A stretch of DNA of 44,921 nucleotides from an uncultured Gammaproteobacteria bacterium (GCA_964527115.1 CAZGPK010000004.1:1-44921), one strand, 5' to 3'; counted from the first letter of the stretch, positions 1-44,921 are shown. The notes: generated by a model not told the origin, from the letters alone. Program-made: numbers and translations.

Positions 1-469
1 ATCCACTCTCTGCCGGTGCCATTCCCAAAGAAAATTCTTCGATTGTTTTTACCGTCACCCCTCTCTCTTTCAAGTAAGCTCTCGCCACTTCTCCTTTTGG
101 GTGTTTTTTAAGATAAGCCGCATAAAAGCGGGCCAGGTCATGATTTATTTGTAAAAGCCTCTGTTTTTTAGGGTCAGCTCCCTTAAAGCTTTTTTTCAAA
201 ATCACCCCCGCCTTACCAGCTAAAGTCGCCAATGCTTCAGGAAATGTCATTTTTTCAAATTCTTGTAGAAAACTGATTACATCTCCTCCTGCCCCACACC
301 CGAAACACTTAAATATTTGTAACTCCGGACTGACCACAAAAGACGGCGTTTTCTCGCCGTGAAAAGGACAAAGCCCTTTAAAATATCTCCCCGCCTTTTT
401 AAGCTCCACTCGCTCGCCCACTATCTGGACAATATCTGTTTTCTGTTTTACCTCTTCTATCTGTTCCAC
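1..469 (-). CDS. dnaG: DNA primase, N-terminal part (runs off the window start)
   Basis: Manual translation from GTG at 469: MEQIEEVKQKTDIVQIVGERVELKKAGRYFKGLCPFHGEKTPSFVVSPELQIFKCFGCGAGGDV, the CHC2 zinc-finger signature. Not in the ORF track because it is truncated. Confidence 0.96.
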   Translation of the reverse strand, partial: MEQIEEVKQKTDIVQIVGERVELKKAGRYFKGLCPFHGEKTPSFVVSPELQIFKCFGCGAGGDVISFLQEFEKMTFPEALATLAGKAGVILKKSFKGADPKKQRLLQINHDLARFYAAYLKKHPKGEVARAYLKERGVTVKTIEEFSLGMAPAESG

Positions 470-502
470 TGCTAAATTTTACTACAAAATCCAAGCTTTC
501 CC

Positions 503-2158
503 CTAAATTTGGTATTTATCCAAAATTTGTTTCACTCCGGCGTCCAGTGTTTCTATCACTCCTCCCGCCTCCCTTCCGTCCTCTACCATCGCGTTTACAG
601 CATCCTCAAAGTATTTAATCATCTGGTCATTTAAACCAGCATCAAAAGTTCTGTCTGTTAGGTACCAGGTTGTTGCCTTGTCCGCTCCAGAGACAAAAGC
701 TCCCAAGAGATTATCTGTCATGAGCTCCTCTGCTAAATCCCGTCTTGGGTAAATTTCCCCAAAATCTCGTATTTGTGATGCCGCCGCATACATTTTAGCT
801 AATCCCTCTTTTCCGGCCAGAAACTCCAAAAACTGCCAGGCCTCCTTGCAGTGTTTGGATTTTTTAGATACTCCTTCCACCCAGAAACTGGCCCAGTTAA
901 CGTTTGTTAATTCCACTCCCTCTTTCTCTGCCTCTGCTGCGCTTACTGTTGTAATTTTAGGCAACTGTGGCACTCCCGCTATTCCCATACTAAGCTGGGG
1001 ATTAATCTCTCGAAGATTAAAGACTCGCCAACTGGGACCAAAATAGAAAGCCAGTCTGCCCGAGCCAAAGTAGTAGGTTGAGGACGGAAGAGTCTCATCC
1101 CAAACTTTGTCTTGGCTGTAAAAAAGAGTATAAAAAGTTAATACATCCTCGACTAGCCCGTTTTTAGGATCACTTGGGTCAGCTCCATTCTGTTTCAACA
1201 TCAATCCTAAAACATCACTCCAATGGTCAACATTATTGGTTGTCCCCAGTGCCACCCCCGCCGTTCGTATCTTCCCCGTCTCGTCCTTTACCGTTAGCTC
1301 CCGGGCCAGCTCCCGCAATCCCCACCAAGTTTTTGGTACCTGTTTTTGCCCCGCACTCAAAATATCTTTATTGTAATAAAGAGCCAATCCGTCATACATT
1401 AAGGGGACAGCCTGAAAATTTCCATTTTTTGCTAAAGTCTCTTTAAAAACATCAAAGTAGGCGCTGTCCAATTCCAAATTTTTTGCCGTCTCCGTCGGCA
1501 CCATCTGTATTTTGTCTTCGAACATTGGCAACCAGTTAACGTGAATCCGGAAGATATCCGGTGCATCCACGTCCGTTGAGGCCAGCTTATTATTAAGCCT
1601 TATTCGGTACTCATCTTTCTGTTGCATTCGGTAATTGACCTTTATATTAGGATTTTCCTGTTCAAATTCGGCGATTAACCCATCTATCACTCCGTTTGGC
1701 TCCCACAGTCCCCAGTAGTTCAGTTCCACTTTTGCGCCACCCTTTCCTCCGTCGCGGTTCCCTAAAAATTTAACTGCTAAAAAAACAAGCAAAATCAAAA
1801 TTATTCCTACCACCAAAAAAGGCAACTTTCTCAAAATTCCACCCCCCTTTTTTCTTGAAACTTGAATCTCCATCCCGCTTTTTGCCTCTTCTTCTCCTGC
1901 TTCCCCTGTTTCCTCTTGCAATGGTCTGCTTACCACAGCCTCCTCTTCCTCTGTTCTCATCCACAGCGGTCTTTCATAAATCTTTTCTCTTTCTAGGTCA
2001 GTACCCAATCCTTCTTCGCCGGCTCTTTCTGTCCTACTTTCTCCTTTTAAAACCTGCTCGCCCGTCTTCCTCAAAGCTTCAGCCTCGACTGCCCCTCCTT
2101 CCTCATTTTGGAGTTCTTCTGCTATTTCCCCCTCTTTTAATTTCTGTTCATCTTCCAC
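503..2158 (-). CDS. Membrane-anchored extracellular solute (sugar)-binding protein, ABC family 1, with an acidic N-terminal extension
   Basis: TM helix LPFLVVGIILILLVFLAV followed by SBP motifs (FEQENPNIKV, PDIF, AVPLMYDGLALYYNKDIL, PKTW, FGSGRLAFYFGPSW). Start moved to GTG 2158, which has TATGAT 6 nt upstream and avoids overlap with rnhA. Confidence 0.85.
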   Translation of the reverse strand: MEDEQKLKEGEIAEELQNEEGGAVEAEALRKTGEQVLKGESRTERAGEEGLGTDLEREKIYERPLWMRTEEEEAVVSRPLQEETGEAGEEEAKSGMEIQVSRKKGGGILRKLPFLVVGIILILLVFLAVKFLGNRDGGKGGAKVELNYWGLWEPNGVIDGLIAEFEQENPNIKVNYRMQQKDEYRIRLNNKLASTDVDAPDIFRIHVNWLPMFEDKIQMVPTETAKNLELDSAYFDVFKETLAKNGNFQAVPLMYDGLALYYNKDILSAGQKQVPKTWWGLRELARELTVKDETGKIRTAGVALGTTNNVDHWSDVLGLMLKQNGADPSDPKNGLVEDVLTFYTLFYSQDKVWDETLPSSTYYFGSGRLAFYFGPSWRVFNLREINPQLSMGIAGVPQLPKITTVSAAEAEKEGVELTNVNWASFWVEGVSKKSKHCKEAWQFLEFLAGKEGLAKMYAAASQIRDFGEIYPRRDLAEELMTDNLLGAFVSGADKATTWYLTDRTFDAGLNDQMIKYFEDAVNAMVEDGREAGGVIETLDAGVKQILDKYQI

Positions 2159-2212
2159 TCTGTTATCATATACTGTTAAGGCCAACTCCGGCAAATTCAA
2201 AAATATTTTTTT

Positions 2213-2617
2213 ATGAAAATTTATACCGATGGTGGTGCTCGTGGCAACCCTGGCCCGGCTGGGGCGGGCTGGCACGCTCTCGACAATCAGGGCAAAACTC
2301 TCTTTGAAGGTTTCCGGTATTTGGGCAAAAAGACCAACAACGAAGCCGAGTATGAAGCCCTCATTTTTGCCCTAGACCAGCTTAAGACTTTCACTCCCTC
2401 AACTCCTGTCCATTTTTTTCTTGACTCTCAATTAATCGTTCGCCAGCTAAACGGAGAGTATAAAGTAAAAACTCCCCACATCCGTATCCTTTTTGCCAAA
2501 GTCCAACAAGCCCTTTTTAGCTTTTCCTGCTCCATTAGTTTTCACCATGTTCCCCGTGCCCAAAACCGTCGTGCTGACGCCCTGGTCAACCGGGCGATCG
2601 ACCAAGCCCTGGGCTAA
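2213..2617 (+). CDS. rnhA: Ribonuclease HI family protein
   Basis: Motifs IYTDGGARGNPGPAG, TNNEAEYEAL, DSQLIVRQLNG, HVPRAQNRRADAL. Confidence 0.93.
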   Translation: MKIYTDGGARGNPGPAGAGWHALDNQGKTLFEGFRYLGKKTNNEAEYEALIFALDQLKTFTPSTPVHFFLDSQLIVRQLNGEYKVKTPHIRILFAKVQQALFSFSCSISFHHVPRAQNRRADALVNRAIDQALG

Positions 2618-2625
2618 ATCATTCC

Positions 2626-4380
2626 ATGCCAACTAGTCTCAAAAAACCCGCCCTTTTCAAAGGAATATTTCTTGGCCTTTTTCTTATTTCTTTCCTTTTT
2701 ACCCTTAAAAATTTTTTCTTTTTCCGTTCCCGTTTTTATCCGGGCACCATTCTCGCCGGCCAGGATCTTTCCCGCCTTACCCGAGCCGAGGCTATTAATC
2801 TTCTTCCCCAGCTTTTTCCCTTTGAAAATCAGTATTTCACCTTTACCCATGAAGATAAAAATTATTTTTACCCCCTCTCAGGCCTTACCCTCCAAGAAGA
2901 AGAAACTATTCAAGCCCTCTGGCAAAAAACCCACTCCCGTTTTCGCCTTACTCCACTTTTGTCTCTTACCCCTGGTCGTCCTCCCAGCTACCCTCTCTCT
3001 GTTAATTTCGATAAAAAAGATTTTCTCACCTGGACTGCTTCCATTGCCGCCGAAATAAATCGCCCCTTCATTCCCCCCAGCCTTTCTCTTGTGGGAGAGA
3101 AAGGTTCTAACGAGCTCTCCCTTCAGCCTGGTAAACTGGGTGCAAAACTCAATTTGTCCGCCCTTCAGTCTGTCCTTGAATGGGATCTTTCCTATTGCAA
3201 CTTTAATCCCAAAAATCTTCCCGTGGAGACCATCGGTCAATTGCCCGACCCCCTTCGCTCCCAAGAAGTTCTTCTTCTTGGTCAAATCCTTCTTCCCAAA
3301 TCTCTTCTTCTTCTTGCTCAGGAAGACCCCCCACTTACTGTTTTTGGTGAAGAGCTTATTTCTTGGTTAAGTTTTACCGAAAGAGACCGCCTTGACTCTG
3401 TTCCCATTGCCGATTTTCTCTCCGCTTTGGCTTCAAGCCTTGATCGTCCGGCCCAAAATGCTGTTTTTCGCTTTGATCAGGGTAAAGTACTTGAATTCCA
3501 ACCCGACCAAACCGGCCGCCGCCTTGATCAAGCCCAAAGTCACCAACTTATTAAAACGGCCGTTAATGAGTTGTTAGACAGCTCCGCTTCTTCCGTGTCC
3601 GCCACTCTCTCCTTCGATCTTCTTGAGCCTGAAATAAAAACGGAAGATGTCAACAATCTTGGCATCAGAGATCTTTTAGGTTTTGGTGAGTCATATTTTG
3701 CTCACTCCATTCCCTCTCGTATTTACAACGTTGAACGCGGTTCCTCTGCCGTCAACGGTCTTCTTATTGCCCCCGGCGAAATCTTCTCTTTCAATCAGGC
3801 CATTGGGGAGGTTTCCCAGGCTACGGGTTATAAATCAGCTTACATTATCAAAAATGGCCGCACTGAGTTAGGTGACGGTGGGGGAGTTTGCCAGGTCTCC
3901 ACTACTCTTTTTCGGGCTGTTCTCAATGCCGGTCTCCCTATAAAAGAGCGCCGGCCCCACGCTTATCGGGTTGGCTATTACGAGCAGGGGACCAAGCCCG
4001 GTTTTGACGCCACTGTTTTCCAGCCCAGTCCTGACCTAAAGTTTGAAAACAACACCGCTCACCACCTTCTCATCCAGTCCACCTTTGACGGCCAAGCCCA
4101 GCATTTGGTTTATGAAATTTATGGTACCTCCGACGGCCGCCAAACAGAAATTTCCAACTACCGCTCCTGGGGCTATGCTGCCCCGCCTCCGGCTCTTTAT
4201 GTCGATGATCCCACTCTTCCGGCCGGTACCTTAAAGCAGACTGAACAAAGTATTCCCGGACTAAAAACGGCCTTCGATTGGAAAGTCACCCGGGGAGAAG
4301 AAGTTTTATCCCAACAAACCTTTTCCAGCTCCTATCGTCCCTGGCAAGCCGTTTTCCTTCGCGGTACTCGCCCTAATTAG
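2626..4380 (+). CDS. VanW-family protein with peptidoglycan-binding (PG_binding_4-like) region
   Basis: N-terminal TM. C-terminal VanW motifs PGEIFSFN, GGGVCQVSTTLFRAVLNAGL, ERRPHAY, GFDATV, DLKFEN. Confidence 0.88.
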   Translation: MPTSLKKPALFKGIFLGLFLISFLFTLKNFFFFRSRFYPGTILAGQDLSRLTRAEAINLLPQLFPFENQYFTFTHEDKNYFYPLSGLTLQEEETIQALWQKTHSRFRLTPLLSLTPGRPPSYPLSVNFDKKDFLTWTASIAAEINRPFIPPSLSLVGEKGSNELSLQPGKLGAKLNLSALQSVLEWDLSYCNFNPKNLPVETIGQLPDPLRSQEVLLLGQILLPKSLLLLAQEDPPLTVFGEELISWLSFTERDRLDSVPIADFLSALASSLDRPAQNAVFRFDQGKVLEFQPDQTGRRLDQAQSHQLIKTAVNELLDSSASSVSATLSFDLLEPEIKTEDVNNLGIRDLLGFGESYFAHSIPSRIYNVERGSSAVNGLLIAPGEIFSFNQAIGEVSQATGYKSAYIIKNGRTELGDGGGVCQVSTTLFRAVLNAGLPIKERRPHAYRVGYYEQGTKPGFDATVFQPSPDLKFENNTAHHLLIQSTFDGQAQHLVYEIYGTSDGRQTEISNYRSWGYAAPPPALYVDDPTLPAGTLKQTEQSIPGLKTAFDWKVTRGEEVLSQQTFSSSYRPWQAVFLRGTRPN

Positions 4381-4798
4381 AAAGTCCGGTACAACGCCAA
4401 TTAATCTCCGCTTCTCCTGTTTCTGTCCAGACCACACAAGCCGGGCTACACCCTGGCCGCTCTGCTTCCATCTCTATCCACCAGGTTTTACTATTTTCAT
4501 TACAAAAAGACACTTCCCCCAAATTTCCTTCACTACTGCACTCGCTTTTTTGGGCAATTTCCCGAGCTAAAGTCTCACTCATTTCCCCGCAAAAAGACAA
4601 GCTCTCCTCCTCTCCAAATCCAGCAAAACCGCTTCCTCTGCCCGCCTCTTCTGGAACTATTGGTTCTTGCCCCTCTCTTCCCATCCAGTAATAAATTACC
4701 GAAAATCCCAAAATCAAAAGAGAAATTAATACCCCCACCACCCACCATTGCCAGTTACCTAACCGCTTAATTTTCACTACCTCCACTTCCTCTTCCAT
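4373..4798 (-). CDS. Single-TM exported protein with Cys-rich C-terminal domain
   Basis: TM WQWWVVGVLISLLILGFSVIYY. C-terminus FCNENSKTWWI...GCSPACVV...EINWRCTGL. Codon style matches host minus-strand genes. Confidence 0.75.
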   Translation of the reverse strand: MEEEVEVVKIKRLGNWQWWVVGVLISLLILGFSVIYYWMGREGQEPIVPEEAGRGSGFAGFGEEESLSFCGEMSETLAREIAQKSECSSEGNLGEVSFCNENSKTWWIEMEAERPGCSPACVVWTETGEAEINWRCTGLSN

Positions 4799-4829
4799 CC
4801 ACTTTAAGTCTAGCAGATTTTTTAAAGTT

Positions 4830-5894
4830 TTAAAGTTTAGCTCTTGCCTCTCGTTCCAGCTCTTCCAGCTTTTCCACCACTTCTCCCCGTTTCACTTTGT
4901 AGTAAGCCGCTACTCCGATCATTGCCGCATTATCCATATTCAAAGACCGCAACTGTGGCAGATAAACCGGTAATCCCTTCTCTTTTCCCAGCTTTTCCAC
5001 TCTTTCTCTTAAAACCTGATTAGCCAACACTCCTCCCACTGCTATCAGTGATTTGGGTTTAAATCTCTCTATCGCTTTTATATATTTTTTTAAAAGAGTA
5101 TCAAAAACTGCCGTCTGAAAGCTTGCCGCCAAATCTGCCAATCTTTCTTTCTTTTTCTGCTCCTCCATTTCCCGTACCTTATAATAGAAGGCTGTTTTCA
5201 GCCCAGCAAAAGAATAATTTAAAAGAGGGGAGCGGCTCATCGGTCTTGGTAATTCCAGATATTTTTTATCGCCTCTTCTTGCCTCTCTTTCAATTTCCGG
5301 GCCCCCGGGATAGGGTAGTCCTAGAATCTTAGCCGCCTTATCCAGCGCTTCCCCGGCCGCGTCATCCAAAGTTTCTCCCACCAATTCATATTTTCCAATT
5401 CTCTCCACCAATACCAAACTACTGTGCCCTCCCGACACCGTCAAAGCCAAGGCCGGCAATTCCGGCTCCCGCTCTACTTGCCCTTTTTCATCCTGCACCC
5501 AGGCTGATAAAAGATGTCCTTCAATATGATTTACCGCCACTAGTTTCTTCTCATATTTGAGGGATAGTTTTTTAGCAAAATCAATTCCCACTCCCAGAGC
5601 AATCGCCAGTCCTGGTCCGTAAGTTACCGCCACCGCCTCAATTTGCCCCATTCCCTCCTCAATTATTTCCTCCCAACCTTCTTTCCTTTTAAGCCCCAAC
5701 CCTTTTTTTAAGGCCTCTGCCACTACCGGCCCTATTCTCTCCTCATGTGCTCGCCTAGCCAATTGCGGTACCACCCCTCCCCAGGCTCGATGAATCTCTA
5801 TCTGTGAGGAAACTACTGAGCTTAAAGCCCTTCTCCCTTTAGTTACCGCCGCACAAGTCTCATCACAGCTGGTTTCAATCGCCAGTATTTTCAT
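4830..5894 (-). CDS. tsaD: tRNA N6-adenosine threonylcarbamoyltransferase
   Basis: MKILAIETSCDET, GPGL, VNHIEGH, VSGGHS, TLDDAAGEALDK, DNAAMI. ATG at 5894 overlaps the tsaE stop (ATGA). Confidence 0.97.
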   Translation of the reverse strand: MKILAIETSCDETCAAVTKGRRALSSVVSSQIEIHRAWGGVVPQLARRAHEERIGPVVAEALKKGLGLKRKEGWEEIIEEGMGQIEAVAVTYGPGLAIALGVGIDFAKKLSLKYEKKLVAVNHIEGHLLSAWVQDEKGQVEREPELPALALTVSGGHSSLVLVERIGKYELVGETLDDAAGEALDKAAKILGLPYPGGPEIEREARRGDKKYLELPRPMSRSPLLNYSFAGLKTAFYYKVREMEEQKKKERLADLAASFQTAVFDTLLKKYIKAIERFKPKSLIAVGGVLANQVLRERVEKLGKEKGLPVYLPQLRSLNMDNAAMIGVAAYYKVKRGEVVEKLEELEREARAKL

Positions 5895-6343
5895 GACTCT
5901 CTCTCCTTCCAACTAATTTTTCTTTTCTCAGGAGAAAGATATTTAAACTTAATCTCCACCACCATTATTCCCAAAGGAAACAACCCTTTCCCAATCTCCG
6001 GCCATTCTACTGCCGCCACCACCCCTTTCCCCAGGCTTTCTTTAAATCCAATCTCGTCAAGCTCAAACTCTTTCTCAATTCGGTATAGATCATAATGCCT
6101 GAAATACTTCCACCCCTCTCTTTCTAAAGGATACTCGGCACAAATCACAAAAGTAGGGGAATTGACATTTTCCTCTATCCCCAGCGCTTCCCCCAGGCCC
6201 TTGGCAAAAACAGTTTTTCCGCCCCCCAGCTCTCCTTTAAGCAAAAACACCACCCCCTCTTTTGCCCGGACCTCATACTGCCTCCAGAGTTTTTTAGCCA
6301 GATCCTTGGTTTCCCTTTCTGATTTACTAATTACTTTTCCCAT
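5891..6343 (-). CDS. tsaE: tRNA threonylcarbamoyladenosine biosynthesis ATPase
   Basis: GELGGGKT Walker A, VNSPTF, HYDLYRI, VEWPE. Confidence 0.95.
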   Translation of the reverse strand: MGKVISKSERETKDLAKKLWRQYEVRAKEGVVFLLKGELGGGKTVFAKGLGEALGIEENVNSPTFVICAEYPLEREGWKYFRHYDLYRIEKEFELDEIGFKESLGKGVVAAVEWPEIGKGLFPLGIMVVEIKFKYLSPEKRKISWKERES

Positions 6344-6381
6344 CTGGTTCAGATTTTACCACCTCCACCCTAACTACACTC

Positions 6382-7122
6382 TCAATTACCCATCCCGCTG
6401 ACCCCCCTCCATTTGCCCTCTTTCTTCTCTTCACCTAAACCAAGATTTCTAAATACTGCCTTCAAAGCACCAGCCAGGCCGCCTCCTGCCATTTGGAGCT
6501 CTGCCCCAGAATAATTTGACCAAAAAGTTATACCTTGAAATTCTTTTTTTAGAGCAAAACCCCCAAAAGGATTTTCTTCTAAACTTATCCCAATAAAAGT
6601 TTTCTCCATATCTTCCGTTGTTAACAAAATCTCCCCTTTCTCCGGCGGCGCATTGGAAACACTAATTATTTCTCCCTTAAAACCCAAAATTCTCAACAAA
6701 CAAGCAAGCTCCACCCCTTCTCCTTTCTGTAAAAATATCTTTAAAAAATTAAGGTCCCCTCCTTTTTTCATTTTTGCCTCTATCCCTTCCCCTTCACCAA
6801 TAAAACCTCGCTCTCTTGCCAATCTCTCAAATTCATCTATTTCTAGTTTCCAGGAGTGATGATCTTTCACGTAGTTTTCATCAAGAATTACCACATCAGC
6901 CCCTCTTCCTTCTCCCCCAAACGCCAGCTTAAACAGACTTGCCACATTTTCCGCCTTTTCCACTTTTCCCCCTTCCCCTATTCCTTCTAAAACTTCTTTT
7001 ACCGCCTCAGTGGTTCGGTTAAGGTCAGCTAGATTATCATCGGCCACCACCACCCAAAGACCGCTTTGTCCTAGGATTTCCCCCCTTTTCTTATATTCCC
7101 CCAAATCTCTGTCAGGACTCAT
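6382..7122 (-). CDS. Hypothetical protein with a divergent receiver (REC)-like fold
   Basis: VVVADDN...DVVILDENY...GVELACLLR...IISVS resembles REC strands with a long insertion. TGATACAAT extended -10 lies just upstream of the ATG. Confidence 0.6.
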   Translation of the reverse strand: MSPDRDLGEYKKRGEILGQSGLWVVVADDNLADLNRTTEAVKEVLEGIGEGGKVEKAENVASLFKLAFGGEGRGADVVILDENYVKDHHSWKLEIDEFERLARERGFIGEGEGIEAKMKKGGDLNFLKIFLQKGEGVELACLLRILGFKGEIISVSNAPPEKGEILLTTEDMEKTFIGISLEENPFGGFALKKEFQGITFWSNYSGAELQMAGGGLAGALKAVFRNLGLGEEKKEGKWRGVSGMGN

Positions 7123-7205
7123 ATCCTATATTGTATCATCACTCCTCTTTTCTCTCCAAGTGGTATAATCGCTAAGCTTAAATTGAGCTTGAAAATACTT
7201 ACTTT

Positions 7206-9491
7206 ATGAAAATTCTTGACAAACGCTATCTTCCCGCGGACCACGAAGGGCCCATTTACGCTCTTTGGGAAAAATCTGGTGCTTTTACCCCCAAGATAGA
7301 CAAAAAGAAAAAACCTTTTTCCATTATTCTCCCTCTTCCCAATGCCAACGATCCCATGCACATGGGCCACGCTCTTTTTACCGTTGAAGACATTATGGTC
7401 CGCTACCACCGTATGTTGGGTGAGCCCACTCTCTGGCTTCCTGGTGGTGATCATGCCGGCATTGAAACCCAATTTGTTTTTGAAAAACATCTTTCAAAAA
7501 AAGGCCAAAGCCGCTTTGATTTTGACCGCCAAACTCTCTACCGGATGATTGCCGACTTTGTTGAAGAAAACAAAAATATTAACAAAGACCAGATGAAGCT
7601 CTTGGGCTTTTCTCTCGACTGGACCCGCTATCACTATAGTTTAGAACCCGCTATTGTTACCAAAGTTTTAAAAACTTTTGAAAAGCTTCACCAGGACAGC
7701 CTGCTTTACCGGGGCGAAAGAATGGTTAACTTCTGTACCCGTTGTGGTACTGCCTTTTCCGAGCTTGAGGTGGAGCATGAAGAAAGACAAGACTCTCTCT
7801 ACTTTTTAGATTATGGCCCTCTTTCCATTGCCACCACCCGTCCCGAGACTATCTTCGCCGACGTTGCCATTGCCCTTCACCCCAAGGATAAACGCCTCAA
7901 AGACCTAAAAGGAAAACAGGCAATCATCCCTCTTATCAACAAAGAAATTCCCTTTATCACCGACGAGGCCATTGATCCCGATTTCGGTACTGCCGCTCTA
8001 AAGGTTACTCCCGCCCACGACAAGACTGACTGGGAAATTGCCGAGCGCCACGGTCTGAAAAAAATTACTATTATTGACCGTCACGGCCGCCTCATAAATG
8101 TTCCCTCGGCTTACAAAGGTCTAACTGTCAAACAAGCTCGGGAAAAGATACTTATTGACTTAAAATCTGCCGGAAAACTCATTAAAATTAAACCCCTTAC
8201 TCATCAAGTTGCCGTCTGTTACCGCTGCAACCGTACCATTGAGCCTCTTCTTATGCCCCAGTGGTATGTCAAAGTTGCCCCCCTTGCCAAACTTGCCCTA
8301 GAAGCGGTTCAGAAAGGCAAGACCAAAATCGTTCCCGAAAAGCGTTTTAAGAAAATGTACCTTGATTGGATGAAAAATATCTACGATTGGAACATCAGCC
8401 GCCAGATTGTTTGGGGACCCCGCCTTCCCGTCTGGTATGATACCCGTCTTCCTGAAAACCAGGAAATCGAACTTGTTTTTATTGACCAAAAAGGGGAAAG
8501 GCATACCGGTAATTTAAGCACTTTCCAAAAAGACTACTCTCTTTTAGAGATTGAAAAAGGCATCCAGCAATTAATCGCTCCCCTTGCTGCCCGCTACCAA
8601 ATTTCCCAAACCTCTCCCGGTAAGGAATACCTTCAGGAAACTGATACTTTTGATACCTGGTTTCTCTCCGGTCAATGGCCCCTAACTACTCTTGGTTACC
8701 CTGACAGTAAGGACTTTCGCTATTTTTACCCCACCTCTGTCATGGACACCCTCTGGGATATCCTCTTTTTTTGGGTAGCTCGCATGATGATGTTTGGCCT
8801 CTATCTAACCGGTGATGTTCCTTTTAAAACTGTTCACCTTCATTCCCGTGTCGTTGATAAACAGGGCCAAAAAATGAGCAAGTCCAAGGGCAATGTTATC
8901 AACCCCGTTACCATGATTGAAAAATACGGGGCTGACGCCCTTCGCCTGGCCCTAGTTTATGGCACTGCTCCCGCCTCTGATATTGCCCTCTCCGAAGACA
9001 AGGTTCGCGCCCACCGCAATTTCACCAACAAGCTTTGGAATGCCTCCCGTTTTATTCTTATCTTGATTGACCGTTTTAAAAAGGAAAACCCCGATACTTT
9101 ATTTGATATGAACAAAATTGATCTCACCCAAAAAGAAGACCAAAAAATCATTAAAAAAACCAATCAACTTATCCAAAAAACCACCAAGAACATTGAAACC
9201 TATCGTTTTGGCCAAGCCGCCGAAGATCTTTATCAATTTTTCTGGAAAGAATTCTGCGATTCTTACATTGAATCTGCCAAAGATAGGGGAGTCACTGCTA
9301 TCCCCACTCTTCTTTATGTTCTCATCACTTGCCTTAAACTCCTTCATCCTTTCATTCCTTTTGTCACCGAAACCATCTACCAAGAGTTAAAAAAGGAACT
9401 TGACCCTTCAGGAAAAACAGAGTTCTTTCGCTCTCCCTTGCTTATTACCTCCTCTTGGCCCACGGCTCCCGCCCCATCAAAAACTAAATAA
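7206..9491 (+). CDS. valS: Valine--tRNA ligase (short form without the C-terminal coiled coil)
   Basis: HMGH (HIGH), DHAGIETQ, ATTRPET, FGTAALKVTPAHD, DWNISRQIVWG, DTFDTWF, KMSKSKGN, CDSYIE. Confidence 0.96.
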   Translation: MKILDKRYLPADHEGPIYALWEKSGAFTPKIDKKKKPFSIILPLPNANDPMHMGHALFTVEDIMVRYHRMLGEPTLWLPGGDHAGIETQFVFEKHLSKKGQSRFDFDRQTLYRMIADFVEENKNINKDQMKLLGFSLDWTRYHYSLEPAIVTKVLKTFEKLHQDSLLYRGERMVNFCTRCGTAFSELEVEHEERQDSLYFLDYGPLSIATTRPETIFADVAIALHPKDKRLKDLKGKQAIIPLINKEIPFITDEAIDPDFGTAALKVTPAHDKTDWEIAERHGLKKITIIDRHGRLINVPSAYKGLTVKQAREKILIDLKSAGKLIKIKPLTHQVAVCYRCNRTIEPLLMPQWYVKVAPLAKLALEAVQKGKTKIVPEKRFKKMYLDWMKNIYDWNISRQIVWGPRLPVWYDTRLPENQEIELVFIDQKGERHTGNLSTFQKDYSLLEIEKGIQQLIAPLAARYQISQTSPGKEYLQETDTFDTWFLSGQWPLTTLGYPDSKDFRYFYPTSVMDTLWDILFFWVARMMMFGLYLTGDVPFKTVHLHSRVVDKQGQKMSKSKGNVINPVTMIEKYGADALRLALVYGTAPASDIALSEDKVRAHRNFTNKLWNASRFILILIDRFKKENPDTLFDMNKIDLTQKEDQKIIKKTNQLIQKTTKNIETYRFGQAAEDLYQFFWKEFCDSYIESAKDRGVTAIPTLLYVLITCLKLLHPFIPFVTETIYQELKKELDPSGKTEFFRSPLLITSSWPTAPAPSKTK

Positions 9492-9499
9492 CTATTTTT

Positions 9500-10018
9500 A
9501 TGGCTCTTTCTAAACTTCCTCCCCCCCGCCCTCTTTTTTTTCTTTTCACCTCTTTTCTTTTTCTCCTCCTGACTGTTATTCTTGGTCTAAATTTCTCTTC
9601 TTTTTTTACCACTTCTTCCCCTCTTTCTCAGGCCAAAGCCAAGCTTCTCTCCCACCCCTTCGATGCCTACCTTGATCTCTATGAACAAGCTCTTTTAGCC
9701 GCTGATTTCCCCCTTTTAGCTGACCTTGAGGCAAAAATCACTCTCCTTTTGCCCTCTGCCAGCTCTTCTCAAGAAGCTCGCTTCCGCCATCTTTTAGACA
9801 GAAAAGAAGCCCTTAACCCCTCTCTTCTTGCCCGGGGGTTAGACCTCCTTAACCAGGAGCTAGAAAAAAACCCCGATTCCGTCAATCTCTGGATAGAAAA
9901 GGCCCAAAAACACTGGCTCTTGGGTCAAAAGGACGAAGCAATCAAAGCCCTTGAAAAAGCTAAAGAACTTGATCCCGTAAACTCCACCGTCGAAACCATT
10001 CTTCTTCGCGAAAAATAG
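9500..10018 (+). CDS. Membrane-anchored TPR protein
   Basis: N-terminal TM. C-terminal TPR-like NPDSVNLWIEKAQKHWLLGQKDEAIKALEKAKELDP. Confidence 0.75.
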   Translation: MALSKLPPPRPLFFLFTSFLFLLLTVILGLNFSSFFTTSSPLSQAKAKLLSHPFDAYLDLYEQALLAADFPLLADLEAKITLLLPSASSSQEARFRHLLDRKEALNPSLLARGLDLLNQELEKNPDSVNLWIEKAQKHWLLGQKDEAIKALEKAKELDPVNSTVETILLREK

Positions 10019-10023
10019 AAACT

Positions 10024-10055
10024 AAAAACCCCCGATCAAGTCGTCGGGGGTTTTT
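10024..10055. terminator. Bidirectional intrinsic terminator
   Basis: AAAAACCCCCGA-tcaagtcg-TCGGGGGTTTTT between the convergent TPR gene and rplY. Confidence 0.88.
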
Positions 10056-10074
10056 CTTTTTCTTTTTAACCTTT

Positions 10075-11004
10075 TTACTCTTGGCTCTTCTCTCCCTCGG
10101 CTGGGGCCTCTTCTGCTTTATCTTCTCCTTTTTCCGCTCCCTCGGCTGGGGCTTCTCCCTCTTTGGCCTCTTCTTCTCTTACTTCTTCCTCTTCCTTTAC
10201 TCTTGGCTCCTCGATTTTAACCAGCACCACATTCTCGTCACTTTTTATTACTGCTTTTTCTCCACTAATCTTAAGATCAGCCGCCGTTACCGTTTGGCCG
10301 GCCTCTACTAGGCCTTCTAAATAGACTACAAATTTTTCTGGCAAATCTTCAGGCAATGCCTCTACTTCTACCTCGTCAGCAACTGTGATTAACACTTTTC
10401 CGGCTATTACTGCTGGAGACTCACCGCTATATTCTACCGGTACTGCCGCCGTAATCTTATTTGAAAGATCAACCTTGTAAAAATCTACATGCAGAAGTCC
10501 ATCTTGAACCGGGTCATATTGGGGATTTCTGAAAAGAACCGGTAAAACACTTTTTTCTCCTGTTACTTCCAGATTTACCAGCTGTACCTCTCCCACTTCG
10601 TCCAAAAGCTTCTCTGCCTCTTTCGCTTTAAGCTGTATTGATAAACTCTTAAAGCCCTTACCGTAAACAGAAGCTGGCAACAGACCTTCTCGACGCATTT
10701 TTTTCATCTTTTTGCGTCCCGTCTCTTTTCTCTTTTCAGCTTTTAGGGTTGGTCTTTTACTTGTTCCCTTAAGTACTGTCGCTGTTTTTACCTTTAAGAC
10801 TATCTTTTCTTTCTTTTCTGTTGTCTCTTTAACTGTCTCTTTAGCTTCCTCTTTTGTTTCCTCTTTCGTTTCTTTTTTCTCTTCTATTTTAACTTCTTTA
10901 ATCTCTTCTTTAGCCTCGGCCGCTATTTCCTCTCCTTTTTTCTCCTCGGGGATGCTTTTTACTTCATCTTTAACTTTCTCTACCTGCTTTTTGTCGTCTG
11001 ACAT
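10075..11004 (-). CDS. rplY: 50S ribosomal protein L25/Ctc with long Lys/Glu-rich N-terminal and acidic C-terminal tails
   Basis: MRREGLLPASVYGKG, QYDPVQDGLLHVDFY, EVEALPEDLP. ATG 11004 is preceded by a GAAGGAGA RBS. Confidence 0.93.
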   Translation of the reverse strand: MSDDKKQVEKVKDEVKSIPEEKKGEEIAAEAKEEIKEVKIEEKKETKEETKEEAKETVKETTEKKEKIVLKVKTATVLKGTSKRPTLKAEKRKETGRKKMKKMRREGLLPASVYGKGFKSLSIQLKAKEAEKLLDEVGEVQLVNLEVTGEKSVLPVLFRNPQYDPVQDGLLHVDFYKVDLSNKITAAVPVEYSGESPAVIAGKVLITVADEVEVEALPEDLPEKFVVYLEGLVEAGQTVTAADLKISGEKAVIKSDENVVLVKIEEPRVKEEEEVREEEAKEGEAPAEGAEKGEDKAEEAPAEGEKSQE

Positions 11005-11130
11005 TTTTTCTCCTTCACTTTGATTATTCAAAGCCGGGTCGTTACACCCGCAAAGATTAACTACGGCCCAAATCTTATCACAGAATTACCTCAAACACAA
11101 AAACTCTTCCCTCAAGTGTTAAAATAGGAA

Positions 11131-12129
11131 ATGTTAAAGAAAAGGATTCTTACTGGTGATCGTCCCACCGGTCCGCTTCACTTGGGTCACTATGTTGGTA
11201 CCCTTAAAAACCGAGTCGCTCTCCAAAAAACATACGATTGCTTTTTTATTATTGCCGATCTTCACACCCTTACTACCGCTCCCACCAAAGAAAAGATTTC
11301 TCAAGTGAACAAAAATGTTCATGACCTAGTTTTAGACTATCTCTCCGTTGGCATCGATCCCGATCACTCTCTTATCTACCGCCAAAGTCTTATTCCCGAA
11401 GTCACCTATCTTTCTCTTCTTTTCTCCATGCTCGTTACCGTCCCTCGTTGTCAGCGTGTTCCCACCTTAAAAGAAGTCATGCATGATCTCCATATCCAAA
11501 AACCAACTCTTGGTCTTTTGACCTACCCTGTTCTTCAGGCCGCCGACATTCTCATGGTCAAAGGAGATCTGGTTCCGGTTGGCAAAGACCAGGAAAGCCA
11601 CATTGAGGTTACCCGGGAAATCGCCCGTGATTTTAACCGCCTTTATGCCCAAATTTTCCCTGTCCCTCGGGCTTTAATTGGTGACATTGGCACTCTTCCC
11701 GGTACCGATGGCCAGGCAAAGATGAGCAAATCTATAGGCAACTGTATTTATCTTTCTGACGATAAAGCTACTGTTATCAAAAAAGTTATGGGTATGTACA
11801 CCGACCCCAAGCGTATTCGGGCCACCGATCCCGGTCAAGTAGAAGGTAATCCTGTCTTTGTCTACCACGACGCCTTTAATCCTCACCGGGAAGAAGTTGC
11901 CGATCTCAAATCCCGTTACCTGGCGGGCAAAGTCGGCGACATTGAAGTTAAAGAAAAACTCGCCCAAGCTATAAATAACTTTCTTGATCCTCTTCGTGCC
12001 CGCCGTGCCAAATATGAGAAAAACCCAAACCTAGTCGACCAAATCATCAAAAAAGGCAGCAAAAAGGTTCGTCTTGAAGCTCAAAAAACTCTCTCCCAAG
12101 CTCTCTCTGCCATGGGTTTGCAAAAATAG
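11131..12129 (+). CDS. trpS: Tryptophan--tRNA ligase
   Basis: [36 protein letters not shown]. Confidence 0.97.
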
Positions 12130-12167
12130 AGTACTCGCTTTTAAAGTAATTTCTCATTTTTCCCAAA

Positions 12168-12242
12168 TGGTACCCCTGACAGGAATCGAACCTGTATTTC
12201 CGGCTTCGGAGGCCGACGCTCTATCCGTTGAGCTACAGAGGC
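12168..12242 (-). tRNA. tRNA-Arg(CCG), CCA encoded
   Basis: GCCTCTGTAGCTCAACGGATAGAGCGTCGGCCTCCGAAGCCGGAAATACAGGTTCGATTCCTGTCAGGGGTACCA folds as a cloverleaf with anticodon CCG. Confidence 0.95.
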
Positions 12243-12280
12243 AAACTCTTCAAGGCTATTTTACCACCGCCCTCCCCAAA

Positions 12281-12682
12281 CTATTCAAAATTCCACTCTT
12301 CCACTCCCTCTTCTGGAGCCTCAATTAAACTTTCCGACCATCTCAAGCACTCCTCATTGTGTGCTTCCTTAATTTTCTCAATTCCGCCATACATTAAATC
12401 CAATAATTTCTCTGCCTGTCTGCTTAAAAACCTGCTCTTTTTCTCCCATTTTTCCTCTTTTTCCATCCAGCATTTCTCCAAAAGGAGATAAGTATCCCTG
12501 CCTTCAAGACAGGCCCCTTTCTCACTAAGCCGCTGTGAAATCATTGCTTCTCTTGCTCTTTGTTCCCATTTTTTCTGTATTTGGTAACAGTTTCCCATAT
12601 CCACTGTAACCGTCATGATCCAAACCAAACTTCCCAAAAAAACAATGCTTAAGAAAAATAATACCTTACCCATTTCTCCCAT
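12281..12682 (-). CDS. Hypothetical single-TM exported protein
   Basis: N-terminal hydrophobic helix, several Cys, host-like codon style. Confidence 0.65.
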   Translation of the reverse strand: MGEMGKVLFFLSIVFLGSLVWIMTVTVDMGNCYQIQKKWEQRAREAMISQRLSEKGACLEGRDTYLLLEKCWMEKEEKWEKKSRFLSRQAEKLLDLMYGGIEKIKEAHNEECLRWSESLIEAPEEGVEEWNFE

Positions 12683-12694
12683 TTTGGCACAAAA

Positions 12695-13387
12695 CTAAGC
12701 AAACAAATAGCCCTTTCTTTTTTTTTCCGGAAATTTCTCAATCGCATACCTTAAGGCCGTCCTTGGTATTTTTCCTTTATGTTTTTTCAAAAACCGCTCT
12801 TCTGTTTCCCCGTTCCGCTTGCCAATCTCCCGCAACATCCACCCCACTGCCTTATGTATCAAATCATGTTTATCTTCCAAAAGCTTTTCTGCAATTCCCA
12901 AAGCATCCTCAAAATCATTGTTTCGGATAAAGGTCAGACAGCTAAGCATTGCCACCCGCCTTTCCCAAAGACTAGGGGACTGGGCCAACTGGTAAAGCTT
13001 TCTCCTTTCTTTTTTCCTCTCTTTTAAAAACCCTCCCATGATCCAAGGAGCACTCAGATCCACCAAATCCCAATTATTTATATGCTTCCTAATATTTTTA
13101 AGGTAAATTTCATATATTTCCCTCTTTTCCGTCTCTTTTCCCTTTGAAAATTTATCTATTAATAGCAGCAGTGCCGTCATTCGCACTTCGTGAACTGGAT
13201 CTTGTAGAAATTCCTCAATTTCCGGCAAATCTAAACCACTATAATTTTTTGCTACTTTCCGTAAAACCGGCACTCTTATCCCCCAGAAAATATCACCTTC
13301 TCCATATTCGCCCTTCCCTGTTTTAAAAAAACGTCGATAAATTTCAGCCTGTTTTTTACAGCCCAGCTCTTTTAATTCCTTCCTCAT
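12695..13387 (-). CDS. DNA alkylation repair protein (AlkD-like glycosylase)
   Basis: RFFKTGKGEYGEGDIFWGIRVP, INNWDLVDLSAP, LWERR, DLIHKAVGWMLREIGK, RTALRYAIEKF. Start placed at ATG 13387. Confidence 0.9.
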   Translation of the reverse strand: MRKELKELGCKKQAEIYRRFFKTGKGEYGEGDIFWGIRVPVLRKVAKNYSGLDLPEIEEFLQDPVHEVRMTALLLLIDKFSKGKETEKREIYEIYLKNIRKHINNWDLVDLSAPWIMGGFLKERKKERRKLYQLAQSPSLWERRVAMLSCLTFIRNNDFEDALGIAEKLLEDKHDLIHKAVGWMLREIGKRNGETEERFLKKHKGKIPRTALRYAIEKFPEKKRKGYLFA

Positions 13388-13411
13388 CTCCCCATATTTT
13401 ACCAATTCTCC

Positions 13412-13909
13412 CTACCGTTCTGTCCAGGCCTCTTCTACTTTTCCCTGAGCCTTCTTCAGAGAAAAATTAAAAGAAGCCGCTGTTTCCTCGTGAAGACTAT
13501 TCATCGCCCTTTCAAACACCGCCCTCTTTTTGTGGAACTCTTCCGGACTCCTCTTTTTTTCTCTTTTTAAAACCTGCAAAAGCCATATTGTTCTTTTTAA
13601 GTCATTTTCTTTTAACACACTTTCCGCCTCTATTTTTCCCATCTCCCTCTCTTCTCCTTTTTCTTTAGCCAATTTTCCCAAAAGCTCCTTAATCCTTTCC
13701 TTTGAGCTTGGTCGCCTCATCCCTGCCATTCTTACATTTTTTTCCGGAATACTTCCCGTTATCTCCCTATCCGTAGTTTTAAAAAAAGGCCTGAAAAATA
13801 AAATTCTTCTCCCCTCTCTTCTCTCTACCTCAAAAATCCTCCATACCCGCCCAAACTCGATCATTTTATCCCCTTTCTCAAATCGTTCTTTATCTTTTTC
13901 ACGAGCCAT
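13412..13909 (-). CDS. CarD-like protein (divergent)
   Basis: FEKGDKM...GRVWRIFEVE...SIPEKNVRMAGMRRPSSKERIKELL and a helical C-terminus resemble the CarD/TRCF RID architecture. Confidence 0.6.
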   Translation of the reverse strand: MAREKDKERFEKGDKMIEFGRVWRIFEVERREGRRILFFRPFFKTTDREITGSIPEKNVRMAGMRRPSSKERIKELLGKLAKEKGEEREMGKIEAESVLKENDLKRTIWLLQVLKREKKRSPEEFHKKRAVFERAMNSLHEETAASFNFSLKKAQGKVEEAWTER

Positions 13910-14116
13910 AAATCAAATGCTGTTCTGGTATAAGCTAAAAACCCAAAACTTTTTCTCCTCTTGAACTCATTATACCATGTTTTTGCCTCAAGCATGGCCC
14001 CCAAAAACCAGGCAAAAATCCTATATTTACCATTTCTACTTTCTCAGACAACACTGCTAAAAATCAAAAACCTTACTTATTCAACCGATATGCAGCAGGG
14101 CCTACTTTCTTAATTA

Positions 14117-14533
14117 TTATTCTGGTCGGGAGCCTTTCATAAAACCAGTCCCAATTTGGATATTTAAAGCGGTAATACTTCCATCAGAATTAGGCTGACC
14201 ACTTACTACCACCTCAGATCCTTCTCTGAGATCATCGGCCGTGCCCGTCTCAGATCTGTTTATCATCGTTCCCTCCGTCACGATGATGATCTTACTGCTA
14301 TCATCTTCCAGTTGCACCGTAATACTTGACTCGTCTGCCCCAATAATTTTGCCTCTTACGGCATTTAACCCTCTTGTACTACTATTCCTTTGTCCAATTT
14401 GACCCCTCATTTGTTCAATATTTTCAGGAAAAATCGGAGCCTTGTCTTTTTGGTATTTTATACCAGCATAAAAACCGCCACCTCCTGATACCAATACTGT
14501 GATAACTACGGCAATTATTAAATTATTTTTCAT
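14117..14533 (-). CDS. Membrane-anchored DUF5666-like OB-fold protein, last gene of the exporter operon
   Basis: TM then GGFYAG, GKIIGADESSITVQLEDDSSKII, DLREGSEVVVSGQPNSDGSITALNIQI. AGGAGGTG RBS. Confidence 0.75.
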   Translation of the reverse strand: MKNNLIIAVVITVLVSGGGGFYAGIKYQKDKAPIFPENIEQMRGQIGQRNSSTRGLNAVRGKIIGADESSITVQLEDDSSKIIIVTEGTMINRSETGTADDLREGSEVVVSGQPNSDGSITALNIQIGTGFMKGSRPE

Positions 14534-14563
14534 TCACCATCACCTCCTTTTATCTTCAATTTA

Positions 14564-15784
14564 TTATTCATATCTTAATGCTTCAATTGGTTGTAACTTA
14601 GCCGCCTTTTGTGCAGGGTACCATCCAAATAAAATTCCTATCCCTGCCGATACCACAAACGCCAGAAGAATTGAGCCCGGGGAAAGAACAAATGGCAAAC
14701 TCATCGTTTTTGACAAGACATAGGATATTCCCACTCCAATTGTTGTCCCGATTATTCCACCTATAAAGGTAATCATCACTGCCTCTGTCAAAAATTGTGC
14801 TGTGATTATTTTTGCTTTGGCCCCCAGTGCCTTTCTTAACCCAATCTCCCGGGTACGCTCAGTTACGGTAACCAGCATGATATTCATAATTCCTATTCCC
14901 CCCACTATCAAAGAAATTGCTGCTACTCCGGTAAGAAGAGTTGTAAATGTTTTTGTTACCGAAGTAACTGTAGACAAAATATCTTCCTGCGACATTATTC
15001 TAAAGTCAGCCAACTCAGGATTATTTATTTTATGTCTTTTAAGTAGTAAGTCTGTCACCTCTTGCTCTGCTTGCACCATTACATCTTCACCGCTTGCACT
15101 TATTGATATTGAGCTGACATAACTAACTCCAAACAACAATTTTTGGGCGCTTGTCAAAGGAAGAATAATCACATCATCTTGATTATTAAACCCACTTCCA
15201 CCTTTTGCCTCCGTGACTCCGATTACACTAAATACTTGTCCGTTAATCCTGATTGTCTGCCCAACCGAATTAACTCCTTCACCAAATAGGTCAATGGCTG
15301 TTTGCGCTCCCAACACTGCCACCTTGCCCAGGCTATTGATATGTCTATCAGTGATAAAGGTACCGGTTGAAACTCTTATATTCTTTATTTCCGCGTATTC
15401 CGGAAGGACTCCGATCACACTTGTATTACTGTTATTTTTACCGGCTACAACTTGAGCTCTAGTTGAATACTCTGCTGAAACCTTATCTATGCTCTTAATT
15501 TGAGCTGAGCTAAGAATTGCCTTGGCGTCGTCATATGTTAAAGTCTGAACATTGCTCCCTCCCCTTATCCCCCCTGACGTCTGAGAGCCAGGCGACACCG
15601 TGAGAAGATTTGCCCCCAAAGACTGTATTTGATCTGTAATTGATTTTTGTGATCCTTGCCCTAAAGACATTAATGCAATTACACTTCCAATACCAATAAT
15701 AACTCCCAGCATTGCCAGGGCAGTTCTTACCTTGTTAAGAGTTAAAGTTGACAAGCTTTCCGTGACGAGCTCTGATAGTTCCAT
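14564..15784 (-). CDS. MacB/FtsX-family ABC transporter permease
   Basis: NKVRTALAMLGVIIGIGSVI, ISLIVGGIGIMNIMLVTVTERTREIGLRKALGA, PAQKAAKLQPIEALRYE. Confidence 0.95.
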   Translation of the reverse strand: MELSELVTESLSTLTLNKVRTALAMLGVIIGIGSVIALMSLGQGSQKSITDQIQSLGANLLTVSPGSQTSGGIRGGSNVQTLTYDDAKAILSSAQIKSIDKVSAEYSTRAQVVAGKNNSNTSVIGVLPEYAEIKNIRVSTGTFITDRHINSLGKVAVLGAQTAIDLFGEGVNSVGQTIRINGQVFSVIGVTEAKGGSGFNNQDDVIILPLTSAQKLLFGVSYVSSISISASGEDVMVQAEQEVTDLLLKRHKINNPELADFRIMSQEDILSTVTSVTKTFTTLLTGVAAISLIVGGIGIMNIMLVTVTERTREIGLRKALGAKAKIITAQFLTEAVMITFIGGIIGTTIGVGISYVLSKTMSLPFVLSPGSILLAFVVSAGIGILFGWYPAQKAAKLQPIEALRYE

Positions 15785-15789
15785 TTTTT

Positions 15790-16536
15790 TTATCTTCCCC
15801 TCTTTTTAACCCTCTTTTTAAGTATTTTTTGCTTTCCGTTCTGATTATCTTTTTCAATTTTGCCGTCTCTGATATAAATTATTCTTTTGGCATATTCGGC
15901 AACCTCAGGCTCATGGGTGATCATAATGATAGTATTTCCTTGTTCATTTATGTCCTGGAACACCTCCATTATTTCATCTGCCTGCTTTGTTGCAATATTT
16001 CCGGTTGGTTCATCAGCCAAAATAATGCTCGGATTCATCGAAAGTGCCCTGGCAATAGCTACCCGTTGCTGTTCACCACCGGAAAGCTGAGCCGGCGTGT
16101 GACCCTTTCGATCAGCAAGGCCTACCATTTCCAAATATTTATTTGCTCTTTCCTTGCGTTTATCTTTTTCAACCCCACCATACATCATTGGAATCATCAC
16201 ATTTTTTAAGGCACTGGTTCTTGGCAAAAGATTAAAAAATTGGAATACAAAGCCAATTTTCTGATTTCTGATCTCTGCCAGCTTATCTTCATCAAGCTTT
16301 TCAACACTATTTCCATCAAGAACATAGTTACCTGATGTTGGCTTGTCCAAGGCACCAATTATGTGCATCAATGTTGATTTTCCTGATCCTGACGGGCCCA
16401 TTATTGCCACAAAATCACCCTTCTGGACATCAAATGATACGCCATCAAGAGCCTTTACTTTAACCTCTCCAGCCTTATATATTTTGGAGATATTCTCTAC
16501 CCTTATCAGCGCCTCTCTCTTTTTTGTATTTTTCAT
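15790..16536 (-). CDS. MacB/LolD-family ABC transporter ATP-binding protein
   Basis: GPSGSGKST, LSGGEQQRVAIARAL, ILADEPTGN, ITHE. Confidence 0.96.
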   Translation of the reverse strand: MKNTKKREALIRVENISKIYKAGEVKVKALDGVSFDVQKGDFVAIMGPSGSGKSTLMHIIGALDKPTSGNYVLDGNSVEKLDEDKLAEIRNQKIGFVFQFFNLLPRTSALKNVMIPMMYGGVEKDKRKERANKYLEMVGLADRKGHTPAQLSGGEQQRVAIARALSMNPSIILADEPTGNIATKQADEIMEVFQDINEQGNTIIMITHEPEVAEYAKRIIYIRDGKIEKDNQNGKQKILKKRVKKRGR

Positions 16537-16549
16537 GGGTTTCCCAAGC

Positions 16550-17773
16550 CTATCGCATTATTCCCCCGCCAGAACCGGGTGCCCGAATTGGTATTAGACC
16601 TGAGCTTGCATTTGAGCTTTCTTTTACCGCCGTTGCTACCCTGCCAGTTACCACTATCTCTCCCTCTGAGAGCCCCGACACAATCTCTGATTCTGTATCG
16701 CTTGATATGCCAACTTCCACAGCCTGCTTAAACTCTTGACCGTTTCGCAGCACTTGCACTGTTGCCGCCTCATCCTGATAGTTAATAGCAGTTGAAGGAA
16801 CCACTAAGATATCGCTTTTTGTCTCAACTATTATCTTAGCCATTGCTGTCATGTTGGGAAGAATCTGCTCAGCTTTGGTGTCAAATTGGATGATTGCCGG
16901 GTAAGTAGCCACGTTACTGCTAATCGTACCGACCCTGTCAACACTGACTACTTTTCCCGTAAACGTTTTGTCAGCAATTGAATCAAGCGTAATTATTGCC
17001 TTCTGACCCGGCTCAATCTGTGTCACGTCAATTTCACTCACACTAAAGCTGGCAATAGGAAGTCCTCCTGTCCCAATTGTGGCAATTCTCTGGTTTGCCC
17101 GGGCACCGCTTGCCGTTTCTGCCGCTCCAATGTTCATTCCCTCAGCAATGCTGACACTTTTAATGGTCCCTGAAGCCGGCGAGCTGATCACAGGAGAGTT
17201 AGTCTTTAGCGAGACTGCTGCCGCAGAAAGCCTTACTTTGGCGGTTTCGACCGAATCGTAAGCATTGTCATTTGCGACCTCAGCCCTTGTTCTAGTCTCT
17301 TTCAGCTCAAATGACTCATCGTTGTCGTGCCCTTTAATTTCATCATAAACAACTGCCAAAGAGGCTTGACTTAGTCTGTAGCCGTTATTTGCCGAATTTA
17401 AAGAATTTTGGGCACTGACATAAGATGAGTAGGCTGACAAATAGTTTTGTTCACCTTGAACATCCAAATCAATTTCAGCCAATTTTTGACCAACAACAAC
17501 TTCGTCGCCGTCACTAACGTACACTCGGGCAATCGTCCCGCTTGCCTGAGTTGTAATATTTTCTATGTTTGAAGATATAACGGTACCTGAGGCCGTAATA
17601 GCTGAAATTATGGTTGCGCGCTCAACCGTTGCTGTTTGCTTCTCTGTCTTAGGTTCATCTTTTTTCGTACTTTGCCATCCAAAGACGCCCGTTGCAACAA
17701 GAATTACAGAAACAATAATAATTCGCGTTTTTGTTTTAAAAAGTCTTTTTACCAAGACGCTAATCTTTTTCAT
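16550..17773 (-). CDS. MacA/YknX-like periplasmic adaptor (membrane fusion) subunit
   Basis: N-terminal TM, lipoyl halves (ASGTIARVYVSDGDEVVVGQKL; ISSPASGTI), VSEIDV, ILPNMTA, EIVSGLSEGE. Confidence 0.93.
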   Translation of the reverse strand: MKKISVLVKRLFKTKTRIIIVSVILVATGVFGWQSTKKDEPKTEKQTATVERATIISAITASGTVISSNIENITTQASGTIARVYVSDGDEVVVGQKLAEIDLDVQGEQNYLSAYSSYVSAQNSLNSANNGYRLSQASLAVVYDEIKGHDNDESFELKETRTRAEVANDNAYDSVETAKVRLSAAAVSLKTNSPVISSPASGTIKSVSIAEGMNIGAAETASGARANQRIATIGTGGLPIASFSVSEIDVTQIEPGQKAIITLDSIADKTFTGKVVSVDRVGTISSNVATYPAIIQFDTKAEQILPNMTAMAKIIVETKSDILVVPSTAINYQDEAATVQVLRNGQEFKQAVEVGISSDTESEIVSGLSEGEIVVTGRVATAVKESSNASSGLIPIRAPGSGGGIMR

Positions 17774-17841
17774 AATTTATTTTTTAACATTTCCAGCTTC
17801 AATAACAATACTCTACATATACCATATTCTAATAACCCAAC

Positions 17842-17857
17842 CTGAAGAAAAACTGAA
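17842..17857 (-). promoter_or_regulatory. OmpR-type direct-repeat box upstream of the exporter operon
   Basis: Minus strand TTCAG-tttttc-TTCAG, 10 nt upstream of TAGAAT (17826-17831). Confidence 0.65.
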
Positions 17858-17954
17858 CAAATTCAAGCTTTAAAACCCCAAAACTTTTTTGAAATCCTGC
17901 TTTTTCTTAATTTCACAGTTATCAACCAAGCTCTAAATCTTGTATCATCAAACC

Positions 17955-18332
17955 ATGAAAGAAAAATTAAAAAAACAGATTAAAAGCTTTGCCTGTGCCG
18001 CCAATGGGATTAAGCTCGGTCTTCGCGAACGCCACTTAAAAATCCACTTTTTCTTTACCTTCATTGTTATTCTGGCCTCATTTTTATTGAATATTTCTTT
18101 CCTTGAGTGGATTATTATTCTTCTTTTTATTGCCTTGGTCATTTCCGCCGAGCTTTTTAACACCGCTCTTGAAACTATCTGCAACCTTTTAAAAGACGAA
18201 TTAAAGCTTGATTTTGAAGCCACCCATGCCGCTCGTGACCTTTCTGCTGCTGCCGTTTTTGTTTTAGCTATCGCCGCTGCCCTTATTGGTCTCTTGATTT
18301 TCCTTCCCAAACTAATAAATCTCTTAATTTAG
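17955..18332 (+). CDS. dgkA: Diacylglycerol/undecaprenol kinase family protein
   Basis: SFACAANGI, ERHLKIH, ELFNTALE, ARDLSAAAV, three TM segments. ATG 17955 is 6 nt after TATCAT. Confidence 0.9.
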   Translation: MKEKLKKQIKSFACAANGIKLGLRERHLKIHFFFTFIVILASFLLNISFLEWIIILLFIALVISAELFNTALETICNLLKDELKLDFEATHAARDLSAAAVFVLAIAAALIGLLIFLPKLINLLI

Positions 18333-18392
18333 CCGCTAAATTTCAAAACCTAAGACACAAAATCCGTTTCAATAGAAAAAAGCCCCATCCAT

Positions 18393-18905
18393 TTATCTTT
18401 CAACCAGCACCATTCCCGCCTCGTCCCAGCACTCCGGCACCATCTCCACTGAAAAATCATAAGGCTCAATCTTTTCACAGGGTACTGTCCCGTTTCCGTC
18501 TGCCACAATTATCCACGTCCCTTCGTCTTTGGCCGCCAAAAACCAACCCCCGCTAATTTCTCCCTCAAATATCACCCCCCCGCTTATATGCTCCCCATCT
18601 CTTTTGCTAATCTCTATCTTTGCCTTACTCTCGTCCTTGCTGTATTTTTGGGCAAAAAGCCCAGCCATTATCTCTTTTAGATCTTCTTCTGTCTCCGTTG
18701 GAGAAGGAAGCTCTGCTTCCTCTTCCTCCACTGCCTCACTTGGTAAAGCTACTGCTGTCCCTGTTACCTCTGCCGTCAAATCTTCTTCCACTTCTATCTT
18801 TTCTGCTGGCTTACCTTTCAAAAAATATCCGCCGACAAATGCCCCCACTACTAACAAAACCACTATCAAAATCCAAAAAGCTATTTTATAGAACCCTTTT
18901 TCCAT
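18393..18905 (-). CDS. Hypothetical single-TM exported protein
   Basis: TM, acidic linker, globular GGWFLAAK...WIIVADGNGTVPC...C domain. GGAGG RBS. Confidence 0.75.
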   Translation of the reverse strand: MEKGFYKIAFWILIVVLLVVGAFVGGYFLKGKPAEKIEVEEDLTAEVTGTAVALPSEAVEEEEAELPSPTETEEDLKEIMAGLFAQKYSKDESKAKIEISKRDGEHISGGVIFEGEISGGWFLAAKDEGTWIIVADGNGTVPCEKIEPYDFSVEMVPECWDEAGMVLVER

Positions 18906-19002
18906 TTATGCCTCCATTATACCAGCCATTTCCCACTCTGTTAATTTCAGATTATTACACCTACCATGACTGCTACTTTTATAAAAAATGATGAGTAATT
19001 CT

Positions 19003-19088
19003 TGGCGGAGGGTACAGGATTCGAACCTGTGGACCCTTGCGGGCATCGCTTTCGAGGCGATCGCTATCGACCACTCAGCCAACCCTCC
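19003..19088 (-). tRNA. tRNA-Ser(CGA), CCA encoded
   Basis: GGAGGGTTGGCTGAGTGGTCGATAGCGATCGCCTCGAAAGCGATGCCCGCAAGGGTCCACAGGTTCGAATCCTGTACCCTCCGCCA. Long variable arm, G73, anticodon CGA. Confidence 0.95.
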
Positions 19089-19159
19089 TTATAACTCTAT
19101 TCTACCAATTTATTTCTCTCTTTATCGCCTCTATCACCAAAATCATGTATATTAAAAGT

Positions 19160-19723
19160 ATGAAAAAAACACCTCTCATTCTCATCGGCTTAATTGTTTT
19201 TCTGGGTTTCACCCTCATGTCCTCCTACAACCGCCTTGTTTCCCAAAACAATGCTGTTGATAACCAGTGGGCGCAAGTAGAGACTCAATATCAACGCCGC
19301 TTCGACCTTATTCCCAATCTTGTCAGTTCCACCCAAGCTTTTCTAAAGCAAGAGCAAAAAGTATTCTCCGACATCGCCGAGGCCCGCACTCGCTATTCCG
19401 GTGCCCAGACCGTTGACGATCAAGCCCAGGCCGCCGCCACTGTTGAATCTGCTCTCTCTCGTCTTTTAGTCATCATTGAAAACTATCCCGACCTAAAATC
19501 AGACCAAACCGTGGCCCGTCTGATGGACGAATTGGCCGGTACTGAAAACCGCGTCTCAGTTGAACGCCAGCGCTTTAATGACTATGTTGCCGCCTACAAT
19601 CTCTCCATTAAAAAGCTCCCCACCAGTCTTTATGCGGGGCTCCTAGGCTTTACCGAAAGACAATATTTCAATTCCGTCTCCGAGGCCGACCAGGCTCCTG
19701 CTGTCCAGTTTGATATCGACTAA
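19160..19723 (+). CDS. lemA: LemA family protein
   Basis: YNRLV...WAQVETQYQRRFDLIPNLV, ENYPDLKS, LAGTENRVSVERQRFND. Start at ATG 19160, because the longer ORF overlaps the tRNA. Confidence 0.95.
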   Translation: MKKTPLILIGLIVFLGFTLMSSYNRLVSQNNAVDNQWAQVETQYQRRFDLIPNLVSSTQAFLKQEQKVFSDIAEARTRYSGAQTVDDQAQAAATVESALSRLLVIIENYPDLKSDQTVARLMDELAGTENRVSVERQRFNDYVAAYNLSIKKLPTSLYAGLLGFTERQYFNSVSEADQAPAVQFDID

Positions 19724-20595
19724 TGAGCCTAGCTAAGCTTTCTCTTTCTTTAAGTTTGGCTTTTTTCCTTTTTCTTTCTCCCATTCTTGCCCAGTCTTTT
19801 CCCGCTCCTCTGGGCCCAATCAGTGACTTTGCCGGCATTTTCTCTTCTGAATACACCCAAAATCTAAATCAAAAATTAGAGGACATAAAGGAAGAAACTT
19901 CCGCAGAGATTGCTGTTGTTACCATCAAATCTCTCGAGGATTATTCCGTTGAAGAATATGCTGTTAAGCTTTTTGAAGCCTGGGGTATAGGCCTTAAGGG
20001 AAAAGACAATGGTTTGCTCCTTCTTATTGCTCCTGTCGAACACCAAGTTCGCCTTGAAGTCGGTTACGGTCTAGAGCCTGTTATTACCGACGGCCGGGCC
20101 GGTGATATTATTCGCACTAGCCTTACTCCCAATTTTAAAAATAACGACTATGAGACTGGCGTCTCTGAAGCCATTGATCAAATTTATCTCTATCTTATCT
20201 CCCCCGAAAGCCAAGTCGAAAATTCTATTTCCACCTCTCCTTCAGGCTCTACTTTCTCTCTCTTCCTCCCTTTTCTGCTTATCTTTCTAGTCTATCTTTT
20301 TGCCTATCTCAGCCGTACTCGTGAATTTATTACCGGCGGTATTGTTGGCCTTCTTTTAGGGCTTTTCTTGGGTGGCTTTTTTGCTGGCCTCTTTCTCTTT
20401 CTCCTTGGCCTTTTCCTGGATTTTATTCTCTCTAGAAACTACAAAACTCTCAAAAAGAAAAACCTTCCCACCAACTTCCTCTCCACTTTTGGTGGGTTTA
20501 AATCAACTGGATCCAGCCACTCCAGTGGTTCAAGTGGCTTTGGCGGCTTCAGCTCTGGTCGCTCTGGCGGCGGCGGCGCCTCTGGCTCTTGGTAA
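19723..20595 (+). CDS. TPM domain (YgcG-like) membrane protein
   Basis: ISDFAGI, EIAVVTI, WGIGLKGKDNGLLLLIA, RLEVGYGLE, C-terminal GGFSSGRSGGGGASGSW. Translationally coupled to lemA. Confidence 0.93.
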   Translation: MSLAKLSLSLSLAFFLFLSPILAQSFPAPLGPISDFAGIFSSEYTQNLNQKLEDIKEETSAEIAVVTIKSLEDYSVEEYAVKLFEAWGIGLKGKDNGLLLLIAPVEHQVRLEVGYGLEPVITDGRAGDIIRTSLTPNFKNNDYETGVSEAIDQIYLYLISPESQVENSISTSPSGSTFSLFLPFLLIFLVYLFAYLSRTREFITGGIVGLLLGLFLGGFFAGLFLFLLGLFLDFILSRNYKTLKKKNLPTNFLSTFGGFKSTGSSHSSGSSGFGGFSSGRSGGGGASGSW

Positions 20596-20598
20596 TTT

Positions 20599-20880
20599 CT
20601 AAACCCTCTTTTCCACCCTTATTGCCTTCCCCTCTATTAAGGCTTTAGCCGTTTTTTCTCTTCCCTGGGCTAAAATCCGTCCCAATGTTGGCTGTGATAC
20701 CCTCATTTTCTTTGCTGCCACTTCTTGCTTCAAGCCGTCTTTGTCCACCAGCCTTAAAGCTTCCAGCTCCTCCGGTAGCAAAACAATCTCTTCCAATTGC
20801 CGCAAGGGGACTCCCCTCGGTTTGAAATAGTAAACCTCTGGGCAAAAATTTAACCGCCTGGGAATTTTTGGTCTTGGCAT
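20599..20880 (-). CDS. DUF134 (UPF0251) DNA-binding protein
   Basis: MPRPKIPR...YFKPRGVPL...EELEALRLVDKDGLKQEVAAKKMRVSQPTLGRIL. Confidence 0.92.
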   Translation of the reverse strand: MPRPKIPRRLNFCPEVYYFKPRGVPLRQLEEIVLLPEELEALRLVDKDGLKQEVAAKKMRVSQPTLGRILAQGREKTAKALIEGKAIRVEKRV

Positions 20881-20918
20881 AAGCTAATCTAATATAGTGT
20901 TTTACTTATCTTTCTAAA

Positions 20919-20955
20919 AAGATCAAATCCCCTTTTTAAAAAGGGGAATGATCTT
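20919..20955. terminator. Inverted repeat at the 3' end of the DUF5320 gene (terminator or operator)
   Basis: AAGATCA-aa-TCCCCTTTTT/AAAAAGGGGA-a-TGATCTT. Confidence 0.5.
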
Positions 20956-21220
20956 ATTTCAGCTCTTCTTCCTTTTTTTCCAGATCTAAAAGCTCTGTTT
21001 TTAGCGCTTTTTTATACTCACCAAGCGCCTCAAGTTGGCTTTTCTTATCCTGGGGCCACCTCCATCCGAAAGGACAGCAGTTTAAACCACGGCGCAAACC
21101 ACGGCCTAATCCCAAACCTCTTCCTAAGTCGGGTCTTAAGGTAGCACCTTCACAATCTCCCAAACCCCTACCAGTTTTTGGACCCTTACCTGTTGGTCCA
21201 GTTTTGTCTAAATTTGGCAT
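20954..21220 (-). CDS. DUF5320 family protein
   Basis: MPNLDKTGPTGKGPKTGRGLGDC, Gly/Arg-rich middle, C-terminal coiled coil. AAGGAGGTG RBS. Confidence 0.85.
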   Translation of the reverse strand: MPNLDKTGPTGKGPKTGRGLGDCEGATLRPDLGRGLGLGRGLRRGLNCCPFGWRWPQDKKSQLEALGEYKKALKTELLDLEKKEEELK

Positions 21221-21246
21221 TTCTTCCTCACCTCCTTAGCTTACTA

Positions 21247-21264
21247 AATGAATATATATTCATT
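21247..21264. promoter_or_regulatory. Perfect 18-bp palindrome, candidate operator
   Basis: AATGAATATATATTCATT directly upstream of the DUF5320-DUF134 genes. Confidence 0.6.
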
Positions 21265-21294
21265 ATATCCATTTCTATTTTTCTGTCAACTATC

Positions 21295-21334
21295 AAAAAA
21301 ACACCCCCCCGGATTTCGGGAGAGTGTTTTTTTT
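21295..21334 (-). terminator. Intrinsic terminator
   Basis: Minus-strand GC-rich stem (CACTCTCCCG paired with a CGG...GTG arm via G-U pairs) followed by a U tract, downstream of the 21351 gene. Confidence 0.8.
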
Positions 21335-21350
21335 AAGGCGGTATCGGTTT

Positions 21351-21839
21351 TTATCTATTTTTACCCATACCCATTCCCATCCCCATTCCGTCTCTGCGAC
21401 CTCCACCCATTCCTGGGCTCAAAAGGCCACCTAGATTTTCCCAGTCTATCCCGTTTTCCCCTGCCCATTTTTGCATTTCTGCTCTGTGTTCCTCACGGCG
21501 CACTTTTGCCTCCTCGCGAGTCTGGGCCATATTTTTTTGGAGCTCGGCTCTTTTAGCTAAAATCGCTTTTTTCTGCTCTTCGCTAATCTTGCCGTCACTC
21601 ACTGCCTGGTTTAAGCGCTCTTCAAAACTTTTTTGCATTTCTGCCTGACGTCCTGCTCTTTCCTCGTCAAGGAAATTTTGCACTTCGTCCTGCTTCAGGC
21701 CAAAGCGCTCTGCCAGTTTTTCCATAAACGGGGGATACTGATTCTCTTCGTCGGCTCTGGCCGTTTTAGCCAGAAGCGTTCCGCTTAACAACAGTCCTCC
21801 CAAAAGAATTACCGAAATAATTACGCTTTTATTTTTCAT
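21351..21839 (-). CDS. Secreted alpha-helical protein with Gly/Met-rich tail
   Basis: Signal peptide MKNKSVIISVILLGGLLLSGTLLAKTARA, LNQAVSDGKISEEQ motif. GGAGGTG RBS before ATG 21839. Confidence 0.8.
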   Translation of the reverse strand: MKNKSVIISVILLGGLLLSGTLLAKTARADEENQYPPFMEKLAERFGLKQDEVQNFLDEERAGRQAEMQKSFEERLNQAVSDGKISEEQKKAILAKRAELQKNMAQTREEAKVRREEHRAEMQKWAGENGIDWENLGGLLSPGMGGGRRDGMGMGMGMGKNR

Positions 21840-21897
21840 TTTTTCTTCACCTCCCTTATCTTTTAAACTTACAATAATCAAAATATACAAAAGGAAA

Positions 21898-21913
21898 CTG
21901 AAAAAATGCTTAA
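21898..21913 (-). promoter_or_regulatory. OmpR-type direct-repeat box
   Basis: Minus strand TTAAG-catttt-TTCAG, 10 nt upstream of TATATT (21882-21887). Confidence 0.6.
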
Positions 21914-21940
21914 AAACCAAAACCTATCTTTTTAAATCGT

Positions 21941-22975
21941 TTAAGAAAGCGGTATTTGCACCAAAAATTCACTCCCTTTTCCGGGCTGACTCTTCACCCT
22001 TATCTCTCCTCCATGTCCCCTGGCAATTTCCTGTGCCAGGGCCAGTCCCAGGCCTTGCCCCTTCCCTTGGCTTTCCTTTCCCCGCCAAAATCGCTCAAAA
22101 ACATAAGCCAAATCTTTCTCTTTTATCCCTTTTCCACTGTCTTGGACACTAAGAAAAGATCCGCCCCTTCTCTTTCCACACTTTACCCAGATTTTCCCTC
22201 CCCGTCCTGTATATTTAATCGCATTTTCAACCAGGATCACGAGTAGTCTTTCCAGCTCTTCCTTTCTGGCCAAAAGCCGGACCTTTCCTAAACTGACTTC
22301 CACCTTAATTCCTTTTTCTTGAGAAAGCACTTTCATTTTCCCTAAAACTTTCTCCGTCAAAGCCTTAAGCTCTACTTTTTCCTTTGCCTGAGTTTTTCCT
22401 TCTTGATAGCGTGCCAAGCTTAAAAGATCAGCCGTCATTTTCTCTAGCTTTTCCACCTCCTCCACCCCTTCCTGCAAGGCCTCCCTTGCTTCTTTTATCC
22501 CTAGTCTTTTTTCCCTTAGGGCCACCTCCATCCCTGCCCTCATTGCGGCAAGTGGTGTTCTCAGCTCATGTGAAGCATTGGCCACAAATCTTTTTTGTTT
22601 TTCCACTGCCTCTTCAATTGGTCTTAAAGTTTTACCCGCTAAAAAATAACCAGCTGTTCCTGCTCCCAACCAAATAAATCCGTTTAAAATCATAAGTTGC
22701 CACCCCAGTCTTTTTTTAGCTGCCTCTAAGTCCTCCTGAAAAAGCTCTGTTACCGTTTCCAAAAATTTTGGATCCATCATCTCCAGTCTTCTAGGCCAGG
22801 CAGCCGGTAAAGGAACTCCCTTTTTCTCTGCTGCTACCCTAATTTCTGCCCGCTGGAAACCTCTCTGCATCTCCTTTGTCGCCACTCCATAAATCCCCAA
22901 ACTAAAAAGAGTACTTACTATCATCACCACTACCAAATACCAAAAACTAAGCTTTATCCTAGCGCTTTTAAACAT
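21941..22975 (-). CDS. Sensor histidine kinase
   Basis: Two TMs, H-box FVANASHELRTPL, N-box ENAIKY, DSGKGI, FERFWRG, GLGLALA. Confidence 0.95.
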   Translation of the reverse strand: MFKSARIKLSFWYLVVVMIVSTLFSLGIYGVATKEMQRGFQRAEIRVAAEKKGVPLPAAWPRRLEMMDPKFLETVTELFQEDLEAAKKRLGWQLMILNGFIWLGAGTAGYFLAGKTLRPIEEAVEKQKRFVANASHELRTPLAAMRAGMEVALREKRLGIKEAREALQEGVEEVEKLEKMTADLLSLARYQEGKTQAKEKVELKALTEKVLGKMKVLSQEKGIKVEVSLGKVRLLARKEELERLLVILVENAIKYTGRGGKIWVKCGKRRGGSFLSVQDSGKGIKEKDLAYVFERFWRGKESQGKGQGLGLALAQEIARGHGGEIRVKSQPGKGSEFLVQIPLS

Positions 22976-23654
22976 CCTCCTCTCCTTCCAGTCGGTACCC
23001 AAATCCTCTAATTGTTTGGATAAATGACCTCTTTGCCTTTAAGCCCCGGTCAATTTTTTTCCTAAGTGAAGCAATATGTGCCTCTACTGTGTTTGGCAAA
23101 ACATCGGCATCAAAATCCCACACCTTCTCTATAATTTTCCCTTTTTCCAGCGTTTTCCCTTTATTTCTCATCAGATATTCCAAAAGAGAGAACTCCCGCT
23201 TTGAAAGTTTCATCGATTTATTTCCTCGCCTTACCTCTTTTTTGACAGTATCCAGGCTTAAGTCTTTTACTTTCAAAACCTCTCCCAGGCTTTCTCTTGG
23301 TCTTCGGGCCAAAGCTCTAATTCTGGCCACCAGCTCTTCAAACGCAAAAGGCTTAGTTAAATAATCATCAGCTCCGCTATCAAGCCCCTCTACTCGGTCT
23401 GCCACCTCGCTTCTGGCCGTTAACATTAACACCGCTATCTCTTTTCCCGCTTTTCTTAATTTTAAACAAAGCTCTTTCCCGCTTATCCCCGGCAACATCC
23501 AGTCTAAAACTAAAACGTCATAGTCTTCGCTTAAACCCAAATCAAGCCCACTTTCTCCATCCCGGGCCAAGTCCACCGCCCACCCTTCCTGGGAAAGGCC
23601 TGTTTTTATTGCCCTACCGATTTTTTCTTCATCTTCCACCACCAATATCCGCAT
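22968..23654 (-). CDS. OmpR/PhoB family response regulator
   Basis: MRILVVEDE, DVLVLDWMLPG, GADDYLTKPF, winged helix ending TIRGFGY. Confidence 0.96.
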   Translation of the reverse strand: MRILVVEDEEKIGRAIKTGLSQEGWAVDLARDGESGLDLGLSEDYDVLVLDWMLPGISGKELCLKLRKAGKEIAVLMLTARSEVADRVEGLDSGADDYLTKPFAFEELVARIRALARRPRESLGEVLKVKDLSLDTVKKEVRRGNKSMKLSKREFSLLEYLMRNKGKTLEKGKIIEKVWDFDADVLPNTVEAHIASLRKKIDRGLKAKRSFIQTIRGFGYRLEGEEDV

Positions 23655-23677
23655 AAACCTATTCTACCCCATCCAGC

Positions 23678-23693
23678 CTGAAAAAAGGCTGAA
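23678..23693 (-). promoter_or_regulatory. OmpR-type direct-repeat box (autoregulation)
   Basis: Minus strand TTCAG-cctttt-TTCAG, 11 nt upstream of TAGAAT (23661-23666). Confidence 0.65.
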
Positions 23694-23699
23694 AGCCAT

Positions 23700-24368
23700 T
23701 TAACTTTTTCCTGTCCCAAAAATAATGTCCACTGCTGTTCCTCTTACCCCTATTCCCACCCAGCCCCATTTATTATCAAGCTGGTTTCTATTATGTGGTT
23801 CATCTCCCGCAAATACCCATTCAATCAAGTGCACCCCTAAAAGCCGATAACCAAAACTTGAATTTTCTCCCACCCAACTAAATCCCAGCTGGGAAAATCC
23901 ATTCTCCTGCTCTAAAAAATCATTAAAACCCTTATGCTCGTCCACGTTTTTTATGCTCTCAAAAAAATCCGCTCTCTCTTGGGCAAATCCAGCCAACCTT
24001 TCATCCCAAGTCAAAGGCTGCGAACCTGCCCTTACCCGATAATCATTTAAGGCCACCAAAATCTCTCCTGGGCTTGCCATCCGCTCATCTTCTCCCACTC
24101 TCATTGTCCAAGTATGCTCACTGATCTGCTTCGCCACTCCCCACTCACCCTCGTCTCCGCTTTCCCCCCCACTACTCACTGCAGTGGGTATCAAAGTAGG
24201 GGACAGTTTCAGTCTAATTTCCCAAAATGGCAACTCTACTATTTCCGCCTCCAACTCTTCCACCCCAGTCTCTTCTTGTTCGGCTGGCTTTCCCACTAGC
24301 CTTCTCTTTTCCCCCCAGCTCAAAAACCCCAATAAAAATACCAAAATTATTCCTACTATTTTTATCAC
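23700..24368 (-). CDS. CAP (SCP) domain exported protein
   Basis: ALNDYR...LTWDERLAGFAQERA...H...GENSS...W...PHNRNQLD...VGIG. Confidence 0.85.
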   Translation of the reverse strand: MIKIVGIILVFLLGFLSWGEKRRLVGKPAEQEETGVEELEAEIVELPFWEIRLKLSPTLIPTAVSSGGESGDEGEWGVAKQISEHTWTMRVGEDERMASPGEILVALNDYRVRAGSQPLTWDERLAGFAQERADFFESIKNVDEHKGFNDFLEQENGFSQLGFSWVGENSSFGYRLLGVHLIEWVFAGDEPHNRNQLDNKWGWVGIGVRGTAVDIIFGTGKS

Positions 24369-24577
24369 TAATCTATTCTACCTTAACCCCTTTTTTCCAA
24401 ACCAAAACTTTCTCTTCCCGGGTTTCTCAAAACCCCCTCCCCGTTTATTGCCCATCCACACTGGTTGCAATGTGTTTCTAAAAGCTCCTCTTCTCCATGA
24501 TTTCCCTTAAACCAAATTTCATATGCATCCCCTCCGCAAATACGGTATTTTAAACAAATATTCTGCCAAAATTCAAA

Positions 24578-24931
24578 CTAAAGCCGCCTCACCCTTTCCA
24601 GAAAAATCTTTTCTGCTTCTTTGGGGTCTACCCCTTCTCCAAGAACTTCTGTTGCTATCTCGTCAAACGGCCCCTTTCCGTCACTGACCGAATAAAATCT
24701 TCCGCCATACCCAATAATCTCCACTTGTCTGGGGACTATTCTTGCTTTTCTGCCTCTACCATTTGAACGGCTTACGAAACAAACATAGGTACATTCTACT
24801 GCTATTGGATCATTAGCCCTTGCCTCTGCCTTTCCCGCTTTTTCTTCTTCTTTCAAAAATTCTCTGTAATCCTCCTCCTCTTCCGCATTCCAATCCTCTC
24901 CTTCTCTGTTAATGAAAGCCTCAACTGTCAT
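24578..24931 (-). CDS. Hypothetical protein
   Basis: 117-aa ORF with host-like minus-strand (G/A-rich) coding style. No recognisable motif. Confidence 0.6.
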   Translation of the reverse strand: MTVEAFINREGEDWNAEEEEDYREFLKEEEKAGKAEARANDPIAVECTYVCFVSRSNGRGRKARIVPRQVEIIGYGGRFYSVSDGKGPFDEIATEVLGEGVDPKEAEKIFLERVRRL

Positions 24932-25366
24932 AGATATATATACACTATTAAGACTAATTAAAACCAGTACGAATCATAAGAAACCGCCCCAATTCTTGGC
25001 CAAACTAAAGCCAGAAAATTTCCAAACCTAAAAGTAGACAGAAAAACTTACCCTCCCGGCTGTTTATTTTTATTAGAAACCCAAAAAGCAAAGCATTAAG
25101 CCTTTTCCTGCGGAATCGTATTCAACAATAATTTTCCTGCTGATTGTTTTAGCTGTCATGTCCAACCATATCCTATAACCCAATTAATTACATCTTTCCA
25201 TCTCAAAAATAAGGAATATCTTTGTCACATGAACACAAAAATCATTCAATAATAAGGACAATATCTTTTTTTGTACCCCCGTTGGAACGTTACTCTAACC
25301 AAAGATTGGGTTCAGGAGTGGGTATTTAATACTTAATCTAGTCTGGATTAGTAATTCGCTACGCTA

Positions 25367-25696
25367 CTAATATCCATAATAATCATGGTCAGCATCATAA
25401 TAATCTTCTTCAAGTTCCATATTATGTTCATTTGCACTAGCCCTACATCCCTCAATGAAAGAATCCGAATTTCCACCACAGTCGTCCGGATCTGTTATCC
25501 CGTGTTCATCAGCCCATTCATAGCCCGCCTCGTGCCCGGAACAGTCGCTAGTACATTCCCAATTATCACTAGTAATGGGTTCTTCGTCGAAGTCTTCATA
25601 GTCCCCCGAGTATGAAGAATCACACCCACTAAGGAAAACGGAAAAAAGTAAAACAAGCAAAACAATGCCTATTTTGTGAAACTTACTCTTTTTCAT
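25367..25696 (-). CDS. Small Cys-rich acidic lipoprotein
   Basis: Lipobox FLSGC. CTSDCSGHEAGYEWA...CGGNSDSFIEGC. Confidence 0.78.
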   Translation of the reverse strand: MKKSKFHKIGIVLLVLLFSVFLSGCDSSYSGDYEDFDEEPITSDNWECTSDCSGHEAGYEWADEHGITDPDDCGGNSDSFIEGCRASANEHNMELEEDYYDADHDYYGY

Positions 25697-25748
25697 TTAT
25701 TTCTTATCTTCTAAATATATTAATACGCTTCCTTTTCCTTTCTTTGAG

Positions 25749-26186
25749 TCATCGAAGCCTCCATTTCCGTCTATTTCTCGAATGGTCTTCTTTCCACTTA
25801 TCACCAAAAACAATATGAAGAATTGCTCTGTACAGGACGCTCAAAACAAGGATTGTTAATGGTATTACTGTTGCTGGAAAAAGGAAGTACTCTGGATTAC
25901 GTTCTGTTCTTGTTTGTTCTCCAACCCATCTTTTCTCACCGGTTTTTGTATTTCTTTGTTCTTTGAAGATAATTTTCGGATTATTCAAATCATTTTGGTA
26001 ATGGTCTATTTCTTCTGGTGTTAAAACAATCTCTTCTTTGAACGTACTTTGGAATTCGACTATTGCTAAACCTATAGAGAAAAAACTTACAAGAGCGAAT
26101 GTGCTAATCAAAATTATTAACGCCAACCTATGCCACCATTTGTCTCTTAGATACTTGTTGTCAGGGAAAGTCGGTAAAAACTTCAT
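25749..26186 (-). CDS. Hypothetical two-TM membrane protein
   Basis: WWHRL followed by TM, soluble loop, second TM ending YRAILHIVFG. Confidence 0.7.
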   Translation of the reverse strand: MKFLPTFPDNKYLRDKWWHRLALIILISTFALVSFFSIGLAIVEFQSTFKEEIVLTPEEIDHYQNDLNNPKIIFKEQRNTKTGEKRWVGEQTRTERNPEYFLFPATVIPLTILVLSVLYRAILHIVFGDKWKEDHSRNRRKWRLR

Positions 26187-26275
26187 TTTTTCTTTACTGC
26201 TCCTTTATGCAGTTTATACTATCCAGACTAAAACCCAAGAAAAAGTCAAAATATAGGTAAGGGGAAACGGTCTAT

Positions 26276-26626
26276 TTACCAATCCCAACTATTTCGCCAC
26301 AGAGAAGAGCCATAATCCGAACCATAATTACTACTTCTGTAAGAATTTAACCCCGTATAATAATCACTCTGCGTATTCCAAGAAGGAGTGTTCCATTTAT
26401 AAGTATTATAACTGCCGTAACTGGGATTATATAAAGGCTGAGAAGGTTTATAGCTATAGTTATCGTACCTCAGACCATTGGGGTTACTCCGATAGTAGCC
26501 CTGAACGTAGGTGCCGTTACTTCTATAGTAACCATTTACCCAACCAGCATTAACAACCCTTGTAGAAAAAAACAACGACACGCCTACCAGAATAAAGAAA
26601 AACAAACCAAAAAATCTTAATCTCAC
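26276..26626 (-). CDS. Secreted Tyr/Asn/Ser-rich protein
   Basis: Signal peptide ending VNA. VNGYYRSNGTYVQGYYRSNPN internal repeat. Confidence 0.78.
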   Translation of the reverse strand: MRLRFFGLFFFILVGVSLFFSTRVVNAGWVNGYYRSNGTYVQGYYRSNPNGLRYDNYSYKPSQPLYNPSYGSYNTYKWNTPSWNTQSDYYTGLNSYRSSNYGSDYGSSLWRNSWDW

Positions 26627-26677
26627 TTAATCAACTCTATATCAAATTAGTTTAAATTGCAACCAAGTCATATAACT

Positions 26678-27343
26678 TTATTTATCCCCAACCAGTAAAA
26701 CGATTATTGAGCCAACCTCCGAAACTCTAGTTGCGATACAACCCTTCGTTATCGATGTCCCATCCTTTGAGGTCCAAAGCATAAGCTCGTTATGTGGTGG
26801 AGAACTTTGCCATTTTCTCAATACATCTTCATCCCTAGCTAAGTTTGCCGCCAGGTTTTCCCCCACTCCCTGACCCGAATAACTAGTACTATCAAGCCCA
26901 AAATGACTACCCGTAGCACTCTTCTTAAAGGCCTCCATGTCATTTGCCATCATTAAGTCTGCTCTACCTTCAGCAATAGCACAAAGCTCGCTAGACACAG
27001 AGAGAAATGGTAAACCCTTACTGCTTCTATATTGGTTTATCAAATTGAATATATTACCGCCGTTTAGTATTGGCAATGGTGGTTTGCTTGCATCTGTTAC
27101 CTTGGTGGCGTTTCCCTTCTCCTTATTAGTTGTTTTATTTGTGAAAACAGGGGATGGTGTAGGTGTGTTAATGGACGATGGAATAACTGGTGTAAATCTG
27201 GAGTAAGTATTATTGGTTTTCTCATATGAACGACTTAATGCACTTCCAAAAAGAATAACGCCAATAATTATTAACCCCAAAAATAGAATTTGTGTTATTT
27301 TGGCTACCAAATTACTTCTATTTTTAATGTTATCTTTCATCAT
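26678..27343 (-). CDS. CAP domain membrane-anchored protein
   Basis: TM, Pro/Thr linker, INQYR...LCAIAEGRA...H...GENLA...WQSSPPHNELML. Confidence 0.85.
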   Translation of the reverse strand: MMKDNIKNRSNLVAKITQILFLGLIIIGVILFGSALSRSYEKTNNTYSRFTPVIPSSINTPTPSPVFTNKTTNKEKGNATKVTDASKPPLPILNGGNIFNLINQYRSSKGLPFLSVSSELCAIAEGRADLMMANDMEAFKKSATGSHFGLDSTSYSGQGVGENLAANLARDEDVLRKWQSSPPHNELMLWTSKDGTSITKGCIATRVSEVGSIIVLLVGDK

Positions 27344-27903
27344 TGGCTATAACCTGTAATCAATACCATAAGGGTCTGTTCACCGTTTATTGCTTTGGCC
27401 ACACACCCCTGGTCTATACTTTTTTCTACAATATCTTTACCCACCCACACTTTAATTGTTTTTCTAGTCAACACTTCGTTATGGAAAGGCGATTCTTGCC
27501 AAGATTTCAAAGACGCTTCGTCCAAATTAGCTGAATGGTCAAAGGAAGCGATATCAATGCCCATTAGGGCTTCACCTGCAAAGTTGTAGCCTATTTTCTG
27601 TTCGGGCATGCCAATATGAGCCTGTGGTTTGCTCTCTAGAAAACCCTTCATATTGTCGACAATTAGGAAATTGGCCCTATTCTGTGCTAACTCACATAAG
27701 GAGGCCGACTTAGTTAGTTCCGGTGCTTCTAGTATTTGTCGATATTGGTTAACTAGCCTTAACATGTTGTCTATATCAAATATCTCGTTTACATCTTTTA
27801 CCTTCGGGGTACTTGTCGGAGAAAGGGGGCTTACATCACCCTTTCTACAACCTGATAAAAACAAAGACGATAAAACAAGTAGGCCAATGATTATTCTTTT
27901 CAT
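27340..27903 (-). CDS. CAP domain lipoprotein
   Basis: Lipobox FLSGC. VNQYR...LCELAQNRA...H...GEAL...WQESPFHNEVL. ATGA overlap with the next CAP gene. Confidence 0.83.
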   Translation of the reverse strand: MKRIIIGLLVLSSLFLSGCRKGDVSPLSPTSTPKVKDVNEIFDIDNMLRLVNQYRQILEAPELTKSASLCELAQNRANFLIVDNMKGFLESKPQAHIGMPEQKIGYNFAGEALMGIDIASFDHSANLDEASLKSWQESPFHNEVLTRKTIKVWVGKDIVEKSIDQGCVAKAINGEQTLMVLITGYSQ

Positions 27904-27976
27904 CTGTTTATCTAACTAATAATTTCTACTTCCTATAATTAGATATATTGCTCGTTGACATACTCAATACCATCCA

Positions 27977-28231
27977 TCAAGGTTTTGAATTAGAATCTTT
28001 AATAAAATAAGATATTTTCTCCCACCATTTAAGATTTTTCCGGCACTCATAATATAAACCGATATCGCCTTCAAAAGTACCACATTTACTATGACAAAGA
28101 GGTTTGTTGCATTTTTTCTTCATTGCTCCCTTATACAGCTTATACCCCCCAAACCCTGCTAGTCCATAAAGCAGCAGTGAACCTAAATTTCCCTTGCTTG
28201 AGTTTGAAGCTTTATTTGTTTCCCCCAACAC
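27977..28231 (-). CDS. Small hypothetical membrane protein with Cys cluster
   Basis: Short hydrophobic segment and C..C..C..C. Start uncertain because it lies right at the tRNA end. Confidence 0.4.
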   Translation of the reverse strand: MLGETNKASNSSKGNLGSLLLYGLAGFGGYKLYKGAMKKKCNKPLCHSKCGTFEGDIGLYYECRKNLKWWEKISYFIKDSNSKP

Positions 28232-28237
28232 CCGAAG

Positions 28238-28311
28238 TACACCCGGTAGGGCTCGAACCTACAACCTGTTGCTCCGCAAGCAACTGCTCTATCCAATTAA
28301 GCTACGGGTGC
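28238..28311 (-). tRNA. tRNA-Arg(GCG), CCA not encoded
   Basis: GCACCCGTAGCTTAATTGGATAGAGCAGTTGCTTGCGGAGCAACAGGTTGTAGGTTCGAGCCCTACCGGGTGTA. Stem GTTGC/GCAAC, loop TTGCGGA, A20 Arg identity element. Confidence 0.93.
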
Positions 28312-28344
28312 TCCAGGCTATTCTACCCCAAACAGGCTCTAAAA

Positions 28345-28905
28345 TCACTTTCCATTCTTGGTCTTTCCCTTTTCTCCATTTCCTTCAAGTGGGATCTTCT
28401 CAGCAAGCCACTTGGAAGTTTTATCTAGAAATCTGGGCGACTCTTCTCTCTCAGGGATATATCTCGATAATATCTCTTTCACTTTTTCCAAACTTTCCTC
28501 TGGCACAATAAAGCTAAACTCTCCTGGAAACCGCAAAGCTGTCTTAAAAAATATCTGCTCTTGTCCAAATTGTTTTTTCTCCCAGAAAAACAAAATCACC
28601 TCCCAGTCCATTCTTGGTAAATCACCGAAATGAAACCCCTTATTCGTCAATCTAATTGTCACTTCTTCCGGTGGCACGCTAGACAGGGCGTAGTAAACAA
28701 AAACTAAAGCTACTAAAGCGGCAATAAAGAAAAACTCTTTTACTAAAATGAGGATCAGCGAAACCAAAATCAAAATAGTAATTGCCGTTGTCCAAAACTC
28801 CCGGTCTCTTTTATGAAAAAGCCTCTCTGCCGCCTTCCAAGAAAAAATAGTTTTCTCTTCCTTGGAAGCTAATACTTCCATTGGCTCTCTTTTATTCTCT
28901 GGCAT
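28345..28905 (-). CDS. Conserved hypothetical two-TM membrane protein
   Basis: FSWKAAER, two TMs, then a PH-like RLTNKGFHF...W segment. Host-like coding style. Confidence 0.75.
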   Translation of the reverse strand: MPENKREPMEVLASKEEKTIFSWKAAERLFHKRDREFWTTAITILILVSLILILVKEFFFIAALVALVFVYYALSSVPPEEVTIRLTNKGFHFGDLPRMDWEVILFFWEKKQFGQEQIFFKTALRFPGEFSFIVPEESLEKVKEILSRYIPEREESPRFLDKTSKWLAEKIPLEGNGEKGKTKNGK

Positions 28906-28987
28906 CTACTTTTAATCTTAAACAAGCCCATCCCAAACTGCAACAAACCAAGCCCTCTCTGTTAAAATATACGGGGGTTCAAAAAAA

Positions 28988-29073
28988 GGAGGAGTCGCCT
29001 AGTGGCCCATGGCACAGGTTTGCTAAACCTGCGGGAGAACATCCCGTCGCGGGTTCGAATCCCGCCTCCTCCG
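28988..29073 (+). tRNA. tRNA-Ser(GCT), CCA not encoded
   Basis: GGAGGAGTCGCCTAGTGGCCCATGGCACAGGTTTGCTAAACCTGCGGGAGAACATCCCGTCGCGGGTTCGAATCCCGCCTCCTCCG. Long variable arm, anticodon GCT. Confidence 0.95.
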
Positions 29074-29239
29074 CTTTATGCCTATTTTACCATGTAATTT
29101 TAATGGTATAGCTACAAACCCCTAACCATCCGCGTAATTTTTTAGGAAAATTATTTATATCAAGTTAACAGCCTGTAACACGCCAAAACCCAATTTTTTA
29201 ATAATTGCTATTTTCCCCAAAAAGTGGCAAATTATCTTG

Positions 29240-29914
29240 ATGGCAAGATTCATTACCAAGCAACAAATCCTAGATTTGGTTAAGGACCAACACTTTGAAA
29301 CTGAGGATAACTTTAGAGATTATTTGGCACCTAAATTAGCTGAATTATTTAAAGTCAATAAAGAGCAAGTTGAAACTGAACCGGTAACTACTAGTTTTGA
29401 CGGAACCTTATCAAATCGTGCCGATATTATCATCAGAAATGAAGATGGAAATTTTAAGAAAGCACTAATAGTTTTTGAATTGAAATTATCAAAAAGTGTC
29501 GACAAATTTAATAATGGTGATTACACTGGAACAGATAAGCAGCTCAAAAAATATTGCCAAGATGTAAGAGCACCTTATGGAGTTTTATTAACCGAAAACT
29601 TTTGTGCAATTTATCGAAATAAATACTTTTCTTATGACCAAGAACCAAAAAGAGGTCTAAAAAATATAATTCCAACTATTGAAGGAATTGAAAATATTAT
29701 GGCTAAAGAAGCCTTAGTTGATTTTTTCTTTTTAAACAAATCATTAAAATATATTTACTATCTAATATTTGTCTTAATCATTTACTTTCTTTTTGCTGTT
29801 TCTCTGGAAAAGGCATTTGGTCTGTGGATTTCAATGTTAATATCTTTTTTAATTAGCATTATTGGTGGGGGTGTGATTGCCATTATTTTTAAGGTTAGGA
29901 AGACTTTTGATTAG
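29240..29914 (+). CDS. HsdR-N-like PD-(D/E)XK nuclease domain fused to two C-terminal TM helices
   Basis: E...RADIIIR...IVFELK...QLKKYC...YGVLL, then hydrophobic YIYYLIFVLIIYFLFAV and LWISMLISFLISIIGGGVIAIIF. Confidence 0.72.
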   Translation: MARFITKQQILDLVKDQHFETEDNFRDYLAPKLAELFKVNKEQVETEPVTTSFDGTLSNRADIIIRNEDGNFKKALIVFELKLSKSVDKFNNGDYTGTDKQLKKYCQDVRAPYGVLLTENFCAIYRNKYFSYDQEPKRGLKNIIPTIEGIENIMAKEALVDFFFLNKSLKYIYYLIFVLIIYFLFAVSLEKAFGLWISMLISFLISIIGGGVIAIIFKVRKTFD

Positions 29915-31235
29915 GTTTAATTGACAATTCCTTATTGTGTAGAATAAATCGGGTTTTTATGGCCGACATTACCTTAAGTCTTTCTTCGGCGGTTCCAAAT
30001 TTCAGAATGTAGATTAAATATTCCTTAATTTTATCCTTGCCAATATGATTAAAGGCATCATAGTCCAATTCGATTAATTTTCCGCTAATAATTTCCTGGT
30101 TTAGGACTTCATTTCTTAATCTATGAAATTTATCGATATCCTGTTTTAAATACTGAGCCAGCTCACTCTCGTGTAATTTAATTTCATCGATGTGAATGAC
30201 CAGCTGTTGGATTAGATCCTCTTCACTGATATAGGGTTCATCGCAGTCGTAATCTATGTGTCTACCACAGTGGTAGTAGATATACTTTCTGACTCCACCC
30301 GACTTATTCCTTTTATATTTTTCCTCAGCTGTTACCCTTTCACCACAAGTCCCACAATAGCATAGACTTCTAAAGGGAAAGACTTTTTTATTCCATTCCC
30401 TATCTGGAGCAACAAGTTGAAGCTGAACTTTGTCAAATAATTCCTTGGTTATTAATGGCTCATGTTTACCTTTATAGATCTTGCCGCCGAATTCAAACTC
30501 GCCGTAATAAAATGTATTCTTTAAGGTTGTATAAACTTTACTTAAGGCCAGTGGTTTACCGCTTCTGGTAGTAAATTCAATTCTGTCCAGCCACTTTTTT
30601 ATAGTTTTACCACTATGGCCTTCAACTCCAACTCGGCTAAACATCTGCCTTATTATCGGAGCCCTATCGTTGTCAATTTCAACAAAACTTATCCGGTTGT
30701 AATTCATCACATTGCGATAGCCAAGTGGTGCCATGTTAGGTCGCCATCCTGCTTCACATTTTGCTCTCATGCCTCGTCTAACATTGATACCTCGATTGTC
30801 GTTTTCCAACTTTGCCTGTGAGCATAAAATCATAAGTAAGAATTTCTCATTTGGATTATTTGAAAATGATTGAGAGAAGGTTCTGATTGTCTGAAGTTTT
30901 CCCTGATCCATTAAGTCGACCAGTGTCCCTAAATCTCCTGCATTTCTACTTAATCTGTCAGGTGCCCACGTTAATATGGCATCAAATTCTCCAGCTCTAA
31001 TGTCGATTAGTAATTGGTTGAAGACTGGCCTTAGCCCTGATGATTTGGCTGAGTGGCTTTCTTGCCGGATTTCTTTTATAAATAAGTTTTCTCTTTCGGC
31101 CAGTGTTTTCATCTCATTGATTTGAGATTCAATTGACATGGCCTGACGTTCATCTGATTCCGATGATTTTCTGGCGTATAGGCAGTATCTTACTTTCTTT
31201 ATTTCCTGTATCTTTCCATCTTCTTTCTTTTTCAT
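29895..31235 (-). CDS. Large serine recombinase (resolvase, recombinase and Zn-ribbon domains)
   Basis: YARKS catalytic motif, SAKSSGLRP, DRLSRN, APLGY, YYG...GKHEPLI, CGTCG...YYHC...C. ATG 31235 is 6 nt after TACAGT. Confidence 0.94.
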   Translation of the reverse strand: MKKKEDGKIQEIKKVRYCLYARKSSESDERQAMSIESQINEMKTLAERENLFIKEIRQESHSAKSSGLRPVFNQLLIDIRAGEFDAILTWAPDRLSRNAGDLGTLVDLMDQGKLQTIRTFSQSFSNNPNEKFLLMILCSQAKLENDNRGINVRRGMRAKCEAGWRPNMAPLGYRNVMNYNRISFVEIDNDRAPIIRQMFSRVGVEGHSGKTIKKWLDRIEFTTRSGKPLALSKVYTTLKNTFYYGEFEFGGKIYKGKHEPLITKELFDKVQLQLVAPDREWNKKVFPFRSLCYCGTCGERVTAEEKYKRNKSGGVRKYIYYHCGRHIDYDCDEPYISEEDLIQQLVIHIDEIKLHESELAQYLKQDIDKFHRLRNEVLNQEIISGKLIELDYDAFNHIGKDKIKEYLIYILKFGTAEERLKVMSAIKTRFILHNKELSIKPNQKSS

Positions 31236-31296
31236 GACACAACTGTACCGCAAGGTTTATGGAAGTCTAGGAGATGTTTTAGTGGTAAAATAGGGC

Positions 31297-31968
31297 GTGA
31301 AAGCGTTTATAGTATCAATATTTTTAGCAATAACAGGGTTTTTTGGATTAAACAAACCACAACAAGCTTCTTTGTCTATTCCAACTCTCGAACCGTCACC
31401 CACCATAGAAATAATTGAGGAAATAATATCTCCGACTTTAGCTCCCACAGTTATCCTATCCGCTAAACCTACTATATCGAAGCCTAAAAGTTCGATTAAT
31501 GAAGAAATACTTAAAAAATTCTTTGGAATTTCAGATATAAACCGAGCTAATTTAATTTTGAAGAATCCTGATGAACTTAAAAAATATGAGCAAGAATTTT
31601 ATCAAAAATTTTTAACTTACCCGGTTCCGAGAATAACAATTATCAATAATACTCAGTTAATTGGAATGCCAAGTAAGGATGGCGTGAAAATTTGTAATGG
31701 TGGTCAACTTAAAAAACTTTATGACGAGATTACTCCCATTGAAAAACAAGCCTATTTTGAAAAGATGGATTACGATTGCCACCATAATTCTAGAATGCAA
31801 GAAACTGCAGAATGTCAGGAATGGAGGAGAATAAACGATGTAGACAGAGTTCAGCCAACAAAAGGATCTATTGATGATGAAATCGCTGCCTTACAAAAAA
31901 AGATAAGCGAATATGCAAATAAGAAGAATGTATATGACGACCTGATAGTTAAATACTGTCAAAACTAG
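31297..31968 (+). CDS. Secreted hypothetical protein
   Basis: Signal peptide, SPT-rich linker, helical domain with four Cys. TGgTAAAAT just upstream of the GTG. Confidence 0.75.
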   Translation: MKAFIVSIFLAITGFFGLNKPQQASLSIPTLEPSPTIEIIEEIISPTLAPTVILSAKPTISKPKSSINEEILKKFFGISDINRANLILKNPDELKKYEQEFYQKFLTYPVPRITIINNTQLIGMPSKDGVKICNGGQLKKLYDEITPIEKQAYFEKMDYDCHHNSRMQETAECQEWRRINDVDRVQPTKGSIDDEIAALQKKISEYANKKNVYDDLIVKYCQN

Positions 31969-31982
31969 TATAAAAAATTGTT

Positions 31983-33803
31983 TTATCTCCAAGTTTGATC
32001 GTTTAGTCTTTTGGCAATCGCTTCCTGTTCATTATATAAGCCCTGATCTTCATCTATCCAACGATTTTCTTCGGCACTTAACCATTGATTTGACTGCATT
32101 TTAGAAACTATTTTCTCCATTCTTCCAATTCTGATATTCATTATTTCTATCAATCTGTCGGCATCTTTTTTATTATTCTCGTAAGTGGATGAATAACTGC
32201 GAATATTTTCCCAACTTGGTCTTATCTCCTTCAGTCTACTAAGAGATGCGGCCCAACTGTCAATTACTTCTTTTGAATAATTAGGTGGAATATATCCGGC
32301 AAAGTGAAGAACCATTACCTGTGAAGGGCAACCATTTAACATCCCTTCTACTTCAGTAATACCTACTTCTTGGTAATTTTTGTTTAATAAAAATTCCTTG
32401 GTCTCTGGAAATTCAAATTGATATTCTATTAACTCTTCAGCATCGTAATATCCCACGTTTAGTGCTTCGCCATAAGTAGTATTTGAATATTTTGCATCTC
32501 TCATCGCCTTTGTCATTGGGTATCCGCTTTTGGTCGCCTCGTATGAAAAATCGTCAAATTTTAGCATTACCTCACCCCTTCGAGCTGCTGAATCTTCAAG
32601 TTTGGGTTGATATTTTAATGCTTTTACTTTTGCTTCAGCCCTTTTTTCATTTAGAAGGTCTAAATATTTTTGCCTATCAATTTTGATTTTTGACGATTCT
32701 TCTAGATCAAGTGTTGTATCGCGCCAATTTTTATCAAAAGTTCCTTTTTGTTTTTCGAAAGGCAAAACATGATTAATATCGTTAATATTGATAAACCCAA
32801 TTTCCCTCGAATCGCCACTTCCTTTTCTATTATCGCCCATGACAAAAACCGAATTCTCTGGGACAGTAACTTTTTGGCATTCTTTCAAATAGGATTCGCC
32901 AAAGGTTGAATGTGCTTGGGCGGTGTAAGGCTCTTTTTGGGGTTGATCATTCAGATAGACAATGCCATTTTTTAATTCAATAGTATCTCCGGGCATGCCA
33001 ATAATTCTTTTCACCCACCCTGAAGGTCGACCATAAAGTTTTTCCGTTAACTCTTTTGTTTTGTCATTAAGTAAAACGACAATATCACCCCGTTCTAATT
33101 CATGGTTAAGGTATCTTTTGCCTAAAAGAATTAGCCCGTTGGGATATCGAAACATTCCTGGTGATCCGACAATTTCTTTGGATTGTTCTTCCGGAGTTTT
33201 TCCTTGACCCTTTGGAAAGGTGGGTGACATAGACCCTGTTCCCGATACCGTGATAATTTCGGGATTATATCCTAAACCATCTTTCGTCATCTGAAATGCC
33301 AGATAGTATCCCAAAATCCATATCGGTAAAATTATTCCAATAACAGCCAAAGAAGAAAATACTCGAGAAACTACCTGACCTACACCCTTTGGTCTAAGTA
33401 AAGAAATTTTAAATCTATCGGTTTTTATTTTTTCTCTTAGTTCTTTGATTCCAGTAGAGCGATATAGCAAGATCAAAGGGAAAAATGCTAAATTAAAACA
33501 AAGTTTAAAGATTGATCCGATAAAATTACCTTTTTTGTTATGAACTCCTTTTTTTGATTTGTCTCCTTTAGCAATTTTTATGGCAATCATTAAAACAAAT
33601 ATGCAAAAGGCAATGATACCTACACCCATCGATGAAAGCATTGCTATTAAAAAGGAAGTAGAGTTGCCAAATGGAGTATCTTGTACAGTACCTTTAAACC
33701 AGTTTGTAGCTAGACCAATACTGGCGGTAAAAATAGCGATACACAATAACCAGAGAATTATAAAAAACTTAATAAATGCGGATGATTTTTCCTTCTTTTC
33801 CAC
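31983..33803 (-). CDS. lepB: Signal peptidase I fused to a C-terminal CAP-like domain and helical tail
   Basis: Several TMs. GSMSPT (catalytic Ser), RGDIVV, VKRIIGMPGD (catalytic Lys), VMGDNRKGSGDSR, then LLNEKR...KLEDSAARRG...YGEAL...LLNKNYQEVGI. GTG 33803 is 6 nt after TATAAT. Confidence 0.85.
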   Translation of the reverse strand: MEKKEKSSAFIKFFIILWLLCIAIFTASIGLATNWFKGTVQDTPFGNSTSFLIAMLSSMGVGIIAFCIFVLMIAIKIAKGDKSKKGVHNKKGNFIGSIFKLCFNLAFFPLILLYRSTGIKELREKIKTDRFKISLLRPKGVGQVVSRVFSSLAVIGIILPIWILGYYLAFQMTKDGLGYNPEIITVSGTGSMSPTFPKGQGKTPEEQSKEIVGSPGMFRYPNGLILLGKRYLNHELERGDIVVLLNDKTKELTEKLYGRPSGWVKRIIGMPGDTIELKNGIVYLNDQPQKEPYTAQAHSTFGESYLKECQKVTVPENSVFVMGDNRKGSGDSREIGFININDINHVLPFEKQKGTFDKNWRDTTLDLEESSKIKIDRQKYLDLLNEKRAEAKVKALKYQPKLEDSAARRGEVMLKFDDFSYEATKSGYPMTKAMRDAKYSNTTYGEALNVGYYDAEELIEYQFEFPETKEFLLNKNYQEVGITEVEGMLNGCPSQVMVLHFAGYIPPNYSKEVIDSWAASLSRLKEIRPSWENIRSYSSTYENNKKDADRLIEIMNIRIGRMEKIVSKMQSNQWLSAEENRWIDEDQGLYNEQEAIAKRLNDQTWR

Positions 33804-33893
33804 AAGTTGATTATATCCAAAAAAAGACACTTTTGTTTATTCTTACATCTATCAACCAAGGTAATTTATTCTTTTTTTTAGAAAAATTTAAAG

Positions 33894-34334
33894 TTAATTA
33901 AGCTTCGAAACTGGCCAGTTATCTTTTACACCTTCAGTGGCAATTTTTATCCATTCGTCTTTAGATACGTTATATTCATTTAAAATTTCCTGTCGATATT
34001 TTTCTTCAAGTTCTTGAACTAAATCAGCGTTTGGCTCAACATTCTTTTTTGCTTGCTCAGCGTCTACATTATATAAACTAGTAGGGTATTTTTCCTCAGC
34101 TTCTTTCATGGCTTTATCTTCTGCTTGGGCAATTTTGAAAAATATTTCTTGTTTTTCTTCTAAATTTCTCTCGCTTGCTTGGAATATCTCGGTGGCATTG
34201 TTCATACCATCTTGAAAACCTTTTTGAGAGTCACCGTTTTTAGAACCAATGATTATTGTCAAAACAATTAAAATAATTATTCCGGAAATTATTTTGTGCC
34301 TTAAAAACCAGTTTTTTTGTATATCTTTTTCCAT
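33894..34334 (-). CDS. Single-TM exported hypothetical protein
   Basis: KNWFLRHKIISGIIILIVLTIIIG anchor, helical C-terminal domain. Confidence 0.75.
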   Translation of the reverse strand: MEKDIQKNWFLRHKIISGIIILIVLTIIIGSKNGDSQKGFQDGMNNATEIFQASERNLEEKQEIFFKIAQAEDKAMKEAEEKYPTSLYNVDAEQAKKNVEPNADLVQELEEKYRQEILNEYNVSKDEWIKIATEGVKDNWPVSKLN

Positions 34335-34362
34335 ATATTTATTAACTATTAATTTGACACAA

Positions 34363-34427
34363 TGCTAACTGAAACTTAGCAGGAAGTCAAGGCTAAATCG
34401 TGCCTATTTGCTAAGTATGGCTTAGTA
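34363..34427. promoter_or_regulatory. Two palindromic operators TGCTAA-N7-TTAG(C/T)A
   Basis: 34363-34381 TGCTAActgaaacTTAGCA and 34409-34427 TGCTAAgtatggcTTAGTA, in the divergent region before the XRE gene. Confidence 0.6.
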
Positions 34428-34460
34428 GAGTTTGAATCTGCCTAAACATACCCTTTGGGT

Positions 34461-34676
34461 ATGAGAAAAAATGCCAAATTAACTAAAACTATTTGTAAAA
34501 GAATTAAAAAATACCGTGGTGATCTTGGTCTGACTCAAGAAGATTTAGCAGAAAAAGTTGGGGTTAGCCGGGTTTATATAGGCTACGTTGAGCAAGGTCG
34601 CAACACACCGTCATTAGAGATTTTAGAAAAGATTGCTAAAGCTCTAAAATCGAGATTGGCTGACCTCATCGAATAA
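34461..34676 (+). CDS. XRE-family HTH regulator
   Basis: RIKKYRGDLGLTQEDLAEKVGVSRVYIGYVEQGRNTPSLEILEKIAKAL. Confidence 0.93.
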   Translation: MRKNAKLTKTICKRIKKYRGDLGLTQEDLAEKVGVSRVYIGYVEQGRNTPSLEILEKIAKALKSRLADLIE

Positions 34677-34679
34677 GAT

Positions 34680-36185
34680 TCAACTAGGCCAGCGGTGATG
34701 AAATAATTTGTGTACCCGGCTATAGTTGCTATCATACAGACTGCCTTTTGTGTCAACAACTATAACATTCGACTCTGGTTTGTTATCTAGCTCTAATATT
34801 TTCAGAATCAGTAAGGAGAATGCATCGGCGAGATCATCATGTTTTTCAATTCCGAAACCCACCAACTGACCAATTAATTCTTCTGCTCCATGTCTTGGAA
34901 ACAGAATTTTTCCCTGCTCAATTAAGTGGGTGACCAAGGCCAATCTAGAGCGTTTATCTTGTCCGTTTACTTTAACTCCCTCACAATGGATGTTGCGATC
35001 ATTAAGTTGTTGGAGAATTGCTTGCTGATACCCCACGTCTTCGACAAATATTTTAGATTCCACGCCAAGAGTAGCTGATAATTCCTCAATCTTTTGGACA
35101 GTTTGAGGAAAAGTAAGTTTTTCGTTAATTGGATTTGGATAAATATATATTTTAAGGTCTTCTTTTCTCCCAAAGATTTTTGAAATAATCATGGAGGTAA
35201 AGTCAGAGGACTCTTTTTGGGTAATTGCTAAGTCAATGCCAACACCAATATATCGAAAATCTTTAATGTCTCTGTCAATTGTTGTGTAATATTGAATCCA
35301 CTCGGGGTGAACTAGTCTATCGGCATCGGAAATAATTTTAATCAAGTATTCCCGATACCAAGCAGAGTCAGATCCGATCATTCCTTTAAGTTTTTCGATT
35401 GAATCTATATCAGGAAATTTCCCCGGCCACGATGGTATACCAGTATCGTTTAATATTGGGTATGAGAGAAACTTGCCTGAAAGTTGGTTATTGTCGATTA
35501 GAGACTTAAGTCTCATTAGAAGACAATCCTCATGAAGCAAATTTCCGACAACCACAAATTTTGTATTAGTATCCCCAATTGGCAAGATTTCCCCAGTAAA
35601 CCAATTAGTGGTTTTATCGCGGCCTTCCTTAGTCTTGACACTATTTAAGTCTTCAACATCATCACAAATTACCAAATCTGGCCTATATTGCCCATGACGA
35701 AGTCCTCGGACACTCTGCTCAGTGGAAGCGATAGATATTCGAGCATCAAAGTTGGAGAGGACTATAGTATTTACTCCCCACTCATCACTTGTTTCTTGAA
35801 ATGGACCAATATCGCTCATTAATAATGCGTTAGCCTGCAACTCCCTCTTAATATTCGATAGATGTAGTTTGGCTTGGGATTGAGTTTGACTAACGATTAA
35901 TATAAATTTTTTTTGTTGACAGCCAGTAATTGCCCATATAGGGTAGGATAAACTCATTAAAGTCGATTTTCCTGACCCTCGGAAAGCAATTAATACTGCC
36001 AGTCTTAAGGCGGTATCTTCTGTTATGGAAAACATTTCCCGATGGAAATCAGCAAAGGGATATCCCAGATAATGTCCAAAATAGATACTAAAAAACAAAC
36101 AGTGATTTTGACGAGTCATTGCTCTTCTGACAGATCGTTTCCTTAAAATCTCTGAAAGATCTTGTTTGCTCAACATATTAGTCAT
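34680..36185 (-). CDS. Phage terminase large subunit-like protein
   Basis: Walker A AFRGSGKS, VRG...RPDLVICDDVE (Walker B), VVGN coupling motif, nuclease GIDLA...SDFT...VEDVGYQ...HDDLADA. Confidence 0.88.
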   Translation of the reverse strand: MTNMLSKQDLSEILRKRSVRRAMTRQNHCLFFSIYFGHYLGYPFADFHREMFSITEDTALRLAVLIAFRGSGKSTLMSLSYPIWAITGCQQKKFILIVSQTQSQAKLHLSNIKRELQANALLMSDIGPFQETSDEWGVNTIVLSNFDARISIASTEQSVRGLRHGQYRPDLVICDDVEDLNSVKTKEGRDKTTNWFTGEILPIGDTNTKFVVVGNLLHEDCLLMRLKSLIDNNQLSGKFLSYPILNDTGIPSWPGKFPDIDSIEKLKGMIGSDSAWYREYLIKIISDADRLVHPEWIQYYTTIDRDIKDFRYIGVGIDLAITQKESSDFTSMIISKIFGRKEDLKIYIYPNPINEKLTFPQTVQKIEELSATLGVESKIFVEDVGYQQAILQQLNDRNIHCEGVKVNGQDKRSRLALVTHLIEQGKILFPRHGAEELIGQLVGFGIEKHDDLADAFSLLILKILELDNKPESNVIVVDTKGSLYDSNYSRVHKLFHHRWPS

Positions 36186-36595
36186 TGTTTGTCCTCATTG
36201 GTTATAACTGACGTGTCTGGCAATACTGAGGCAAGTTTTAACGCCTTTACGACCAATTCCTCTTGTTCAGGTGTCAATTGCTCGTCATCATGCTTTAATT
36301 TAGCAGTTACTTCAATTCTGTTGGCATAAGCTGGGTGTCGGTGATTAAGCCAGTAGGCTATGGCTGAGAAATTTTTGTCTTTTATGGCCGATATTAGCTG
36401 TGATTCCGCCATTTCATTAATGAGTGACACACCATCACTGATGGCTGTCTCTACCGCCTGGGAAAATTCTGAATCCTCTTTTTTCCAACGATAAAAACTT
36501 GCCCGACCAATACCCGTCTTTTCACACGCAACTTGTATTATTGGTGTTTTCTTAAGTTGCTCGATCAATAATTGTTTATCATTATTTGTTTTCAT
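36182..36595 (-). CDS. HTH protein, putative terminase small subunit
   Basis: IQVACEKTGIGRASFYRWKKEDSEF, AESQL...AIAYWL. Coupled directly upstream of TerL. Confidence 0.72.
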   Translation of the reverse strand: MKTNNDKQLLIEQLKKTPIIQVACEKTGIGRASFYRWKKEDSEFSQAVETAISDGVSLINEMAESQLISAIKDKNFSAIAYWLNHRHPAYANRIEVTAKLKHDDEQLTPEQEELVVKALKLASVLPDTSVITNEDKQ

Positions 36596-37322
36596 ATTTT
36601 TTAAATTTTTTATAACGGTCGACGATAACTTGGCAGTATTCTGGATCAATCTCGACACCTATACATCTTCTTCGAGTTTGCTCACATGCGATTAAACTCG
36701 ACCCCGACCCCAAAAATGGGTCATAGACATAATCACCAATTTGAGAGCTATTGAGAATTAAATGTCGTAGAAGAGATATTGGCTTCATGGTTGGATGGAG
36801 TGGACTTTTGTTAGGCTTGGGAAAAGCCAAAATACTTTTATCTTTGCTTTTAAAGAATTTATGTGTCCCGAACCAGCCATAAGCTATCAGCTCATGCATG
36901 GGGAGGTAATCCATTCGTCCAATCACTGAGTGATTTTTTATCCAAATCAACAGCTGACAAAATTTAAAACCAGAAGTGTCAAGAGCCTTTTTTAAAGCGA
37001 AGATCATTTTGTCGGAGTTAAAAATATAGAAGCTGTTTTTTGGTGCTAAAAATGGTTTAACTACCTCTAGCCATTGTTGAGTAAATAATTGATACGACTC
37101 TTCTGATTGAATCTGATCATTGGCAATAAGTTTTCTAGTTACTTTAGTTTTTAGAAACCCTTTTTTGCCCTCGACCAGACCCACGCCATACGGAGGGTCT
37201 AAAAGCATGAGTGATATTTTTTTGTCGGTTAGCAACTTCTCAACTGACTCTTTATCGGTGGCATCACCACATAAAAGTAGATGATCACCGAGTTCGACAA
37301 TGTCTCCGTTTTTAATTGACAT
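36582..37322 (-). CDS. N6/N4 DNA methyltransferase (beta class)
   Basis: HLLLCGDAT, DPPY, HPTMKP, DPFLGSGSS, EIDPEYC. Confidence 0.93.
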   Translation of the reverse strand: MSIKNGDIVELGDHLLLCGDATDKESVEKLLTDKKISLMLLDPPYGVGLVEGKKGFLKTKVTRKLIANDQIQSEESYQLFTQQWLEVVKPFLAPKNSFYIFNSDKMIFALKKALDTSGFKFCQLLIWIKNHSVIGRMDYLPMHELIAYGWFGTHKFFKSKDKSILAFPKPNKSPLHPTMKPISLLRHLILNSSQIGDYVYDPFLGSGSSLIACEQTRRRCIGVEIDPEYCQVIVDRYKKFKKYENK

Positions 37323-38592
37323 ATTCCACCTCCTTGCCGGTTAGTTGCCTATAGCGAGAAACTATTAAATCGCAAAATATTGGTTCGATCTCAACCATCA
37401 GGCATCTTCGCTTTAGTTGTTCACAACTGCACATAGTCGAACCTGAGCCAGCGAATAAATCTAGGACTGTGTCACCAACTTTGGTACAACGCCTTATGGC
37501 TTTCTCGTGTAAAGTTGGACTTTTTTCGGTCGGATGAGTGTATTCGTTACCTGGTAATCTCTTGACCAACCAGATGTTTAGGAGGTCTAAAATATCGTCT
37601 ATAGTGCGATTGCCCGAACCAATTTCTTTATTCATAATTTCGTTCAAGTTCTTTGGATATTCTGAAATGCTGGGTTGCCCGACAGTTCCATAAATACATG
37701 CTTCATAAGACTTATTAAATGCCACATTTGGCGTTGGTGAAAATCCGTTTTTAATCCATAGACATACTCTCTTGTTTTCGATTCCTATTTCTTTGTATAA
37801 ATCTTGGATCAAACCGATATGGCGTTCGTCATTCCATATAAATACATGGGTATCGGGTTTGGAAATAGCCAGTCCGTTTTGAATTGTTTTTTTTAAAAAC
37901 TCGCGATATTCCAAATCAGTTTTATTATCATCAGTCTTACCTCCATATTTTCCTTTGCCTCCGACACCTTTGTTGTAGTTGAGGTTTATATTGAATGGAG
38001 GGTCAAAATAGGCCATTGATACCGTCTTTTCTGATGTCAGTTTTTGAACTACTTCAAGATCCATACTATTTCCGCAAACTAACATGTGCGGTCCGAGATT
38101 GATAATGTCTCCCAGTTTTGTCTTTGGAAATTTAATCTTCTCGATTTCTTTTAGGGTGTCAAACTCATCTTCATAAGTTTCCAAGTTTTCGTCCCAAATT
38201 TTTGACAAGTCGCTATTGTCAAAACCTACATCCATTAACAATTCAATATCGAGATTTTTCAACGCCTCAAAATCCCACTCTCCGGCACTAACATTGCTTC
38301 TAAGGTTGTACTCTTGGAATTCATCAATCGTTAGTTTTCTACTAGGTACCCTAACATCAATTTCTTCTCCACCTCGGCCTAATAAGAGTAGAACTTTTAT
38401 TCTTTGGTGACCCGCCAGAATTTTGTTGTCAACGTCTATTGCCGGTATTTCTACTAAACCAAACTTCTTCAGACTCTCTTTTAATTTTATCTTTTGAAAA
38501 TCACTTAAAATGCGTGGATTCTTATCGTAGGCAATTAAATCCTTAACTATTCTTTTCTCTGTATGCCAGATTATTTTCCCCAGTTTTTCCAT
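37312..38592 (-). CDS. ParB-like domain fused to an N6/N4 DNA methyltransferase
   Basis: N-terminal YDKNPR...SLKKFGLVE...ILAGHQR (ParB/Srx), then DPPF, HPTEK, DLFAGSGST. GGAGG RBS. Confidence 0.92.
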   Translation of the reverse strand: MEKLGKIIWHTEKRIVKDLIAYDKNPRILSDFQKIKLKESLKKFGLVEIPAIDVDNKILAGHQRIKVLLLLGRGGEEIDVRVPSRKLTIDEFQEYNLRSNVSAGEWDFEALKNLDIELLMDVGFDNSDLSKIWDENLETYEDEFDTLKEIEKIKFPKTKLGDIINLGPHMLVCGNSMDLEVVQKLTSEKTVSMAYFDPPFNINLNYNKGVGGKGKYGGKTDDNKTDLEYREFLKKTIQNGLAISKPDTHVFIWNDERHIGLIQDLYKEIGIENKRVCLWIKNGFSPTPNVAFNKSYEACIYGTVGQPSISEYPKNLNEIMNKEIGSGNRTIDDILDLLNIWLVKRLPGNEYTHPTEKSPTLHEKAIRRCTKVGDTVLDLFAGSGSTMCSCEQLKRRCLMVEIEPIFCDLIVSRYRQLTGKEVEYVN

Positions 38593-38773
38593 AAAAAAAC
38601 CTCCGTAAAATAGTAATATTCCAAAGCCCTAACTTTGGGATCTCTATTTTTTTGGAGATTCTAAGGGGAATTCCTAGACCCATTTAATGGGTCAATAATA
38701 ATTTACCATAAATTTAGATAGATGTAAAACCATCGGTTAATCTCATATGTTTTCTGTTATATAATGTAATCAA

Positions 38774-38974
38774 ATGGTAGATAATCTGGGGGCGCAAATC
38801 TCTGAACTTTTAACCCTAAGAGAGGCTTGTGACATTCTCAAAGTTCATCCCAACACTTTACGCCAATGGGACAAGAAAGGTGTTTTCAAAGCAGTTCGGA
38901 TTGGTATCAAAAAAAGTCTAAGATACCGAAAAGAAGATATAGAAAAATTTATTAATCAAAAATATGGCAAATAA
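38774..38974 (+). CDS. Excisionase/MerR-like HTH DNA-binding protein
   Basis: LLTLREACDILKVHPNTLRQWDKKG...RYRKEDI. TATAAT at 38760-38765. Overlaps the hsdM start. Confidence 0.88.
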   Translation: MVDNLGAQISELLTLREACDILKVHPNTLRQWDKKGVFKAVRIGIKKSLRYRKEDIEKFINQKYGK

Positions 38975-40550
38975 TCACAACCAAAATACCACCAAAGAAC
39001 AAGAACGAACTGAACTTCACCGAGCAATATGGCAAATTGCCAATGATTTAAGAGGTAGTGTTGATGGTTGGGATTTTAAGTCATATGTTTTAGGGATGCT
39101 TTTTTATCGATTTATTAGTGAAAACTTAACTAATTACATCAACGCTGATGAGCGACGCTCTGGGAAAAATGATTTTGATTATGCAGAGCTTTCAGACAAA
39201 GAAGCTGAGTTTGGTCGAGCTGACACCGTTAAAGAGAAGGGTTTTTATATCCTACCCAGCGAGCTTTTCATAAATGTAAGCAAGAGAAGTAAAAATGATT
39301 CTAATCTCAATGAGACTTTATCAACGGTATTTAATAACATCGAGAACTCAGCTAAAGGTGCAGTGAGTGAAGATGATTTAAAAGGCTTGTTTGACGACCT
39401 TGATGTTAATTCTAATAAACTAGGTAATACAGTCGAAAAACGAAACCAAAAATTAGTTAAATTACTAGAATCTATTGGCAACCTTCGACTTGGTAATTAT
39501 TCAGATAATACAATTGACGCTTTTGGTGACGCTTATGAATTTTTGATGACAATGTATGCCTCCAATGCTGGAAAGTCCGGAGGTGAATTTTATACTCCTC
39601 AAGAAGTCAGTGAACTACTTGCCGAAATTACAACTGTTGGCAAAAAAGAAGTTAACAAAGTCTACGACCCCGCTTGTGGTTCGGGTTCACTACTCCTTAA
39701 ATTTTCCAAAGTTCTTGGAAGAGAAAATGTTCGTCAAGGATTTTTTGGTCAAGAAATCAATCTCACCACCTACAATTTGTGTCGTATTAACATGTTTTTA
39801 CACGATATTAATTACAATAATTTTGATGTCGCATTAGGAGATACTCTAATTGATCCCAAACATTGGGATGATGAACCTTTTGATGCAATAGTTTCCAATC
39901 CTCCGTATTCTATTAAATGGGAAGGAGACGCAAATTCGCTCCTTATTAACGATCCTCGTTTCTCACCCGCTGGGGTACTCGCACCAAAAAGTAAGGCAGA
40001 TTTAGCATTTACTATGCATATGCTTTCATGGCTTTCTACTAGTGGAACTGCTGCAATTGTTGAGTTTCCCGGTGTTTTGTATCGGGGCGGTGCTGAACAA
40101 AAAATTCGTAAATATCTGATTGATAACAATTACATTGACACTGTAATTCAATTACCACCAGATCTTTTCTTTGGTACAACAATAGCAACTTGTATAGTGG
40201 TACTAAAGAAAAGTAAAAAAGATAACAAGACATTATTTATTGACGCTTCGGCTGAATTTGTACGAAATGGTAATAAAAATAAATTAAGCGAAGAAAATCG
40301 TAAAAAGATTCTCAACGCCTTTATTAATCGAGAGGATATTGAGTATTTTGCCAAACTTGTTGACAATAAAGACGTTGCAGACAATGATTACAATATTGCC
40401 GTATCTAGCTATGTAATTGCGGAAGATACTCACGAAGTTGTAAACATTACTGAGTTAAATACCAAAATTAGTCAAATAGTTGCTAAACAAAATGAGCTAC
40501 GGATAGCAATTGATGAAATCGTAGCAGATATTGAAGGTACTGACATATGA
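38964..40550 (+). CDS. hsdM: Type I R-M methyltransferase subunit (type IC-like)
   Basis: IWQIANDLRGSVDGWDFK, GEFYTPQEVS, YDPACGSGSLL, SNPPY. Confidence 0.97.
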   Translation: MANNHNQNTTKEQERTELHRAIWQIANDLRGSVDGWDFKSYVLGMLFYRFISENLTNYINADERRSGKNDFDYAELSDKEAEFGRADTVKEKGFYILPSELFINVSKRSKNDSNLNETLSTVFNNIENSAKGAVSEDDLKGLFDDLDVNSNKLGNTVEKRNQKLVKLLESIGNLRLGNYSDNTIDAFGDAYEFLMTMYASNAGKSGGEFYTPQEVSELLAEITTVGKKEVNKVYDPACGSGSLLLKFSKVLGRENVRQGFFGQEINLTTYNLCRINMFLHDINYNNFDVALGDTLIDPKHWDDEPFDAIVSNPPYSIKWEGDANSLLINDPRFSPAGVLAPKSKADLAFTMHMLSWLSTSGTAAIVEFPGVLYRGGAEQKIRKYLIDNNYIDTVIQLPPDLFFGTTIATCIVVLKKSKKDNKTLFIDASAEFVRNGNKNKLSEENRKKILNAFINREDIEYFAKLVDNKDVADNDYNIAVSSYVIAEDTHEVVNITELNTKISQIVAKQNELRIAIDEIVADIEGTDI

Positions 40551-42748
40551 CAGATTTAAAATTAAATGTAAAACTAGAAAATTGTTATGGAATTAAAAAA
40601 CTGAACCATGAGTTTGATTTTTCAAAGTGTCATACTTTTGTAATTTACGCACCAAATGGTGTAATGAAAACTTCCTTTGCAAATACGTTTAGTGATCTCG
40701 CAAATATCAAAGATCCATGTGATCGTGTCGACGATTCTTTAACCTCTATTTATGAAATATTAGATTGTGATAAAAACACACAAATACAGGCCGATTCAAT
40801 TTGTGTTATCGAACCATACAACGAAAAGGCATTTGACTCAGAGGGAAAGGTTCTTATTCTTTTAGCTAACGAGGAAGTTAGAAAAGAATATCTTGATATA
40901 TATTCGGAGTTAGACAAAGAAAAACAGTCATTAATTAAGACTCTTAAAAAAGTTTCTAAAAGCAATAACTGTGAGGCAGAGTTAGTTTCAACATTTTCCA
41001 CAGGGAAAGAAAATATTTTTGAGGTTTTTTTAAAAATATTTGACGACGCACGAAAATTTCCGGAAAAATATGATTTCAAATACAACGTAATTTTCGATCC
41101 ACAAGGAAAAGTTAAAGACTTTTTAAATGATAATAAGAAGCTTTTCACTCAATATTGTGACAAATATAATGATTTGATCAGCAATTCTGATTTTTTTGCC
41201 AAATGTGACGAAACAGTTTTTGGTACAACAGAAGCAAAAAGTCTCAGTGATTCTGTAAAAGGAAATGAATTTTTTTTTGCTGGACATGGACTAAATATAA
41301 AAAAATATGGTATTGTTGGTGATAATAAACTCCTTGAAGAGATTGTAAACAAAGAAATTCAAAAGATATTTAGCGATAAAGACCTTAAGTCAATTTTTGA
41401 TGAAGTAGAAAAAAAACTTAGTGCTAATCTGACTTTGCTTGAATTCAAAAAACTAATTGAAAGGAATCCATCACTAGTAATAAAACTCGCTAACTATGAG
41501 CAGTTTAGAAAAGATGCTTGGTATAGCTTCCTTGGACAAATAGTTAATGAGTTGGATAAGTTGGTTGCTTTATATAAAAGTAAGAGACCGGATATTGAGG
41601 CAATTATTAAAAAAGCGAGCGAACAACAGTCAAGGTGGGAAGACGCAATACAGGAATTTAGTGATCGATTTTTCAATATGCCTTTTACTCTAAGTGTTGA
41701 AAATAAATCTGATGCAATACTCAACACTCAAACACCGACAATTTCTTTTAAATTTAAAGGGAAACCAATTGACAGAAAGAGAATGATAGATGTTTTAAGC
41801 CAGGGTGAGAAAAGAGCTTTTTATATATTAAATGTGATTTTTGAAGTCAAATCTCGACAACTTAGTGGCACAAAGACTTTATTTATTATCGATGATATAG
41901 CCGATTCGTTTGATTATAAAAATAAATACGCAATCATTGAATACTTGCACGATATTTCTAGAGAGCCAAATTTTAACTCCATTGTGATGACTCACAACTT
42001 TGATCTATTCAGGACACTCCAATCAAGAGTGTTAGTAGAACACAAATGGACTAATTCACTCATAGCGGAAAAACTAACAGATGAGATTAATCTAGTTGAT
42101 GCCGGCAGTAAAAATATTACTGACCCTTTCTCTATTTGGAAAAAAGGAGTTCACAACAATGAGAAATATCTTATTGCGTGCATTCCATTTGTTCGCAATT
42201 TGATCGAATATAAAGACAGCCAGAACAATGATTATCGTTTATTAACTCATGCTCTTCACCAAAAAAAGATTGATACTACAAATAATATTAAATCTACGGA
42301 AGATATTTGTATAAGTGATCTAGAACCTATCTTTTCAAGTGTATTATCAATTCCCACATTCACATTTTCCAACAAATCAAAAAAAATTGTTGATATTATC
42401 GATTCTTTAATCACTGATATCAATAATCAGCCCAACTTAGATTCTATTGTTCTTGAAGATAAAATAATTTTAGCTATCGGATCGAGATTAAAGGCTGAAA
42501 GATACATGTGGTCTAAGGTTACAAATCAGGATGAAATTACTGGAAACCAGACGGGGTTATTGTATCAAAGATACAAGGACGAGTTTTCTGGCGATCATAG
42601 CCATAAAGATAAAATACGTATTCTTGAAAACGTCAATATTATGACTCCAGAAAATATCCACCTAAATTCATTTATGTATGAGCCTATTTTAGATATGGGA
42701 ATAGATGAGTTAAAGCATTTGTATACTGAAGTTGAAAAATTGAATTAA
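40547..42748 (+). CDS. ABC/SMC-like ATPase (PrrC/RloC-like architecture) inside the hsd operon
   Basis: Walker A variant YAPNGVMKTS, long helical insert, LSQGEKRA signature, IIDDIADSFD Walker B/D-loop, MTHN switch, C-terminal ~230-aa domain. Confidence 0.8.
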   Translation: MTDLKLNVKLENCYGIKKLNHEFDFSKCHTFVIYAPNGVMKTSFANTFSDLANIKDPCDRVDDSLTSIYEILDCDKNTQIQADSICVIEPYNEKAFDSEGKVLILLANEEVRKEYLDIYSELDKEKQSLIKTLKKVSKSNNCEAELVSTFSTGKENIFEVFLKIFDDARKFPEKYDFKYNVIFDPQGKVKDFLNDNKKLFTQYCDKYNDLISNSDFFAKCDETVFGTTEAKSLSDSVKGNEFFFAGHGLNIKKYGIVGDNKLLEEIVNKEIQKIFSDKDLKSIFDEVEKKLSANLTLLEFKKLIERNPSLVIKLANYEQFRKDAWYSFLGQIVNELDKLVALYKSKRPDIEAIIKKASEQQSRWEDAIQEFSDRFFNMPFTLSVENKSDAILNTQTPTISFKFKGKPIDRKRMIDVLSQGEKRAFYILNVIFEVKSRQLSGTKTLFIIDDIADSFDYKNKYAIIEYLHDISREPNFNSIVMTHNFDLFRTLQSRVLVEHKWTNSLIAEKLTDEINLVDAGSKNITDPFSIWKKGVHNNEKYLIACIPFVRNLIEYKDSQNNDYRLLTHALHQKKIDTTNNIKSTEDICISDLEPIFSSVLSIPTFTFSNKSKKIVDIIDSLITDINNQPNLDSIVLEDKIILAIGSRLKAERYMWSKVTNQDEITGNQTGLLYQRYKDEFSGDHSHKDKIRILENVNIMTPENIHLNSFMYEPILDMGIDELKHLYTEVEKLN

Positions 42749-42753
42749 CTAAT

Positions 42754-44016
42754 ATGACAAAACACCAAAACAAAATCGAAAAACTAATTTTGAATCTATG
42801 TCCAAAAGGTGTGAGATTCAAGACATTAGGAGTATTGGGTGATTTTTATGGCGGATTGTCTGGTAAGAGCAAGGAAGATTTTAGTGATGGTAATGCGAAA
42901 TATATAACCTATATGAATATTGCATCTAATATTGCTGTTAATACAGACATTAATACTTTAGTCAAAGTGGATAAAGAGGAACATCAAAATAAAATTGAAT
43001 ATGGTGATGTTTTGTTTACTGGGTCATCAGAAACTCCCGACGAGGTTGGTATATCATCAGTTTTGACAAAGAAAATAGATGAACCATTGTACTTAAATAG
43101 CTTTTGTTTTGGTTTTCGTCTACACGATAAAAATATGTTTCTGCCAGATTTTTTTAAATATTTGTTTAGAGATGATGAGATTAGAAAACAAATTATAAAA
43201 ACAGCAAGTGGAGTAACTAGATTCAATGTTTCAAAAAAGCGTTTTGCAAAAATTAGGATTCCGATTCCTCCGCTTGCAGTTCAAGAAGATATTGTCAAAA
43301 TTCTTAATAGTTTTACAGAGTTAGAAGCAGAGTTAGAAGCAGAGTTAGAAGCAGAGTTAGAAGCAAGGAAGAAGCAGTATATTTATTACAAAGAACATTT
43401 ATTGTCGTTTACTGATGGTGTCAGGATGGTGCCTCTAAAAGAAATCTGTGATATTGGTGATGGTTTACACGGGACTCCAAAATATACTTATTTAGGAGAA
43501 TATTTATTTATTAATGGTAATAACTTAAAAAATGGACATATAGTTTCCGAAAAGAAAACTAATAAAGTTGATGAGCAGGCATATAAGCTACACGGTATAT
43601 CATTCAAACCAAACAAAACTGTTTTAATGTCGATAAATGGAACAGTTGGAAGTGTAGCGAGATTTAATAATGAAAAAATTGTTCTTGGTAAATCAGTTGC
43701 CTACTTTAACATTAATTCTGAATCTATCAGCGTAAACTACTTGTTTTACTATTTGCAAACTAATCAGGCAAAACAATATTATGAATTCCAGAAAACTGGC
43801 TCAACAATTAAAAACTTAGGACTAAAAGCGTTGAGAGAATTTCAAATTCCTGTTCCTCCTATTAATGTACAAGAAAAAATTGCATCAACTCTAGAGAAAT
43901 TCAATAATCTTGTTAATGATATCTCCATTGGTTTACCCGCAGAGTTGAAAGCCAGGAGACAACAATATGAATATTATCGAAATAAATTATTAACTTTTAA
44001 AGAATATGCCAACTGA
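42754..44016 (+). CDS. hsdS: Type I R-M specificity subunit
   Basis: Two TRDs, IPIPPLAVQ / IPVPPINVQ, central ELEA repeats, C-terminal GLPAELKARRQQYEYYRNKLLTF. Confidence 0.96.
   Translation: MTKHQNKIEKLILNLCPKGVRFKTLGVLGDFYGGLSGKSKEDFSDGNAKYITYMNIASNIAVNTDINTLVKVDKEEHQNKIEYGDVLFTGSSETPDEVGISSVLTKKIDEPLYLNSFCFGFRLHDKNMFLPDFFKYLFRDDEIRKQIIKTASGVTRFNVSKKRFAKIRIPIPPLAVQEDIVKILNSFTELEAELEAELEAELEARKKQYIYYKEHLLSFTDGVRMVPLKEICDIGDGLHGTPKYTYLGEYLFINGNNLKNGHIVSEKKTNKVDEQAYKLHGISFKPNKTVLMSINGTVGSVARFNNEKIVLGKSVAYFNINSESISVNYLFYYLQTNQAKQYYEFQKTGSTIKNLGLKALREFQIPVPPINVQEKIASTLEKFNNLVNDISIGLPAELKARRQQYEYYRNKLLTFKEYAN
43318..43365 (+). repeat. 12-bp tandem repeat x4 (GAGTTAGAAGCA, ELEA) in the hsdS spacer helix
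   Basis: Four perfect copies read directly from the sequence. Confidence 0.95.
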
Positions 44017-44921
44017 TAATAAATTTAATTTAGTCGCTCAAAATACACAAAGCACTGTTGTTGCTGAGTTTAAACCAGAAAAAATCCGTGCAACAAGCTA
44101 TCAAAGTGAATCGGATCTTGAACAAGCTTTTATTAAACAACTTCAAAGTCAAGCTTATGGATATGTTTCCATTAAATCGGAAGAAGAGTTAGTTGCTAAT
44201 TTGAGACAACAACTAGAAAAATTAAATAGTTTTTCATTTACAGACAGCGAGTGGAATAAGTTTTTTGTGAGCCAATTGGCAAATCCCAATCTGAGCATTG
44301 TTGAAAAAACTCTAACTATTCAAGAAGACTACATTAAAAACCTAACTCGTGATGATGGGTCGGTCAAAAATATTTATTTGATAAAAAAAGACAATATTCA
44401 TGACAACAGTCTGCAGGTTATCAATCAATATGCAACTGAAGATGGTCAACGTTCCAATCGTTACGATGTTACTGTTTTAGTAAATGGTCTACCTCTAGTT
44501 CATATTGAATTGAAACGACGCGGTGTAGCAATACAGGAAGCTTTCAATCAAATAAATAGATATAATCGAGAAAGTTTTTGGGCTTCATCAGGATTATTTG
44601 AATATGTTCAAATATTTGTTATCTCCAATGGAACTCACACTAAGTACTACAGCAATACCACTCGTGCTCAGCATGTTAAGGATTCAACCGAAGGTTCTGC
44701 AAAAGTAGGGAAACGGACTAGTAATAGTTTTGAATTCACCAGTTGGTGGGCTGATGCAACAAACCGACCAATCACCGACCTTGTAGATTTTGCCAAAACT
44801 TTTTTCGCCAAGCATACAATTTTAAATATTTTGACTAGATATTGTGTATTCACTACTGACCATCTTCTATTGGTCATGCGCCCTTATCAAATTGTGGCCA
44901 CTGAACGAATCTTAAATCGGA
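44006..44921 (+). CDS. hsdR: Type I R-M restriction subunit, N-terminal part (truncated by the window end)
   Basis: Manual translation MPTDNKFNLVAQNTQSTVVAEF...YQSESDLE...RYDVTVLVNGLPLVHIELK...QEAFNQINRY...MRPYQ. Confidence 0.96.
   Translation, partial: MPTDNKFNLVAQNTQSTVVAEFKPEKIRATSYQSESDLEQAFIKQLQSQAYGYVSIKSEEELVANLRQQLEKLNSFSFTDSEWNKFFVSQLANPNLSIVEKTLTIQEDYIKNLTRDDGSVKNIYLIKKDNIHDNSLQVINQYATEDGQRSNRYDVTVLVNGLPLVHIELKRRGVAIQEAFNQINRYNRESFWASSGLFEYVQIFVISNGTHTKYYSNTTRAQHVKDSTEGSAKVGKRTSNSFEFTSWWADATNRPITDLVDFAKTFFAKHTILNILTRYCVFTTDHLLLVMRPYQIVATERILNR

Follow-up and report, generated by a model that had tools for sequence, protein, structure and literature searches.

The window, a stretch of 44,921 nucleotides that makes up the whole of contig G000:C4, carries a member of a small mobile-island family that is widespread in the ultra-small bacteria of the CPR/Patescibacteria. 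The best explanation for this integrative island family, to which we assign a probability of roughly one half, is a phage satellite that brings a whole terminase and none of the shell. The features of the window that bear on this reading are listed below.

28988..29074 (+): tRNA-Ser(gct), ARAGORN; its 3' end points toward the recombinase end of the element, the integration side
29052..29143: junction of ~90 nt beginning in the tRNA 3' end; candidate att region (putative function)
29237..29914 (+): 225-aa ORF between tRNA and recombinase; weak HSDR_N_2 match (Pfam E = 0.0014, below cut-off)
29895..31253 (-): large serine recombinase (integrase), Pfam and PHROG
31983..33830 (-): cargo, 615-aa multi-TM membrane protein with S26 signal-peptidase domain (Peptidase_S26 8e-29)
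33894..34334 (-): cargo, 146-aa N-terminally anchored protein
34455..34676 (+): XRE-type HTH regulator (HTH_3 4.8e-18)
34680..36185 (-): TerL, full length (phrog_38 and Terminase_6C)
36182..36658 (-): small HTH protein in TerS position (TerS-like; weak TerS PHROGs)
36582..37322 (-): second N6/N4 DNA methyltransferase (MTase; N6_N4_Mtase 3e-32)
37312..38592 (-): fusion of ParB-like N-terminus and N6/N4 DNA methyltransferase (N6_N4_Mtase 2.4e-26)
38774..38974 (+): HTH_17 excisionase-like gene, divergent from the core operon
38964..44920 (+): type I RM defence cargo (hsdM, PDC-S46 gene, hsdS, hsdR N-terminus); the contig end cuts hsdR

The original prediction had placed an element at 29895-38592, and the open reading frames it gave there were borne out by their positions; its limits were probably too narrow, as the 225-aa ORF and the divergent HTH_17/type I RM operon are likely to belong to the same island. 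The four core genes, described as co-oriented and overlapping, do overlap on the minus strand, by 11, 77 and 4 bp, and the XRE gene is convergent with TerL and ends 3 bp from its stop, the geometry that had been reported. Also as predicted, the recombinase is co-oriented with the core and starts 3.4 kb past TerL with only exported-type cargo between them (the S26-domain multi-TM protein and the anchored protein), and the element sits at tRNA-Ser, located 820 bp beyond the recombinase stop. Across the element, G+C drops from ~0.44 to 0.31-0.38 and GC skew shifts from ~-0.3 to near 0. The contig terminates within hsdR, so that the element's other end lies out of view here; the remaining hsdR sequence was not found in the assembly searched.

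An intact large terminase

TerL was identified by matches to phrog_38 (2.9e-74) and Terminase_6C (26 bits, cut-off 22.6). The Walker A (RGSGKST, residues 69-75) and Walker B (DLVICDDVED, residues 170-179) stretches are conserved, and 40 columns were invariant among 43 sequences, including K73, D175/D176, D318, E382 and D450/D451/D454; the ATPase and RNase H-like motifs that had looked intact in the window are shared by the family, Walker and acidic nuclease residues alike. An AlphaFold model (pLDDT 87.1) gave the TerL proteins of PhiV-1 (7.5e-17), D6E and HK97 as top Foldseek matches, its C-terminus resembled the nuclease domains of G20c and SPP1 in the fold search, and the family profile matched T7 gp19 at 6.6e-8. 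Sequence and model thus predict an N-terminal ASCE ATPase, a C-terminal RNase H-like nuclease and a large-terminase fold.

The suggested dN/dS analysis of TerL indicated strong purifying selection (0.011-0.055 in the 12 close pairs, out of 16, that had a finite dS), under which the protein is held catalytically intact. Among the 52 matches listed for 46 TerL-bearing genomes, 51 had an open frame and the other contained a single TGA. In a tree for which the root was assumed, a branch with 100% support splits 74 portal-less TerLs from four portal-linked ones, and the portal-less TerLs appear to form a single lineage. Two tandem intact TerL paralogues were found in six loci and in two genomes of the phylum sample; this counts against a simple packaging role, since such a role does not predict paralogues.

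The TerS-like protein and the methylases

The gene at 36182-36658 shares 4 bp with the beginning of TerL and fits TerS in position and size. Eight TerS PHROGs matched its product weakly (2e-8 to 7e-4; best phrog_4102, 2.2e-8), and a Pfam HTH_Tnp_1_2 match fell below its cut-off. The model was all-helical (pLDDT 82), with a best Foldseek E-value of only ~1 and Sf6 gp1 at probability 0.54, and the family profile had no relative among PDB sequences. We refer to the protein as TerS-like, an assignment that leans on the weak PHROG matches.

The ParB-like N-terminus of the fusion MTase was matched by PHROGs (phrog_620, 3.9e-19) without a Pfam match. The protein also matched phrog_498 (1.4e-75) and has kept its NPR, GHxR, DPPF and FAGSGST stretches. 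A second MTase was found in 24 related loci. For methylation as a 'self mark' in packaging, the analysis offers gene linkage as its one support, and linkage of MTase and TerL is also present in the portal-bearing relatives L098 and L099; because these share the MTase-TerS-TerL module, the methylase link is probably older than the loss of capsid genes.

A conserved core in CPR genomes

A survey of TerL neighbourhoods, as originally proposed, was made on 92 loci picked with peptide patterns from the window's TerL, a sample biased to its relatives for that reason. By BLAST, TerL was present in all 92 loci, the TerS-like gene in 79, MTase genes in 79 and a serine recombinase in 65. A co-oriented recombinase lies downstream of TerL in 64 loci: it abuts TerL in 22 (gap at most 217 bp, no ORF), follows a gap of 0.7-1.9 kb holding one to three small ORFs in 26, and follows a gap of 2.4-9.4 kb in 16. 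The portal-less core recurs in dozens of loci, and what comes next after close TerL homologues is the recombinase, not the portal that would have spoken against the prediction.

The conserved core spans ~5 kb and consists of a ParB-like/MTase gene (sometimes with a second MTase), the TerS-like HTH gene, TerL and the large serine recombinase; variable cargo sits between TerL and recombinase and also upstream, behind the divergent HTH_17 gene. This architecture marks a conserved family and is not a local decay product. In a phylum sample of 401 genomes, 46 had a window-type TerL. The pairwise identity values for the four core proteins show only a weak correlation (rho 0.10-0.38), so the core modules appear to have been reshuffled and not inherited as one rigid unit.

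Recombinase and integration site

The serine recombinase matched Resolvase (1.3e-20), Recombinase (4.1e-14) and Zn_ribbon_recom (4.8e-9), all above Pfam cut-offs, as well as the phrog_95 integrase (1.9e-66); with all three domains present, it is predicted to be an integrase-type large serine recombinase. In 11 related loci, the recombinase stop is followed after 95-260 bp by a tRNA (Ser, Gln or Glu), always in the same relative orientation, and not one of these 11 had a tRNA upstream. The tRNA type tracks the recombinase tree with three changes, a number equally low in 4 of 500 shuffles. A position beside a tRNA is characteristic of the family, and the recombinase occupies the end nearest to it.

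The ~90-nt junction is 73% identical to a stretch beside tRNA-Ser(cga) in genome G014, and its sequence is present twice in contig G026:C15. G014 and the window share ~72% nucleotide identity over 1983 bp that include the recombinase and the 225-aa ORF, and their host flanks reach just 46% protein identity. As the ORF travels with the recombinase in this comparison, it is probably part of the element.

Cargo and regulators

Hydrophobic segments were found in the 615-aa S26-domain protein. The 146-aa anchored protein had zero Pfam or PHROG matches; it was matched by BLAST to a 170-aa ORF of locus L024 that is a member of family F5, and it did not cluster into F5 itself. This family recurs adjoining the XRE gene in 14 loci, and one member matches DUF4352 at 9e-21. 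The XRE gene is present in 29 of the 92 loci. The HTH_17 gene (HTH_17 2.1e-13, phrog_66 1.2e-9) occupies the same position in 14 loci, and its product is a candidate directionality factor or regulator. Together with the RM genes that follow, it forms an operon upstream of, and divergent from, the ParB-MTase gene. The operon encodes a type I RM system (N6_Mtase 1.1e-114, Methylase_S 6.6e-37, HSDR_N 1.7e-46) and includes the PDC-S46 gene at 40547-42748 (1.4e-232).

Type I RM genes also adjoin the core in four relatives (L029, L069, L085 and L091). The long inserts between TerL and recombinase encode CopA-type ATPase, DsbD/cupredoxin, DsbA, M56 peptidase, MFS and HlyD/MacB proteins, and the cargo of the longer inserts serves metal resistance, efflux and defence. 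Upstream genes of relatives include an S24 repressor and an SMODS cyclase, and an AbiEii-like AAA_21 was among their cargo families.

Mobility of the core

Loci L033 and L036 have only a 5.1-kb core in common, at 92.6% nucleotide identity between unlike flanks, and in a wastewater run TerL-TerS-MTase was found at 32 differences over 2908 nt, behind another upstream flank. The core has thus moved between lineages. Locus L032, which holds two large serine recombinases, closes as a circle of 17,290 bp with a 412-codon frame spanning the joint, and no structural match was found on it. Logan contigs of four runs contained no credible excision joint for the window's copy, and depth was flat.

Virion and replication genes

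Pfam and PHROG scans found no portal, capsid, tail or replication gene among the window's genes, in agreement with the first reading of the sequence. The genome-wide virion search covered the PF04860 portal and PF05065 capsid families. Neither was matched in G000 (89% complete); five other carrier genomes had no PF04860 match, and one of them has a PF05065 match, ~100 kb from the element. The PF04860 portal was found in 13 of the 401 phylum genomes and in one of the 46 that bear TerL (G051, on a different contig).

Five portal-type loci supplied 30 proteins encoded after TerL; for 29 of them no homologue was found in portal-less loci or G000, and the remaining one gave two weak matches. When 98 cargo ORFs were grouped, no structural family was among the top 25, and many cargo ORFs carry no annotation. 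Up to the contig end, and for these two Pfam families, the portal and HK97-fold capsid of a tailed prophage (Caudoviricetes) were absent; the family is one without virion genes. No replication family was found among the window's genes, and the conserved genes of relatives are partly unannotated (e.g. a ~250-aa gene upstream of the MTase).

Comparison with known elements

The TerS of PICIs and SaPIs redirects DNA into helper capsids. PICIs as a rule have tyrosine integrases, use the helper's TerL and, like P4-like satellites, possess a replication module. Similar to PICIs and SaPIs, the island is small and integrated; it encodes an integrase and repressor-type regulators, carries accessory or defence cargo, and has a packaging gene of its own but neither tail genes nor a full virion set. 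In contrast to PICIs, the family combines a large serine recombinase with ParB-MTase genes and a complete TerL, and a replication module (primase or rep, origin) was not recognised. Only TerS or MCP is mentioned for satellites in the accessible text of two studies (PMC9618062; 10.1101/2020.12.28.424599). The cf-PICIs are satellites that, like the island with its TerS-like gene, bring both terminase subunits. According to the accessible text of a third study (10.1101/2022.09.08.507074), they also make capsid, portal and head-completion proteins and depend on the helper for tails alone, whereas the search of the island turned up neither a portal nor a capsid gene. The literature searched held no published satellite class with TerL but without capsid genes.

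Tycheposons and marine VEIMEs, as far as the accessible descriptions go, are likewise tRNA-associated integrative elements with cargo, some with large serine recombinases and some with a single packaging gene and thought to ride phage capsids; the window's copy and 11 loci resemble them in lying next to a tRNA gene with the recombinase on that side. Unlike the island, they are described there as having mostly tyrosine recombinases, replication genes and terS or MCP at most, with TerL named as a presumed helper function. The portal-bearing IMG/VR phage contigs L098 and L099 share the order MTase fusion, small gene, TerL, and their TerL proteins are 35-43% identical to the window's. In these contigs a PF04860 portal gene (1.5e-69 in L098) comes after TerL, with further large ORFs in the same direction (of 248 and 412 aa in L098; the scan of post-TerL genes in both contigs covered the portal alone), whereas island-family TerL precedes recombinase or cargo. 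SCC-type cassettes (e.g. SCCmec) resemble the island in that large serine recombinases, either one or a pair, carry cargo into a fixed site on the chromosome. They are not known to possess a terminase, and their target is a gene instead of a tRNA.

Possible roles of the island

Small size, repressors, defence cargo and a gene of excisionase type are reminiscent of known satellites, and the MTase-TerS-TerL module of portal-bearing relatives also speaks for a satellite; the missing excision joint and flat depth in the four Logan runs, the lack of a recognised replication module or of a published class with this make-up, the weak TerS matches, the reshuffled core modules and the tandem TerLs speak against it. 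Hijacking of helper-phage capsids is our best guess for how the island moves. The recombinase, perhaps with the HTH_17 protein, would excise and integrate the island, which XRE or S24-type repressors would keep silent. On induction, TerS and TerL would cleave the methylated DNA of the island itself and drive it into the procapsids of a helper, possibly a relative of the portal-bearing phages with the same module.

That the window contains a minimal integrative element, equipped with a TerS and a TerL of its own but devoid of virion genes, and not a decayed prophage, had been proposed from the start and is supported by the survey, the dN/dS values and the portal-less carriers. Prophage remnants are often met with, and G+C is low across the region, but ordinary prophage decay with chance retention of the packaging genes is already contradicted, and hardly credible, given one gene order in 64 loci over many CPR lineages, selection on a TerL whose frame is open in nearly all listed matches, a single portal-less lineage, and near-identical cores in unlike contexts (L033/L036, the wastewater run). 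A complete temperate phage, its structural genes past the contig end or too divergent, is improbable. The contig does stop inside hsdR, many ORFs of relatives lack a Pfam or PHROG match, and 13 related contigs are listed as viral in IMG/VR; yet relatives with 10 kb on either side show host genes or cargo and no structural genes, the unit common to L033 and L036 is just 5.1 kb, the L032 circle has no structural match, 45 of 46 carriers lack the PF04860 portal, and the recombinase abuts TerL in 22 loci. It is also unlikely, though less so, that the terminase has been repurposed for a capsid-free job. TerS and TerL might compete for, or cut, an invader's concatemers and procapsids while the methylases mark host and island DNA; alternatively, island DNA might be cut to unit lengths and transferred by vesicles, competence-pilus uptake or cell-to-cell contact. 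Retention of the core in genomes without portal or capsid, the surrounding defence cargo (type I RM, PDC-S46, SMODS, AbiEii-like AAA_21), the tandem paralogues, unusual for a packaging motor, and the very tight MTase-TerL linkage (79/92 loci) would fit such a job. Neither TerL nor TerS matched a PADLOC model, however, ATPase and nuclease residues are both invariant as for a true translocating motor, the module also occurs in portal-bearing relatives, and a TerL that works without a capsid is, to our knowledge, unprecedented.

A further reading, which we hold tentatively and at somewhat less than even odds, is that the islands are an undescribed class of mobile element whose heritable core joins a complete terminase holoenzyme to cognate methylases and a serine integrase and lacks any virion gene, spreading as a 'terminase-only' satellite in the empty procapsids of unrelated helpers or by capsid-independent use of the motor. 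Such a class would possibly be the commonest integrative element of CPR, with TerL in ~1 in 9 sampled genomes. The portal-less terminase islands suggest a new route for DNA between CPR cells. Within an undescribed class of this kind, sub-lineages would have evolved paired TerL paralogues.

Gene Content of the Element

Every gene named in the original prediction, which had proposed a capsid-less integrative element combining methylases and a terminase, was borne out by the ORF listing and family scans. The features are given below.

Features of the element and its surroundings (window positions, strand, description)
28988–29074, tRNA-Ser(gct), beyond the recombinase
29237–29914, +, 225-aa ORF, beyond the recombinase on the tRNA side
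29895–31253, −, large serine recombinase with Resolvase, Recombinase and Zn-ribbon domains
Downstream of TerL, 615-aa multi-TM protein with an S26 peptidase domain
Downstream of TerL, 146-aa membrane-anchored protein
34455–34676, XRE gene, convergent with TerL and ending 3 bp from its stop
34680–36185, −, TerL, 501 aa (phrog_38, 2.9e-74; Terminase_6C over the cut-off)
36182–36658, −, helix-turn-helix protein in the TerS position, 158 aa (ORF listing, family scans)
36582–37322, −, second methylase, 246 aa (ORF listing, family scans)
37312–38592, −, fusion of a ParB-like domain and an N6/N4 DNA methylase, 426 aa (methylase, 2.4e-26; ParB-like phrog_620, 3.9e-19, in PHROGs only)
Upstream of the fusion, divergent, HTH_17 excisionase-like gene
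Upstream of the fusion, divergent, type I restriction-modification operon, hsdR truncated by the sequence end
40547–42748, 733-aa P-loop protein between hsdM and hsdS (PADLOC candidate defence family PDC-S46, 1.4e-232)

The four genes from the ParB–MTase fusion to TerL overlap by 11, 77 and 4 bp. In the element region G+C falls from about 0.44 to 0.31–0.38, and GC skew moves from about −0.3 to near zero. Low G+C (0.37–0.39) was also seen before the tRNAs, at 25000–28000, where two CAP-domain secreted proteins are encoded that may belong to host or island. Type I operons beside the core of three related loci (L029, L069 and L091) likewise have additional genes placed between hsdM and hsdS. The proposed extension to a second att site could not be made: the window is already the entire contig C4 of a genome of 719,575 bp in 17 contigs (estimated 89% complete), and the rest of hsdR was not found in this assembly by a ResIII search, so that the far end of the element is out of view. 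Low-G+C ends of contigs C17, C12, C9 and C1 carried unrelated genes and no remainder of hsdR.

Assignment of the Terminase Subunits

An AlphaFold model of TerL, built on 43 homologues, reached a mean pLDDT of 87. Best matches of this model in Foldseek were full-length large terminases, those of PhiV-1 (7.5e-17), D6E and HK97, and at the level of single domains it matched the ATPases of T4 and P74-26 and the nucleases of G20c and SPP1; the family profile also matched T7 gp19, and a search of the PDB with the TerL sequence alone gave no match. In the alignment of 43 sequences (viewed also with 78), 40 columns were invariant, among them the lysine of Walker A, both acidic residues of Walker B and those of the nuclease. 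By these matches and residues, TerL is a real, intact terminase and is predicted to be catalytically complete. Among phage genomes TerL matched 422 records, each at less than 60% identity; of the 25 matches listed, none exceeded 30%. On plasmids it matched phage-plasmid terminases only, all below 35%. For the helix-turn-helix protein, position, size, the HTH and eight low-scoring TerS PHROG matches point to a putative TerS, an assignment weaker than that of TerL; comparison with the PDB by sequence and by profile returned nothing useful, and a Foldseek search with its model gave no match better than an E-value of about 1.

Two tandem full-length TerL genes were observed at six related loci (L034, L079, L088, L094, L095 and L096), and further pairs at G217:C5:87882–90918 and G264:C1:69920–72824. 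The copies are 53–56% identical to each other, the same copy is 80–85% identical between L034 and L094, and both copies retain the Walker A/B and nuclease residues. On the sequence evidence, the pair arose by an old duplication, and both copies have stayed intact. A reading as split genes or as an alternative genetic code was rejected, the ORFs being two full-length paralogues.

Conservation of the Island Architecture

Related loci were collected by TerL pattern-plus-tblastn scans, which gave 79 loci from species-representative genomes and 13 from IMG/VR at 35–75% identity. BLAST of the window proteins against all ORFs found TerL in 92 of the 92 loci, the TerS-like protein in 79, the methylases in 79, the serine recombinase in 65, XRE in 29 and HTH_17 in 14. 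The recombinase lies downstream of TerL and co-oriented in 64 loci; the gap between the two is at most 217 bp and free of ORFs in 22 of these, 0.7–1.9 kb with 1–3 small ORFs in 26, and 2.4–9.4 kb in 16. Long inserts carry genes for a CopA-type ATPase, DsbD/cupredoxin, DsbA, an M56 peptidase and efflux proteins of the MFS and HlyD/MacB types; among the genes upstream of the core in relatives are those for S24 repressors and for a SMODS cyclase. The expected recurrence of the MTase–TerS–TerL–recombinase layout was thus observed, a portal following TerL in five loci only (L083 and L098–L101; L098 portal, PF04860, 1.5e-69). The island architecture is a family trait, and we hold the family-level description with considerable confidence.

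In 13 loci (e.g. L011:6794–7540) a conserved gene of family F8, encoding about 250 aa, lies directly upstream of the ParB–MTase gene; it has no Pfam or PHROG match and is not present in the window copy. Other unannotated families fill this slot in further relatives. The F8 gene is a candidate for a missing replication or regulatory function.

Absence of Virion Genes

Profile searches of the window's genome with PF04860 and PF05065 gave no match. Five other carrier genomes had no PF04860 portal, and a PF05065 capsid match was seen once among them, ~100 kb from the element. In an evenly drawn phylum sample of 401 genomes, this TerL was present in 46 genomes (42 of 320 genera), and of the 52 matches listed for these carriers 51 had an open frame; a portal was present in 13 genomes, and a single genome had both, on different contigs. 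Twenty-nine of the 30 post-TerL proteins of the five portal-type loci had no homologue among the ORFs of portal-less loci or the six-frame ORFs of the window's genome, and the remaining one (181 aa) had two weak matches. A scan of 98 cargo ORFs returned restriction, methylase, transporter and housekeeping families and no structural family among the 25 commonest of 125 (PHROGs) and 112 (Pfam) families, beyond which rare structural singletons are possible.

Selection and Exchange between Lineages

Nei–Gojobori estimates were made for 16 close pairs, 12 of which had finite dS; TerL dN/dS was 0.011–0.055 in these 12 and 0.011–0.047 in the seven pairs with dS below 1.1, usually the lowest among the core genes. 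TerL is thus under purifying selection, and these values, together with a recombinase downstream of TerL in 64 loci, uphold the earlier view that the element is not a decayed prophage. A tree of 78 TerLs was built by a quick maximum-likelihood method, with an assumed root and a sample biased toward relatives of the query TerL; in it a branch with 100% SH-aLRT separated the four portal-linked from the 74 portal-less sequences.

MAGs whose titles name different CPR lineages can carry near-identical TerLs. What L033 (Falkowbacteria) and L036 (Uhrbacteria) have in common is exactly the 5.1-kb core, which starts 0.5 kb before the methylase and runs to the recombinase end, at 92.6% nucleotide identity; the flanks cannot be aligned. 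A wastewater run contained the window's TerL–TerS–MTase segment with 32 differences over 2908 nt, and the upstream part of that contig does not resemble the window. Pairwise identities of the core proteins showed weak rank correlation (rho 0.10–0.38), and some close TerL pairs have divergent recombinases, which argues that modules are exchanged between elements. Co-evolution of the core genes was set aside as support at these rho values.

Integration Site and Circular Form

Eleven loci have a tRNA gene (Ser, Gln or Glu) 95–260 bp past the recombinase stop, always on the opposite strand, and no tRNA was found upstream of the core in any locus. The window tRNA-Ser follows the same pattern at 820 bp. 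On the recombinase tree the tRNA type changes three times, as low a number arising in 4 of 500 shuffles, a test that overstates independence because related rows share labels. In G014, a genome of another family, the 225-aa ORF and recombinase recur at ~72% nucleotide identity beside a different tRNA-Ser, the neighbouring host gene having only 46% protein identity. A conserved stretch of ~90 nt from the tRNA 3' end onward marks the junction, of which the window's assembly holds no second copy. Direct repeats of at least 13 bp shared by the tRNA side and the sequence upstream of the MTase, sought in 14 loci, were either none or A+T-rich chance strings; their lack is expected of serine recombinases and leaves the far boundary of the element undefined.

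At a further locus, L114 (G026:C15; 5380–5453 and 12194–13140), two direct ~90-nt junction copies are separated by 7.6 kb, and no tRNA is close by; the segment between them contains a 39-codon recombinase remnant and a homologue of the 225-aa ORF. It may be an island that has decayed or been exchanged and has kept both ends. Comparison of window 19003–19088 and 28237–29074 with L115 7413–8390 shows that a block of tRNA-Ser(gct), a 186-aa gene and tRNA-Arg(gcg) is inverted in the window relative to G014, so that the element adjoins tRNA-Ser(gct) in the window and tRNA-Ser(cga) in G014. Either an inversion between tRNA-Ser genes or the use of two different tRNA-Ser targets for integration could account for this.

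One relative, the 17,334-bp contig L032, has an exact, non-repetitive terminal overlap of 44 bp, and its closing yields a 17,290-bp circle with a 412-codon frame across the joint. Besides the core and cargo, the circle encodes two large serine recombinases, of 576 and 582 aa, and has an ORF with a polymorphic-toxin domain (Ntox44); family scans gave no structural match in it, and such an assembly could alternatively result from a tandem duplication. No credible excision joint was found in Logan contigs of four public runs, where contig depth was flat and all joints listed had sides of 20–29 letters from other organisms or repeats.

Proposed Mechanism and Alternatives

The results show a conserved, mobile, tRNA-associated island with a selected TerL and defence and resistance cargo, and without virion genes. 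In the reading that we prefer, the recombinase, perhaps with the HTH_17 protein, would integrate and excise the island, which XRE or S24 regulators would hold repressed. TerS and TerL would then load island DNA into the procapsids of a helper phage related to the portal-bearing contigs with the common MTase–TerS–TerL module. We put the probability of this whole chain at about one half.

Its main rival is a terminase with a capsid-independent role, in defence or DNA processing. The defence gene neighbourhood and the tandem intact TerL paralogues, in six loci and two more genomes, speak for such a role, which we consider possible and rather unlikely. That a complete phage is concealed beyond the contig end is poorly supported and decidedly less probable, and a decaying remnant, for which support is equally poor, seems very improbable.

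Comparison with Known Satellites

With packaging into helper procapsids as the preferred reading, PICI-type satellites would be the closest functional likeness. PICIs bring TerS only, and cf-PICIs bring the whole head. The element, unlike PICI-type satellites, carries TerL, ParB–MTase genes and a serine integrase, and no replication module, expected of such satellites, was recognised in it. It is not a cf-PICI, because capsid and portal are missing, nor is it a prophage. Integration beside tRNA genes and cargo carriage are common to the element and to tycheposons and VEIMEs. Literature consulted includes PMC9618062, 10.1101/2020.12.28.424599 and 10.1101/2024.03.08.584096; in passages of the first two, tycheposons and VEIMEs have terS or MCP at most, and TerL is named a helper function. 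No description of the architecture was found in full-text literature, subscription journals and supplementary tables being outside the scope of the search. We rate the element as a satellite-like integrative island with an architecture apparently undescribed in the searched literature. If the packaging model is true, the island would bridge the gap between PICIs and cf-PICIs, as a satellite that owns its motor and borrows its shell; a motor working without a shell would be a new use of terminases.

Hosts of the Islands

Much of bacterial diversity belongs to the CPR/Patescibacteria, which have tiny genomes and few known routes of gene exchange. A conserved island in roughly a tenth of sampled genomes would be a main vehicle of horizontal gene transfer in the CPR, moving restriction-modification, CBASS-type and metal-resistance genes between lineages. 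Virus-detection pipelines call such islands viruses (13 IMG/VR contigs), which inflates CPR prophage counts.

Nearly all records with related loci are titled as CPR/Patescibacteria lineages, and several Saccharibacteria MAGs are among the carriers. Five carrier genomes titled Gammaproteobacteria or Pseudomonadales (G002 and G436–G439; loci L019, L016, L051, L021 and L040) are 1.1–1.6 Mb in size. Ribosomal protein L30, the absence of which is a CPR hallmark, was not found in these five and was present in 13 of 14 control genomes; the titles are doubtful and the genomes CPR-like because L30 is missing. Two further carriers (L052 and L083) are MAGs titled Pacearchaeota.
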